From: Candidatus Saccharimonadota bacterium
GTDB taxonomy: Bacteria; Patescibacteriota; Gracilibacteria; BD1-5; UBA6164
NCBI GenBank assembly: GCA_965227835.1
Contig: OZ245768.1
Span: 870,001 to 902,000, forward strand
Direction: 5' to 3'
Length of the DNA stretch: 32,000 bases
Part shown: positions 1-32,000 of the stretch, piece by piece
How positions within the stretch are numbered: the stretch's first letter is position 1
How the letters are laid out: each line of letters opens with the position of its first letter
The notes under the pieces: model-generated
Databases searched by the model: none
Told to the model about the DNA's origin: nothing
Seen by the model: the letters and a program-made list of their open reading frames with translations, nothing else
Translations under genes and position numbers: made by a program

Positions 1-860
1 CTACCTTATTTCAATACCCATCCGTAATACTTGATAACAATATTTTAATATGTTCAAGATTTTTACAATCTACATTTTTTATACCTAAATCTAGTCTTTT
101 TATTCAGTAATATCATAAGATTTTCATTAAAGTTTTGTTATCTCTTCATCAATTTCTTTCTAAGATTGTAGATCATTTTATCATTCAAAACTCAGTTCAA
201 TATCAAAAGTTTAATTTAGAGAAATATAAAACTCAAATAGTTTTTAAATCTACTTCTACCTTATTTCAATACCCATCCGTAATACTTGATAACAATATTT
301 TAATATGTTCAAGATTTTTACAATCTACATTTTTTATACCTAAATCTAGTCTTTTTATTCATACAAGACCTAAAACTTTTTTTAAGGTTTTGATATTATT
401 TAATCAATTATTTATTAATATTGTAGATCATTTTACCACTCAAAATTCAGTTCAATATCAAAAATTTAATTTAGAAAATTTGATTAATAAAATAGTATTC
501 AAATCTACATCTATCTTATTTCAATCCTTATCTGTAATACTTGATAATAATGTTTCAATATGCTTAGAATTTTTATAATCTAATTCTTTGCTTGGTAAAT
601 CTGGTCTTAGTACTCATATGTATTCTAAAATCTTTTTTAAAGATATCTTATTTATTATTCATAAACCATTCTTTAAAATCATCCTTCATGTTACTTTTTG
701 AAAAACTGTCATGTGTCAAAAATATCAATCTATAAAAGCTTCAATTCAAACGGTTCTTAAATCAATTTTTAATTCATTTCAATATTTATCTGTAATACTT
801 GATAAAAGTATTTTTAAATGTTCAGGATTTTTATAATCCAATGAATCTGATCATTTCCGT
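1..860 (-). repeat. Tandem 255-bp (85-codon) coding repeats inside paralog A
   Basis: Positions 1-106 are base-for-base identical to 256-361. Further, more diverged units start near 511 and 770. The period is 255 bp (a multiple of 3) and the reading frame is preserved. Confidence 0.9.
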
Positions 861-1567
861 AAAAAATCATCACTCAATAAAACCTCTAAGTTCTCCTTAA
901 ATTTATCAGAATACTTTATAAATACTGGGGATTTATCATTTATTTTATCTCATTTACTTACATTTGATAAAACTGATGGTTCAATAATTCAATAATATAC
1001 ATATGTCCCTTCTCATATCTGATTATTTATTGCTATTGTCAGTGATGTATTCTCTGTTTTTAATGTAATTATCTTGTACGGAAACTTTCTAAAACTATTT
1101 TTTTTAAAATTTTCTACATATGTATTAATCTCCACTCATTCAAGATTCAATCAATATTTTTTATGCAAAACCTTTAGAAGTGTTTCATATTTTTTGACTT
1201 CTTTAGGAGCTTCAGATTTATTATTAGGTTCTTTTCTTTTTTTTAACAAGTTTAGGCTAGGTTCTTTAGGAACAAAAATAGAAAAATTTAAATCATTTTC
1301 TTTATCTTTTTCTATCTCAATTATCTTTTGTGTTGCCAGTGATACAAATTTGTCAAAAAAAGATTCTACTTCTCTATATCAATTTCTTAAAAATACTTCA
1401 CTATACCTAGATTCTATTTCTTCGTATATTTCTAAAAATCTATCTATAAAATCTTCCTTTGATATTCAATATTTGGAAATTTCTTTGAATAAAATATCCA
1501 TCTTTGTATAACTTCAGATGTTTTTGCAAGGAGCAATAAATGTAGGTGTGTTTTCAATTTTGTTCAT
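1..1567 (-). CDS. Hypothetical repeat protein, paralog A (partial; 3' end lies beyond the left edge). Unique ~250-aa N-terminal region followed by at least 4 tandem ~85-aa repeats
   Basis: The minus-strand frame from ATG 1567 (MNKIENTPTFIAPCKNIGSYTKMDILFKEISKYGISKEDF...) has no TAA/TAG down to position 1 when TGA is sense. The repeats contain many TGA codons. Repeat consensus by eye: LDYKNxEHIKILLSSITDKxGNKxxxDLxTIG...FGYGTEFG..xGSTILxNNGG...LKKxLxxxGIxRPDLP. The N-terminal region is clearly homologous to the fragment at 3760-4278. No family recognised. Confidence 0.7.
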
Positions 1568-1590
1568 TTTAAAAATGTTTTATTGTTAAT

Positions 1591-2345
1591 TTATAAATCA
1601 GGTCTTGATATTCATACACTCTCTAAGATTTTTTTTAAAGATATATTACTTCATCATCAATTATTTTTTAATAAAGATTGTCATGATAAAATTCAAAATT
1701 CTGTTCAGTATCAAAAATATATATGAGAAAAAGAATCACATCAAATAGTTTTTAAATCTAGCTCTAATTTATTTCAATCTTTATCTGTAATACTTGATAA
1801 TAATATCTTTATATGTTCAATATCTTTAAAGTTTAATTCTTCACTTGGTAAATCAGGTCTCAATATTCATACACTCTCTAAAATTCTTTTTAAAGATATA
1901 TTACTTCATCATCAATTATTTTTTAGTATTGTAGCTCATACTACAGATCAAAATATTGTTCAGTATCAAAAATATATATGAGAAAAAGAATCACATCAAA
2001 TAGTTTTTAAATCTAGCTCTAATTTATTTCAATCTCTATCTATAATACTTGATAATAGTATTATTATATGTTCAGGATTTTTATAATCTAATTTACTACT
2101 TGGTAAATCAGGTCTCGATATTCATACAATCTCTAAAACTTTTTTTAAAGATATATTATTTTGTCATCAATTATTCAATAATATTGTAGCTCATGTTACA
2201 GATCAAAATATTGTTCAATGTCAAAAATATAGAGTATGGAAGTCCCTAACTCAAATAATATTCAAATCTGCCTCTACTTTATTTCAATATTTATCTGTAA
2301 TACTCGATAATAGTATCTGGATATGTTCATCGTTTTCATAATCTA
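1591..2345 (-). repeat. Tandem 255-bp coding repeats inside paralog B
   Basis: The landmark 'aatcaggtct' recurs at 1596, 1851 and 2106, an exact 255-bp period. Long identical stretches are shared between units 1 and 2, for example gttcagtatcaaaaatatatatgagaaaaagaatcacatcaaatagtttttaaatctagctctaatttatttcaatct. Confidence 0.9.
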
Positions 2346-2575
2346 ATATTTTTGTTCAATCTAGTAAAAAATTATCACTAAATAAAATCTCTAAATTCTC
2401 CTCAAATCTATCAGAATACTTTATAAATATTGGGGATTTATCATTTATTTTATCTCATTTACTAACATTTGATAAAATTGATGGTTCAATAATTCAATCA
2501 TATACATATGTCCCTTCTCATATTTGATTGTTTATTACTATTGTTAGGGATATGTCTCTAATTTTTATTATAAGG
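1591..2575 (-). pseudogene. Repeat protein paralog B, C-terminal fragment (three 85-aa repeats plus linker), separated from its N-terminal part by an IS insertion
   Basis: The minus-strand frame is open with TGA=Gly from the IS boundary (~2575) to TAA at 1591-1593 (...GISRPDL*). The sequence LIIKIRDISLTIVINNQIGEGTYVYDGIIEPSILSNVSKGDKINDKSPIFIKYSDRF is collinear with paralog A (TLKTENTSLTIAINNQIGEGTYVYYGIIEPSVLSNVSKGDKINDKSPVFIKYSDKF). Confidence 0.8.
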
Positions 2576-3775
2576 GTCTGTTGCGTTTTGACTTTAAAAA
2601 GAGTTTTAATTAAGAAAAGTACTAAATAGATGAAAGATTTATAAAATTCATCTATTTTTTGTTAAATTATAGCCATTTTTATATATAATTTAGGATTTTA
2701 GACGCAATCCACCTAAGGAAACTAATCTAAACTATTGGGACTTCCTCTAAAACAACTAATCTTTTGAGATTAAAAGATATAGCTTCCATAAATGCAGTAA
2801 ACTGATTTTTTACTACAGACTTATACCTCACTCTATGATTCATTTTTGAAAATACTCTCTCATAAGGAGATCTAAGTTTAGAATAAAACTTATCTTTATC
2901 CTTGTTCTTATCTTTCATATTATTTTTCTTTATTGCACATAGATGTAATCACTTCTTTTTTGTTGATATTACAGCCGGTCAAATACAATATCACTTATCA
3001 GCATATACTGCTCATGAACTTGGTAATACATGCTTCATTCACTTTGCATCTGTTACATTAGCTTGAGTTATAGCTATCTTGTTTATCATTCAAGATTGCA
3101 TATCAACACTAGCATGTTTTTTATAACCATACCAAAATTTATTTTTTCACTTAGATCAAATTTTAGCTTCCTTATCATTAGCAACTTTTGGAAGAGTTTC
3201 ATTATTCATTTTTTCATATCATTCTTTTATTCATTTATCTCTTTCTTCCCATAAATTAGCTTTAGTAACTAAATGAGAAGCATCTACAAATGTAAACACT
3301 TCACTCATATAACCCTTATTTGATAATTGATTTTTTAAATCTTCAAATATCTTTGATAGTTCATTTGTTCATATCTTTTTTCTTGCTCTTGTGAATATAC
3401 TATGATCTGGAGTTTTATCTGTTAATTTAAATCAGCAAAACCATTTACCAGCTAAATTTTCTGCAAGATATTTCTCTAACTCTCTATCTGATAGATCTTC
3501 CATAAACTGGATTAGTAAACATAGAAATAATTTTTTTACTCAATATCATACATGAGTTTTTCATAGATCTATATTTTTTAGTATTTTATTTACTCAATCA
3601 AAGTTCCACAATTTCTTAAATTTACGATATTGATGATTTTCTGGAATTAGCTCGTTTAGGATAACAAAACTTATTTGATTTGATTCTCACATAGGTATTT
3701 TCTTAGAATATAATTACTATCTAATTATATCTCTTTTTTCTCTTTTTAATAGTCAAAGTTTAATTTACAACAGGC
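2576..3775 (-). mobile_element. IS5-family insertion sequence (~1.2 kb) inserted into paralog B
   Basis: The homology between paralogs A and B breaks at ~2575 and resumes at ~3776. The ends are imperfect inverted repeats: left gtCTGTTGcgTTTTGACTtTAAAAAGAG, right (reverse complement) gcCTGTTGtaaattaaacTTTGACTatTAAAAAGAG. A single transposase ORF lies inside. Boundaries are good to a few bp only, and no target-site duplication could be identified. Confidence 0.8.
2727..3692 (-). CDS. IS5-family DDE transposase (DUF772 N-terminal region plus DDE_Tnp_1)
   Basis: With TGA=Gly the product is 321 aa: MGESNQISFVILNELIPENHQYRKFKKLWNFDG...LSDRELEKYLAENLAGKWFCGFKL...GSKGKNKFWYGYKKHASVDMQSGMINKIAITQANVTDAKG...VYADKGY...YSKLRSPYERVFSKMNHRVRYKSVVKNQFTAFMEAISFNLKRL. 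The WFCG, FGYK.H, D..SG.I, ADKGY and R..VE..F..K motifs are typical of IS5/InsH-type enzymes. Ends in TAG. Confidence 0.9.
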
Positions 3776-4278
3776 TCTATAACTATTCTATAAGGTAGTT
3801 TCCTAACAAGATCTTTATTAAGGGTTTCTATATATGTTTTCATTTCTACTCATTCAAGTTCTAATCAGTATTTCCTGTGTAGAACTTTTAAAAGTGTTTC
3901 ATATTTCGGGGCTTCCTTAAGAATTTCAGATTTAATATTAGGATTACTTCTTTTTACCAAGTTTAGATTAGATTCTTTAGGAATAAAAATAGAAAAGTTT
4001 AATTCATTTTCTGTATCTTTTTCTATTTCAATTATCCTTTGTGTTGCCAGTAATACAAATTTATCAAAAAAAGATTCTATTTGTATATATCATTTTCTTA
4101 AAAATACTTCACTATATCTAGATTCTATTTCTTCATATATTTCTAAAAATCTATCTACAAAATCTTCCTTTGATATTCAATATTTAGAAATCTCTTTAAA
4201 TAAAATATCCATCTTTGTATAACTTCAGGTGTTTTTGCTAGAATCAATAAATGTAGATTTAATCTCAATTTTGTTCAT
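3760..4278 (-). pseudogene. Repeat protein paralog B, N-terminal fragment, truncated by the IS (stop codon lies inside the IS terminal repeat)
   Basis: From ATG 4278: MNKIEIKSTFIDSSKNTGSYTKMDILFKEISKYGISKEDFVDRFLEIYEEIESRYSEVFLRKGY...KLPYRIVIEPVVN*. This is near-identical in layout to the paralog A N-terminus. It runs into the IS at ~3775 and stops at TAA 3760-3762. Confidence 0.8.
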
Positions 4279-4370
4279 TTTGAAAATTAATTCATTAAAT
4301 ATAAATATTAAGATAATTATTGTTTGACATAAGTCAAATAAATAAAATTAAATTTTTTGAGACAATTTTT

Positions 4371-4397
4371 TTGACACAAATAAAAATTATATATAAT
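4371..4397 (+). promoter_or_regulatory. Candidate sigma70-type promoter for rplJL
   Basis: TTGACA at 4371-4376 and TATAAT at 4392-4397. The spacer is only 15 nt, so this is tentative. Confidence 0.35.
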
Positions 4398-4404
4398 ACT
4401 TGCA

Positions 4405-4550
4405 CTTAAATATTATTTTATTGTAGACAGTAGGCATTATATAAGTCCTACCGAGGTAAAAGAAATATGGTTTTTAAGCAATTAAAACTAAATCTCTTTT
4501 TTACCTATATCTTGTAAAAAAGGGATTTTTTAATTTTTAACTAAAATAAA
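4405..4550 (+). promoter_or_regulatory. Candidate L10 (rplJ) autoregulatory leader
   Basis: This ~145-nt untranslated region directly upstream of rplJ contains a local hairpin (gtagg-cattatataagt-cctac) and a long-range helix (ggtaaaaga ... tcttttttacc). The position matches the known L10 leader class. The sequence was not compared with a covariance model. Confidence 0.35.
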
Positions 4551-5150
4551 ATGGCTTTAAGCAAAGAAAAAAAAGCATATATATTAAATAACTTAAAAGA
4601 GTTAATAAAAGATGCTAGCTCTATAGCTTTCACAACCAACACTGGACTTTCTGTAGAAGAAATAACAAATTTAAGAATAGAGCTAAGAGAAGTTGATGCT
4701 TCTATACTATTGGCAAAAAAAACACTTATCAAATTGGCTTTTAAAGAAGTATTTGATGTAGAAATACCTGATGACTATTTACCTAGACAAATAGCAATGG
4801 TTATTTCTAATAAAGATCCCATATCTGGAATGAGCAAGTTAAATAATTTTAGAAAACAATTAGAAGATAAAATAGAGTGGTCTTCTTGTTTCTTTGATTG
4901 AGAACTAAAGGGGCCAGATGATACGAAAGTTATAGCTTCTATGCCTTCAAGAGAAACATTGTTATCTAGACTTGTTTGATCAATGCAATCTCCACTATCT
5001 TCATTTGCTAGATTTATAGATAAAGCAGCAAAAGATATGCAAGAAAAAGGTAAAGAAAAACTATGAGAGCTACAAAATTCTACTCCAAAACAAAGTGAAG
5101 AAGTTGAAAAATGAGAAAATGAGCTAAAGGAAGAAGAAGCTGTAAAGTAA
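4551..5150 (+). CDS. rplJ: 50S ribosomal protein L10
   Basis: The standard-code ORF 4551-4901 continues through four TGA codons to TAA 5148-5150 (199 aa). The read-through part, ...FFDGELKGPDDTKVIASMPSRETLLSRLVGSMQSPLSSFARFI..., matches the conserved L10 C-terminal layout (G at 'FDGE', 'LVGSMQSP'). It lies immediately upstream of rplL. Confidence 0.9.
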
Positions 5151-5166
5151 TTAATATCTTGGTATA

Positions 5167-5196
5167 CTAAATCTTTATTTAAAAATAAAGATTTAG
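5167..5196 (+). other. Perfect 14-bp-stem hairpin in the rplJ-rplL spacer
   Basis: ctaaatctttattt-aa-aaataaagatttag. Possibly a processing or attenuation element; function unknown. Confidence 0.5.
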
Positions 5197-5271
5197 AAAC
5201 TAGCTATTAATTAGTTAGGAATAGTAATATAAATACTATAAACATAAATTTATTTTGTAATATAAAATATT

Positions 5272-5649
5272 ATGGCTGAATTAAGCGAAAATTCTAAAAA
5301 AATTATGGATTTAGTTAAAGAACTATCTATAGTTGAACTAAATGATTTAGTTAAAGCGATGGAAGAAGAATTTGGTGTTTCTGCTGCTGCTCCTGTAATG
5401 GTTGCTGCTGGTTGAGATGCTGGATGACAAGCTGAAGAAAGCTCTACAAAAAATGTAGAATTAACTTCTGCTGGTGCATCAAAAATTGCTGTTATTAAAA
5501 TAATTAGAGAAATAACAGGTTTAGGTTTGAAAGAAGCTAAAGATATAGCAGATAATGGTTGAGTTGTAAAAGAAAATGCAGAAAAAGCTGAAGCAGATGA
5601 AATTAAAGCTAAATTAGAAGAAGCTTGAGCAAGTGTAGAGTTAAAATAA
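5272..5649 (+). CDS. rplL: 50S ribosomal protein L7/L12
   Basis: [47 protein letters not shown](TGA)DAG(TGA)QAEE...[33 protein letters not shown](TGA)[21 protein letters not shown](TGA)ASVELK*. The last TGA sits exactly on the Gly of the near-universal C-terminal ...LEEAGA.VE.K. 125 aa. Confidence 0.95.
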
Positions 5650-5663
5650 AACTCTTAAAAAAA

Positions 5664-5701
5664 GAAAATAAGTGGATTTTTAGAAATTCACTTATTTTTT
5701 C
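5664..5701 (+). terminator. Rho-independent terminator after rplL
   Basis: gaaaataagtg-(loop)-cacttatttt followed by a T-run, starting 15 nt after the stop. Confidence 0.7.
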
Positions 5702-5793
5702 TTAAAGAAGTAAAAGAATAAGGGTTTTTGTAAATAAATTTTTGAGTTAGAATTAACAAAAGGGATTGTTTTTGAAAAAAGAATATAAGTTTT

Positions 5794-5980
5794 TATAGTA
5801 AACTAACTCGTAAATTAGAATATTTTAAAATATGAATTTAATTGAAAAAGTAATTTTCTATTATTTATCAACAGAGAGCTTTAGCCCTTTGCTATTATAA
5901 GAAGTTTATATTTTTCAAAAAGACTACACAGTTTATTCATAATATATATAGTAAGATAACAAGCAAGTTAGTTTACTATA
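5794..5980. repeat. Perfect 15-bp inverted repeat pair enclosing ~157 bp upstream of tRNA-Gln
   Basis: tatagtaaactaact (5794-5808) and agttagtttactata (5966-5980). The enclosed DNA contains an inverted orphan copy (5872-5892, cagagagctttagccctttgc) of the small hairpin unit found in the composite repeats at 7440-7850, 9185-9648 and 21850-22150. Confidence 0.6.
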
Positions 5981-6010
5981 AAATGAATTTTTCAAAGTTT
6001 TTTTGATTAA

Positions 6011-6084
6011 TGGAGTATCGTCAAGTGGTAAGACCACGGACTCTGAATCCGTTATCGGGGGTTCGAATCCCTCTACTCCAGCCA
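6011..6084 (+). tRNA. tRNA-Gln (anticodon CUG), CCA encoded
   Basis: Cloverleaf by eye. Acceptor TGGAGTA/TACTCCA. Anticodon arm ACGGA-CTCTGAA-TCCGT, giving anticodon CTG. T-arm GGGGG-TTCGAAT-CCCTC. Overall very similar to E. coli tRNA-Gln. Confidence 0.85.
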
Positions 6085-6094
6085 TTTTTTGTAA

Positions 6095-7291
6095 TTATTT
6101 TTTCAAAAATATATTTTCAAATATATTACTAAATGTAATAAATTTAATATCTAGATTAGGATATTTACTTTTAAAAATTTTATATTTGTTTTCATTTATC
6201 TGATTTTTAGAAAATTTTATTTCATATGCTTCTTTTTCATCAAGTATAAAATCAACCTCATTTTTTTGTTGGGTTCTCCAAAACTTTATAAAAAAATCAT
6301 TTCTATATTTAAACAAAAATTCTCTAAAAACTATATTTTCTAAATAAGCTCATTTATCCAACCTATCTATTATATTGCTAAAATCATTTAAAAAACAATT
6401 CCTTATTCCTAAATCATAAAAATATATTTTAGGCATTTTTGTAAGTTCTTTTCTTATATTAGTGTGAAAAGGTTTTATAAGTGATATAAAAAAACTTTTT
6501 TGCATTATATATAGATATTTTTCTACTGTTTGAAAAGATAAGTTCAATGTATTAGCAAGTTCATTTATGTTTACTAGTTCTCATGTTTGGGTTGATAAAA
6601 TCTTTAATAAATTTAAAAACTTATTTTGATTTTCAATATTAGCCTCATAGATATCTTTTTTTATATAATCAAAACAATAATCTTTTAATCTTTCTACTTT
6701 TTCTTTTTTGTCTTTAATTAGAACTATTTCAGGATATCATCAATAAGTTATATACTCTAAAAATAAATTGTATATTTCATCTCTAAACAAATCTGGTATA
6801 TTTTTACTCTCTAAACAAATTTTTTGTAGCTTAATTTCATTTTTAAATTCTAAAAACTCAAAAAAATCTAGGGTGTATATATTGAATATTTTTTTTCTTC
6901 AAACTAGGCTATCTTTAAATTTTTTATCAATATAAAAGCTACTACTTCAAGTTACAATAAGTTTTATATTATCTTTATATTCATCATAAATATATTTCAA
7001 AAAATTTGTAGGATTATCTAGATATTGTATTTCATCTATAAAAATAATTTGTTTTTCTTTGTATGAACTTCCAGTTATTTCAAAAAGTTTGTTGGGATGT
7101 TTGTTTAGCTTCTCTAAAATTAATCTGTCTTCTAAATTAAGAAAATAGGTTTTTTTATTATTCTTTGTTTGATGTTTTTCGATTGCTTTCAAAATAGTTG
7201 TTTTTCAAACTTGTCTAGCTCAAATAAGCAAAATAATAAGTTTGGAATTTAATTCCTTTTTTATTTCATTTAGGACTATTCTATTTTTCAT
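6095..7291 (-). CDS. AAA+ ATPase of the AAA_14 + DUF4143 type
   Basis: 398 aa with TGA=Gly: MKNRIVLNEIKKELNSKLIILLIGARQVGKTTILKAIEKH...IIFIDEIQYLDNPTNFLKYIYDEY...GSSSF...YGGYPE...FWRTQQKNEVDFIL. Both glycines of the Walker A GARQVGKT are TGA codons. The three standard-code ORF fragments (6095-6316, 6350-6547, 6947-7192) share one frame. Ends in TAA. Confidence 0.85.
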
Positions 7292-7439
7292 AAACTTAAA
7301 AAAATTAGATAATATTTAACTCTAAATCTAATATTATCTAATTTTTTTATAAAACACAAGTTTTTGTTACATTTATGTAAAAAGATTTGTTACAGGGGTT
7401 AGATTTTTTTACTAGTATATAAATATTGCAGAATATATT

Positions 7440-7850
7440 GCAAAGAAATATGCTAATTTTGGGTTAATTTGCAACTAAGTTTTATTTTACAGAAATCCTG
7501 GTATGCAAATGAATAAATGTAAATATTGCTAACGGGCAAATGGCTGAATACAAAAATCTTACTGTGCAAAAGGCTAAAGCCTTCTGCCTAAAGAGATATA
7601 TTAAATTTAGGGTAACTTTTAATAAAATTTATTTTATTATTTTCTCTCCCTATAATAATCTCTGTTCTATCTCCTCTCCTTCCAAAAGGAGAGGGTTAGG
7701 GTGAGGATTATACGGAGAAGGTTAGGATGAAATCTGTTCTACTACCCTCTCCTCCAAAGGAGAGGGGTTGGGGGTGAGGTCTGTACGGAGAGGTTCTGCT
7801 CGGGTGAGAGTGAGGGCTCAGATTAAAGTGAAATTTAAATTCAATAACTT
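7440..7850 (+). repeat. Composite non-coding repeat, copy 1 (AT-rich 'tgcaaa' part, small NGGC-TAAA-GCCN hairpin units, then two GC-rich CCCTCTCC/GGAGAGGG hairpins with G-run tails)
   Basis: Collinear with 9300-9648. For example, aattttgggttaatttgcaactaagttttattttacagaaatc matches aatttttggttaatttgcaattaagttttattttgcaaaaatc. GC-rich hairpins lie at 7673-7694 and 7745-7766, each followed by GTTAGGGTGAGG or GGTTGGGGGTGAGG. Confidence 0.85.
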
Positions 7851-7883
7851 CCATACTCTTAAAACAAACCTTAAAATTCCTAT

Positions 7884-9116
7884 TTACCTAAGCCAAGCTG
7901 GATTTTGAGTTAAAGAAGAACCAAATCTTTCATTATTGTCTCAATTATCTTTAGTTTTAATATTAATTATTGGAACTCTAATATCTTTTATTTCAAAAAC
8001 AGTCTTTCTATTAACAAAATCATTATATTTACAGTCATCTTGTGGAATTTCTATATCTATATTATAAATTTCTTGTCAAAAATTAGTTTCTTCTCAATTT
8101 AAAAATTTAAAACCAAAGGCAGAATAATAATCATTACCATTAGTATAATAATAATGTACTACACCACTACAGTCTCAAACATAAGTTTGTTTTCCTTCAT
8201 TTGATATACTTTGAATATCTAAAATTCTATCATTTGTTAATTCAAATTTAAAATCTTCATCCAAATACTTAAAACCCTCTGATGTAAAATGTTGCTTAAA
8301 TTCTAAATCTTCACTATATCATATTTTAGTCCACCCCCCTCAATCAGTACTCATATCACAATAAACCTCAAATTCATCATTTCAACTAGGATTTATCTTA
8401 TAAACTCAATCTCAATTATCCAAACTAGATTCTAATATCCTCTTACAACTAGAATTATATATTGATTTTATTAATTCAATTCAACTTCAACTAATCTTAT
8501 CATTATCATCTATATGGGATATATATTCATCTGCTGTTGTAGCTATATCTAATTCTCAACTATCTCTTACATCTCAAATCTCTTGAACTGGAACATTTAA
8601 ATTATCTCAACCCCCTGTTAATATTCATAGCTTCTTTCAACTTACCTTAACTTGTCTATCTGCATAATCTATATCATTAGATAATACTTCTCCCTTAAAT
8701 AAACTTACAGTTTCATTTGTTTCTTCTAGTAATGCCATTAATTGAAAGTTCTTTCTATTGTCTGTAGCATAGTATGAAAAATATGTATTATCTAGTGGGT
8801 CTTTACCTTCTTTATCATATTTAATTTTTTTTAGTACTTCTTCTCATGCATATCCTTGATATGCTATAGTATTTCAATTAGTTTTAACTTCTATATAGTC
8901 ATCGGGTATTGGAAGTCTTCATCTTGTTAGTGATAGTTTTAGTCAATCTCATATACTTTCTAGTTGTACTGTTCTATTTGTATCTCTTACTCAAGATAGA
9001 TAGTCTGTATAGCTTACAAATCATATTGTTCAGATTATAGCTAGTATTGTTACTACTACTATTAGCTCTACTAGGGTGAATGCTTTTTTTAGTTGGAGGG
9101 TTAGTTTGTTTTTCAT
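7884..9116 (-). CDS. Type IV pilin-like protein with a C-terminal fibrinogen-like YCDxxxxGGGW domain (putative pilus-borne adhesin or lectin)
   Basis: 410 aa with TGA=Gly. The N-terminus MKNKLTLQLKKA|FTLVELIVVVTILAIIGTIGFVSY is a prepilin-type cleavage/methylation signal (F+1, E+5). The C-terminal half contains SCKRILESSLDNGDGVYKINPSGNDEFEVYCDMSTDGGGWTKI (motif at 8331-8363). This matches the fibrinogen-related-domain core C..I...G...G.Y.I.P.....F.VYCDM.TDGGGWT. Ends in TAA 7884-7886. Confidence 0.85.
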
Positions 9117-9184
9117 TTGAGGGGGAGTTAAGAGTTAAAAGTTATAAAGTTAAAAGTTTTTTATAGTTTTTTTATAAACATTTA

Positions 9185-9648
9185 TATTAGATAAAGGTCT
9201 GAATGCAAATAACTTACTGTACAAATGGCTAAAGACTTCTGCCTAAAGGGTGTAATGGTAATATGAGACAAATGGCTAAAGCCATCTGTTGAAATGAATA
9301 TAATAATTTTTGGTTAATTTGCAATTAAGTTTTATTTTGCAAAAATCTTACTATGCAAATGGCTAAATGCAAATATTGTTAATTGAGCAAAGGATTGAAT
9401 ACAAATATTGTTAATGGGCAAAGGGCTGAATATAAATATTGTTAATGGGCAAAGGGCTAAAGCCCTCTGTTGAAGGGAAACAATAGATTTAAAAATAATT
9501 TATAGAGTAAAATTTATTTTATTATTCTCTACTCTGTAATAGTAATTTATATTCTATTCCTTCTGTTCTATTCCCCTCTCCTCTAAGGAGAGGGGTTGGG
9601 GGTGAGGTTACCTCGGAGAGGATTAGGGTGAGGTTTGTTCAGATCAAA
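9185..9648 (+). repeat. Composite non-coding repeat, copy 2 (same orientation as copy 1)
   Basis: Contains hairpin units at 9272-9285 (atggc-taaa-gccat) and 9453-9466 (agggc-taaa-gccct). Three tandem ~31-bp units lie at 9371-9477 (aaatattgttaatgggcaaagggctgaatat...). The GC-rich hairpin cccctctcc-tctaa-ggagagggg lies at 9573-9595 and is followed by ttgggggtgagg ... ggagaggattagggtgagg. Confidence 0.85.
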
Positions 9649-9649
9649 A

Positions 9650-10054
9650 CTAGGTAAGAAATTTTTCTAAACTAGAACTTATCTCTTTTCATATTAAATG
9701 TTCTATCTTACAAGCATTTATAACAGCATCTTTTTCACTAACACCAAGTTTCTCTATAAAAAACTTTACAAATAAATCTCTATTTTTTTTAGTTTGGGCA
9801 ACTATTTCTTCTCAATATCTTGTAAGTTTTATAAATTTATTCTCATCCTCTTCTATCAATCACTTTTTTATTAAAGACTTTATTCATATAGAACAACTCC
9901 CAGGAGTAATATCTAGTTTTTTAGATATATCAACAGCTCTGGAATATCAATTTGATTTCAATAATTCCTCAACAGTAAAGAGATAATGTGTGGCTGAATG
10001 AGTTACCTCATTACCCTCAAACTCTTTCCAAACTGAACTTTGATCATAAACCAT
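9650..10054 (-). CDS. DtxR/MntR-family metal-dependent transcriptional repressor
   Basis: 134 aa: MVYDQSSVWKEFEGNEVTHSATHYLFTVEELLKSNGYSRAVDISKKLDITPGSCSIGIKSLIKKGLIEEDENKFIKLTRYGEEIVAQTKKNRDLFVKFFIEKLGVSEKDAVINACKIEHLIGKEI... This matches the DtxR N-terminal wHTH plus dimerisation layout (HYL..I.EL...GY.R..DI...L.....S....K.L...GL......LT..G.........FL...LGV....A...AC..EH). Ends in TAG. Confidence 0.8.
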
Positions 10055-10312
10055 AATATATCTTTATATTTAATATTTTGTACTATTTTAATAAAATATA
10101 TTATATATCAAAAGATTTTAATTATTTAAAAAACAATAAAAAAATCTTCATTTATATAATAATTGAAGACTTTTTAGTAGATTTTAGTAAGTAGTATTCT
10201 TATATATATATTTTAAGGAAATATTTGAGAATTAATTCAAAATAAAATGTAAATTTTTCAATCAATATTTGATACTTAAATCATACTATTCTTTAGAAAA
10301 AGCTGATAATCC

Positions 10313-12073
10313 TTATGCTAAACCATCATAATAATCTAAAACTATCTTTTTTGTATAATTAATAATTTCTGATGATTGCCTAGGAGATAAATCATCAAGA
10401 TTTAAAAGAGATTTAATTTCACTCACAACCATACGAACAAAAACATCTTTATTTTCTTTGTCTACTTCTTGATTATCTTTCATAAATTCATAAATCTTAC
10501 TCTTTAAAAATCTATAAATAAATTTCTGAGAATGAGGGTAAAACAGTTTTCTATTCTTACGACTATACACTTGGATACCCTCAAAGGTATTAATAAAATC
10601 TAGTTCTTTTAAATGTTCTATATATACCTTTTCTCTTAATATATTTATATCTTCTGAACTGAATCAATAAACATTAACAAGTTTATTTTGTATCTCTCTT
10701 ATACATTGAGAATAATTTTTATTACTTTCTCCCACATCAATACTACAATAACCCACATAGTCAGAGCATAGAGAATATATTTCACTAAGTGTTGTTAGAA
10801 CTGATAAATCATTGTCTTTTAAAATATTTGGTTTATCAATTTTTGTTTTTTTAAGCCTATGTTTATTTGAATTATAAGATACTTTAAAATAAATCTTTCA
10901 TCAACTAAAAAAAGCATTTAAGGTGATATCTCATGAATCACATAGATATTGAAAAAATTCTTTAGAATGCAAAAGAGAGTTAAGATTACTTTCAAATTCA
11001 GATTTAAATACTCTTACAAGTTCTCTTGCTCATTTTTCTCTTGAATATCATAAATCTATAATATGTTTGTACAAACTATTATCTAAAGAAAGATTTACCC
11101 TAGATTCTTTATAAAACTTTTTTAAAGCATCATTAATATCTGAAACTTGAATTTCAAGTATTTTTCTACATTCGCTTAGTCAAATATTATCAAAAATTAT
11201 TACATCATCCAACCTTCAAATAAATTCAGGAGAAAATTTGGTCTTCATACTATCATTAAATATCTTCTCAGATACTGATTTTATATCTCCTACATTATCT
11301 TGAACAAATCAAATAGGAGGAGTATACAAAGATTTATTTATTTCTGATTGTCATATATTGGAAGTAAAAAAAATTATTGAGTTAGCTAAAGAAGTAGTTT
11401 TCCCTGAAGGAAAATCTATTTTACCCTCATCTATAACACTCAACAAACTTTGAATAACAACAGGACTAGCTTTTTCTATCTCATCAAAAAGTATTATATT
11501 AAAATTATCCAGCTTTTTTACACAATCATGCAAACTTCATTTTCTTTTTGCCTTTTCATAAGGTTTAAATAATTTTCTAGCAGAAAAAGGTGTATCGTCT
11601 TTATATCACACATATCCTTTGGGTGATCAAAAAACATTGGATAATGTATGATCTTCAGTATAAGTCTCACAAGCTATTTTTGTAATACTTTCCCTATCTC
11701 AAAAAATAGCTTGTGCCAAAGCTTTGGGTATTTCCGTTTTTCAAACTCATGTAGGTCAGACTAAAAATAGAACTGAAATTGGTCATCTTCTTGGTCTAAT
11801 TGATAAAATACTATTTATTATTGAATCTAGTATTTTATGTTTTGCCTCATTTTGACCAATTACAATTTTATCCAAAGAATTTAATAAGTCTATTTTATGA
11901 TGATTAATGCTAGGAGCCTCTAATATTTCATAAGCTCTTTTTTTAAATCATTTTACTGGTCTTTCTGTAGAATTTATATAACTAGATATTCTTTTTTCTA
12001 CAGGTTGAGAAGAGTCACTTGAATTAAAATCACTTACAATCTTTCTAAGATTTGATTTATCTCAACTTCACAT
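10313..12073 (-). CDS. Stand-alone ClpA/ClpB D2-like AAA+ ATPase (AAA_2) with a ~200-aa uncharacterised C-terminal extension
   Basis: 586 aa with TGA=Gly: ...LDKIVIGQNEAKHKILDSIINSILSIRPRRGPISVLFLVGPTGVGKTEIPKALAQAIFGD...GSPKGYVGY...IILFDEIEKASPVVIQSLLSVIDEGKIDFPSGKTTSLANSIIFFTSNIG...FSPEFIGRLDDVIIFDNI...GYSREKGARELVRVF. All three glycines of the Walker A GPTGVGKT are TGA. No N-domain, D1 or ClpP-loop was seen. Ends in TAA. Confidence 0.85.
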
Positions 12074-12253
12074 CTTTAATATTTATAAATAAATTTAAAA
12101 TTTGTCACCTTATATTAATAGGATATTTACATAAGTCAATTAGAAAAAATAATATTTTTTTACAATTTTACAAAAAGTTTTATATATTTTAGGGAAACCT
12201 TGAAGAATTCTAAACAAGATTTTAGATTTATTTGAAAAAATAAAAAATAATCT

Positions 12254-14287
12254 ATGAAACAAATAATAAAAGAAATTAAAAATCCTAAAATAAATGATTT
12301 TGAGTTTTTATTTTCCGAAAAGAATTTAAAAAAATCTACAGATATATTAAAATGACTGCTTGATAAAGAAAAAAAAAGATTTAAAGAAAAAATAAAAAAC
12401 TTTAAAGATGGAACTAAACCAAGTTTTGAGACCTTTCAAGATGATAGCATTTTAGATATATATTGGTCGTATTTAAATCATTTAAAATGAGTATATGACA
12501 CAAAACAAATAAGAGATATAATAGATGATTTTGAACCCTATATAATAGAATTTTCAAACGAAGTAGCATACAATAAAACTTATTATGAAATGCTTAAATC
12601 ATGTATAGAAGATTGTAATTTAAATGATGAACAGAAAAAAATAATAGAAGAAAGTATAAAGTATTATGAAGCTAGATGAATTAATTTAGAAAAATCTAAA
12701 CAATCCAGATTAAAAAAAATAAAAGGAAAACTAACAAAACTTTCAAACAGATTTTCTAATAATCTACTTGATAGTCAAAAAGAATTTTTATATCATATAG
12801 AAACAAAAAAAACTTTGGAAGAACTACCAGAAGAGATATTGGAACAAACAGGGAAAAAAGCAAAAGAACAGTGAAAGGAATGATATATTTTTACTTCAAA
12901 CCCTTCTGAATATATAGCAATTATGAAATATTGTTCAGATGGTAATATAAGAAAAGATTTTTACGAAAAAAAGCATAGTTTTGCTTCAAATTGAAAATAT
13001 GACAATAGAAAAATTGTTCTTGAAATACTTAAACTAAGAGAAGAAAAAGCAAATATTTTGTGATATAAAAATTATGCCGAGCTATCTCTTGAATTTAAAA
13101 TGGCAAAAAGCCCCGAAGAGATAGTTAATTTGTTTGAAAATATCAATAAAAAAGCCAGAATAAAAGCAAAAAAAGAAATAAAAGAGTTAAAAAGATATTT
13201 TAATTTATCAAATTTACAAGACTGGGATTTAAGCTACTACTTTAGAAAATACAAAGAAGAAAACTATAAAATAAACGAAAAAGAAATAAAAGAATTTTTT
13301 GAATTTGAGAAAGTACTCTTGTGATTACATCAAATCGTTTACAAACTATATTGACTTGAATTTAAAGTGAAAAAACAAGAATCTCAATTATTAGATAAAG
13401 AAAATAAAATATTTTGAGATGTAAGGTTTTATGAGGTTTACAAAGATTGAAGATTAATATCTTATTACATATTAGATCCTTTTTACAGAGCAGAAAAGAG
13501 ATCTTGAGCCTGGGCTGATAATATTAGAGATAAATATAAATGAAGAATACCAATAATTGTAAATGTCTGTAACTTTAACCCACCTTGATTTGTGGATTGA
13601 TCAAAAGAAAAAATATCTCTTATGAGTATTTTAGATGTAGAGACATTATTTCACGAATTTGGTCATGCTATACACGAGATAAGTAGTAAAAGTTATTATA
13701 CTGAATTGACTTGATTTGATGTAGAATGGGACTTTATAGAGGTACCTTCACAGTTTTTAGAACACTATACAGGGGAAAAAGAATCTTTAGATATATTTGC
13801 TCTAAACTATAAAAATGGTAAAAAAATACCTAAAAATATTTTAGATTCTTTGAAAAAATCAAAAAACCTTTGAAGCTGAAATTTTGTGCTAAGACAAAAT
13901 GAGTTTTGATTTCTTGATATTATTCTTCATTCCAAAAAAGCACCTGAGAATATAAAAAAACTAGATGAAATAACATTAAATATAGCTAACAAGTATGGGA
14001 TAAATAAAAAAGAAGAAAACTATAAAATGTATGCTTGATTTTCCCATATATTTGCTTGATGATATGCATCAGGATATTATTCATATATGTGGGCTGAAAT
14101 AATAGAGTTAGATATATGGAGTGAATTTAAGAAAAATTGAATTTTTGATAAAAAAACAGGAAAAAAGTTTTTTGATACCATACTTTCAGCTTGAAGTTAC
14201 AAAAAAGCTCCAGATATGTTTTTTGATTTTATGTGAAGAGAACCAAATATAGAAGCTTTTATAAAAGATAAAGGTTTTGGGGTATAA
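12254..14287 (+). CDS. M3-family zinc metallopeptidase (oligopeptidase A / dipeptidyl carboxypeptidase-like)
   Basis: 677 aa with TGA=Gly. HEFGH zinc motif at 13652-13666 in the context ETLFHEFGHAIHEISSKSYYTELTGFDVEWDFIEVPSQFLEHY. The C-terminal part reads ...[27 protein letters not shown], typical of M3A. The standard-code fragment 13100-13324 is in the same frame. Confidence 0.85.
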
Positions 14288-14370
14288 AGATTTTCAAAAT
14301 AAAAATGGGAAAACATAAATAGTTTTTAAAATATTTTATTTCATAATCTAACAAATATATATGCAACAAA

Positions 14371-15024
14371 TTATTCAAATGTTTTAGGGTTACCTCAATC
14401 AACTATTTTACTTTGTTGAGAATGCAATATTAAAGGAGTATGAACCAAATTTAAAGGAAATTGAGAAATTTTATGTTTAGGAAAAATATAAATACCAGGA
14501 TTAAAATGAGTCTTTCTCATAATCTTTTGAACCATATCTAGAAAATGAGTTTTGTAATCTAGTTCTTTTTCTCAAATCAATAAAGCCCCCATAAAATTTC
14601 ATTTCTCATTTAAATCTTTATAAGAATTTATAAATTTTTCAATATTCACACTAGGTAAGTACAAATCTGTTGGCAAAATAACAAGATGAGTATTTCTATC
14701 ATTCATACAATATCCTGTTAGTATATGTCATAATTGGGTTGAAAAGTAACTTAGTAATTTTCATGCTATATCTGTTTCTCTCGTAAAACTAGGAAGCTTT
14801 TGTTCCACAATATTTGGAATATCAAAAAATTCCTCACATCTTCCTTTAGGGATAATTACCTTTGAATCAAAACCTGGAATCCTATGTTCAAGAATTTCAT
14901 CTAAAAATGTTTTTTCTATACCTGGAATTTTCAATCTACATTTAAAATTAACTCATTTTTCTTGGCAAATATTTTTAACTCTTGAACCTTTCCCTCAAGC
15001 AAGAAATAACATTTCAAATTTCAT
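14371..15024 (-). CDS. Small nucleotidyltransferase (NTP_transferase / MobA-like fold, N-terminal LAGGxGxR motif)
   Basis: 217 aa: MKFEMLFLAGGKGSRVKNICQEKGVNFKCRLKIPGIEKTFLDEILEH... The motif LFLAGGKGSR (GG encoded by TGA TGA) is the sugar-phosphate/nucleotide nucleotidyltransferase signature. The rest is not recognisable by eye. Ends in TAA. Confidence 0.6.
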
Positions 15025-15191
15025 AATAATTTCAATTATTTAATCTTTTTTAGAATTTTTCCATTCTTCATGATTTTTTAACATTTGGGGAGATATTTTA
15101 AGTATTTCTTGTTTTTTGGAGTCAACCAATCACAAGGAATAATATCACATAGAATGTTTTTTATCATTAGAACCATATACATGGCAAAGAG

Positions 15192-17204
15192 TTAAGTTAA
15201 GTTTAGTTTAGATGAAATTAGTTCTAATAATTGTTCACTTGTTTTTATAGAATCAGATATATTAATTCATTTCACTCACAAGAAATTTGTATTTCTGTCT
15301 TCAAGTATTTTTCATATTTTTTCATTGGTGTCAGTTGCTATTGCATCCCATAATCTATACCAACGATTTTTTATTTTGATTATTTCACCATATTTTTCAA
15401 ACAAACTAAATAAATTATTGAAAAAATCTCCACCTTTTTGTTTTATTATTTGAGAATTACCAAAAACATATAAATGTTCCTGTGCTCTTGAAATAGCTAC
15501 ATTAATCCTTTCTTCTTTTTCTAAAAATCCTATTTTACCATATTTATTACTCCTTGTAAGAGATAGCAAAATAACCTTTCTTTCATCTCATTGAAATGAA
15601 TCTACAGTAGCCACACATTTTAACCAATTTTCTTGGTCTCACCTAAAAAGTTTTATTTTTTTAATTTCTGATTTTATCAGACCTACCTGTGATTTATATG
15701 TCGCAATTATAGCTATATCTCAAGGTTTATAACCTTTGCTAATAAGTTGAGATAATTTTTTGCATATAAGCTGTGCCTCAAGTTTATTGCTATAGGAAGT
15801 TTGATTTCTAGTTTCCCAAATCTTATCTAACAAGGAATAATCATACCAAATAACTTCTCAATCTTTCATATATTCTCATGGTTTCATTTTTCATCCATAT
15901 GTAAGCTTTGAAACAATCTGAGTAATATTTTTAGAAGAACGATAATTAGTATCAAGAAATACATAAGGAAAAGGAGTATCTTTGATGACATTATTTTTTT
16001 TGTATTTATCAAGAACCGTAGTAAAAAAGCTATTACTTAATTTTTCTTGGTTTCTGTTAACATTACCAAGCTGTCTTGGATCTCCACAAAACACAATCTG
16101 TTTTTCAGCAAGTCATAAAGACATTATTAAATCTTCTTCATGCATTCTAGTAGCTTCATCAATAACAACTATATCAAAATTTTTTATTTGATTTATATAT
16201 CATCATAGTGTTCAAAAGGTTCATGCTACCAAGACACCTTCATTTATTTTTTTTATTTTATCATCTCTGCTTGAACTAAAAAAGTTTATTCATAATTCAT
16301 CTTGTTCCAAACTATACTTATCATCATTAAAATTTGATTTATTACTTAAGCTAGAAGGAGATAATTCATAGCGTCCATAAATTTGATCCAGCTCAGATTT
16401 TACAAAATTAATCTCTTTGGAATAGTGAGAAGATTTTCTCTGTTGAGTAGATTTAAACTCTGTTATAGGAAGTAAAGAATATGGAATTTCATTATGAGTT
16501 TTACTTGAAACTAAAACACTTTTCACATCTTCTAGTCTATCTACAATTTTATCAAGTGTTACCCATACTCATTTATTAGAATGAGATAAAAGAAGTATTC
16601 TTTTACCTTCCTTAGCATTTTTTAATAAAAATTCAGAGATTAGGCTAGACTTACCAGTTCAAGGTCATCAATGAAGAAATACAAAAGGATTATTAGTGTA
16701 ATCCTTTGAAATTGATAAAAAATCTAGTTGAGATTTGTTGAAAGATATATCCGAGTCATATGTATTAATTTCTTTTTTGAAATGTTTTGTAAAATTTCAC
16801 TTTGATAAAAATTTAAGTGGACTTCAATCAATAAATTTTGTTCTATCATATTTAGTTTTTATACCTTCTAGGTAAGGTGAATAATTTAGATTTTCTACTA
16901 AGATATAATTATTTTTAGATAAAAGTAAATCCATCCATTCATATTTATTATGAAGTGGTCAAAATATTTTAAACTCTGGTACTCCACCAAATAATAGTCC
17001 AAACATAGTAATTATGAAATATTCTCAATAATCTCATTCTGATATACAGTCGCTCATATCATTTATATCACGAAATGGTCATATTAATTCATAAGGTTCT
17101 GTATTAAGTGAAATATTATTGCATAGTCTTCTATATTGAGTTTTTACATTATCAATAATTGTTGAATCATTTTGATTTAGATTATTTATTTGATTTATAT
17201 TCAT
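15192..17204 (-). CDS. Superfamily 1B (Upf1/DNA2-like, AAA_11/AAA_12) helicase with an uncharacterised ~190-aa N-terminal region
   Basis: 670 aa with TGA=Gly. Walker A FVFLHGGPGTGKSSLI (G G P G = TGA TGA CCT TGA). Walker B / motif II FDIVVIDEATRM. ...VFCGDPRQLGNV..., ...TNYRSSKNI..., ATVDSFQGDERKVILLSLTRSNKYGKIGFLEKEERINVAISRAQEHLYVFGN. The apparent stop at 15312 is TGA; the frame continues to TAA 15192-15194. The three standard-code fragments share the frame. Confidence 0.85.
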
Positions 17205-17237
17205 ATAATTATTATTGAGACAAAAATTTATATTTAA

Positions 17238-17530
17238 AGTTTAATAGAGAATTTTATAGGAATGAGTGATAGAGAGCAAGCTCTCTATCACTCATTTACG
17301 GAACCATACAAGTATGATAGTTTTACCTATATTTTATCCATAGAGGCCTGTGAAACCTCATTCCTCACTTTTTAGTTATAACAGAGGCCCGATCTAAGAA
17401 ATGTTTGGATTTCTTGTTTTTATGACATTTGTCAAAATTCCTAATAAGGCAGGTTTTCGTACTATCAAGGCTCTTATAGCCACTACTTCCCTTTCTTTTC
17501 AGAACAAACAAGATTTTTAACATTTCCAAA
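17238..17530. ncRNA. Candidate structured non-coding RNA or long structured 5' leader (class not recognised)
   Basis: GC-enriched island in an AT-rich spacer with no open frame in any phase. It contains a perfect 17-bp-stem palindrome at 17261-17296 (aatgagtgatagagagc-aa-gctctctatcactcatt). An alternative partner ctcattcc (17357-17364) exists for ggaatgag (17259-17266). Further hairpins: aagaaat-gtttgg-atttctt (17396-17415) and ggct-cttat-agcc (17469-17481). AGAGGCC is duplicated at 17342 and 17383. A leftward promoter-like module at 17587-17614 would transcribe it on the minus strand towards the helicase. Confidence 0.35.
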
Positions 17531-17586
17531 TTGAATTATATTGTGATAAATATATATTCAACAAATAAAATGGAAATGTTAGAAGT

Positions 17587-17614
17587 ATTTTACTCTGTTT
17601 TTTATAAAAGTCAA
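17587..17614 (-). promoter_or_regulatory. Candidate leftward sigma70-type promoter (towards the structured island and helicase)
   Basis: On the minus strand: TTGACT (17614-17609), 16-nt spacer, TAAAAT (17592-17587). It lies inside the left arm of the inverted repeat. Confidence 0.45.
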
Positions 17615-17862
17615 AAAATTTCAAAACTCCCGAGTTTTTATAAAAAGTATTCTTATCTTTTACTTTAAATAAGAAGATATTGAACTATTTTTAGTGTTTT
17701 ATCTTTTGTGTTTTATAAATGACTTATTTAAACTAATTTTATCTTTATAAAATTTAATCAATATAAAAACTCTGTTTTTACTTATATAAAGGTAAAAAAT
17801 AAACTATAAAGCATAAAAACTCGGGAGTTTTGAGAAAAAATAATTTGACTTTTATAAAATAA
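17600..17862. repeat. ~45-bp inverted repeat pair enclosing ~170 bp of AT-rich DNA
   Basis: Left arm: TTTTATAAAAGTCAAAaaatttCAAAACTCCCGAGTTTTTAT (17600-17641). Right arm, reverse complement of 17813-17859: TTTTATAAAAGTCAAAttattttttctCAAAACTCCCGAGTTTTTAT. Each arm contains a small palindrome AAAACTC-CC/GG-GAGTTTT. Confidence 0.8.
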
Positions 17863-17872
17863 TCAATATAAT
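17845..17872 (+). promoter_or_regulatory. Candidate rightward sigma70-type promoter for the Nudix gene
   Basis: TTGACT (17845-17850), 16-nt spacer, TATAAT (17867-17872), ~30 nt upstream of ATG 17904. It lies inside the right arm of the inverted repeat. Confidence 0.55.
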
Positions 17873-17903
17873 GACAATACTTTAATTATTAATTTTTATA
17901 AAT

Positions 17904-18749
17904 ATGAGTGTAGATAAATTACATAGCTCTTGATCTAACAAAAGTGAAACTTTAGTAGATTGAGAAACAAACTCTAAAGTTTTAGACATATTAATGGTAC
18001 AAACAAAGGCTAGAAAAACCAAAGAGGAATCTTATCCAAACAGATTTGAAGTTCCAGATGATAAAGCTTCATGGGGTTCAAAATTTGAATGATATTATCC
18101 AGGTTATTTTGAACATGGAGATTTAACAAAGTTTGATTGTACAAGATCAACATGATGATGGGCAGATCCAAGAGATATTAGTAAAGTTGATTTTACTAAA
18201 AGAGATAGTAATTACGGAGAAATAAAATTTGATGAGAAATGATATCCTTTAAATCCTATGGGTCGTACAGGCCTTAAAAGTAGAGGTATGCTTGGGAAAT
18301 GGGGACCTAATCATTCGGCAGATCCAATAATATTAAGAGAAACACCAAATGGAATGGAATTATTATGTATATTAAGAAGTAATTGAGAATGGGCTATACC
18401 ATGAGGTATGATAGATAATTTTGAAGAACCTATGACAGCTGCGTTAAGAGAACTTTGAGAAGAAGCATTAGGAAAAGGATTTGATAAGTCTATATTTACA
18501 AAAAATATGACTACAGTATATAAATGATGAGTAGATGATCCTCGTAATACGGATAATGCTTGGATGGAAACTCATGCTTATGCAACCATATTGAATAATG
18601 AAGAATCTAGATCGCTAAAACTAGAAGCTGGTGATGATGCTAAAGATGTTAAATGGATGGCTTTAACAGAAGAGAATATAGAAAGCTTATATGCAAGCCA
18701 CGGAGAACTTGTAAAAAAAGCTATGGTAGTTTTGGGTATAAATAGGTAG
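17904..18749 (+). CDS. Nudix hydrolase, NUDT9-like ADP-ribose pyrophosphatase
   Basis: 281 aa with TGA=Gly: ...[37 protein letters not shown]...[28 protein letters not shown]...[16 protein letters not shown]... The GRTG..GRG.LG.WGPNH.ADPI block and the Nudix box G.....E.......REL.EE..G are as in NUDT9-type enzymes. Fragment 18564-18749 is in frame. Ends in TAG. Confidence 0.8.
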
Positions 18750-18780
18750 AATAGATAAGTTAGTAAAAATATTTCTCTTA

Positions 18781-18816
18781 AAAGAAGATAAAAACGAATT
18801 TTTATCTTCTTTTTTG
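18781..18816 (+). terminator. Rho-independent terminator after the Nudix gene
   Basis: aaagaagataaaaa-cgaa-tttttatcttcttt followed by a T-run. Confidence 0.7.
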
Positions 18817-18954
18817 TTATTCTAAAAATGGTAAATAAAACTTCTATTATTTAATAATATAGGGTTAATAATACAAAAATCATGATTTTAAAACACGAAG
18901 AGCTATTTTTTTAATAAAAAAGTAGCCTATCATTGCGATAAGCTACTAATCGTT

Positions 18955-19407
18955 TTAATCTCCCGAGAAAATAACTTTTGTTTCAACTAAACCATAATGA
19001 CCTTGTAAAACATCATAATAAGTATTGTTAGAATCACCATAAGTACCCAATACATTTTGGTTAGCAGAAGGAACAGTTTCAGCTTCATCAATATTAACAA
19101 AGCTCATATAAATAGATGAATAGATACCCGATACAGAAAATATATCTCCAGGCATAAATTCTTTTTCTGTACCATCATCCAAATCACACAAGACTCCAAA
19201 ATAAAAATTTACATTTGTTTTTATTTCACCAATAACTACATTATCGGTATCACTAGCTTCAATTACATTAATGAATTCTTTACTAGCAAAGGATTCTTGA
19301 ACACTACATCCATTATTTAGATATAGCTTTATCTCTATATCTGCAAAACTAGAAACTGGTAAAATAGTTGGAAAAACAAAGGTAAACAATAAGAACAATT
19401 TTTTCAC
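18955..19407 (-). CDS. Small secreted hypothetical protein
   Basis: Complete 150-aa ORF without internal TGA. GTG start preceded by AAGGAG at appropriate spacing. N-terminal signal peptide MKKLFLLFTFVFPTILPVSSFA|DIE. Ends in TAA. No family recognised. Confidence 0.7.
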   Translation of the reverse strand: MKKLFLLFTFVFPTILPVSSFADIEIKLYLNNGCSVQESFASKEFINVIEASDTDNVVIGEIKTNVNFYFGVLCDLDDGTEKEFMPGDIFSVSGIYSSIYMSFVNIDEAETVPSANQNVLGTYGDSNNTYYDVLQGHYGLVETKVIFSGD

Positions 19408-19631
19408 GAAAACTCCTTTTTTAAAAAATTATTAAAGAATATTAGCATAAAAGCTAAAACCAAAAATTTAAGATACTCTCATTTAAAAATAAAAGTGTTT
19501 TGAATTATAATAAAAAAAAGTAAAAAGGCAAATTTTTATTGGCTTTTTATTCTTAAATTTCAAAGATATAATTTATGAACTATCTAAATTGGAAATAATA
19601 TTGAAGTATTTATGAGGAAAACATATAAAAA

Positions 19632-20210
19632 TTAAAAAGGAAGTTTAGTATTTTTCTCTTCTCAAAGGTGAGGTTTTTTATCTGGAGAATCATTTAGATA
19701 AATACTATTTTTAGAACTATTATCATTTTTTAATAAAAACCCTCATACAAAAAGAAAAATTGAAGAAACAAGAAGCATAATAATTCATCATCAATAACTT
19801 ATATCAGAACTAAACATATTAAGTCAGGTTATTACTCATATACTATTTATAGATAAAATAAACAAAATAAGTGATATAAAAATTATTATTATATAATCCC
19901 TAAATATTATATTACTCCACTTTTTCATTTTTTCTTTTTTGTTGAAGGAAAATATTAAAAAAAGTATTATAAAAAGTAAAATCATAGTCATATAAGCAGT
20001 AAAGCTGGTTACATTGTTGATTGAATTTGAAGATATCAAAGGATCAGAAGAATTTATCCATTTCATAAACAAAGAAAAAAAACCAAGTATAACTCAGGAT
20101 AATATCAATATTTTTGGGAAGCTAAAAGATTCTATTCTAAACCTAATACTATTTATTGTATTTTTCATCAAATTCCTTAATTTCCTTGCTTTTACTCTAG
20201 ATTTTTGCAT
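19632..20210 (-). CDS. Hypothetical integral membrane protein (about 4 predicted TM segments)
   Basis: With TGA=Gly the fragments 19836-20072 and the lower part of 20094-20333 join in one frame: MQKSRVKARKLRNLMKNT...ILILSGVILGFFSLFMKWINSS...TMILLFIILFLIFSF...IIIIFISLILFILSINSIGVITGL...GGGIIMLLVSSIFLFVGGFLLKND...KLPF* (TAA 19632-19634). The start is placed at the first ATG downstream of the tRNA; an alternative ATG lies ~45 nt further in. Confidence 0.55.
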
Positions 20211-20232
20211 ATTATTTATTAATTTATAAATT

Positions 20233-20308
20233 TGGTATCCCCGGTAGGAATCGAACCCACGCAAACCAAGGTCCGCGGCCTTGTGCTCTTCCACTGAGCT
20301 ACGAGGAC
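20233..20308 (-). tRNA. tRNA-Arg (anticodon read as GCG), CCA encoded
   Basis: Minus-strand sequence GTCCTCG-TA-GCTC-AGTGGAA-GAGC-A-CAAGG-CCGCGGA-CCTTG-GTTTGC-GTGGG-TTCGATT-CCTAC-CGGGGAT-A-CCA. A20 in the D-loop and A73 fit Arg identity. The anticodon loop CCGCGGA has C rather than U at position 33. Confidence 0.7.
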
Positions 20309-20398
20309 ATAAAAAATAAATGTTTATTCTCAAATGATTTAGTTTGAAAACAATCTTATTTTATTATAATAATTTTGTTATTCTTTAAAAGAAAAATA

Positions 20399-21685
20399 AT
20401 GGAAAATTTAAAAAAAGATCTGGAACAAAGATGATTTTTGCATCAATATACAAATGAAAAAGTATTTAATATATTTGATAAATGATGACAAAATTTTTAT
20501 TTTTGAGTAGATTGTAGTTCTAATTCTATGACAATTTGAAACTTTGTTGCTTTACAGATGGCAATACATTTTATGCTTAGATGAAATAAATGTTATCTCT
20601 TGGTTTGATGAGCTACATCAAGTATTTGAAATCCTAGTTGAAAAGACAAAGAAAGACCAATTCTTGAAGAAAAAGATTTACTGGCAAATCAAAAAGGTAT
20701 TAAAAACCAATTTGAACTACTTGTAGAAAATGTGTCTAGGATAACTTGAAAAAAACTAGAATATGAAATAGTTAATAACTATGACTTTTTCAAAAATATG
20801 AATGTTTTAGAATTTTTGAAAGAGGTGTGAAGATTTATGACTGTTAATTGGATGATATCAAAAGATATAGTAAAAAAAAGAATAGAAGACCCCGAAAAAT
20901 GGATAAGTTATGCAGAGTTTTCTTATATGCTTATAATGTGATATGATTTTTATCATTTATATAAAAACTCTGGAGTAACTCTGGAAGTTTGATGAAGTGA
21001 TGAATGGGATTGAATACTTTCATGAATAGAGATGATAGGTAAAAAACTAAAAAAAGAAGCTTTTTGAGTCACAAATAAGCTTATAACAGATTCAAGTGGT
21101 AAGAAATTTGGTAAATCAGAATGAAATGCACTTTGGCTTGATAAAGATAAAACAAGTCCATATTTGATATATCAATATTTTATGAATGCTTCAGATGAAG
21201 ATGTTTGAAAATATTTAAATCTATTTACATTTTTAGAAGAAGAAGAAATAAAAGTTTTGGTTGAGGGACACAAAAAAACTCCTGAAAAAAGACAGGGGCA
21301 AAAAATTCTTGCTTACAAAGTAGTTGAAATGATACATGGTAGTAAAGAGGCAGAACTTGCATTGAAAATATCTGATTTTATGTTTTGAGATATAGAAGAT
21401 AAAATAGGTTTTGTAGAAAAACTTACAAAAAAAGAAATTCTAAGTTTCAAAGATGCTTTGTGAGGTTTTTCTCATTCTTGAGAGAATTTTTTTGAAACAA
21501 TTGTAAAATCATGACTTGAGTCTTCAAATTCTAGTTCTAGAAATGCTGTAAAGGCAGGTTCTATTTATGTAAATGAGCAAAGAGTGGAAGATTTTAATTT
21601 CAAGATTAGCGATAGTTTCCTAGAAAATAAAGTGTTACTTTTAAGAAAATGAAAGAAGAATTTTAGGCTTGTTTTGGGTTTTTAA
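20399..21685 (+). CDS. tyrS: Tyrosine--tRNA ligase
   Basis: 428 aa with TGA=Gly: MENLKKDLEQRGFLHQYTNE...YFGVDCSSNSMTIGNFVALQMAIHFMLRGNKCYLLVGGATSSIGNPSGKDKERP...TVNWM...GGSDEWDGILSGIE...SGKKFGKSEGNALWLD... plus a C-terminal S4-like part (...RNAVKAGSIYVNEQRV...). The KMSKS equivalent is KFGKS at 21104-21118. The standard-code ORF 20544-20726 is in a different frame and is spurious. Confidence 0.9.
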
Positions 21686-21720
21686 GAAAGTAATTTGATT
21701 TAAAAAACATATATTTATAG

Positions 21721-21756
21721 AAAAGTAAAAATTAGTTTAATTTTTACTTTTTTTCT
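21721..21756 (+). terminator. Rho-independent terminator after tyrS
   Basis: aaaagtaaaaatt-agtt-taatttttactttt followed by tttt. Confidence 0.65.
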
Positions 21757-21849
21757 AAATATAAAACATTAATTATATTAATTGATAGACACCAATATTT
21801 ATTGATATGGAATTGTATAAAAAAAGTATGATGATATAATAGATTTTGT

Positions 21850-22150
21850 GAAAAATTAAAATTTGACAAAGAATTAAAGCACTTTGTTGAATAAGTCAAC
21901 AAAATTTTGAAGTTCCTTACTGAATAATATCAAAAAGTGTTGAATTTCTCCGTTGATCAAATTTGGCAAAGAGCTAAAGCTCTTTACTGAAATAATATAA
22001 TAATTTTAGAATAAAATTTATTCTATTATGCTTTGCTATATAATAATATCTGTTTTATGCCCTCTCCTTTAAGGAGAGGTTTAGGGTGAGGTTTTGCTCG
22101 GAGAGGGTTAGGGTGAGAGCTTTACAGAAAGGGTTAAAATGAAATATTAA
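21850..22150 (+). repeat. Composite non-coding repeat, copy 3 (shorter), upstream of the pilin pair
   Basis: Hairpin units acaaag...ctttgt (~21876-21898) and aagagc-taaa-gctctt (21969-21984). Then the shared aaatttattctattat segment and the GC-rich hairpin ccctctcc-tttaa-ggagagg (22060-22079), followed by tttagggtgagg...ggagagggttagggtgagag. Same order and orientation as copies 1 and 2. Confidence 0.8.
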
Positions 22151-22321
22151 AAAGCTTTTAATCTTTTCCTTAAAAAAGAAAGAATGTCTAGCAGAAATTT
22201 TAAAAATATTTGATTTTTGAATATTAAAAGTCAATATATTTAGTATTTTAAGGAAAGGCTAAAGAATTCTTTAATTCTGACAAAATAATAAATTTTTTAT
22301 TTTTATAACAGTAATATTAAT

Positions 22322-22897
22322 ATGAAAATTATGAGTAAAGGTTTTACCCTGGTAGAACTTATAGTAGTTATAACTATATTAGCTATATTGGGTACTATAG
22401 CTTTTGTATCCTTACAAGGTTATTCTCAAGATGCTAAAAATTCTAAAGTTGCATCTGATATAAGAACTATAGTTACATTTATTGAAACTAAACTCACACA
22501 AGGTAAGATATATATGACAGATTTAGTTGATGATGATATTGATTTAAGTTCTACAAATAAAAATGGTATAAACACATCTGAAACTTTCGGTTCTGGTATA
22601 AAACTCTCTGATAGTACATATAAAGTTGGAGCTATAAATTTCACTTGATTAAAACAAAATGGAAATGATTTTAAAGATAGTGAAAATAATGATTATGTAG
22701 CAGCAGTAGCTATAAATGGTTCTGATAATTCTTACTATCAAATTGCTGGTCAGCAAAAAAATACAGATGCTACATACACTACAGTAGTTAAAGGTAACTA
22801 TGTACAAATCATTGATAGTGATACTGTTGGTTTAGTGTCTGAGACATCATCAAATAAGTGAGTAGTTAGTGGAGAAATAATATCTAGCTTATATTAA
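22322..22897 (+). CDS. Type IV pilin (prepilin-type N-terminal cleavage/methylation domain)
   Basis: 191 aa: MKIMSKG|FTLVELIVVITILAILGTIAFVSLQGYSQDAKNSKVASDIRTI... (G-1, F+1, E+5). The standard ORF 22322-22648 continues through TGA to TAA 22895-22897 and ends ...GEIISSLY*. Confidence 0.9.
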
Positions 22898-22910
22898 AAA
22901 AAATATAGTT

Positions 22911-23483
22911 ATGCATTTGAAAAAAAATGCTTTTAGCATAACAGAATTAATAGTTGTAATAGTAATTTTACTTATATTAAGTTCACTTTGATTTATTCAT
23001 TTAGCAGAATACTTTTGAAATGCTAAAAAATCAAAAATAATCTATGACATTAAAAGCCTTACTTCAAATACAGAAATAAAATTATCTAAATGATTTGATA
23101 TAAAAGATTTGATAATAAAAAATGAAAATAACACAAATAAAGTTTATGGTTTAGTTACTATTGGTTCAGGTAAATATATACTGGATGAATTAAAATATGA
23201 AGTGGGTAGTTTTGATTTTTCGAAACTAAAAATTAACAAAAATGATTTTTTATACGAAGATTCTTGAAAACTTAGAGAATACATTTTTGGATATGCAAAA
23301 ACTAGTAAAAAAGTTTATTACGAATTTGCATGACAAGTATTTGATTCTACTTGAAAATACGATGTTTTTGTTTCAGGTAGCTATAAAAAACTTTCAAGTA
23401 CAGATACAAAAGGACTTATAAGTGAAAATTGATATTCATCTTGATTAAAAAATTGAATGACACTCACGGGGAGTTTATATTAA
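22911..23483 (+). CDS. Type IV pilin-like protein (minor pilin/pseudopilin candidate)
   Basis: 190 aa with TGA=Gly: MHLKKNA|FSITELIVVIVILLILSSLGFIHLAEYFGNAKKSKIIYDIKSL... It ends ...TLTGSLY*, the same C-terminal SLY as the preceding pilin. It starts 13 nt after that gene. Confidence 0.8.
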
Positions 23484-23557
23484 GTAGATTCCAGAATCTA
23501 GTGATAGAAATTTTTGAAAAATTAATGTAATTTAGAACAATTGAGAAACTCTAAAAC

Positions 23558-23590
23558 AAAAACACTATTTTTTAAAAAATAGTGTTTTTT
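23558..23590. terminator. Bidirectional terminator between the convergent pilin genes and pilT
   Basis: aaaaacactatttttt/aaaaaatagtgttttt palindrome with A/T runs on both sides. Confidence 0.65.
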
Positions 23591-23618
23591 AAATATTTTT
23601 TAAAATATTAAGAGTTGG

Positions 23619-24701
23619 TTAGTACAAAGACTCTTTTATTAATTTAGGGTTATTAGCATATTTTATCCCTTCATCTTCTGTAATAAATCACATATTTATC
23701 AAATCTACTATATCTTTTTCCAATATCTGCATTCACTCTCTTGTTCACATTTGTAGTACAGAAGGTAGCTGATGAAGTTCATTTTCTCTTATCAAATTTG
23801 CCACAGCTCAACTATTTACTAGTATTTCTTTTGCCATTCTTATTCATGTACCATCCCTAGTTTTTAAAAGCCTTTGAGAAAATACAGAAACCAAAGAATC
23901 TGCCAACTGCATTCTTATCTGGCTTTTTTCTTGTCATTCAAAACTATCCATAATTCTTGTTATAGTTTGATAAGCTCATCTAGTATGTAGAGTTGAAAGG
24001 ACTAAATGTCCTGTTTCAGCTAAAGTCAAAGCTATTCTTATTTCTTCTTTTGATCTCATTTCTCCAAAAAATATAATATCAGGAGATTGCCTCATAGCTC
24101 ATACAAGTGCAGTTTCATAGTTAGGAACATCTTTTCAAATTTCTTTATGCTCTATAATGGATTTTTTATGATCATGTATGTATTCTATAGGATCTTCTAT
24201 TGTTATTATGTGTTTTTCATAATTAGAATTTATATAGTCTATAATAGCAGCCATAGTTGTAGTTTTTCACGATCAAGTAGGTCATGTAACAAGTATAATT
24301 CATTGTCATTTTTTTGTTACTTCTTTGAATATATCAGGCAGATGAAGTTTATCTAAACTAGGTATTTCTGAAGTTAAAAGCCTCAAAACTATCATATAGT
24401 TTGATAGTTGAAAACTTATATTTACTCTAAATCTCCTATTACCAAAAGTAAGAGAAAAATCTAGATTTTTACTTTTCATAAGTTCATCATGTTGTTTTTC
24501 ACTTATTATAGATTGAACAAATTCAAGTGTATCTTTCCACTTCAATTTTTCTATATTTTCATTTATAAAAATTATTTCTCATCATATTTTGACAGCTGGA
24601 TATGCTCAAACTGTTATATACATATCAGATCCCTCGTTATCAATCATAACTTGTAACAATTGATCTTTCAATATATTTTCTTCCAAGATAACTTTTTCCA
24701 T
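23619..24701 (-). CDS. pilT: Type IV pilus retraction ATPase PilT
   Basis: 360 aa with TGA=Gly: ...[20 protein letters not shown]...FRVNISFQ...[45 protein letters not shown]...[38 protein letters not shown]...[21 protein letters not shown]. The Walker A codons at 24261-24290 include three TGA. Fragment 24306-24545 is in frame. Ends in TAA. Confidence 0.9.
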
Positions 24702-24730
24702 TTTTCAAAAAATTAATTTATAAAATATAA

Positions 24731-25951
24731 CTATAAATTCTTAGCTACTTTTCACATTTCAAAGAAAGGAAGCATTATAGATATTATTATAGAACCTACC
24801 AAAAATCATACTATAACTATTATAATTGGTTCCATCATACTAGATAGGTTTCAAATATACCTTTTCAATTCCGAATTATAACTTTTTCATATTCTTTCAA
24901 GTGATTTTGATAAACTTCAAGTTTCTTCTCATGTGCTAACTACATAAGCAAATTCTTCTGTAAAAAGCTTGTTCATATAAACAGATGATTCATATTCTAA
25001 GTTTAATCACAAAGATTTAGATATAGTTAATCAAAGCTCTACTTCGTTTTTTATTCTTATTAATTCTTTTTTATAAGATAGATTTGAAACTACCTGACTA
25101 GATATTTTTAAGGATTCTAGGAGTAAAACTCAAGAATTTAAAAGTATAGTAAAACTCTTTATAAAATATACTATGTTAGATTGTTTTACTATATATCCAA
25201 AAATAGGAAGTTTTATAGCTATTTTAGAAAATATACTTTTTCAAAAATAAGTTTTATTTAATAATTTATAAATTATAAAAACAGATATTACTGTTCCTAT
25301 GATTATCAAATAATCATTTTTTAAGAAGTTTGATATATTTACTATAATTTGAGTTGGAGCAGGGAGTGCAGCTCATGCTTTTTGGAAAGAGTCTGTAACT
25401 CTTGGTACTATAAATATCATCATAAATACTACCATTGCTATAGTAAGAGTAAATAATATGGCAGGATAAACCATGGCTCATTTTACTTTTGATTTTATTT
25501 CTATACCTTCAACCATATTAGTATCAAGTTCACTTAGAATATGACCTAGTTTTCAAGTTTTTTCTCATACTTTTATAAGAGATATAGTGAGTGTATCAAA
25601 AACTTTTGGATATGATGACATAGTTTCGTTTATAGATATTCAGTGATCAATGTTGTTTTTTATTTCTTTTACTATTTTTTTTAGATAAGGATTTGTAACT
25701 TGCTTTATCAAAATATTTAATGCTCCTTTTACGTCTATTCATGAATTTAGGAATATAGAAAATTTATTTATGAATTGCCATACTTCCTTTTTTGAAACAC
25801 TATTAAACAAAGTTATCTCTATATTTGAAATTCATTTTCTATTTTTATTATCCTGATTTTGCTTTTTTCTTGCCTCAAAAAGGAGCTTAACAATCTTGTC
25901 ATTGTTGAAGTTTCAATCTTTATCAAAAAATTTTTTTCAAAATAAAGCCAT
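24731..25951 (-). CDS. pilC: Type IV pilus platform protein PilC (GspF family)
   Basis: 406 aa with TGA=Gly. Two GspF-type repeats: ...FSIFLNSGIDVKGALNILIKQVTNPYLKKIVKEIKNNIDHGISINETMSSYPKVFDTLTISLIKVGEKTGKLGHIL... and ...FTILLNSGVLLLESLKISSQVVSNLSYKKELIRIKNEVELGLTISKSL...VSTGEETGSLSKSLERIG... Hydrophobic segments are present. Ends in TAG 24731-24733. Confidence 0.85.
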
Positions 25952-25954
25952 TTT

Positions 25955-27949
25955 TTATATATTTCAATCTTTAGATATTATATTTTCCGATTCTTGTATT
26001 ACTGTTTCATAGTCTCCTTTTTTCATCAATTCTTTCATTAAATTGTATTTACTTCTTATTCTGTCTTCTTTCAAAGATATTTTATATTTTTGTTCATTTT
26101 CTATAGCCTTTTTCAGATAATAGTTTATCTTTTTATGTATATATCACTGTTTTATATATCTTTTTGCTTCACTTTTTAATTTAAGAACCTCACCTGTTAA
26201 CCATAATTGTTCAAGTTGTCTTATTATACTTTTTAAATAATTTTCAGCTTTTAGTTTTTCTAATTCTTCTTGTATTTCTTGTTTAGTATTTCATTTTATT
26301 CTTCTTATATCTCTTTTAGGTATTGAGTTTATTTCTCAAATTTGTCTTAAGAAATCTTCTTTGTCTTTTATTTTATCCTTTTCAAAATCTCTTTTTAAAA
26401 GCATTAGAGTCAAATCATCATCAAAATTTGATCATCATCTAAAATTTTTGGCATCTTTTATTATAAAATCATATATTTTCCTAATATCTTTTTCAAAATC
26501 AGCAGCTTTTTTAAAAGTTTGGGATAATCTATCTATTGAATAAAACTCTCAATCTATAGATTTAGACTCTACTATACCATCACTATAAGTAAGAAGTATG
26601 TCATCTTCTCACATATCTATAGTACTTACTTTTATATTATCTGAATCTTTTATAAGCCTTATTCAAGCGGCTAATCATCAAGGAATTATTTTTTCAACTT
26701 CTTTTTTTTCCTTCCTGTATAAAAGTATGGGTTCATGTCAAAGCCCTACAAATCTAAGCTTATTTATATCTTCTTTTACTATTTCAAAAAATATTCATGT
26801 TATAAAATTCATTGATTTTAAATCTTGTTTTAATCCATTGTTTATTTCATATATGAGTTTTTTTATTTCATACTTTTCAACAAATTTATTAAAAAGTCTG
26901 GTAAGAAGTGTTATTATAAATCATGCTTTTATTCAGTGTCATGTTGCATCTCATATAAAAAAAGTATATTTCTTGGCAAGTTCACTATATCAAAAAGTAT
27001 CACCAGATATCTTATGAGCACCCAAAATTTTACCATAGAGATCATATCATACTATATCTTTTTTTGAAATATCCTTTATTAAACCTTTATGTATATTTTC
27101 TAGTTTAGCTGAAGCTATTTGGTTTTTTACTTTATCTTCTTCTTCTATAAGAAGATTTATCTCATCTAAAAGCTTTTTCTTTTCTAGGTTTTTTTTGATT
27201 TTTTTATAAAAATTTAAACTTTCTTTGAGTTTATAGAAAATACCTTTTTTAACTTTTTTTTCTTTTTCTTTTTCTACTAAATCATTACTAACAGTTTCAC
27301 CTATTAATTTCATAGCTTCTATTTTAGCATTTTGTTTAAGCTTTTGTTCTTCGCTTTCTTTTTCTTTTTCTATTTGTTTTAATATAAATTTTTTCTCTTT
27401 GTTATAAAAATCTATCACGAGTTTATTTCAAGAGTATTCCTCTAAAAAGCTTCATAGTAATTTCACAGCATCACTTGCTTTTCATGTTTTTGCTAAATGA
27501 TGAGACTCTTGCTTAATATTTTTAAACCTAATTTCAAATCTTTGTTTTTCTATTTTATTTTGATATTTTTCTTTTTGTTTTTTGTATATTTCTGAAAGTT
27601 TTTCTATTTGGGTTTGTTTATCTTTGTATAATTTATTTAATTTTTCTTTTTGTTTCAAAATTGACTTATCTTCATTATTTTCTGACAATTTACTTAATAA
27701 ATCTTTATACGAATTTTCCTCTTTTAAATATACTTCCCTTATAGATCTTTCTGCTTTTTCCCACTCATAAGTAGCTATAAAAAACTTAATTGCCTTTATA
27801 GCCTCTTTATAATTTTTTATATTTTGAGTTTTTATACCTTTATTCTCGGTTTTTCAAAAAGTACTAGAAAAAAATCCTTTTTTGTTTTGCTTTTTCTTAA
27901 TTTCTATTTTTCCTTGTATTTTCATTTCATTTTTTACTTGTTCAACCAT
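25955..27949 (-). CDS. PP2C-type (SpoIIE/RsbU-like) protein phosphatase domain protein with long Lys/Glu-rich coiled-coil-like flanks
   Basis: 664 aa with TGA=Gly; fragments 27047-27418 and 27482-27688 are in frame. The central region reads ...ISGDTFGYSELAKKYTFFIGDATGHGIKAGFIITLL...MNFITGIFFEIVKEDINKLRFVGLGHEPILLYRKE...IPGGLAAGI...MGEDDILLTYSDGIVESKS...FRGGSNFDDDLTLMLLKR. This matches the SpoIIE/PPM signature (GD.F..., DA.GHG..A, G...P.L, SDG..E, DD.T). The start is 4 nt after the pilB stop and the stop is 3 nt before the pilC start. Confidence 0.75.
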
Positions 27950-27953
27950 ATTT

Positions 27954-29192
27954 TTATATTAATTTAAATGCTTCTTCCATAGTTGTTTCTCATAATAAAG
28001 CTTTTAATAAAGCATCTTGTACTATTGTTATCATTCAGTTTTTAATTGCTTCATCTTTCATTTCATTGTCTGAAGATTCTTCTAATATTAAAGGTTCTAA
28101 ATATTCTTCAACTATTAAAACTTCATGTATTCAAAGTCTTCATTTATAACCTGTGTTATTACATTTATCACATCAAGTTCAATGATAAAATTGCATATTT
28201 TTTAAACTTTCTTCGTCTAGGATATCTTTTAAAAATTCATGTGCTTTTTTCATATCTGAATCTCTAGGGGTATATTTTTCTTTGCAGTTATCACAGATCT
28301 TCTTTCATAGTCTTTGGGATATTACCATTTTCATAGCCGAACTTATCAAAAATGGTTCTATTCACATATTTATAAGTCTTCAAATAGTTCAGGGAGCAGA
28401 GTTTGTATGTATAGTAGATAAAACTAAATGTCCTGTAAGAGCTGCTTCTACTGCTAGAGTAGCTGTTTCTTTATCTCTTATTTCTCATACCATTATAATA
28501 TCTGGATCTTGCCTAAGGAGTGTCCTAAGTCATGATCAAAATGTATACCCTATTTCAGGTTTTACTTGGGATTGATTTACATATTCTATATCATATTCTA
28601 TAGGATCTTCCAATGTAGAGATATTGTATTCTAGAGGATTATAGTTTTTTAATATTCAAAAAAGTGTAGTTGTTTTTCAAGATCATGTAGGACCAGAAAT
28701 AAGTATTATTCAATATTTACTTTTTAATGCTTGTTTTACCCTTTTTAAATTTACATCTATTAATCCTAAAGCTTCTATGTTTGTAAGACTAGAATCTTGT
28801 TTTAATATTCTCATCACAACTTTTTCTCAGTATTTTGTAGGTAGAGTAGAAAATCTTATATCAACATTTTGTTTTTCAATTTCATGACTATATACCAATT
28901 TTCAATCTTGGGGTTTTTTGTTTTCGTCTATTTTTACTTTTGCAAGTACTTTTAATCTAGTTGTAATTGCTGATGTATTAGAATTATCCACTTTATCATA
29001 TACAAAAAAATCTCAATCTTTTCTAAATCTAATCATTATAAAACTCTCATTTGGTTCTATATGTATATCTGAAGCATTATATGATATAGCGGCTTTAAAA
29101 ATGTTATCTATGTAGTTAACTACATCTCATAATTCCTTTTTTATGGAAATGGAATCAAGTTCCTTTGTATTTTTTAGATTTGTTTGTTCCAT
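27954..29192 (-). CDS. pilB: Type IV pilus assembly ATPase PilB (GspE family)
   Basis: 412 aa with TGA=Gly: ...[23 protein letters not shown]...PQDGKL...[21 protein letters not shown]...[22 protein letters not shown]...[10 protein letters not shown]...[62 protein letters not shown]... and the tetracysteine CDNC...[19 protein letters not shown]. Ends in TAA 27954-27956. Confidence 0.9.
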
Positions 29193-29385
29193 TGATTTTT
29201 TATTAGAAATTTATTTACCAAAAATTAAGGGAAGTCTAGAAAAAATAATTTAAATGAAAAATAAATACTTTTTCACTATTTTCCTTAAATTTAATTTTAA
29301 CATATGTTTTTATAAAATTTAAATTTTATACATTTACAAACAATGTTTTTTTGTGTTTTAGATATATTTTGAAGGTTTAAAACAT

Positions 29386-29418
29386 AAAAAAAAGTAATGC
29401 TTCGCATTACTTTTTTTT
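29386..29418 (-). terminator. Rho-independent terminator directly after the 29420-30580 gene
   Basis: gtaatgc-ttc-gcattac flanked by an A-run (29386-93) and a T-run (29411-18). On the minus strand the hairpin is followed by T8. Confidence 0.7.
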
Positions 29419-29419
29419 G

Positions 29420-30580
29420 TTAATTATTTTGATTTATTATGTAGTTTTTCAGTTTATTTATCTTTTCATTTTTTATTTCTTGTTCTATAAAATTATTAAA
29501 ATCTTCTATAGTTTCATACTCTTTACCTTTATATAATATAGTTTCTTTTCAGTCTAAAGTTTTTAACTCATAATCTATAGTAAAAGTTCATCTTTTTATG
29601 GTATTTGTTATTATTTCCTCTATATTTTCTTCCATAATATTTTCAATATAGGTTTCTCCTATACTACTTACCTCTTCAAAATCAATATTTTCATCCTGTT
29701 TTAATATCTGTTCTATTTCTGTATCTTCTACAACTTCTTCTTGTGTGTTTTTATTTTCTTCAAAAACTTGATTTTCATTAAAGTCTATATTTTCTTCAAT
29801 ATTTTCGCTTTGTGAAGAATTTTCATCATCTTTTAAAATGCTATCTTTTAAATCATTTTCAGACACACATTTCTTTGAGTCTATCAAACATTCAAAATCT
29901 TTTTTTGCTTCTAATAAGTTATTTTTGTAATTATCTAAATTGTGTATATCAGGTTTAGTAAAAAAGAATATAGCTATTCAAATAACACTGAATAATACGA
30001 AACTTAGGAAAAAAAACATTTTGGATCATCATTTTTCATTATTTTTAGATTTTTCTTGTTCTAATGAATCCTCTTTTTTCTCAGAATTAAAATCAGATTT
30101 ATAGTTTACAAATAAATCTTTTTCTTCTTCAAGTAAATTTTCTTCTTTTTTTTCAATATCAAGTTTATCACTTTTAATATTTGATTCTTCTTTTTCTAAA
30201 ATTTCAGAATTAGTTAAATGAATTTCTTCTTTCTTTTCAAAATCAATTTTATCATTTTTAATATTTGGGATTTGATTATCTTTTATTTCTGAAGTATTAT
30301 GTTTTGGTAAAGCTATACCATTTTGTGTTTGATTAATTTTAGTTTCTTGTTTCGATGATAAATCTGATTCTATATTTGATGTTTCTTGTATTTTTTGCTC
30401 TGTTTTATTTTCCAAAGATTGTGATGATATATTTGGTAAATTTGAATTTTCATTTTCTTTTAAATTACTTTCATTTTGTACTTTTATAGCATCTGTTTTA
30501 TTTTCTTCATCTTTTTTTCAAACATCTTTGCTCTTTTTTATAGAGGATATATTTAGTTTAAATCATTTTCCTTCTGCCAT
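29420..30580 (-). CDS. Hypothetical acidic single-pass membrane protein (low-complexity E/K/N-rich regions on both sides of one TM helix)
   Basis: 386 aa with TGA=Gly. Fragments 30029-30415 and 29588-29887 share one frame and are joined by ...KNNEKGGSKMFFFLSFVLFSVIGIAIFFFTKPD... (the TM segment). Starts MAEGKGFKLNISSIKKSKD. Ends ...NKLKNYIINQNN* (TAA 29420-29422). Confidence 0.65.
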
Positions 30581-30649
30581 CTTTTGTTTGATAAAATATT
30601 AAATACATTGTTATGATATAATATTTTGAGATTTTAGTCAAAATTTAGC

Positions 30650-30790
30650 TTTTCAAATTACAAAAAAGATTTGACTTTTTATTTTTTATTTGCAAAATCC
30701 ATTTTAATGTTTTTCTAAATTTACTAAAAGAGGAGGATAAAATGAAAACATTGAAAAATATATTTCTTACTTCAATACTACTAATCTTTA
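30650..30790 (+). repeat. Cassette 5' module, copy 1 (promoter-like region, 5'UTR with AGGAGG, and the first ~45 nt of the CDS encoding most of the signal peptide)
   Basis: From TTGACT at 30671 through the first ~45 nt of the CDS, the sequence is identical to 31337 onward and, as far as the window goes, to 31939 onward. Confidence 0.85.
30671..30698 (+). promoter_or_regulatory. Candidate promoter of the secreted-protein cassette (repeated at 31337 and 31939)
   Basis: TTGACT (30671-76), 16-nt spacer, CAAAAT (30693-98). A strong Shine-Dalgarno AGGAGG lies at 30731-36, 5 nt before ATG 30742. Confidence 0.4.
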
Positions 30791-31212
30791 GCCTAAATGC
30801 TAATGCTTCGGTAAATGATTATATTATTTCATCTTTGAAAAGCTATAGCTGGTATGAAAAGTTGGAAAATTATGGCAGAAAAAATAATGGAGAAAGAAAA
30901 CTAGACTACTATATACGATTAAGTATCGTAAGATATCTTGAAGATATAGGTCTATATAATGCAGGAGACACAAAAAATTGTAATGATAGCTCTCGTAATA
31001 GTGTAGAAACTGATACATGTTATAAAGGTACTCTACAGCAAAATATGAATCTATCTAAAACTTTAAAAAATCCAGAAGTGCAAGATATTTTGGGTAAAGT
31101 AAGCTTTTACACAATAGTTAGTATTCAGGAAGGAGTGATGTTAGAACATATTTTAAGCAGACAACAGTTTGCAAGTTCTAACCGTTATAGTTATGTGATT
31201 GGACCTTATTAG
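30742..31212 (+). CDS. Small secreted two-cysteine protein, cassette paralog 1
   Basis: 156 aa, no internal TGA. Signal peptide MKTLKNIFLTSILLIFSLNANA|SVND. Shares the core LDY.IRL.I..YLE..GLY.AG.T.NC.D...(9-10)..DTCY.GT..QN.NL..TLK with paralog 2. Ends in TAG. Confidence 0.8.
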   Translation: MKTLKNIFLTSILLIFSLNANASVNDYIISSLKSYSWYEKLENYGRKNNGERKLDYYIRLSIVRYLEDIGLYNAGDTKNCNDSSRNSVETDTCYKGTLQQNMNLSKTLKNPEVQDILGKVSFYTIVSIQEGVMLEHILSRQQFASSNRYSYVIGPY

Positions 31213-31283
31213 ATACATAAAAAGTAAATCATAAACTGGATATGTAACTGAAGAAAAAAATTAGTTCCAAAGTAAGAAATATA

Positions 31284-31316
31284 AAAACCGGTGAGCGAGG
31301 CTCACCGGTTTTTTAA
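31284..31316 (+). terminator. Rho-independent terminator of cassette 1
   Basis: aaaaaccggtgagc-gag-gctcaccggtttttt: GC-rich 9-bp stem plus T-run. Confidence 0.8.
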
Positions 31317-31407
31317 AAAAGAGTTTAAAAAAAGGTTTGACTTTTTATTTTTTATTTGCAAAATCCATTTTAATGTTTTTCTAAATTTACTAAAAGAGGA
31401 GGATAAA

Positions 31408-31866
31408 ATGAAAACATTGAAAAATATATTTCTTACTTCAATAATACTAACCTTTAGCCTAAATGCTAGTGCTTCAGTAAATGATGAAATGATTTCGTTG
31501 CTGAAAAAATATAAATGGTATGAAGATTTAAAAAGTTTTGAGAGAAATGTAAGTAAAATGAGTTTAGATTACCACATAAGGTTACGTATTGCAAAGTATC
31601 TTGAAAATGTAGGTTTATACGATGCGGGAAATACAGAAAATTGTACTGATACTGATAAACTTCCCTATCATAACAAAAAGATTGATACATGCTATACAGG
31701 AACCCCTGAACAAAACATTAATCTATTGAATACCTTGAAAGAAGCAGAAGTAAAGAAAAATTTGAGGCAAGTAGATGCTTACACCATAATAAATGGTGTT
31801 AATAATATATTCTTAGAAGATATGGAAAATAAAACATGGACTCAAATACAGCTAAAATGAAATTAG
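31408..31866 (+). CDS. Small secreted two-cysteine protein, cassette paralog 2
   Basis: 152 aa: MKTLKNIFLTSIILTFSLNASA|SVNDEMISLLKKYKWYEDLK...NCTDTDKLPYHNKKIDTCYTGTPEQNINLLNTLK...TQIQLKGN*. It reads through TGA at 31858 to TAG 31864-66. The ATG is preceded by AGGAGG. The upstream GTG (31291) used by the ORF track lies in the terminator hairpin and is rejected. Confidence 0.8.
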
Positions 31867-31884
31867 CTCCAAAGTAAGAAATAT

Positions 31885-31916
31885 AAAAACCGGTGAGCGA
31901 TGCTCACCGGTTTTTT
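31885..31916 (+). terminator. Rho-independent terminator of cassette 2
   Basis: aaaaaccggtgagc-gat-gctcaccggtttttt, the same hairpin as at 31284 with a different loop base. Confidence 0.8.
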
Positions 31917-31919
31917 AAA

Positions 31920-32000
31920 AAAGAGTTTAAAAAAAGATTTGACTTTTTATTTTTTATTTGCAAAATCCATTTTAATGTTTTTCTAAATTTACTAAAAGAG
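31920..32000 (+). repeat. Cassette 5' module, copy 3 (truncated by the window end)
   Basis: aaaagagtttaaaaaaagatttgactttttattttttatttgcaaaatccattttaatgtttttctaaatttactaaaagag is identical to the modules upstream of 30742 and 31408. A third paralog is expected just beyond the window. Confidence 0.8.

What the first reader, a model, noticed from the sequence alone, without database searches (positions are those of the whole stretch)
7440..9648. The adhesin-pilin gene is bracketed by two direct copies of a ~400-450 bp composite non-coding repeat; a third copy precedes the pilin pair
Copies at 7440-7850 and 9185-9648 have the same module order and the same orientation. The order is an AT-rich 'ttggttaatttgcaa(c/t)taagttttatttt' segment, small hairpin units, an 'aaatttattttattatt' segment, then a GC-rich hairpin with G-run tail. 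They flank a single gene on the opposite strand.

A shorter third copy (21850-22150) lies ~170 nt upstream of the pilin at 22322. An orphan inverted hairpin unit lies at 5872-5892. So three of the four occurrences are next to pilin genes.

Direct repeats around a surface-adhesin gene would permit recombinational excision, duplication or replacement of the cassette. The elements could also be regulatory RNAs or DNA sites shared by pilin genes. I do not recognise the composite element as a named family.
Basis: seen in the sequence. Interest (0 to 1): 0.7.

Follow-up and report, generated by a model that had tools for sequence, protein, structure and literature searches.

The report
Mosaic repeat arrays flanking pilin-adhesin gene
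The two 400-450 bp repeats around this surface-adhesin pilin gene are real, but they are patchworks of a known pan-bacterial element (BoxC/triplex motif), a previously undescribed small hairpin repeat of TGA-recoded bacteria and a 31-bp tandem repeat. One copy is the shared upstream region of a recombining family of pilin adhesins with swappable tips.

Summary
Copies A (7440-7850), B (9185-9648) and C (core 21966-22119) share the same modules in the same order and orientation, far above chance. The genome uses code 25 (TGA = Gly).

The composite is not one new element. Its GC-rich hairpin with G-run tail is the known BoxC/PIT/TMECO triplex motif, which I found in more than ten phyla. Its small hairpin is a separate 25-nt repeat family that I found only on TGA-recoded, low-GC contigs. 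It shows covariation and is absent from Rfam and the searchable literature.

Copy B is the ~520-nt 5' flank shared by at least six members of a modular type IV pilin family. The members have an invariant N-terminal 262 residues and unalignable fibrinogen-like tips, and they sit at unrelated loci. Homology starts inside the BoxC cluster and ends at codon ~263. Family members show gene-conversion mosaics. The number of 31-nt units varies, an IS110 element sits inside a BoxC stem, and the whole array-gene-array unit recurs at another locus.

Best reading: these are NIME/BIME-like intergenic mosaic arrays that carry the family's promoter region and act as portable homology for recombination. That role is inferred. 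The link to pilins is specific to this lineage.

The parts
5873..5891 (-). Isolated small hairpin unit (the 'orphan'). In the sister genome L239 this segment is inverted and adjoins copy A in the same orientation.
7447..7490 (+). Copy A 'head' module. On the - strand it holds TTGCAA with a -10-like hexamer.
7502..7565 (+). Copy A: two 31-nt units. About one unit (30 nt) is missing in L239.
   Evidence: (D15)
7566..7590 (+). Copy A small hairpin (stem CAAAAGGC / GCCTTCTG).
7624..7640 (+). Copy A AT box AAAATTTATTTTATTAT.
7662..7706 (+). Copy A BoxC/TMECO-like unit 1: leader CTGTTCTAT, C-stem, loop, G-stem, mirror G-stem.
7734..7779 (+). Copy A BoxC/TMECO-like unit 2. Further degenerate G-boxes extend to 7817.
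7884..8327 (-). Variable 'tip' part of the pilin-adhesin gene (codons ~264-410). Paralogs cannot be aligned here.
8328..9116 (-). Constant part of the pilin-adhesin gene (codons 1-263: prepilin signal, stalk, YCDxxxxGGGW motif). 85-100% identical among paralogs and a gene-conversion mosaic.
7556..8610 (.). 1055-nt tract that is 100% identical to sister genome L239. It starts in copy A and ends in the constant region.
9222..9287 (+). Copy B: two small hairpin units between the head and the start codon, in the predicted 5' UTR of the gene. One is deleted in L239.
9297..9345 (+). Copy B 'head'. On the gene-sense (-) strand TTGCAA-16 nt-TATATT at 9324->9297 is conserved in 5 of 6 family members.
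9355..9458 (+). Copy B 31-nt tandem array (3.3 copies). Copy number ranges from 1 to 3-4 among family members and orthologs.
9449..9473 (+). Copy B consensus small hairpin GCAAAGGGCTAAAGCCCTCTGTTGA.
9509..9525 (+). Copy B AT box.
9563..9633 (+). Copy B BoxC/TMECO-like unit (9563-9607) plus an extra G-box (9615-9633). This is the upstream boundary of the homology block shared by paralogs.
21967..21985 (+). Copy C small hairpin.
22013..22029 (+). Copy C AT box.
22050..22119 (+). Copy C BoxC/TMECO-like unit (22050-22091) plus an extra G-box (22100-22119), about 200 nt upstream of the pilin gene at 22322.

Best explanation
The 'composite repeat' is an intergenic mosaic array, comparable to neisserial NIME arrays, E. 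coli BIMEs and pneumococcal BOX elements.

It is built from independent short repeats:
- the pan-bacterial BoxC/PIT/TMECO hairpin-plus-mirror-G-block motif;
- a 25-nt hairpin repeat found only on TGA-recoded, low-GC contigs (the window's relatives are annotated Candidatus Gracilibacteria);
- a 31-nt tandem unit derived from the 5' half of that hairpin;
- an AT box;
- a 'head' that carries a sigma-70-like promoter pointing at the gene.

Shown:
- Copy B is the 5' flank of the gene. It is co-duplicated with, and kept similar to, the constant 5' two-thirds of a multigene family of modular type IV pilin adhesins whose fibrinogen-like tips differ completely.
- The shared block begins inside the BoxC cluster and ends at codon ~263.
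- Family members exchange sequence by gene conversion.
- Copy A is an older, more diverged copy of the same array at the gene's 3' end. Copy C is a core-only copy.
- The full array-gene-array unit also sits at a second, unrelated locus.

Inferred:
- In the gene-sense direction the array reads as 3'-end/insulator hairpins (BoxC, small hairpin), then the 31-nt array, then the promoter, then 5'-UTR hairpins.
- The arrays together with the constant region serve as portable homology arms. Through them tips are replaced, relocated or exchanged between strains, which diversifies the pilus-tip adhesin of a bacterium that probably depends on a host.
For: **Identity of the modules**
- The BoxC/TMECO pattern and its literature.
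- Of 111 loci from many phyla, 56 carry the same stem plus the GGGTGAG tail, although the scan did not ask for the tail.
- E. coli genomes hold a median of 17 places each.
- The hairpin family appears as an exact 25-mer in dozens of contigs of 19-29% GC.
- All 31 hairpin-bearing contigs of at least 4 kb are TGA-recoded.
- Covariation in the hairpin stem: 21 double-sided changes vs 5.8 in shuffles, 0 of 500 shuffles as high.

**Family and shared flank**
- Close paralogs were found by protein search.
- Residues 1-262 are invariant and the tips cannot be aligned.
- All six genes have AT box, hairpin and 31-nt units upstream, on the strand opposite the gene. The ~520-nt flank aligns in five of them; in L243 an IS110 element has truncated it to ~150 nt.
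- Block limits are W 9608-9634 to W 8328.
- At least three members lie on one 1.49-Mb contig.

**Recombination**
- In the 5' CDS, L239 is 100% identical to its own-sample paralog L243 but only 87.5-97% to its ortholog in the window. The window is 98-100% identical to L240 and L241 at +350 to +530. The orthologs are 99-100% identical from +470 onward.
- The 1055-nt perfect tract W 7556-8610 begins in copy A.
- L240 carries array-gene-array between unrelated genes.

**Instability at the arrays**
- 31-nt unit indels, a hairpin deletion, extra G-boxes, the ATPase indel at A's edge, and an IS110 element inside a BoxC stem.

**Promoter and orientation**
- TTGCAA-16-TATATT on the gene-sense strand is conserved in 5 of 6 flanks.
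- Hairpin stability.
- From my manual reading of the map, 5 of 6 isolated hairpins are oriented so that the upstream gene's mRNA carries the fully paired form.

**Analogy**
- NIME arrays next to surface-protein genes hold recombination endpoints (PMC1797815).
Against: - No transcript data exist. The promoter and terminator roles rest on consensus matches, and the number of such matches in the region is not above chance (13 found vs 15.1 expected). No canonical intrinsic terminator was found in the arrays.
- Long perfect tracts between the two sister genomes also occur elsewhere (575 nt in tyrS). The tract ending in copy A therefore does not prove anchoring by the repeat.
- Three of the paralogs (L241-L243) have no array downstream, so bracketing is not a general feature of the family.
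- A and B share at most 24 identical bases in a row.
- Copy C points the wrong way to act as a promoter cassette for the pilin pair.
- All sister loci were retrieved through the adhesin family, so the sample is biased. Only C is an independent pilin-adjacent case; by my estimate the chance of that is about 2 in 13-15 intergenic regions, counted.
- In E. coli, BoxC showed no promoter, terminator or conjugation effect (PMC4666352).
Confidence: 0.5

Rival explanations
1. Neutral or selfish accumulation. BoxC units and the small hairpins are REP/MITE-like elements that spread by themselves and pile up in the few long intergenic regions of a compact genome. The same order at A, B and C only reflects segmental duplication of one such pile together with a gene family. 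The arrays have no role in expression or recombination.
For: - Individual modules are dispersed next to unrelated genes (L27|S7, S7|S12 and others).
- In the window the three arrays occupy three of the four longest intergenic regions.
- Distant Gracilibacteria homologs lack them.
- BoxC had no measurable activity in E. coli.
- An IS inserts into them, as if into junk or a safe haven.
Against: - The segment from BoxC through the AT box to the hairpin is among the best-conserved stretches of the shared flank. It is nearly invariant in five flanks and 100% identical between the orthologs in copy A.
- The hairpin stem covaries.
- The identical 25-mer persists across genomes of 19-37% GC.
- The composites have no terminal inverted repeats (longest inverted match 5-6 nt), so they are not classical MITEs.
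Confidence: 0.25
2. A cis-regulatory array. The 31-nt units (three helical turns, with a near-palindromic core ACAAATATTGT) and the AT box are operator sites for a regulator, possibly the adjacent DtxR-like repressor. Changes in copy number tune or switch expression of each adhesin paralog. The BoxC unit and hairpin insulate the promoter from upstream transcription.
For: - A 31-nt period with variable copy number, from 1 to 3-4, among paralogs and orthologs.
- A constant position upstream of a conserved promoter-like site.
- The DtxR-like gene lies directly upstream in the window and in L239.
Against: - Four of the six family members have no DtxR-like neighbour.
- Copies A and C have the units or the core without a matching downstream adhesin gene.
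- No known operator consensus was matched, and the periodicity could result from slippage alone.
- This reading does not exclude the best explanation.
Confidence: 0.12
3. A programmed, structure-initiated recombination site, as with the G-quadruplex and its small RNA upstream of pilE in Neisseria gonorrhoeae (my own knowledge: Cahoon and Seifert 2009, 2013). Transcription from the -10-like element next to the AT box runs through the G-rich strand of BoxC. This lets a triplex or a two-tetrad G4 form, which nicks or stalls replication and starts gene conversion of the neighbouring pilin gene.
For: - A TATAAT/TGTAAT element lies 16-17 nt after TTTATT of the AT box in A, B and C, reading toward BoxC (my reading of the sequence).
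- All two-tetrad G4 matches on the + strand of the window fall in these units (5 of 5).
- BoxC forms a triplex and stalls polymerase in vitro in E. coli work.
- Gene conversion of the family is real.
Against: - There is no canonical G4 in the window (0 matches).
- No silent tip cassettes were found.
- BoxC also sits next to many non-variable genes.
- The strict 9-nt TMECO pattern is not met.
Confidence: 0.06
4. The 25-nt hairpin is a DNA-uptake-type signal (as DUS and USS are in Neisseria and Haemophilus) or a recombinase site, recognised by the type IV pilus or competence machinery of these recoded bacteria. Its clustering next to pilin genes would favour their exchange by transformation.
For: - An identical 25-mer is conserved across many recoded genomes that differ widely in GC content.
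- It is often found in inverted pairs, as DUS pairs are (my own knowledge).
- Patchy 100%-identical tracts between sister genomes show frequent DNA exchange.
Against: - Density is low, about 1 per 5 kb in the window, and the units appear to be confined to intergenic DNA, unlike DUS/USS.
- Covariation in the stem indicates selection for structure rather than for a fixed recognition word.
- Three other Gracilibacteria loci (~44 kb in all) have none.
Confidence: 0.03

Closest known systems
BoxC / PIT element / TMECO intrastrand triplex motif (Bachellier and colleagues, 1990s; Hoyne and Maher 2000; Holder et al. 2015, PMC4666352; Kaplan et al. 2016, PMC5100583)
   Same: The GC-rich module has the same sequence logic: C-stem CCCTCTCC, loop, G-stem GGAGAGGG, a 2-3-nt loop, then mirror block GGGTGAGG. 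It is intergenic, multicopy and sometimes tandem, and the neighbouring DNA is rearranged between strains. IS elements and indels accompany it.
   Different: The stems are 8 nt rather than 9, so the published strict pattern finds none in the window. The host is a 25% GC, TGA-recoded CPR bacterium, whereas the literature I read reports Proteobacteria and cyanobacteria. The units carry a CTGTTYTAY leader that six sampled E. coli K-12 copies lack. Here the motif is welded to other modules in a fixed order.
Neisserial intergenic mosaic elements (NIME arrays: dRS3 + RS units) (PMC1797815)
   Same: Both are noncoding mosaic arrays of short repeats next to surface-protein and pilin genes. Both are proposed to serve as recombination substrates, have recombination endpoints inside the arrays, receive opportunistic IS insertions, and alternate GC-rich and AT-rich subunits.
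   Different: No dRS3 (ATTCCCN8GGGAAT) is present (0 matches) and there is no sequence relationship. The arrays here are short (0.2-0.5 kb) and are co-duplicated with a gene family. NIMEs were reported as specific to Neisseria.
Pneumococcal BOX elements (boxA-boxB(n)-boxC) and E. coli BIMEs (my own knowledge: Martin et al. 1992; Gilson et al. 1991)
   Same: Both are modular intergenic repeats with a fixed module order and a variable number of an internal unit. They are predicted to form stable hairpins and can influence neighbouring genes.
   Different: The sequences are unrelated. No RAYT or other dedicated transposase was identified here. The full composite appears tied to one gene family rather than spread across the genome.
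Modular type IV pilins with a grafted adhesive module (PMC8179133) and the NCBIfam NF040941 'fibrinogen-like YCDxxxxGGGW domain' proteins
   Same: The bracketed gene encodes a prepilin N-terminus plus a C-terminal fibrinogen/collagen-C-like module. More than 600 homologs exist, and those that carry a source name are mostly from Candidatus Gracilibacteria.
   Different: Here the family is multicopy within one genome. It has a sharply bounded constant part, hypervariable tips, a shared upstream array and demonstrable gene conversion.

Membership tests
BoxC / PIT / TMECO triplex motif | C-rich stem, 3-6-nt loop and complementary G-rich stem (a hairpin) | tested here: met
   Four units in the window: 7674-7705, 7747-7778, 9576-9606 and 22062-22090. 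The hairpin is stable as DNA (-11.2 kcal/mol, z = -3.6) and as RNA (-22 kcal/mol MFE; centroid hairpin -19.1).
BoxC / PIT / TMECO triplex motif | A second G-rich block, mirror-symmetric to the first, after a ~3-nt loop (capable of forming a triplex) | tested here: met
   GGAGAGGG-TTA-GGGTGAGG and GGAGAGGGG-TT-GGGGGTGAGG. Six G-box pairs were found vs 0 expected.
BoxC / PIT / TMECO triplex motif | The strict published pattern CCCTCNCCC N3-6 GGGNGAGGG N3 GGGNGAGGG (9-nt stems) | tested here: not met
   0 matches in the window vs 45 in 31 of the 110 genome loci. The window units are a version with 8-nt stems, also seen in other low-GC genomes (Peribacteria, Gracilibacteria, Bacteroidota).
BoxC / PIT / TMECO triplex motif | Strictly intergenic and multicopy | tested here: met
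   All units in the window and in L239-L243 lie between called genes.
BoxC / PIT / TMECO triplex motif | Forms an intrastrand triplex or G4 in vitro | not testable with these tools
   Needs CD, NMR or DMS footprinting of the 8-nt version. There is no canonical G4 (0 matches); two-tetrad G4 patterns occur at all units.
BoxC / PIT / TMECO triplex motif | Flanking DNA is more rearranged between strains than control intergenic DNA | tested here: inconclusive
   Indels and an ATPase-gene indel sit next to the arrays, but the BoxC cores of copy A are 100% conserved. Large rearrangements also occur away from the arrays (W 10125-18916). No matched control set was available.
NIME array (Neisseria) | dRS3 20-bp inverted repeats ATTCCCN8GGGAAT flanking RS units | tested here: not met
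   0 matches on either strand.
NIME array (Neisseria) | Mosaic noncoding arrays next to surface-protein genes, with recombination endpoints inside them | tested here: inconclusive
   The arrays flank the pilin-adhesin gene. The paralog homology block starts in the BoxC cluster and the 1055-nt perfect tract starts in copy A. The sample is small and biased, and long tracts occur elsewhere.
MITE | Terminal inverted repeats and target-site duplication; an empty site in relatives | tested here: not met
   The longest inverted match between the ends of the composites is 5-6 nt. No empty site was found; L239 retains A, B and a degenerate C.
REP / BIME | Short imperfect palindromes, dispersed in intergenic DNA, clustered in mosaics with other motifs | tested here: met
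   The small hairpin is dispersed, often in inverted pairs, covaries, and sits in mosaics with BoxC and the AT box.
REP / BIME | An associated RAYT (Y1 transposase) and a conserved 5' GTAG head | not tested
   No Y1-transposase gene was looked for beyond the Pfam labels of the called genes in L239-L246 (none listed). The whole genome was not available.
Known RNA family (Rfam 15) | A match at or above a family's gathering score | tested here: not met
   Only two tRNAs in the window. Nothing better than E = 0.9 in 7300-9700.
Modular type IV pilin / GGGWT_bact | Prepilin N-terminal methylation motif plus a fibrinogen-like YCDxxxxGGGW domain | tested here: met
   PF07963 24.4 bits (cut-off 21.2), PF01410 43.9, PF00147 31. 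NF040941 59.8 bits (cut-off 30) and TIGR02532 23.6 (cut-off 16.3).

The most novel reading that the evidence does not exclude
A CPR bacterium with a reduced, recoded genome runs a NIME-like diversification system for its pilus-tip adhesins. Arrays bounded by BoxC (triplex- or G4-prone) and studded with a lineage-wide 25-nt hairpin would mark and stimulate recombination, so that fibrinogen-like tip cassettes are swapped between paralogous loci and between strains. The 31-nt repeat number would set expression. This would give BoxC, whose function has been unknown for about 30 years, a concrete role as a recombination boundary or initiator, and would show that NIME-type arrays evolved outside Neisseria.
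Probability: 0.18. Interest if true: 0.75.

Novelty: new variant of a known kind. Interest (0 to 1): 0.5.

Why it matters
Gracilibacteria and their relatives are thought to live attached to, or preying on, other bacteria, and type IV pili are their likely attachment organs. A multigene family of pilins with one constant stalk and interchangeable tips, kept together by gene conversion and bounded by repeat arrays, is a plausible way to change host specificity. It can be tested directly with long-read metagenomes.

Two further points matter independently.
- The BoxC/triplex motif has had no known function since the 1990s. It turns out to be present, nearly unchanged, in genomes from 23% to 71% GC, including minimal CPR genomes. 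That narrows the set of conserved factors that could act on it.
- The 25-nt hairpin repeat is a simple sequence marker for TGA-recoded lineages. It has not been described in the literature I could search.

Tried and rejected
- **Contig look-ups.** Two products that read the same under both codes were not on record. P0004 and P0006, on the 1.49-Mb genome that probably holds the window, could not be fetched. So no whole-genome copy count was possible.
- **Rfam.** No family matches the repeats or the IS110 flanks.
- **Terminator reading.** The scans found no intrinsic terminators in the arrays.
- **A single structured RNA spanning the composite.** The whole-element folds are only modestly better than shuffles (z = -2.0 and -3.0) and the structures differ between A and B. 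Rejected in favour of local hairpins.
- **MITE.** No terminal inverted repeats.
- **NIME membership.** No dRS3.
- **Canonical G4.** None.
- **CTGTTYTAY as a universal part of BoxC.** Rejected. Six E. coli K-12 copies have other leaders, and bystander copies are only weakly enriched (3 of 35 at 7 of 8 positions vs 0.65 expected). My genome scan required this leader, so its frequency cannot be estimated from that scan.
- **A general Gracilibacteria association of the arrays with this pilin family.** Rejected. Three distant homolog loci have none of the modules.
- **The 1055-nt perfect tract as proof of repeat-anchored exchange.** Downgraded after finding a 575-nt perfect tract in tyrS.


Full report
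**1. Genetic code and gene content**

The window is 25% GC. Under table 11 it shows only 16 ORFs of 80 aa or more. With TGA read as a sense codon, long ORFs tile it. The Walker A motifs of the PilB- and PilT-like ATPases read GPTxSxKTT with x = TGA, so TGA = Gly, which is code 25.

The gene between the repeats, 7884-9116(-), encodes 410 aa. It has a prepilin methylation motif, a COLFI/Fibrinogen_C-like C-terminus and the NCBIfam domain 'fibrinogen-like YCDxxxxGGGW'. It is a modular type IV pilin of the kind reviewed in PMC8179133. Its neighbours are an AAA_14/DUF4143 ATPase gene (6095-7291, -) and a DtxR-like repressor gene (9650-10054, -).

**2.

BLAST within the window gives these matches:
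- A vs B: E = 4e-29 (head plus 31-nt units) and E = 2e-13 (GC module).
- C vs A: E = 8e-19.
- C vs B: E = 3e-17.

The modules stand in one order on the + strand: head, 31-nt units, small hairpin, AT box, GC hairpin with G tail.

Counts against shuffles: 6 small hairpins vs 0.09 expected, and 6 G-boxes vs 0. There are 3 exact AT boxes, one per copy. Tandem Repeats Finder reports a 73-nt unit x1.9 in A (7661-7795) and a 31-nt unit x3.3 in B (9355-9458). No Rfam family matches.

**3. The GC-rich module is a known element**

Of the 111 loci held at that point, 56 also carried the GGGTGAG tail at the right distance, although the pattern did not require it. Across genomes of 23-71% GC the element reads CTGTTYTAC-YCCCTCTCC(C)-loop-(G)GGAGAGGG-NN-GGGGTGAGG(G).

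A full-text search for the sequence led to two papers:
- Holder et al. 2015 (PMC4666352) treat it as BoxC = PIT element = TMECO, with the pattern CCCTCNCCC N3-6 GGGNGAGGG N3 GGGNGAGGG. They found 3610 copies in 262 proteobacterial genomes. It is always intergenic and shows no strand bias. It had no promoter or terminator activity in earlier work. It forms a triplex in vitro, and its loci are more rearranged among E. coli strains than controls.
- Kaplan et al. 2016 (PMC5100583) describe it as a G-quadruplex-hairpin-duplex switch.

E. coli genomes hold a median of 17 places each.

The window's four units have 8-nt stems, so the strict published pattern finds none of them. It finds 45 in the cross-phylum loci. 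The CTGTTYTAY leader is a subtype: six K-12 copies have GTTTTCT or CGGTC instead.

**4. The small hairpin is a second, independent family**

The exact 25-mer ACAAAGGGCTAAAGCCCTCTGTTGA recurs in dozens of contigs of 19-29% GC from many samples. Variant stems covary: CAGC/GCTG, TGGC/GCCA, AAGC/GTTT.

At the stem positions that the pattern left free, 78% of cells are Watson-Crick pairs in the low-GC contigs. In the other hits, which are mostly chance matches, the figure is 35%. Pair counting on 47 distinct units gives 21 double-sided changes vs 5.8 in shuffles (0 of 500 as high), and shifting the register collapses the pairing.

The constant A.C at pair 7-22 becomes G.U on the opposite strand. 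That strand folds into a clean 8-bp hairpin (-12.6 kcal/mol, 97% of the ensemble, z = -3.45), compared with z = -1.78 for the forward strand.

All 31 contigs of at least 4 kb with a family-type unit are TGA-recoded: ORF coverage is 0.00-0.59 with TGA as stop and 0.73-0.96 with TGA as sense. Most chance hits lie on standard-code contigs. The sequence is absent from the searchable literature.

**5. Copy B is the shared 5' flank of a gene family**

A protein search found P0001 (91% identity, full length), P0002 (80%) and P0003-P0007 (84-89% over ~65% of the query). P0121 (410 aa), P0004 and P0006 lie on one 1.49-Mb contig, probably the window's own genome.

The protein alignment shows residues 1-262 nearly invariant up to EFEVYCDMSTDGGGW. 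After that the tips cannot be aligned.

Five contigs from one sample were retrieved (L239-L243). In all six cases, counting the window, the gene is preceded by AT box, hairpin and 31-nt units on the opposite strand. In five of the six, about 520 nt from BoxC to the ATG align despite unrelated neighbours. In L243 an IS110 element interrupts the flank, so only ~150 nt next to the gene are shared.

Homology to the window starts at W 9608-9634, inside the BoxC/G-box cluster (W 9248 for L243). For the paralogs with a different tip it ends at W 8328-8352, codon 255-263.

A TTGCAA-16-TATATT site on the gene-sense strand in the 'head' is conserved in 5 of 6 flanks. The number of 31-nt units runs from 1 to 3-4.

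**6. Recombination**

Sliding-window identities show a mosaic:
- CDS -10 to +170: L239 is 100% identical to L243, a paralog from the same sample, but 87.5-96.7% identical to its ortholog in the window.
- CDS +350 to +530: the window is 98-100% identical to L240 and L241 but 92.5% identical to L239.
- CDS +470 to +770: the window and L239 are 99-100% identical, and the others ~90-95%.

This is gene conversion among family members.

Between the orthologous loci the longest perfect run is 1055 nt (W 7556-8610). It runs from inside copy A, through the AT box, both BoxC units and the whole tip, into the constant region. Flanking genes differ by 3-18 substitutions per 100 aligned bases. Other long perfect runs exist, such as 575 nt in tyrS. 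Exchange between these lineages is therefore common, and this tract alone does not prove anchoring by the repeat.

Differences between the orthologous arrays are indels of 31-nt units, loss of a 5'-UTR hairpin, extra G-boxes next to the DtxR-like gene, and a 78-nt indel at A's outer edge.

In L239 the ATPase gene (W 6102-7431) is absent, and the segment with the orphan hairpin is inverted and adjoins A.

**7. The unit recurs elsewhere**

In L240 a copy with the same tip type lies between TsaD/170-aa genes on one side and QueA on the other. It has a B-like array upstream. Downstream it has a BoxC unit, a degenerate BoxC unit, an AT box and a hairpin, which is the A architecture.

An IS110-family element (with a 99% identical copy in L243) is inserted inside the 3' arm of the BoxC stem...GGAGGAGAG|IS|GGAGTAGAACAG....

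**8. Limits of the pilin association**

Single BoxC units and hairpins sit between L27|S7, S7|S12, next to L19, and beside other unrelated genes. Paralogs L241-L243 have no downstream array.

All AT-box-containing cores seen in about 120 kb of this lineage are next to pilin genes. But the sister loci were fetched through the adhesin family, so only copy C, upstream of the pilin pair and in the opposite polarity, is an independent case. It is weak evidence: about 13-15 intergenic regions are available in the window.

Three more distant Gracilibacteria homolog loci, including one on the closed genome CP042461, have none of the modules within +-8 kb. For L244 only 155 nt upstream of the gene is available.

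**9. Interpretation**

*Shown*
- The modular make-up of the composite.
- The identity of the GC module with BoxC/TMECO, in an 8-nt-stem variant.
- A new covarying hairpin family found only on recoded contigs.
- The shared 5' flank and constant region of a multigene pilin-adhesin family.
- Gene conversion among family members.
- Variable 31-nt copy number.
- IS110 targeting of BoxC.
- Relocation of the whole array-gene-array unit.

*Inferred*
- The head is the promoter.
- The reverse-strand hairpins act as 3'-end or insulator structures. From my manual reading of the map, 5 of 6 isolated hairpins have the orientation that fits this.
- The arrays, with the constant region, serve as homology arms for tip exchange.

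The closest functional analogue is the neisserial NIME array. For those arrays the same role was proposed, and 13 of 19 tbpB replacement fragments ended in or near an array (PMC1797815). There is no sequence relationship and no dRS3.

The main rival is neutral accumulation plus co-duplication. A regulatory-operator reading of the 31-nt array is compatible with the best explanation. A Neisseria-like structure-initiated mechanism and a DNA-uptake-signal role for the hairpin are not excluded, but no direct evidence supports either.

**10. Verdict**

The finding is real and richer than described, but the composite is not a new kind of element. It is a lineage-specific mosaic of a known motif and a new small repeat, tied to a recombining adhesin family. 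I rate the novelty as a new variant of a known kind, and the interest as moderate (0.5).

Noticed in passing
Genome-contig loci L001-L110 (e.g. L040 4068-4098, L025 4870-4897, L093 6763-6790): BoxC/TMECO-like units with near-identical sequence and a CTGTTYTAY leader occur in more than ten phyla, from 23% to 71% GC. These include the CPR groups Gracilibacteria, Peribacteria and Saccharibacteria. The literature I read reports the motif for Proteobacteria and cyanobacteria only.
   Followed up: partly
metagenome loci L112-L231; window 5873-5891, 7567-7585, 9222-9240, 9269-9287, 9450-9468, 21967-21985: A 25-nt hairpin repeat, (A/G)CAAAGGGCTAAAGCCCTCTGTTGA, was found only on TGA-recoded low-GC contigs (31 of 31 contigs of at least 4 kb). 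Its stem covaries. In some lineages it forms ~130-nt inverted pairs. It is not in Rfam or the searchable literature.
   Followed up: yes
L240 ~4313-5653 and L243 ~8436-9776: Two 99% identical copies of an IS110-family element (DEDD transposase plus a called 69-aa ORF) are each inserted inside the 3' arm of a BoxC stem. This suggests site-specific targeting of the motif. No Rfam match lies in its noncoding ends.
   Followed up: partly
window 1-4347: A DDE transposase gene (2727-3692, -; DUF772 + DDE_Tnp_1) splits a large gene made of 255-nt (85-aa) tandem repeats. The gene's 5' end is duplicated (1233-1532 vs 3944-4243, 91%). The repeat protein has no Pfam match.
   Followed up: partly
window 10125-18916 vs L239 7203-8994: About 8.8 kb (Clp-like ATPase, M3 peptidase, SF1 helicase, NUDIX and others) in the window is replaced by a single recJ gene in the sister genome. 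This breakpoint is not next to a repeat array.
   Followed up: no
window 6102-7431: The AAA_14/DUF4143 ATPase gene lies next to tRNA-Gln and is absent from the sister genome L239. The neighbouring 200-nt segment (5792-5990) is inverted there.
   Followed up: partly
window 22204-22901: The first pilin of the pilin pair is only ~81% identical to its ortholog in L239 (18 substitutions per 100 aligned bases). The adjacent pilin2 and pilT-pilC are 95-97% identical. This locally fast-evolving or exchanged pilin sits directly downstream of copy C, which is itself only 67% identical between the genomes.
   Followed up: no
window 31283-31313 and 31885-31915: Two copies of a 31-nt GC-rich palindrome, AAAAACCGGTGAGCGAGGCTCACCGGTTTTT, accompany tandemly duplicated genes for small secreted proteins (30742-31212, 31291-31866). 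They look like terminators duplicated together with the genes.
   Followed up: no
window 20708-21282 (tyrS) vs L239: A 575-nt stretch is perfectly identical, inside a region that otherwise differs by 7.6%. This indicates frequent homologous exchange between these lineages across the genome.
   Followed up: no

What the first reader, a model, noticed from the sequence alone, without database searches (positions are those of the whole stretch)
17238..17530. GC-enriched, hairpin-dense ~290-nt non-coding island upstream of the SF1B helicase: unclassified structured RNA or riboregulatory leader
There is no open frame in any phase, even with TGA as sense, yet the segment is clearly richer in G+C than its flanks and is packed with helices.
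- A perfect 17-bp palindrome lies at 17261-17296.
- A second copy of CTCATTCC (17357-17364) can pair with GGAATGAG (17259-17266), in competition with that palindrome. Mutually exclusive structures of this kind are the logic of attenuators and riboswitches.
- At least two more local hairpins are present (17396-17415, 17469-17481).
- The AGAGGCC box is duplicated (17342, 17383).

A promoter-like module at 17587-17614 points leftwards. The island would then be the first ~350 nt of the helicase transcript, or a separate sRNA. I looked by eye for RNase P (GAGGAAAGTCC), tmRNA (GGGGCUGA... plus a tRNA-like 3' end) and SRP (GGAAGCAGC) signatures and saw none.
Basis: partly seen in the sequence, partly recalled or inferred. 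Interest (0 to 1): 0.7.

Follow-up and report, generated by a model that had tools for sequence, protein, structure and literature searches.

The report
Structured RNA leader before helicase gene
The island is most likely a structured, non-coding RNA made just ahead of an Upf1-like helicase gene in an ultra-small (CPR) bacterium, and every retrievable relative of that helicase has an RNA in the same place that matches no catalogued RNA family.

Summary
The GC bump, the perfect 17-bp palindrome, the small hairpins and the leftward promoter are all at the stated coordinates. Three details fail. There is an open frame (54 aa, or 66 aa if TGA is sense). The AGAGGCC repeat and the "competing" 8-nt pairing are at chance level. 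Without the palindrome the body folds only modestly better than shuffles (z -2.5).

The window uses genetic code 25 (TGA = Gly), so it comes from Gracilibacteria or SR1. The downstream gene is an Upf1/IGHMBP2-like SF1B helicase.

The decisive evidence is comparative. About 14 distinct orthologue loci were fetched. Each carries a 270-600 nt stretch directly upstream of the helicase on its strand, gene-free apart from unannotated short ORFs. Most are GC-enriched, and several start at a strong sigma-70 promoter. The four tested fold with z -5 to -8. Most end in a strong hairpin 12-56 nt before the start codon. Four independent sequence pairs or trios show 32 compensatory base-pair changes. None hits Rfam 15. 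The small ORFs show no coding signature.

Direct homology of the window's copy is only suggestive (p about 0.02; covariance models do not find it). Best reading: a lineage-specific version of an undescribed helicase leader/ncRNA. Its mechanism, cis-regulatory leader or RNA partner, is inferred only.

The parts
17587..17614 (-). Sigma-70-type promoter pointing left: -35 TTGACT at 17614-17609, 16-nt spacer, -10 TAAAAT at 17592-17587. The inferred transcription start is near 17580.
   Evidence: 10 of 12 consensus positions, the second-best site in the region. Several orthologue leaders start at a comparable promoter.
17518..17582 (-). 5' hairpin of the RNA. AACAUUUCCA pairs with UGGAAAUGUU around an AU-rich inner stem.
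   Evidence: repeat I14: arms 17510-17528 and 17571-17589, 84% complementary. It appears in both the MFE and centroid structures.
17474..17500 (-). Purine-rich motif GAAAAGAAAGGGAAGUAGUGGCUAUAA. This is the only stretch with detectable similarity to orthologue leaders (L174 GAAAAGAAAGGGAGGUAAUCGCUUAA; L168a/b GUGAAAGAAAGGGC).
   Evidence: a 13-nt exact match and 22 of 27 positions against L174, with shuffle p of 0.02-0.03. AAAGAAAGGG occurs once in the window. It also occurs in the leaders of L168 (both copies) and L174.
17469..17481 (-). Small hairpin GGCU-AUAAG-AGCC immediately 3' of the purine motif.
   Evidence: By itself it is at chance level.
17396..17415 (-). 7-bp hairpin AAGAAAU-CCAAAC-AUUUCUU. 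Part of it (AACAUUUCU) can instead pair with GGAAAUGUU at 17519-17527.
   Evidence: By itself it is at chance level.
17297..17395 (-). GC-richest central part, holding two GGCCUCU copies, GAGG/CCUC pairings and the hairpin CCAUACAAGUAUGAUAG...CUAUAUUUUAUCC. Its structure is uncertain.
   Evidence: No relatives are close enough to test covariation.
17261..17296 (-). Terminal hairpin. On the minus strand it is 16 bp closed by G-C around a CUUG tetraloop (5'-...GAGAG-CUUG-CUCUC...). It ends 56 nt before the helicase ATG, and no U-tract follows.
   Evidence: I12, 100% complementary; beyond all 1000 shuffles; no terminator called. The best local match of model R1 aligns it to the terminal hairpin of the L173/L174 leaders (E = 0.013 within 601 nt).
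17205..17260 (-). AU-rich spacer between the terminal hairpin and the helicase start codon. No Shine-Dalgarno sequence is present. It contains a weak promoter-like site, TTTAAA-N16-AATAAT, at 17238-17211.
15192..17204 (-). Upf1/IGHMBP2-like SF1B helicase (AAA_11 and AAA_12 domains), 670 aa with about 25 TGA = Gly codons. This is the gene that defines the association.
   Evidence: IGHMBP2 family, 1.2e-48; closest solved structures are IGHMBP2, Upf1, Sen1 and DNA2.
17323..17523 (-). 66-codon open frame (ATG 17523, TAA 17325-17323, one in-frame TGA) that covers most of the island. Judged not to be a gene.
   Evidence: GC3 is 39% against 15% in the window's genes, and the codon log-likelihood of -0.15 is typical of off-frame sequence; no Pfam match; only low-complexity hits among 1.84 billion proteins; no similarity to ORFs in the other leaders.

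Best explanation
The island is the body of a roughly 320-375-nt structured RNA on the minus strand. I read it as this AT-rich lineage's version of a previously undescribed RNA that precedes one subfamily of Upf1-like SF1B helicases in Gracilibacteria-class CPR bacteria.

Inferred mechanism:
1. The strong promoter at 17614-17587 starts the transcript near 17580.
2. The RNA folds into a 5' hairpin, a purine-rich linker, several small helices and a very stable 16-bp CUUG-capped terminal hairpin.
3. The helicase ORF starts 56 nt later without a Shine-Dalgarno sequence and is expressed from the same transcript.

The RNA is therefore a long 5' leader that sets how much helicase mRNA is made, kept or translated, through pausing or termination, processing, or protection at the terminal hairpin. 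The helicase itself is a plausible ligand (autoregulation).

Shown: position, strand, promoter, GC enrichment, the terminal hairpin, absence of a coding signature, and conservation of this architecture with covariation in orthologous loci.

Inferred: the transcript ends, co-transcription in this genome, any regulatory switch, and helicase binding.
For: - Genetic code and taxon. Walker A motifs read GPTGxGKT only if TGA is Gly. Subfamily members are named Peribacter or Peribacteraceae.
- Helicase orthologues form a distinct subfamily of about 45 proteins.
- All fetched loci have a long upstream stretch with no annotated gene, or only an unannotated short ORF. These are L001/2, L003, L004/5, L006, L087, L088, L089, L167, L168, L170, L172, L173, L174 and L175-177. 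In 92 loci of generic SF1B helicases the median upstream gap is 79 nt, and those gaps sit 8.6 GC points below their locus.
- The leaders are GC-enriched, for example L003 at 55% against 39% for its locus. They fold with z of -5.3, -5.9, -5.4 and -7.7.
- Covariation: 8 of 69 pairs compensatory with 0 broken; 14 of 73; 8 of 101 with 0 broken; 2 of 108 with 0 broken, plus a GAGA-to-GCAA loop swap. Invariant G-U pairs fix the strand as that of the helicase.
- No leader has an Rfam match at E <= 1.
- Where examined, a strong hairpin lies 12-56 nt upstream of the helicase start. In L173 and L174 it ends only 12-15 nt before the ATG, leaving no room for a separate promoter, so the helicase must be co-transcribed there.
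- Window-specific evidence: promoter; minus-strand fold better than plus; a CUUG loop only on the minus strand; best local similarity to L174, one of the two closest helicase relatives.
Against: - Neither covariance model finds the window's island: R1 (built from L173/L174) and R2 (built from L087/L168). A hand-made HMM of the core motif misses it too. The only sequence link is a 13-mer with a 22/27 extension, p about 0.02 and chosen post hoc.
- Without the palindrome the window's RNA is only marginally more structured than shuffles (z -2.5).
- No close relative of this genome could be fetched, so there is no covariation evidence for the window's copy itself.
- The terminal hairpin lacks a U-tract, so it is not a canonical intrinsic terminator.
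- In L088 and L089 a second promoter-like site sits between the hairpin and the helicase. L168 has two tandem copies. Both fit a free-standing RNA better than a pure leader.
Confidence: 0.5

Rival explanations
1. A free-standing, trans-acting structured ncRNA gene that works with the helicase as a ribonucleoprotein partner, scaffold or substrate mimic. On this reading it sits next to the helicase gene in the way 6S RNA sits next to ygfA. The terminal hairpin marks or protects its 3' end. The helicase is made from read-through or from a weak promoter of its own (17238-17211).
For: - L168 carries two tandem full copies upstream of one helicase. The first ends in a hairpin followed by UCGCUUUUUAUAAUU.
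- L088 and L089 have a hairpin followed by TTGATT-N16-TAAAAT before the helicase.
- The leaders are large (270-600 nt), with GNRA and UUCG loops and long-range pairings. That is more elaborate than most attenuators.
- The window has 56 nt and a weak promoter-like site between the hairpin and the ATG.
- The helicase's nearest solved relatives are RNA helicases: Upf1, IGHMBP2, Sen1 and Aquarius.
Against: - In L173 and L174, and in L003, L167, L006, L170, L172 and L175, the hairpin ends 7-25 nt from the start codon. No room is left for a promoter there.
- The RNA was never seen apart from the helicase. That absence is weak evidence, because loci were fetched through the helicase.
- No promoter was called for the second L168 copy.
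Confidence: 0.28
2. A small protein gene followed by its terminator: the 66-codon frame at 17523-17323, then the palindrome. The GC enrichment would then simply reflect coding sequence.
For: - The frame exists and spans most of the island.
- Several orthologue leaders also hold 66-121-codon frames that start 30-110 nt from the promoter, and 7 of 16 leaders have a Shine-Dalgarno-like GAGGAG/AAGGAG followed by ATG (no shuffle out of 300 reached 7).
- Gene callers called such ORFs in L170 and L176.
Against: - GC3 is 39% against 15% in the window's genes, and the codon score is off-frame-like.
- There is no Pfam family and no homologue among 1.84 billion representative proteins apart from low-complexity matches.
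- The ORFs of different leaders are not similar to each other.
- Substitutions are spread evenly over codon positions, and indels are not multiples of three. L168a against L168b gives 17/25/28; L170 against L175 gives 44/38/39.
- The L174 frame stops after 18 codons while L173 stays open.
- Conserved nucleotide motifs fall in different frames in different lineages (by inspection of the frames).
- ORFs of equal length occur on the antisense strand.
Confidence: 0.07
3. No dedicated function. The island would be a decaying gene remnant or a foreign insertion that happens to be GC-richer. The palindrome would be a DNA-level site, such as an operator or recombination site, or a stray repeat.
For: - The body of the island folds only marginally better than chance.
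- Covariance and HMM searches fail to tie it to the other leaders.
- Other spacers in the window also have GC-rich spots.
Against: - The island is unique within the window.
- It sits exactly where all orthologues carry a structured RNA, on the same strand, behind a near-consensus promoter, and ends in a comparable hairpin.
- The GC-rich spots in other spacers are a different, repeated hairpin element, CCCTCTCC..GGAGAGGG.
- Six-frame translations show no recognisable protein remnant.
Confidence: 0.15

Closest known systems
[quoted passage not shown]
   Same: - The discovery signature is the same: a long, GC-enriched intergenic region in an AT-rich genome.
- The size is several hundred nucleotides, with many helices, GNRA tetraloops and clear covariation in relatives.
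- The phylogenetic range is narrow.
   Different: - No sequence or structure match to any of them (Rfam 15).
- This RNA is tied to one specific downstream gene, an Upf1-like helicase, in every locus seen. It sits immediately 5' of that gene's start codon.
Autoregulatory structured mRNA leaders (ribosomal-protein leaders; the long 5' UTRs of cold-shock DEAD-box helicase genes such as csdA/deaD). This comparison is from general knowledge and was not tested here.
   Same: It is a long structured 5' region on the sense strand of a gene for an RNA-binding protein, starting at its own strong promoter. The last helix lies close to the translation start.
   Different: - It is much larger and more variable in length (270-600 nt).
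- The helicase belongs to superfamily 1B (Upf1-like), not to the DEAD-box group.
- No binding or regulation has been shown.
- Tandem duplication (L168) and possible internal promoters (L088, L089) are unusual for such leaders.
Riboswitch or transcription-attenuator leaders
   Same: The position is upstream of the regulated gene. A strong 3' hairpin could act as an expression platform. L173 has a canonical hairpin plus U-run 12 nt before the ATG.
   Different: - Most terminal hairpins, including the window's, lack a U-tract.
- The proposed alternative pairing in the window is at chance level.
- No conserved aptamer-like core could be defined across the family.
- A helicase is not a typical riboswitch-controlled gene.
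6S RNA-ygfA type arrangement, in which an ncRNA gene is co-transcribed with a downstream protein gene (from general knowledge)
   Same: A strong promoter is followed by an abundant structured RNA and then a protein gene on the same strand.
   Different: There is no 6S-like long irregular hairpin with a central bubble, and no Rfam 6S hit. The downstream gene differs.

Membership tests
Any Rfam 15 family (RNase P RNA, tmRNA, SRP RNA, 6S RNA, T-box, riboswitches, OLE/GOLLD/ROOL/raiA and others) | A covariance-model score at or above the family's gathering threshold, or at least a credible sub-threshold match. | tested here: not met
   At the gathering threshold the whole window gives only 2 tRNAs. 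For 17150-17900 at E <= 10 the only hits are miRNA/SorY matches on the palindrome, at 14-22 bits against cut-offs of 64-111. ARAGORN finds no tmRNA. The orthologue leaders also give nothing at E <= 1.
Helicase-upstream structured RNA of Gracilibacteria-class CPR (candidate family defined here) | Lies directly upstream of, and on the same strand as, a member of the Upf1-like helicase subfamily (P0002-P0006, P0121-P0154). | tested here: met
   The window helicase belongs to the subfamily. The island lies 34-326 nt upstream of its ATG. The better-folding strand is the helicase strand.
Helicase-upstream structured RNA of Gracilibacteria-class CPR (candidate family defined here) | Starts at a near-consensus sigma-70 promoter, is GC-enriched relative to its surroundings, and ends in a strong hairpin 12-56 nt before the helicase start codon. 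| tested here: met
   The promoter matches 10 of 12 positions. GC is 35% against 15-21% in the flanks. The 16-17-bp hairpin ends 56 nt before the ATG.
Helicase-upstream structured RNA of Gracilibacteria-class CPR (candidate family defined here) | Detectable homology of sequence and structure to other members. | tested here: inconclusive
   Models R1 and R2 give no significant hit in the window, and an HMM of the core is negative. The best local alignment is to L174, with GAAAAGAAAGGGA exact and 22 of 27 positions matching, at shuffle p of 0.02-0.03. The models also fail to link other subgroups of the family to each other, so the test has little power.
Helicase-upstream structured RNA of Gracilibacteria-class CPR (candidate family defined here) | Compensatory base changes that support the fold of this particular copy. 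| not testable with these tools
   The only close hit, P0001, is the same gene translated with code 4. The next relatives are at most 36% identical in the helicase.
Intrinsic terminator / transcription attenuator | A GC-rich hairpin followed directly by a U-tract, plus a mutually exclusive anti-terminator pairing that is more than chance. | tested here: not met
   No terminator-like site was called in 16900-18100. The tail after the hairpin is CCUAUAAAAUUC. The alternative 8-nt pairing is within the chance expectation.
Small protein-coding gene | Codon usage and GC3 like the host's genes, with homologues or conserved ORFs in relatives. | tested here: not met

The most novel reading that the evidence does not exclude
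A new class of large structured RNA (270-600 nt) that is an obligate partner of an Upf1-like 5'-3' RNA helicase in CPR bacteria. The two would form a bacterial RNA-helicase ribonucleoprotein, or a self-sensing helicase leader, with no described counterpart. The window would hold a highly diverged, AT-shifted member of it.
Probability: 0.3. Interest if true: 0.8.

Novelty: new variant of a known kind. Interest (0 to 1): 0.62.

Why it matters
- CPR bacteria have tiny genomes and almost no experimentally characterised regulatory RNA.
- A several-hundred-nucleotide RNA with clear covariation, kept next to one helicase across lineages whose helicases share only 30-45% identity, is probably important to them.
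- Upf1-like helicases are known as eukaryotic RNA-surveillance and termination motors. Outside defence systems their bacterial relatives are essentially unstudied.
- A dedicated RNA next to the gene gives a concrete handle: a candidate substrate, regulator or partner.
- It would also add a family missing from Rfam, which would improve annotation of code-25 genomes.

Tried and rejected
- **Look-ups with code-25 translations.** P0001 is not on record.
- **Wasted genome scan.** The first genome-contig scan used P0001, which carries W at TGA codons, so its back-translated patterns could not match. The second scan, with the subfamily alignment, returned only generic SF1B helicases at 23-38% identity.
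- **Viral contigs.** No subfamily member was found.
- **Self-BLAST.** Comparing the spacer with the rest of the window gave only AT-rich low-complexity matches.
- **Pairwise blastn between leaders.** Nothing was found.
- **Global MAFFT alignment of all 16 leaders.** Only short shared blocks appeared.
- **Covariance models.** R1 and R2 do not reach the window or most other subgroups.
- **Hand-built HMM of the purine core.** It was negative, but it picked up an unrelated repeated hairpin instead.
- **RNase P, tmRNA and SRP by eye.** I rejected all three: no P4/J18-2 motifs, no tRNA-like end, no GGAA/AGCA helix-8 motif and no Rfam support.
- **Defence-system reading.** PADLOC shows only generic similarity to the helicase domain of MkoA, Hhe and Nhi. 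The neighbouring genes are housekeeping and differ at every locus.
- **Small-ORF hypothesis.** Examined twice and rejected.
- **Python fold-shuffle scripts.** Two timed out.
- **Literature.** Four searches found no description of this RNA or helicase subfamily.

Full report
**What is in the window**

The window has 25% G+C. Long reading frames appear only when TGA is read as sense. Walker A motifs read GPTGxGKT only if TGA is glycine, which means genetic code 25. From general knowledge, that code is confined to Gracilibacteria and Absconditabacteria (SR1).

The finding lies in a 699-nt divergent spacer. On one side is a 670-aa helicase gene (15192-17204, minus strand). On the other is a NUDIX hydrolase gene (17904-18749, plus strand).

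**Checking the observation**

Confirmed:
- G+C rises to 30-35% over 17200-17500. The rest of the spacer has 15-21%.
- The perfect 17-nt inverted repeat is real (17261-17277 and 17280-17296). No stem longer than 10 appeared in 1000 dinucleotide shuffles.
- The two small hairpins, the duplicated AGAGGCC and the CTCATTCC/GGAATGAG pair are at the stated coordinates.
- The leftward promoter TTGACT-N16-TAAAAT at 17614-17587 matches 10 of 12 consensus positions.

Not confirmed:
- The 7-mer repeat, the competing 8-nt pairing and the short hairpins are individually at chance level.
- The fold z-score of -5.4 (minus strand) and -3.6 (plus strand) for 17238-17530 comes mostly from the palindrome. Without it, 17300-17582 gives z -2.5 (minus) and -1.6 (plus).
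- The claim of no open frame is wrong. The minus strand has a 54-aa frame, which reads 66 aa from its ATG at 17523 if TGA is sense.

On the minus strand the palindrome reads as a 16-bp stem closed by G-C around CUUG, a known stable tetraloop. On the plus strand the loop would be CAAG.

**Is the open frame a gene?**

I judge that it is not:
- Its GC3 is 39%, against 15% in the window's genes, and its codon log-likelihood is typical of off-frame sequence.
- It has no Pfam match.
- A full HMMER scan of 1.84 billion representative proteins found only two long low-complexity proteins.

**Known RNA families**

- At gathering thresholds Rfam 15 finds only two tRNAs in the window.
- A permissive scan of 17150-17900 gives only miRNA-type matches to the palindrome.
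- ARAGORN finds no tmRNA.

**Comparative evidence**

The helicase carries AAA_11 and AAA_12 domains. Its nearest solved relatives are IGHMBP2, Upf1, Sen1 and DNA2.

Its only close database hit, P0001, is the same gene translated with code 4, on a 1.49-Mb contig. The next hits, at 30-39% identity, define a distinct subfamily of about 45 proteins. A few are labelled Peribacter or Peribacteraceae.

I fetched DNA around 14 distinct members: L001/2, L003, L004/5, L006, L087, L088, L089, L167, L168, L170, L172, L173, L174 and L175-177. The surrounding genes are housekeeping genes and differ at each locus. The helicase-NUDIX pairing is not conserved.

One feature recurs at every locus. A 270-600-nt stretch lies directly upstream of the helicase with no annotated gene, or only an unannotated short ORF:
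- Several of these stretches begin at a strong sigma-70-type promoter.
- Most are G+C-enriched relative to their locus. L003 has 55% against 39%, and L006 has 48% against 40%.
- The four tested fold far better than shuffles, with z of -5.3, -5.9, -5.4 and -7.7.
- Most end in a strong hairpin 12-56 nt before the start codon.

As a control I took 92 loci of generic SF1B helicases. Their median upstream gap is 79 nt, and only 11% reach 270 nt. Those gaps are 8.6 G+C points poorer than their locus.

**These are RNAs, not genes**

Covariation in related pairs and trios:

| Alignment | Predicted pairs | Compensatory | Broken |
|---|---|---|---|
| L173 / L174 | 69 | 8 | 0 |
| L087 / L168a / L168b | 73 | 14 | some |
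| L003 / L167 | 101 | 8 | 0 |
| L088 / L089 | 108 | 2 | 0 |

- GNRA loops are exchanged while stems are kept: GCAA to GUAA and GAGA to GCAA.
- Many invariant G-U pairs fix the transcribed strand as that of the helicase.
- None of the leaders hits Rfam at E <= 1.

Several leaders contain frames of 66-121 codons, and 7 of 16 have a Shine-Dalgarno-like box followed by ATG. Even so:
- The ORFs are not similar to each other.
- Substitutions are spread evenly over codon positions, and indels are often not multiples of three.
- L174's frame stops after 18 codons while L173's continues.
- Antisense frames of similar length also occur.

I therefore treat the frames as incidental. A translated, sequence-unconstrained upstream ORF is not excluded.

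**How firmly does the window's copy belong?**

By position, strand, promoter, G+C enrichment and terminal hairpin it fits. By sequence the tie is weak:
- Covariance models built from L173/L174 (R1) and from L087/L168 (R2) do not find it.
- R2 does find the L175 leader (E about 0.001-0.003) and, weakly, the L006 leader.
- The only similarity is the purine motif GAAAAGAAAGGGAAGUAGUGGCUAUAA (17500-17474). It matches L174 at 13 consecutive positions and at 22 of 27 overall. Related motifs occur in both L168 copies.
- Shuffles give p of about 0.02-0.03 for a match that good to any leader. L174 is one of the two closest helicase relatives.
- The decamer AAAGAAAGGG occurs only once in the window.
- In both L168 copies the purine motif is complementary to a pyrimidine tract just before the terminal hairpin (read off the sequences). 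I could not find a counterpart in the window.

**Mechanism**

Two observations argue that the RNA is the 5' leader of the helicase mRNA:
- In L173 and L174 the terminal hairpin ends 12-15 nt before the ATG. In several other loci it ends 7-25 nt before. The helicase must be co-transcribed there.
- L173 even has a canonical hairpin plus U-run.

Two other observations fit a discrete RNA product:
- L088 and L089 have a second promoter-like site after the hairpin.
- L168 has two tandem complete copies.

The helicase start regions lack Shine-Dalgarno sequences and are pyrimidine-rich.

My best reading, at 0.5 confidence, is a cis-acting structured leader. Its terminal hairpin would govern read-through, processing or stability, possibly sensed by the helicase itself. 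The main rival, at 0.28, is a trans-acting RNA partner. The two are not mutually exclusive. None of this is shown experimentally.

**Novelty**

I found no description of this RNA or of the helicase subfamily in four full-text searches, and there is nothing in Rfam 15. As a kind of object it is familiar: a long GC-rich structured intergenic RNA. The family and its helicase association appear to be new.

Noticed in passing
whole window, e.g. 10316-12082(-), 23622-24740(-), 27957-29210(-): TGA is a sense codon that stands at glycine positions of Walker A motifs (read with TGA as Trp, 'WPTWSWKTT' stands for GPTGSGKTT). This is genetic code 25, so the source is a Gracilibacteria or Absconditabacteria (SR1) genome. 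The public protein P0001 for the helicase was translated with code 4, with W at these sites.
   Followed up: partly
17623-17638 and 17816-17831, within longer inverted arms 17587-17673 / 17781-17872: Two copies of a 16-nt palindrome, AAAACTC(CC/GG)GAGTTTT, each sit a few bases upstream of the -35 box of one of the two divergent promoters (the leftward RNA/helicase promoter and the rightward NUDIX promoter at 17845-17872). Chance expectation is 0.04 copies per window. The whole promoter region is a roughly 85-nt imperfect inverted duplication (fold z of -6 to -8). This may be a shared regulator-binding site.
   Followed up: partly
7671-7697, 7742-7767, 9572-9596, 22059-22078: A repeated GC-rich hairpin element, CCCTCTCC-loop-GGAGAGGG, occurs in at least three other long spacers. 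At 7660-7800 it lies inside two tandem units of about 67 nt. It explains the GC-rich spots in those spacers (up to 46% GC) and has no Rfam match. It may be a terminator or a REP-like element.
   Followed up: partly
L168:201-790 and L168:900-1500: One orthologue locus carries two tandem, diverged copies of the helicase-upstream RNA ahead of a single helicase gene.
   Followed up: partly
leaders of L173, L174, L087, L168a/b, L006, L172: A Shine-Dalgarno-like GAGGAG or AAGGAG followed 3-9 nt later by ATG recurs 34-100 nt into many leaders (7 of 16; no shuffle out of 300 reached 7). In L173 and L174 it is half of a UCCUC/GAGGA hairpin. The frames that follow are not conserved. Its role is unexplained: ribosome standby site, upstream ORF, or purely structural.
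   Followed up: partly
2-1579(-), 1594-2661(-), 3763-4347(-), with 2730-3713(-) between them: A family of paralogous genes contains repeats rich in TGA-encoded Gly ('KILLSSITDKYWNK...'). One copy appears to be split by an IS5/DDE-type transposase gene.
   Followed up: no
30649-31209(+) and 31285-31863(+): Two tandem paralogous genes encode small secreted-looking proteins. Their upstream regions and N-termini are near-identical (KRFDFLFFICKIHFNVFLNLLKEEDKMKTLKNIFLTSI).
   Followed up: no
22292-29210: A type IV pilus or type II secretion-like cluster: two prepilin-type genes, then PilT-, PilC- and PilB-like ATPase and platform genes, plus a large coiled-coil/PP2C-like gene. Another pilin-like gene lies at 7887-9134(-).
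   Followed up: no

What the first reader, a model, noticed from the sequence alone, without database searches (positions are those of the whole stretch)
25955..27949. A PP2C/SpoIIE-type phosphatase domain protein is embedded between pilB and pilC
The gene order on the minus strand is pilB (27954-29192), this gene, pilC (24731-25951), then pilT (23619-24701). The intergenic gaps are 4, 3 and 29 nt, so the phosphatase gene is almost certainly co-transcribed and possibly translationally coupled.

The 664-aa product has a central PPM/SpoIIE signature (FIGDATGHGIKAG, LGHEPILLY, SDGIVES, DDLTLMLL). It is flanked by long Lys/Glu-rich, coiled-coil-like regions with no TM segment. The canonical pilus genes I would expect in such an operon (pilM/N/O, pilD) are not in the window.

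A Ser/Thr phosphatase at this position suggests phospho-regulation of the pilus motor or platform. I cannot say whether this arrangement is described for CPR bacteria.
Basis: partly seen in the sequence, partly recalled or inferred. Interest (0 to 1): 0.65.

Follow-up and report, generated by a model that had tools for sequence, protein, structure and literature searches.

The report
Phosphatase built into a pilus machine
In Gracilibacteria and their relatives (tiny, host-dependent bacteria), a protein phosphatase gene always sits between the motor and platform genes of the type IV pilus and in sister lineages is fused to the platform protein, which points to an undescribed phosphorylation-based control of the organelle these cells are thought to use to attach to hosts and take up DNA.

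Summary
Read that way, 25955-27949(-) is a 664-aa ORF. It matches Pfam SpoIIE/PPM at E=4.5e-34 and all metal-binding Asp residues are invariant. It lies 4 nt after pilB and 3 nt before pilC, and pilT follows.

This is not a one-off. In 59 species-level genomes, pilB is directly upstream in 58/58 loci and pilC directly downstream in 55/55. The order also holds in relatives only about 32% identical.

The key new result is a gene fusion. In Peregrinibacteria, and in one code-25 lineage, the same phosphatase is fused to the N-terminus of PilC as a single protein of about 1,050-1,120 aa, again just after a short pilB. This ties the phosphatase to the pilus platform protein.

The protein has three parts:
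- a lineage-specific helical N-domain followed by a long helix;
- an RsbU/SpoIIE-type catalytic core;
- a C-terminal helical domain with no Pfam match or significant PDB fold match, which is the most conserved part and abuts PilC in the fusions.

No kinase or STAS partner was found within ±10 kb, so the substrate is unknown.

Best reading: an active, PilC-docked phosphatase that gates, or reports on, pilus activity. I found no description in the literature. I rate it a new variant of a known kind, interest about 0.6.

The parts
25955..27949 (-). Gene X. It encodes a 664-aa soluble PPM/SpoIIE-family Ser/Thr phosphatase (23 in-frame UGA=Gly codons). Domain layout: variable N-tail (aa 1-39), helical N-domain (about 40-215), low-confidence linker, long pre-catalytic helix (about 246-295), PPM core (about 296-522), and a highly conserved C-terminal helical domain (about 561-664).
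   Evidence: Code-25 ORF. Pfam SpoIIE E=4.5e-34. Invariant D317/D334/D457/D511/D512. AlphaFold model of the 56%-identical homolog P0016, mean pLDDT 77. Foldseek hits to RsbU, SpoIIE, SiaA and RssB PPM domains. Per-domain conservation.
27954..29192 (-). pilB: short-form type IV pilus extension ATPase (412 aa). It lacks the roughly 165-aa N-terminal domain of canonical PilB/GspE.
   Evidence: Pfam T2SSE 7e-120. NCBIfam PilB model aligned only over positions 167-559 of 564. Directly upstream of X in 58/58 loci.
24731..25951 (-). pilC: polytopic platform protein (406 aa, two T2SSF repeats). It is the inferred docking partner of X.
   Evidence: Pfam T2SSF 2.3e-49. Directly downstream of X in 55/55 loci. 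Fused to the X homolog in Peregrinibacteria and in one code-25 lineage.
23619..24701 (-). pilT: retraction ATPase (360 aa), last gene of the putative pilB-X-pilC-pilT transcription unit.
   Evidence: NCBIfam PilT/PilU family, 403 bits against a cutoff of 319. Same-strand arrangement shared with L007, L014, L042, L049 and L066.
29384..29420 (.). Bidirectional terminator-like hairpin between the upstream membrane-protein gene and pilB. It marks the likely 5' boundary of the pilB-X-pilC-pilT unit.
   Evidence: Consensus scan found only this site (reported on both strands) in 22000-31000, and none inside the four-gene block. This is a pattern match only.
29420..30580 (-). Upstream gene: 386-aa acidic, low-complexity protein with a single TM segment and a conserved N-terminal K-[IL]-N-L-S-A-[LM]-like motif. 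It may be an accessory part of the pilus machine (PilN-like in layout).
   Evidence: No Pfam hit. TM at about aa 189-207. A positional counterpart with the same N-terminal motif is present in most related loci.
22322..23483 (+). Two pilin genes (191 and 190 aa) with the N-terminal methylation motif, convergent with pilT.
   Evidence: Pfam N_methyl 5e-7 and 5e-3. Pilin genes flank the locus in most relatives.

Best explanation
X is a catalytically competent Mn2+/Mg2+-dependent PPM (SpoIIE/RsbU-type) protein Ser/Thr phosphatase. I propose it is a dedicated cytoplasmic subunit or regulator of the type IV pilus assembly platform in the Gracilibacteria-Peregrinibacteria group.

Shown:
- It is encoded in the pilB-X-pilC(-pilT) unit with 3-4 nt spacers.
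- This gene order holds in every related locus recovered across the lineage.
- In sister lineages it is covalently fused to the cytoplasmic N-terminus of PilC.
- All catalytic Asp residues are invariant.
- Its most conserved part is a C-terminal helical domain with no Pfam match or significant PDB fold match, and this domain abuts PilC in the fusions.

Inferred:
- The C-terminal domain docks X onto PilC at the base of the machine, where the PilB and PilT hexamers engage.
- The helical N-domain and the long pre-catalytic helix act as an RsbU-like regulatory module that switches the PPM core on or off.
- The enzyme removes phosphate from Ser/Thr on a machine component. Candidates are the PilC cytoplasmic domain, the short PilB, PilT, or the acidic bitopic protein encoded upstream.
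- That dephosphorylation gates pilus extension versus retraction.
- The opposing kinase is encoded elsewhere in the genome.

The short PilB (no N-terminal regulatory domain) and the absence of pilM/N/O from the locus suggest that X supplies regulatory or scaffolding input that those parts provide in other bacteria.
For: SpoIIE domain at E=4.5e-34. PPM fold matches to RsbU/Rv1364c, SpoIIE, SiaA and RsbX, E down to 1.7e-11. Sequence match to SpoIIE structures aligns the four metal-site motifs. D317/D334/D457/D511/D512 invariant in 31 sequences and retained in distant members and fusions.

Synteny: pilB upstream in 58/58 loci (median gap 13 nt) and pilC downstream in 55/55 (median gap 20 nt), across 59 species-level genomes. 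Relatives about 32% identical have the same order.

Fusion: 9/9 tested proteins of about 1,050-1,120 aa carry SpoIIE plus 2x T2SSF. They are encoded directly after a short pilB in three Peregrinibacteria-type loci. A separate fusion in a code-25 lineage is a continuous ORF and aligns with X up to X's last residues, followed about 45 aa later by PilC.

Conservation: the C-terminal domain scores 0.75 against 0.66 for the PPM core and 0.78/0.77 for PilB/PilC. It is modelled at pLDDT above 90.

Other: no internal terminator. PilB lacks its N-terminal domain.
Against: No kinase (Hanks or GHKL type) and no convincing STAS protein lies within ±10 kb in 59 loci. That screen used motifs only, so it is rough. 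Whole genomes could not be searched, so a substrate-kinase pair is undemonstrated.

Physical binding of X to PilC is inferred from fusion and synteny only. No complex prediction or experiment was possible.

PPM-like domains can act as non-catalytic adaptors (E. coli RssB). Some PPM-fold enzymes act on non-phosphoprotein substrates, such as the Lem3 phosphocholine hydrolase listed.

The direction of information flow, from phosphatase to machine or from machine to phosphatase, is not resolved.
Confidence: 0.55

Rival explanations
1. Machine-state reporter (output, not input). X is tethered to PilC so that pilus activity controls the phosphatase. Examples of such activity are surface or host contact, retraction load, and PilB/PilT occupancy of the platform. 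Active X then dephosphorylates a downstream signalling protein to launch the attachment or predation programme. This would resemble SpoIIE, which is tethered to the division septum and couples a morphological event to sigma-F activation.
For: The architecture is the same as for the best explanation: fusion and synteny with PilC, and an RsbU/SpoIIE-type core preceded by a long helix. RsbU/SpoIIE-type enzymes typically act on soluble switch proteins rather than on machines (established knowledge of partner-switching systems). No machine component has been shown to be phosphorylated.
Against: No STAS or anti-sigma-type substrate gene lies in or near the locus in 59 genomes (rough screen). These reduced genomes are thought to have few regulatory circuits (my own knowledge, not tested here). 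Nothing found here distinguishes this model from direct regulation of the machine.
Confidence: 0.22
2. Structural adaptor. X mainly serves as a scaffold that replaces PilM/N/O-type alignment proteins or the missing PilB N-domain, bridging PilC, PilB/PilT and the upstream bitopic protein. The PPM fold would be used for binding rather than catalysis, as in RssB-type pseudo-phosphatases.
For: The non-catalytic C-terminal domain is more conserved than the catalytic core. PilB lacks its N-terminal domain. No pilM/N/O was detected in the locus. The upstream protein has a conserved N-terminal docking-type peptide motif. RssB PPM domains are among the fold matches.
Against: All five metal-binding Asp residues and the GDxxGHG motif are invariant or retained over a divergence down to about 27-33% identity, including in the fusions. 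That pattern is expected for an active enzyme and is typically lost in pseudo-phosphatases.
Confidence: 0.13
3. Unrelated neighbour. X is a general stress or partner-switching phosphatase (RsbU-like) that happens to sit in the pilus locus and has no specific role in pilus function.
For: Database names such as 'RsbU (regulator of sigma subunit)'. No partner genes identified.
Against: Adjacency is strict: 58/58 and 55/55 across deep divergence. Spacers are 3-4 nt. Fusion to PilC is seen in two lineages. The family is small and lineage-restricted, with 97 representatives at E<=1e-30 among 1.84 billion.
Confidence: 0.03

Closest known systems
RsbU / RsbP / SpoIIE partner-switching PPM phosphatases (Bacillus; Rv1364c RsbU domain)
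   Same: They share the Pfam family (PF07228) and fold. The metal-site motifs are the same. The layout is also the same: an N-terminal regulatory domain and a long helix ahead of the PPM core. SpoIIE is likewise physically tethered to a morphogenetic machine.
   Different: The N- and C-terminal domains of X have no detectable similarity to RsbU_N, PAS or SpoIIE regulatory regions. No STAS substrate or GHKL kinase is encoded nearby. The association is with the pilus platform PilC, not a sigma-factor cascade.
PppA-PpkA-Fha1 threonine phosphorylation pathway of the Pseudomonas aeruginosa H1-T6SS (own knowledge)
   Same: A PP2C-type phosphatase is encoded inside the gene cluster of a membrane nanomachine and controls its assembly post-translationally. 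This is the closest functional analogy for the proposed mechanism.
   Different: It is a different machine (T6SS). There the kinase and the FHA substrate are encoded in the same cluster, while here neither was found. PppA is a small stand-alone PP2C without X's flanking domains and is never fused to a core subunit.
SiaA-SiaB-SiaC and HsbR-HsbA type PP2C switches (Pseudomonas) and BtrU-BtrV-BtrW (Bordetella T3SS) (own knowledge; the SiaA PP2C structure is among the fold hits)
   Same: These are SpoIIE/RsbU-type phosphatases repurposed to control surface behaviour or secretion rather than sigma factors.
   Different: They act through soluble partner-switch proteins encoded next to them. None is linked by synteny or fusion to a type IV pilus platform protein.
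Known cytoplasmic regulators of PilB/PilC: PilM, PilZ-FimX, MshEN c-di-GMP domain of PilB/MshE, SgmX (own knowledge)
   Same: They occupy the same place in the machine, as cytoplasmic factors at the PilB/PilC interface that gate extension. X occurs where PilM and the PilB N-domain are missing.
   Different: None of these is an enzyme of the PPM family, and X shares no sequence or fold with them.
ArnA/ArnB-ArnC/ArnD kinase and PP2A/PTP phosphatase control of the Sulfolobus archaellum (own knowledge)
   Same: This is Ser/Thr phosphorylation controlling a type IV filament system.
   Different: It acts mainly on transcriptional regulators of the archaellum operon. The phosphatases belong to different families and are not part of the operon or fused to the platform protein.

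Membership tests
PPM / SpoIIE (PF07228) protein phosphatases | Significant match to the family HMM over the full domain | tested here: met
   E=4.5e-34, 118.5 bits against a cutoff of 25; profile positions 3-191 of 192.
PPM / SpoIIE (PF07228) protein phosphatases | Conserved metal-coordinating Asp residues (SGD, GDxxGHG, SDG, DD motifs) | tested here: met
   D317, D334, D457 and D511/D512 are invariant in 31 sequences. They align with the SpoIIE motifs in the PDB alignment. They are retained in relatives about 32% identical and in the fusions.
PPM / SpoIIE (PF07228) protein phosphatases | PPM alpha/beta sandwich fold | tested here: met
   AlphaFold model of homolog P0016, mean pLDDT 77. Foldseek to RsbU/Rv1364c 1.7e-11, SpoIIE 4.7e-11, SiaA 5.6e-10, RsbX 1e-9.
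PPM / SpoIIE (PF07228) protein phosphatases | Mn2+/Mg2+-dependent phosphoserine/threonine phosphatase activity | not testable with these tools
   Requires a biochemical assay.
Partner-switching (RsbU/RsbV/RsbW-type) modules | Cognate STAS-domain substrate and GHKL anti-sigma kinase encoded with or near the phosphatase | tested here: not met
   A motif screen of all code-25 ORFs within ±10 kb in 59 loci found no GHKL or Hanks kinase. The only STAS-like motif was in a 558-aa protein in one locus. Pfam scans of conserved neighbours found none. The screen is rough and limited to the neighbourhood; whole genomes were not searched.
Type IV pilus core machinery (as an accessory subunit) | Conserved co-location with pilB, pilC and pilT across species | tested here: met
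   pilB-X in 58/58 loci and X-pilC in 55/55. The same order is seen in deep relatives L065 and L066.
Type IV pilus core machinery (as an accessory subunit) | Physical association with a core component | tested here: inconclusive
   Natural SpoIIE-PilC fusions in Peregrinibacteria (9/9 tested; three loci examined) and in one code-25 lineage imply association. No direct interaction test or complex prediction was possible.
Type IV pilus core machinery (as an accessory subunit) | Requirement for pilus assembly or function | not testable with these tools
   Needs genetics in a cultivated relative or heterologous reconstitution.
Canonical PilB (type IV-A pilus assembly ATPase, TIGR02538) | Full-length architecture including the N-terminal (GSPII/MshEN-type) domain | tested here: not met
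   The window PilB aligns to model positions 167-559 of 564 and scores 454 bits, below the equivalog cutoff of 675.65. There is no T2SSE_N Pfam hit. It is a short-form PilB.

The most novel reading that the evidence does not exclude
The PilC-docked (or PilC-fused) phosphatase and the pilus platform form a previously unknown mechano-chemical switch. Pilus engagement with a host or prey cell would change the PilC/PilB/PilT state, which would allosterically flip the RsbU-like switch of X. The resulting dephosphorylation would commit the cell to attachment, DNA uptake or predation. Under this reading X replaces PilM/N/O-type and c-di-GMP-type inputs in this branch of the candidate phyla radiation. 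Its C-terminal domain, which has no Pfam match or significant PDB fold match, would be a new PilC-binding module.
Probability: 0.2. Interest if true: 0.85.

Novelty: new variant of a known kind. Interest (0 to 1): 0.62.

Why it matters
Type IV pili are thought to be the main organelle for host attachment and DNA uptake in these ultra-small bacteria, which are host-dependent and mostly uncultivated. How the pili are controlled in these organisms is unknown.

A phosphatase that is a fixed part of the pilB-pilC unit across a whole lineage, and is fused to PilC in its sister lineage, implies Ser/Thr phosphorylation control at the pilus platform. I found no description of such control for any type IV pilus.

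The finding gives concrete, testable targets:
- metal-site mutants of X;
- the PilC-binding C-terminal domain;
- a search for the kinase and the phosphosites.

It also offers a natural single-chain fusion that could be used for structural work on a phosphatase-platform complex. Finally, it shows that automatic annotation ('RsbU', 'SpoIIE family') hides a pilus-specific family.

Tried and rejected
- **Table-11 ORF calling** split the region into fragments. I rejected it in favour of code 25.
- **Structure prediction of the window protein itself.** The database copy P0001 is a UGA=Trp mistranslation. I used the correctly translated 56%-identical homolog P0016 instead.
- **PDB sequence search with the family profile** matched only the PPM core.
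- **The isolated C-terminal domain** gave no significant structural match, best E about 5.
- **A permissive Pfam scan of the N- and C-regions** gave nothing credible. NCBIfam has no model for X.
- **Search for partner kinase, STAS, PilD or PilM.** I clustered the neighbouring ORFs, ran Pfam on representatives and ran a motif screen. I found FtsA/FtsZ, ribosomal and other housekeeping genes, and no signalling partner.
- **The second SpoIIE-like gene in L033** is a membrane-anchored paralog next to a VirB4-like ATPase and is uninformative.
- **P0273** (a long T2SSF protein) matches the fusions only through PilC, so it is not a related architecture.
- **Literature searches** for SpoIIE or PP2C together with PilB, PilC or type IV pili, and for Gracilibacteria or Peregrinibacteria pili, found no description of this arrangement.
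- **Predicting the full fusion protein** to see the interface was considered and dropped. The tool returns no contact or PAE information and the available alignment would have been shallow.
Full report

With the standard bacterial code the region contains only short ORFs. Direct translation of the minus strand gave long frames interrupted only by TGA. The interruptions fall where glycine is expected: Walker A reads GPT*S*KTT in both ATPases, and the phosphatase motif reads FI*DAT*H*IKA*. Each of the four genes has 17-23 in-frame TGA codons and few GGN codons, and each ends in TAA or TAG. The window (about 25% G+C) therefore uses genetic code 25 (UGA=Gly). This is the code of Gracilibacteria and Absconditabacteria (PMC11452946).

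| Gene | Coordinates (minus strand) | Length |
|---|---|---|
| pilB | 27954-29192 | 412 aa |
| X | 25955-27949 | 664 aa |
| pilC | 24731-25951 | 406 aa |
| pilT | 23619-24701 | 360 aa |

The spacers are 4, 3 and 29 nt.

Pfam results:
- X matches SpoIIE at E=4.5e-34 over almost the whole profile.
- PilB matches T2SSE at 7e-120.
- PilC matches T2SSF at 2.3e-49, with two repeats.
- PilT matches T2SSE, and it also passes the NCBIfam PilT/PilU cutoff.

X has no TM segment and its flanks are K/E-rich.

**2. Anatomy of X**

A search of 5.8 billion proteins returned more than 200 full-length homologs of about 630-640 aa, at 45-67% identity and about 95% coverage. All named ones are labelled Gracilibacteria, with pipeline names such as 'PP2C family', 'SpoIIE family' or 'RsbU'. 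Many database copies, including the window's own protein P0001, carry Trp at UGA positions because they were translated with the wrong code.

In a 31-sequence alignment, conservation spans the whole protein. The PPM metal-site residues D317 (SGD), D334 (GDATGHG), D457 (SDG) and D511/D512 (DDD) are invariant. They align with the corresponding SpoIIE motifs in the PDB profile alignment.

An AlphaFold model of the correctly translated 56%-identical homolog P0016 has mean pLDDT 77. In P0016 numbering it shows:
- a helical N-domain (12-185);
- a disordered linker;
- a roughly 45-residue helix running into the PPM sandwich (264-491);
- a C-terminal helical domain (503-631, pLDDT 80-92).

Foldseek matches cover only the core. 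They include the RsbU domain of Rv1364c, P. aeruginosa RssB, SpoIIE, SiaA and RsbX, at E 1e-9 to 1.7e-11.

The N- and C-domains have no PDB sequence match, no Pfam hit even at E<=5, and no NCBIfam model. Modelled alone, the C-domain is confident (pLDDT above 90) but has no significant structural neighbour. The best E is about 5, with only vague TPR-like hits.

I re-translated 57 orthologs with code 25 and measured mean column conservation. The C-terminal domain is the most conserved part of X:

| Region or protein | Mean column conservation |
|---|---|
| X, C-terminal helical domain | 0.75 |
| X, PPM core | 0.66 |
| X, N-terminal helical domain | 0.52 |
| PilB | 0.78 |
| PilC | 0.77 |

**3. 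Is the position conserved?**

A scan of one genome per species (GTDB) returned 59 loci from Gracilibacteria-type genomes. After code-25 ORF calling and BLAST with the window's proteins, the results were as follows:
- pilB lies immediately upstream on the same strand in 58 of 58 loci that extend that far (median gap 13 nt).
- pilC lies immediately downstream in 55 of 55 (median gap 20 nt).
- pilT follows either directly, as here, or after a pilin gene on the opposite strand.

Across these loci X is 43-70% identical to the window's protein, PilB 63-84% and PilC 58-83%.

An exhaustive profile search of 1.84 billion cluster representatives found only 97 proteins at E<=1e-30, so the family is small and lineage-restricted. 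The deepest stand-alone members are about 32% identical to X. They are again encoded as pilB-X-pilC, and in L066 as pilB-X-pilC-pilT with gene sizes of 412, 656, 406 and 362 aa, almost identical to the window.

**4. The fusion**

The same exhaustive search revealed proteins of about 1,020-1,120 aa that match X beyond the catalytic core. All nine tested contain SpoIIE in the N-terminal half and two T2SSF repeats, a complete PilC, in the C-terminal half.

- One is PCI25394.1 from a Candidatus Peregrinibacteria bacterium.
- Others are labelled Peregrinibacteria, or named 'PulF / RsbU' by JGI.
- In three loci the fusion gene directly follows a short pilB (394-396 aa) with a 0-38 nt gap.
- A further fusion, P0147, comes from a code-25 lineage. 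Its ORF is continuous, with 52 TGA codons, no internal TAA or TAG, and a TAA stop. It aligns with X from residue 182 to X's C-terminus and then continues into PilC after about 45 residues.
- The fusions retain the metal-site motifs and, at least in P0179 and P0147, the C-terminal helical domain.

The order X then PilC within the fusion protein matches the gene order in the window. This is classic 'Rosetta-stone' evidence that X and PilC act together. It places X's conserved C-domain next to PilC's cytoplasmic N-terminus.

**5. Surroundings**

No terminator-like site occurs inside pilB-X-pilC-pilT. A bidirectional hairpin at 29384-29420 lies just upstream of pilB.

The window PilB aligns only to positions 167-559 of the 564-position PilB model, so it lacks the N-terminal domain of canonical PilB/GspE. 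No PilM, PilN, PilO or PilD families were detected in the window or among conserved neighbours. The actin-like gene nearby is FtsA, next to FtsZ.

No Hanks kinase, GHKL kinase or convincing STAS protein lies within ±10 kb in any of the 59 loci. That screen used motifs only and is rough.

The gene just upstream of pilB encodes a fast-evolving acidic protein with a single TM segment. Its N-terminus carries a conserved K-[IL]-N-L-S-A-[LM] motif in most loci.

**6. Mechanism**

- **Best-supported reading (about 0.55).** X is an active PPM phosphatase docked on PilC through its C-terminal domain. Its N-domain and pre-catalytic helix regulate it in the way RsbU-type enzymes are regulated. It dephosphorylates a pilus-machine component to gate extension or retraction, and the kinase is encoded elsewhere. 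The enzyme family, the intact active site, the conserved synteny and the fusion are shown. The docking, the substrate and the direction of control are inferred.
- **Machine-to-signal coupling, SpoIIE-like (about 0.22).** Pilus state controls the phosphatase, which then acts on a downstream signalling protein.
- **Mainly structural adaptor (about 0.13).** The invariant catalytic residues disfavour this.
- **Coincidental neighbour (about 0.03).** The synteny and fusion data effectively exclude this.

**7. Comparison with known systems, and novelty**

By family, X is a bona fide member of PPM/SpoIIE; the HMM, motif and fold tests were all met.

It does not meet the neighbourhood criterion of classical partner-switching modules, because no STAS protein or RsbW-type kinase is nearby.

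Functionally, the nearest analogies are these (from my own knowledge):
- PP2C phosphatases embedded in secretion-machine clusters, such as T6SS PppA/PpkA/Fha1 and Bordetella BtrU;
- SpoIIE, which is tethered to the division machinery.

None of these involves a type IV pilus platform protein.

Full-text searches found no paper that links SpoIIE or PP2C with PilB, PilC or type IV pili in this sense. The Gracilibacteria and Vampirococcus genome papers do not mention a phosphatase in the pilus cluster. The proteins exist in databases only under generic automatic names.

I classify the finding as a new variant of a known kind: a known enzyme family in a new, lineage-wide, physically coupled association with the pilus platform, carrying two uncharacterised domains. 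My interest score is about 0.6.

Noticed in passing
window 29420-30580 (-), and the positional counterparts upstream of pilB in L001-L059: The gene upstream of pilB encodes an acidic, low-complexity protein with a single TM segment and no Pfam hit. Its extreme N-terminus carries a conserved K-[IL]-[ND]-L-[SKN]-A-[LMI] motif in most related loci, while the rest evolves fast. The motif resembles the PilN 'INLLP' peptide that docks PilM, yet no PilM is in the locus. It may be a PilN-like accessory protein whose partner could be X or PilB.
   Followed up: partly
whole window; e.g. 23619-29192: The window uses genetic code 25 (UGA=Gly). Many database copies of these proteins, including the window's own product P0001, are mistranslated with Trp at UGA or split into fragments. 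This corrupts motifs such as GDATGHG, which becomes WDATWHW.
   Followed up: yes
window 27954-29192 (-): PilB is a short form (412 aa) that lacks the roughly 165-residue N-terminal domain of canonical PilB/GspE. The pilB genes next to the Peregrinibacteria fusions are also short (394-396 aa).
   Followed up: partly
window 7884-9116 (-): A 410-aa pilin-like protein has an N-terminal methylation motif and a C-terminal domain that matches fibrillar-collagen C-terminal and fibrinogen C-terminal globular domains (COLFI 2.3e-11, Fibrinogen_C 2.9e-7). It could be an adhesive tip or minor pilin. Similar large pilin-like genes occur near the pilus locus in many relatives.
   Followed up: no
P0121 (1108 aa): One family member is a tandem duplication of the whole X architecture, with two PPM cores and two C-terminal domains in one polypeptide.
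   Followed up: no
L033 15832-17040 (-): The oral Gracilibacterium GN02-872 has a second, membrane-anchored SpoIIE-type phosphatase (402 aa, 29% identity to X) a few kb from the pilus locus, next to a VirB4-like ATPase. These genomes therefore carry more than one PPM phosphatase.
   Followed up: partly
window 30742-31212 (+) and 31291-31866 (+): Two adjacent paralogous genes encode small secreted Cys-containing proteins (156 and 191 aa) with near-identical signal peptides (MKTLKNIFLTSI...). The one scanned (30742-31212) had no Pfam hit; the other was not scanned.
   Followed up: no
window 2727-3692 (-); 6095-7291 (-); 10313-12073 (-); 15192-17204 (-): Other annotated genes are an IS-type DDE transposase (DUF772/DDE_Tnp_1), an AAA_14/DUF4143 ATPase, a ClpB-like AAA_2 protein with a long unannotated C-terminal half, and an AAA_11/AAA_12 superfamily-1 helicase. 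An AAA_14/DUF4143 gene also lies just upstream of pilB in the Peregrinibacteria locus L061.
   Followed up: no
window 135-578, 1583-2086 (+ strand ORFs) and 1591-2265 (-): ORFs near the left end of the window share repeated peptide stretches (e.g. 'IQNSVQYQK...', C-terminal '...ILDNN.SIC.EFL'). This suggests repeated DNA at about 100-2300, near the transposase gene.
   Followed up: no

Follow-up and report, generated by a model that had tools for sequence, protein, structure and literature searches.

Tandem cassettes for a small, predicted exported protein with near-identical junctions in a Gracilibacteria-like bacterium that reads TGA as glycine

The array and its chromosomal setting

At the right-hand end of the window (the whole 32,000-nt stretch of DNA analysed here), positions 30671-32000 contain two complete cassettes and the beginning of a third, all in direct orientation and each with a full promoter-like box (Table 1). 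One repeat family, with copies at 30592, 31258, and 31860, gives start-to-start distances of 666 and 602 bp, the same periods that a first-pass annotation of the sequence had assigned, while a second family has copies at 30662 and 31328. The parts ascribed to each unit in that annotation, namely a promoter-like box, an AGGAGG, a signal peptide, and a GC-rich terminator, are likewise common to the cassettes seen. A third ORF was supposed to lie past the end of the window, and the 1.49-Mb contig that carries W1 and W2 has one more family member on record, the 158-aa P0030, which is presumably the ORF of cassette 3. The expectation that the array continues beyond the window therefore holds for one more cassette and fails for further ones, since only three family members are recorded for the contig, with no fourth found there, and since the array of a sister strain, L001, ends after the ortholog of cassette 3.

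Table 1. Features of the cassette array (positions are those of the window)
Feature	Position	Strand	Details
Unique intergenic region	30581..30669	.	Between a 386-aa membrane-protein gene (minus strand, divergent) and cassette 1
5' module of cassette 1	30670..30777	+	100% identical to 31336-31443
Cassette 1 box	30671-30676; 30693-30698	+	-35-like TTGACT, 16-nt spacer, -10-like CAAAAT
Cassette 1 start	AGGAGG 30731-30736; ATG 30742	+	5'UTR, AGGAGG, ATG, codons 1-12
W1 (= P0001), cassette 1 ORF	30742..31212	+	156 aa, TAG stop
Junction 1	31251..31336	+	3' module (AAATTAGYTCCAAAGTAAGAAATATAAAAA), hairpin 31288-31308 and T-run, A-rich spacer
Cassette 2 promoter-like box, 5'UTR, AGGAGG	31337..31407	+	Box 31337-31364, AGGAGG 31397-31402
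W2 (= P0003), cassette 2 ORF	31408..31866	+	152 aa under code 25, stop TAG 31864-31866
Junction 2	31853..31938	+	3' module, hairpin 31890-31910, A-rich spacer
Cassette 3 start	31939..32000	+	Box 31939-31966 and 5'UTR; window ends 8 nt before the expected ATG

The host, a Gracilibacteria-like CPR bacterium, decodes TGA as glycine (code 25). The Walker A motif GPTGSGKT of the PilB- and PilT-like ORFs becomes WPTWSWKT under table 4, ORF coverage collapses under table 11, and a TGA near the end of W2 (31858-31860) was taken as glycine. In both strains the array stands at the margin of a pilin-pilT-pilC-SpoIIE-pilB cluster, 1.5 kb away from pilB, and it is flanked by ordinary chromosomal genes for pili and housekeeping that are syntenic in the two strains. 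An Rfam search returned two tRNAs and nothing else. No tyrosine recombinase occurs upstream in the window or to the left or right of the array within the 11 kb of L001, whose contig ends 522 bp past its last cassette (LB); an interrupted DDE transposase is the only recombination-type gene met in the window and L001.

The flanks of L001 are 94% identical to the window, and the intergenic region ahead of cassette 1, where about 80 nt align with 3 mismatches and 4 gap columns, serves as a yardstick for normal between-strain divergence of non-coding DNA. As the first-pass annotation had proposed comparing strains for cassette gain and loss, it is relevant that cassette content does differ: L001 lacks cassette 1. 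Its unique upstream DNA passes through the shared 5' module straight into a W2-type body, the breakpoint falling within the identical module, and at the next junction an insertion sequence (IS) with terminal inverted repeats sits in the A-run. Its two cassettes are close counterparts of those in the window, LA being 99.0% identical to W2 over 612 nt and LB differing from P0030 at 1 of 158 residues. Between strains, orthologous cassettes have a dS of 0.011 as against 0.08-0.37 for the flanking pilus genes, which argues against rapid cassette turnover. This near-identity could reflect recent inter-strain recombination instead of constraint.

Conserved junctions and divergent gene bodies

The 107-nt pattern running from TTGACT to codon 12 matches without mismatch at 30671-30777 and 31337-31443, where shuffled sequences lead one to expect no matches at all. 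The longest identical run between cassettes 1 and 2 is 108 nt, starting at 30670, just ahead of the -35 box, and a run of that length was reached in 0 of 20,000 permutations. Beyond it, identity falls stepwise, to about 90% as far as ~30806 and about 70% thereafter. The paralogs accordingly diverge across a sharp boundary and not uniformly, as the earlier reading had maintained, although the identity that it traced from the -35 box through ~45 nt of coding sequence extends over 36 nt of it. As far as the window reaches, the 5' module of cassette 3 (31937-32000) matches that of W1 exactly, and the five copies in the two strains differ at no more than 2 positions.

As a promoter, TTGACT-N16-CAAAAT is statistically undistinctive, as 20 promoter-like sites were found in this 25% GC DNA against 20.1 expected, and its conservation across five copies is the one thing that marks it out. 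The spacer measures 16 nt in all five copies of the two strains and its T-tracts are equal in length, with no slippage-type tract-length variation between the -35 and -10 elements; the two substitutions in the LB promoter leave its length unchanged. A consensus Shine-Dalgarno sequence sits 5 nt from the ATG. A riboswitch or leader as the cause of 5'UTR conservation was dropped because the 5'UTR of cassette 1 has no significant structure (z = -0.23, unstructured).

Conserved 5' regions ahead of dissimilar mature parts call to mind the variable loci of Mycoplasma (M. agalactiae vpma, M. bovis vsp, M. pulmonis vsa), which are likewise clustered paralogs in small, AT-rich genomes and, in vpma, have 5' untranslated regions and signal peptides that are almost the same from gene to gene while the mature parts diverge (PMC2268961). 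A locus of this kind for phase or antigenic variation, with its 5' regions acting as recombinase sites or slippage tracts and one variant expressed, would also agree with the T-runs within the promoter spacer and with a small, AT-rich, recoded genome and a probably host-dependent lifestyle. Such a locus is nonetheless extremely unlikely here. In the vpma system a single promoter is accompanied by recombination sites within the 5'UTRs and by a neighbouring Xer1-type recombinase, the genes run in both orientations, and the signal peptides are of the lipoprotein type (PMC2268961), whereas in the window and L001 every cassette has its own full promoter-like box and terminator, no recombinase lies beside the array apart from the interrupted transposase, and neither mixed orientation nor lipoprotein signals were found. 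With all cassettes direct, recombination between them deletes and does not invert. Moreover, the signal peptides lack a lipobox Cys, the mature proteins lack tandem repeats, the spacer tracts are constant in length, and orthologs are nearly identical between strains, so that the likeness to variable surface families suggested at first is not borne out.

The 3' ends of the units are conserved as well. Junction 1 is 98-99% identical to junction 2 and to both L001 junctions, and identity across the 3' module and terminator (76-141 nt) is also 98-99%. The terminator, CCGGTGAGC-GAK-GCTCACCGG followed by T6, occurs in the 32 kb only at the two hairpin positions of Table 1. With its perfect 9-bp GC-rich stem, 3-nt loop, and trailing T6 (-21.6 kcal/mol, z = -7.7), the 3' hairpin is a canonical intrinsic terminator. 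The ending that the 3' module encodes in cassette 3 and LB (...MKLVPK and stop) is ancestral, and the frame of W2 is shifted relative to it; because the module is non-coding downstream of the W1 stop and out of frame in W2, protein constraint cannot account for its conservation.

Modular units with a conserved 3' hairpin, a content that differs by strain, and an IS within the L001 array might also be expected of mobile gene cassettes, whether integron-like or belonging to a phage or other element, with the hairpin as their recombination site. The attC sites of integrons are imperfect and 57-141 nt long, whereas the hairpin here is a perfect GC stem with a T6 terminator. Furthermore, each unit has its own promoter-like box and ribosome-binding site, no integrase occurs in the window or L001, IMG/VR viral contigs yielded no family member and PHROG no match, the flanks are ordinary and syntenic, and homologs elsewhere are single chromosomal genes. 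A mobile origin of this sort is barely credible.

Divergence within the coding sequences separates the two parts of each gene clearly. Signal-peptide codons show 0 synonymous differences at 15 synonymous sites (dS = 0 in 6/6 pairs), whereas pS in the mature region is 0.46-0.56. In five pairs between different cassettes, the mature core has a dS of 0.71-1.05, which is near saturation, with a dN of 0.17-0.39 and an omega of 0.26-0.55. Since this core dS is several-fold higher than the between-strain dS of the flanking genes, the paralogs must be much older than the strain split. These values, set against signal peptides free of synonymous change, identify the gene bodies as old paralogs under purifying selection whose junctions have been homogenised by gene conversion. 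Of the two processes offered in the first-pass annotation, gene conversion acting on the 5' module is therefore supported, and bulk diversifying selection on the secreted part is not, the comparison of dN/dS between mature region and signal peptide having been its own proposed check. The length of the conversion tract varies, as W2 and LB are 93-100% identical through ~30866 and 53-63% identical beyond.

A different history, in which recent duplication was followed by rapid diversifying selection and the 5' module is identical merely for want of time, would account for the sharp identity boundary and the secreted nature of the product, and it could draw on the C-terminal tails of W1 and W2, where dN/dS is nominally above 1 (1.64). 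The W1 tail alignment probably pairs non-homologous sequence, however, and a near-saturated core dS, a core omega well below 1, and the almost unchanged state of W2 and W3 between strains all stand against it, which leaves recent duplication very unlikely. Concerted evolution of old paralogs, on the other hand, is matched on two counts: the repeated segments, synonymous and non-coding sites included, are far more alike than the paralogs are elsewhere, and copy number differs in L001 with a breakpoint inside a repeated segment. Part of the 5' module identity could come in addition from extreme selection acting on promoter, UTR, and early codons.

Cassette proteins and their family

The signal peptide of W1 comprises residues 1-22 (MKTLKNIFLTSILLIFSLNANA^S, a caret marking the cleavage point), as does that of W2, and is made up of K2 and K5, IFLTSILLIFSL, and then A-N-A^S; the ends read ...FSLNANA^S or ...FSLNASA^S. 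The charged n-region, hydrophobic h-region, and small residues at -3 and -1 are those of a Sec/SPase I substrate, homologs all have comparable N-termini, and cleavage is predicted after A-N-A or A-S-A. Neither a lipobox Cys in the signal peptides nor any Cys ahead of residue 80 is present. The mature part of W1 (134 aa) carries Cys80 and Cys93, and these two conserved Cys, together with the core motif reported earlier, are found in both W1 and W2; a disulfide may join them. The C-terminal ~30 aa of W1 are unrelated to the ends of its paralogs.

An AF2 model of W1 is all-alpha (pLDDT 84.9; an earlier, weaker model reached 61.6), and the prediction for the mature protein is a compact all-alpha domain in which the two Cys bracket one loop. 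The structural check called for at the outset thus gave a confident model and no matching fold, as Foldseek searches of PDB and BFVD with both models found nothing with E below 0.6 or TM above 0.25. A PDB sequence-profile search gave no match, and Pfam, NCBIfam, PHROGs, and PADLOC gave no consistent match for the family. Three members hit phrog_2307 (L-Ala-D-Glu peptidase) at E about 0.01, which was judged noise, since a conserved His/Asp metal site is missing from the family. Lysozyme/SLT-like, phospholipase-A2-like, and chorismate-mutase-like identities, prompted by motifs, were rejected because catalytic signatures are absent and no fold matches.

The family is rare: 26 representatives at E <= 0.001 were found among 1.84 billion proteins in a HMMER scan (P0003 included), of which P0024 is probably spurious; P0029 and P0032 are members that came from other searches. 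A word-index search with a 27-sequence profile recovered only 6 proteins, far below the HMMER scan of representatives, and an alignment of the three paralogs found no relatives in GTDB genomes, JGI metagenomes, or IMG/VR. In the JGI metagenomes, the wider-family motif picked out one single-copy locus. W1 and W2 are clear members (E 1e-37 to 1e-10 for closer relatives), sharing with the family a predicted helical fold and the motifs Y-x-W-Y, YLE-x2-GLY-x-A-x-DT-x-YC-x-D, and (D)TCYIGT-x2-QN-x2-LL-x-AL. In many members the C terminus is extended, with a second pair of Cys and a final LP[KR], an extension lost from W1 and W2. None of the members has been named, assigned to a Pfam family, or solved structurally.

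All homolog loci examined are TGA-recoded, and the homologs seen in context outside this lineage are single-copy and chromosomal, with neighbours such as SLT/amidase with Mur ligase, thyA/folA, or CYTH and no conserved gene neighbourhood across lineages. This bears on the proximity of the array to pilB in both strains, from which one might suppose that the proteins serve the adjacent type IV pilus machinery as accessory components or are among its substrates. They have Sec/SPase-I signal peptides and no N_methyl match, whereas the true pilins here (7884-9116 and 22322-22897) match PF07963 and bear the G^F-T-L-x-E prepilin leader. A PilB scan of GTDB placed the nearest genomes at 64% and 52% identity, and the family is absent near pilB in both; with homologs in other lineages adjoining unrelated genes, a part in pilus function seems unlikely.

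Origin of the array and its possible role

The most probable account, to which we give odds of roughly 0.7, is a lineage-specific tandem triplication of a small exported-protein gene, with autonomous cassettes, old bodies, and homogenised junctions, in a code-25 Gracilibacteria-like host. Each cassette would be a monocistronic unit with its own promoter-like box, Shine-Dalgarno sequence, Sec/SPase-I signal peptide, and strong terminator, its mature product being about 130-136 aa long. Between the direct repeats, gene conversion or unequal crossing-over would keep the junctions nearly identical across the 3' module, terminator, promoter, 5'UTR, and first 12-37 codons, and the identical modules could double as substrates for cassette deletion or gain, as the loss or absence of cassette 1 in L001 may illustrate. 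The mechanism itself is textbook: tandem paralogs have their ends homogenised by gene conversion, and unequal crossing-over shifts their copy number.

Comparable arrangements exist in other bacteria. In the erp/ospE/ospF genes of Borrelia, an "upstream homology box" of near-identical promoter and leader peptide, attributed to recombination, precedes mature proteins that diverge. These genes encode lipoproteins with known host-ligand binding and are scattered on plasmids, whereas the present cassettes form a chromosomal head-to-tail array. The lpl cluster of the Staphylococcus aureus nuSa-alpha island also consists of tandem exported-protein paralogs with repeated conserved DNA, in which a conserved stretch in each unit is the homologous recombination site and units are rearranged, lost, or gained by strain (Tsuru & Kobayashi 2008, PMC2568036). 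The lpl stretch lies mid-ORF and the unit spans two adjacent genes (PMC2568036), whereas here the conserved stretch is the inter-gene junction, from 3' end to signal peptide, with the gene body as the evolving unit. Moreover, lpl products are lipoproteins and the cassette proteins are not, and the protein families are unrelated.

The cassette proteins are probably extracellular, and the family is probably highly expressed. One closed gracilibacterial genome has been reported to have type IV pili, peptidoglycan, and S-layer proteins, and its lack of PilQ was read by its authors as the lack of an outer membrane (PMC6851277). By analogy with that organism, the proteins would be released outside a cell bounded by no outer membrane and might act at the cell surface or on a host or prey cell, three strongly signalled copies perhaps providing dosage and some functional spread.

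Almost nothing is known of the secreted proteins of uncultivated code-25 CPR bacteria, and this setting gives the locus its main value. The array offers a clean, small case for measuring conversion-tract length in a reduced genome, and the family is an easy target for expression and structural studies. Among the loci examined, this exported family is limited to TGA-recoded genomes; its structure is confidently predicted, it has no known relative, and its copy number varies by strain, so that it may reasonably be considered a candidate factor of host interaction or of the envelope. It is conceivable, if doubtful, that it represents a new extracellular effector class of TGA-recoded CPR bacteria (Gracilibacteria and relatives), expanded in one lineage into a recombining array by the type IV pilus genes. 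Were this so, the fold of the effectors would be without a detectable relative among PDB entries or predicted viral structures, their strain-specific repertoires would serve attachment to or exploitation of host bacteria, and the near-identity of cassettes across strains that are 6% diverged would point to recent exchange of effector alleles within the population.

The cassette array and its genetic code

The G+C content of the window is 24.9%, and almost no long ORFs are found in it with translation table 11; reading TGA as a sense codon yields a dense gene map. Because TGA occupies invariant-glycine positions, as in the Walker A motif GPTGSGKT of PilB- and PilT-like ATPases (WPTWSWKT under table 4), the code in use is code 25 (TGA = Gly), that of Gracilibacteria and Absconditabacteria, and every protein was therefore re-translated under it. 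Among species representatives, the PilB of a Patescibacteria MAG is closest (64% identity), followed by that of a Candidatus Gracilibacteria MAG (52%). TGA encodes glycine throughout the window, and table-11 calling breaks nearly every gene, so that a standard-code annotation would be wrong.

The first-pass annotation had described tandem cassettes with periods of 666 and 602 bp and an identical 5' module, and repeat finding recovered three copies at those spacings. The array is real and neatly arranged, with three genes of a secreted-protein family that lacks annotation. The 5' module, shared from a -35-like TTGACT to codon 12, was confirmed as a 107-nt pattern with 0 mismatches between its first two copies and 0 occurrences expected in shuffles; the third copy matches completely as far as the window extends, which is 8 nt short of the expected cassette 3 start codon. 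From 30670, cassettes 1 and 2 are identical over 108 nt, their longest such run (a length reached in 0/20,000 permutations); identity then falls stepwise from 100% to ~90%, until the signal peptide ends, and after that to ~70%. A second conserved block, 98-99% identical between junctions (the DNA between gene bodies), consists of the last ~30 nt 5' of the terminator (the 3' module), a hairpin with its T-run, and an A-rich spacer. The hairpin, CCGGTGAGC-GAK-GCTCACCGG followed by the T-run, is confined to these junctions within the 32 kb, and its predicted folding energy is -21.6 kcal/mol (z = -7.7). For the 5'UTR, no significant structure is predicted (z = -0.23). Promoter-like matches in the window are as common as in shuffled sequence at this base composition, and the putative promoter is assigned from conservation only.

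The cassette 1 and 2 proteins, W1 (P0001) and W2 (P0003), both begin MKTLKNIFLTSI... and have the sequence features of a typical Sec/SPase-I signal, with A-N-A or A-S-A just before Ser23; a lipobox and a prepilin motif are absent from both. That the array runs past the window holds for one further member, the 158-aa P0030 (W3), located on the same 1.49-Mb contig as W1 and W2. Since these three are the only family members recorded for that contig, the array most probably has three cassettes.

Coordinates of features in the window and in related loci
Locus	Position (strand)	Feature
Window	1-1567 (-)	Protein sharing N-terminal ~170 aa with its paralog at 3760-4278; several ~75-aa internal repeats (...KNLEHIKILLSSITDGYxNKV...); ORF runs off window
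Window	2727-3692 (-)	IS5-like DDE transposase (DUF772 + DDE_Tnp_1), between the two paralogs
Window	3760-4278 (-)	Paralog of 1-1567
Window	7884-9116 (-)	410-aa protein, type IV pilin N-methylation leader
Window	23619-24701 (-)	Example of TGA = Gly
Window	25955-27949 (-)	664-aa protein, long coiled Lys/Glu-rich N-terminal half + SpoIIE/PP2C phosphatase domain
Window	27954-29192 (-)	Example of TGA = Gly
Window	29384-29420	Perfect A/T-rich hairpin, 15-17 bp
Window	29420-30580 (-)	386-aa acidic low-complexity protein, one central hydrophobic segment; divergent from array
Window	30139-30212, 30223-30296	84-nt direct repeats within the 386-aa gene
Window	30671-30777	5' module, cassette 1
Window	30742-31212	W1 ORF, 156 aa
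Window	31337-31443	5' module, cassette 2
Window	31408-31866	W2 ORF, 152 aa with TGA at 31858 read as Gly
Window	31937-32000	5' module, cassette 3 (to window end)
Window / L001	31324-31935 / 8025-8636	W2 and LA cassettes as compared
L001	8637-9919	IS in LA/LB junction
L001	10560-10760	Nested inverted repeats just past last cassette
L085	5385-5954	Nearest out-group homolog
L088	138-695	Nearest out-group homolog

Homogenised junctions and older gene bodies

Divergence was estimated by the Nei-Gojobori method under code 25. Over signal-peptide codons 1-22, all six pairs have a dS of 0 (0/~15 synonymous sites) and a dN of 0-0.061, leaving dN/dS not defined, whereas the mature core of the five different-cassette pairs has a dS of 0.71-1.05, a dN of 0.17-0.39, and a dN/dS of 0.26-0.55. 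Six flanking genes compared with the sister-strain contig L001 gave dS 0.08-0.37, dN 0.003-0.044, and dN/dS 0.02-0.32, and W2 against LA, its between-strain ortholog, gave 0.011, 0.005, and 0.47, respectively. Because paralog dS is several-fold above that of the flanking genes, the paralogs are much older than the strain split, which rules out recent duplication as the source of 5'-module identity. Sameness at synonymous and non-coding sites likewise rules out ordinary selection at the protein level. Only in W3 and in LB, the L001 ortholog of the third cassette, does the 3' module code for the ancestral C-terminus (...MKLVPK*); the module is out of frame in W2 and 3' of the stop codon in W1, yet is still 98-99% identical. 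Since neither duplication nor protein-level selection explains this identity, homogenisation of the junctions via gene conversion or unequal crossing-over is well supported, upholding the gene conversion proposed earlier for the 5' module. Identity between W2 and LB is 93-100% to about codon 41 and then 53-63%, a drop that indicates conversion tracts of varying length.

The other explanation offered earlier, diversifying selection on the secreted part, is not supported for its bulk by the mature-core dN/dS, and the gene bodies evolve under purifying selection. In the W1 tail, the nominal omega reaches 1.64 through the alignment of stretches that are probably not homologous.

Cassette content of a sister strain

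L001, an ENA metagenome contig, carries the same pilin-pilT-pilC-SpoIIE-pilB-orf386 neighbourhood at ~94% nucleotide identity, and comparison of the strains for cassette gain and loss revealed differing content. In L001, unique upstream intergenic DNA leads into the shared 5' module and then directly into the W2-type body LA; W1 is absent, and the breakpoint falls within the identical 5' module. Given the ancient divergence of W1 from W2, this is most simply explained by a deletion in L001 through unequal recombination between direct repeats. The junctions show concerted evolution and copy number varies between strains; the evolutionary mechanism is ordinary and well supported.

The LA and W2 cassettes are 99.0% identical (612 nt compared; dS 0.011), and LB (P0002) differs from P0030 by 1 residue (157/158 aa identical), whereas the flanking genes are 91.5-97.8% identical in nucleotide sequence. 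This near-identity may reflect recent inter-strain recombination or exchange, or a sweep, and the greater likeness of orthologous cassettes than of their flanks argues against rapid turnover of the cassette sequences themselves. As the junction module was not found downstream of LB, the L001 array stops there. An IS occupies the A-run of the LA/LB junction, between one cassette's terminator and the next -35 box; it has 13-bp terminal inverted repeats, CTCAAAACT(C/A)CCC (CTCAAAACTCCCC / CTCAAAACTACCC), and a DDE transposase split by an in-frame stop codon, and no copy lies within the window. The inverted repeats beyond the last cassette (ggttaatcctataac...gttatagggttaac; ggtagatcttg...caagatctacc) look like a structured RNA, lying 5' of an ORF without a Pfam match; Rfam gave no match at gathering threshold.

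Neighbours, relatives, and parallels

Among the neighbouring genes, the 410-aa pilin-like protein has a C-terminus matching fibrillar-collagen C-terminal (COLFI 2e-11) and fibrinogen C-terminal globular (Fibrinogen_C 3e-7) domains, and may bear an adhesin domain. The phosphatase gene lies between pilC and pilB in the type IV pilus cluster, an arrangement kept in L001. The 386-aa protein has no Pfam match, and the hairpin at the 3' end of its gene, AAAAAAAAGTAATGC-ttc-GCATTACTTTTTTTT flanked by A- and T-runs, is a bidirectional terminator-like element.

Across 1.84 billion cluster representatives, a full HMMER search returned 26 matches at E <= 0.001 (12 at E <= 1e-10). Family members are 115-230 aa long; they begin with signal-like segments and share the motifs Y-x-W-Y, YLE-x2-GLY-x-A-x-DT-x-YC-x-D, and (D)TCYIGT-x2-QN-x2-LL-x-AL. 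The family has no match in Pfam, NCBIfam, PHROG, or PADLOC, and no PDB sequence relative. Several database translations have W in place of the family's G, which marks code-25 hosts whose genes were translated with code 4. The ten other retrievable loci are all 23-34% G+C, single copy (10/10), and TGA-recoded (9/9 tested). They lie in unrelated gene contexts (SLT/amidase with Mur ligase, thyA/folA, or CYTH), so that conserved synteny offers no functional clue, and the association with the pilus cluster is particular to this lineage. The nearest out-group homologs have a TGA 2-3 codons past the conserved C-terminal (S/L)(L/V)PKK; reading it as Gly adds a candidate tail of ~27-30 residues, poorly conserved, that reaches into the convergent CYTH gene.

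Structure prediction, which had been proposed for the mature domain, produced a confident AlphaFold2 model (27-sequence alignment; mean pLDDT 84.9, pTM 0.73, core mostly >90) but no meaningful fold match, the best Foldseek E values against PDB and BFVD being 4.5 and 0.6 (TM <= 0.24). The model is all alpha-helical, and the core's sole low-confidence part is the loop bracketed by the two cysteines.

The closest mechanistic parallel is the S. aureus lpl cluster of tandem paralogs (PMC2568036): every unit contains a conserved stretch at which recombination takes place, and rearrangement distinguishes the strains. That stretch is at the ORF centre in lpl but at the junction here. Resemblance to the Mycoplasma vpma/vsp loci is superficial. 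Both systems conserve the 5'UTR and signal peptide, but in the Mycoplasma loci the promoter is unique, recombination sites lie in the 5'UTRs, an Xer-type recombinase is encoded next to the locus, and the signals are of the lipoprotein type (PMC2268961). Here every cassette carries a promoter-like box of its own, the cassettes are all direct repeats, the signal peptides lack a lipobox, and no recombinase was found near the array in the window or L001 DNA. The promoter-spacer tracts are constant in length among cassette copies. An integron reading fails on three counts: attC, an integrase, and cassettes that lack promoters.

A host-dependent lifestyle has been proposed for CPR bacteria (PMC6851277), and from this lifestyle and the predicted signal peptide only, we infer that the cassette proteins may have an extracellular or host-facing role.
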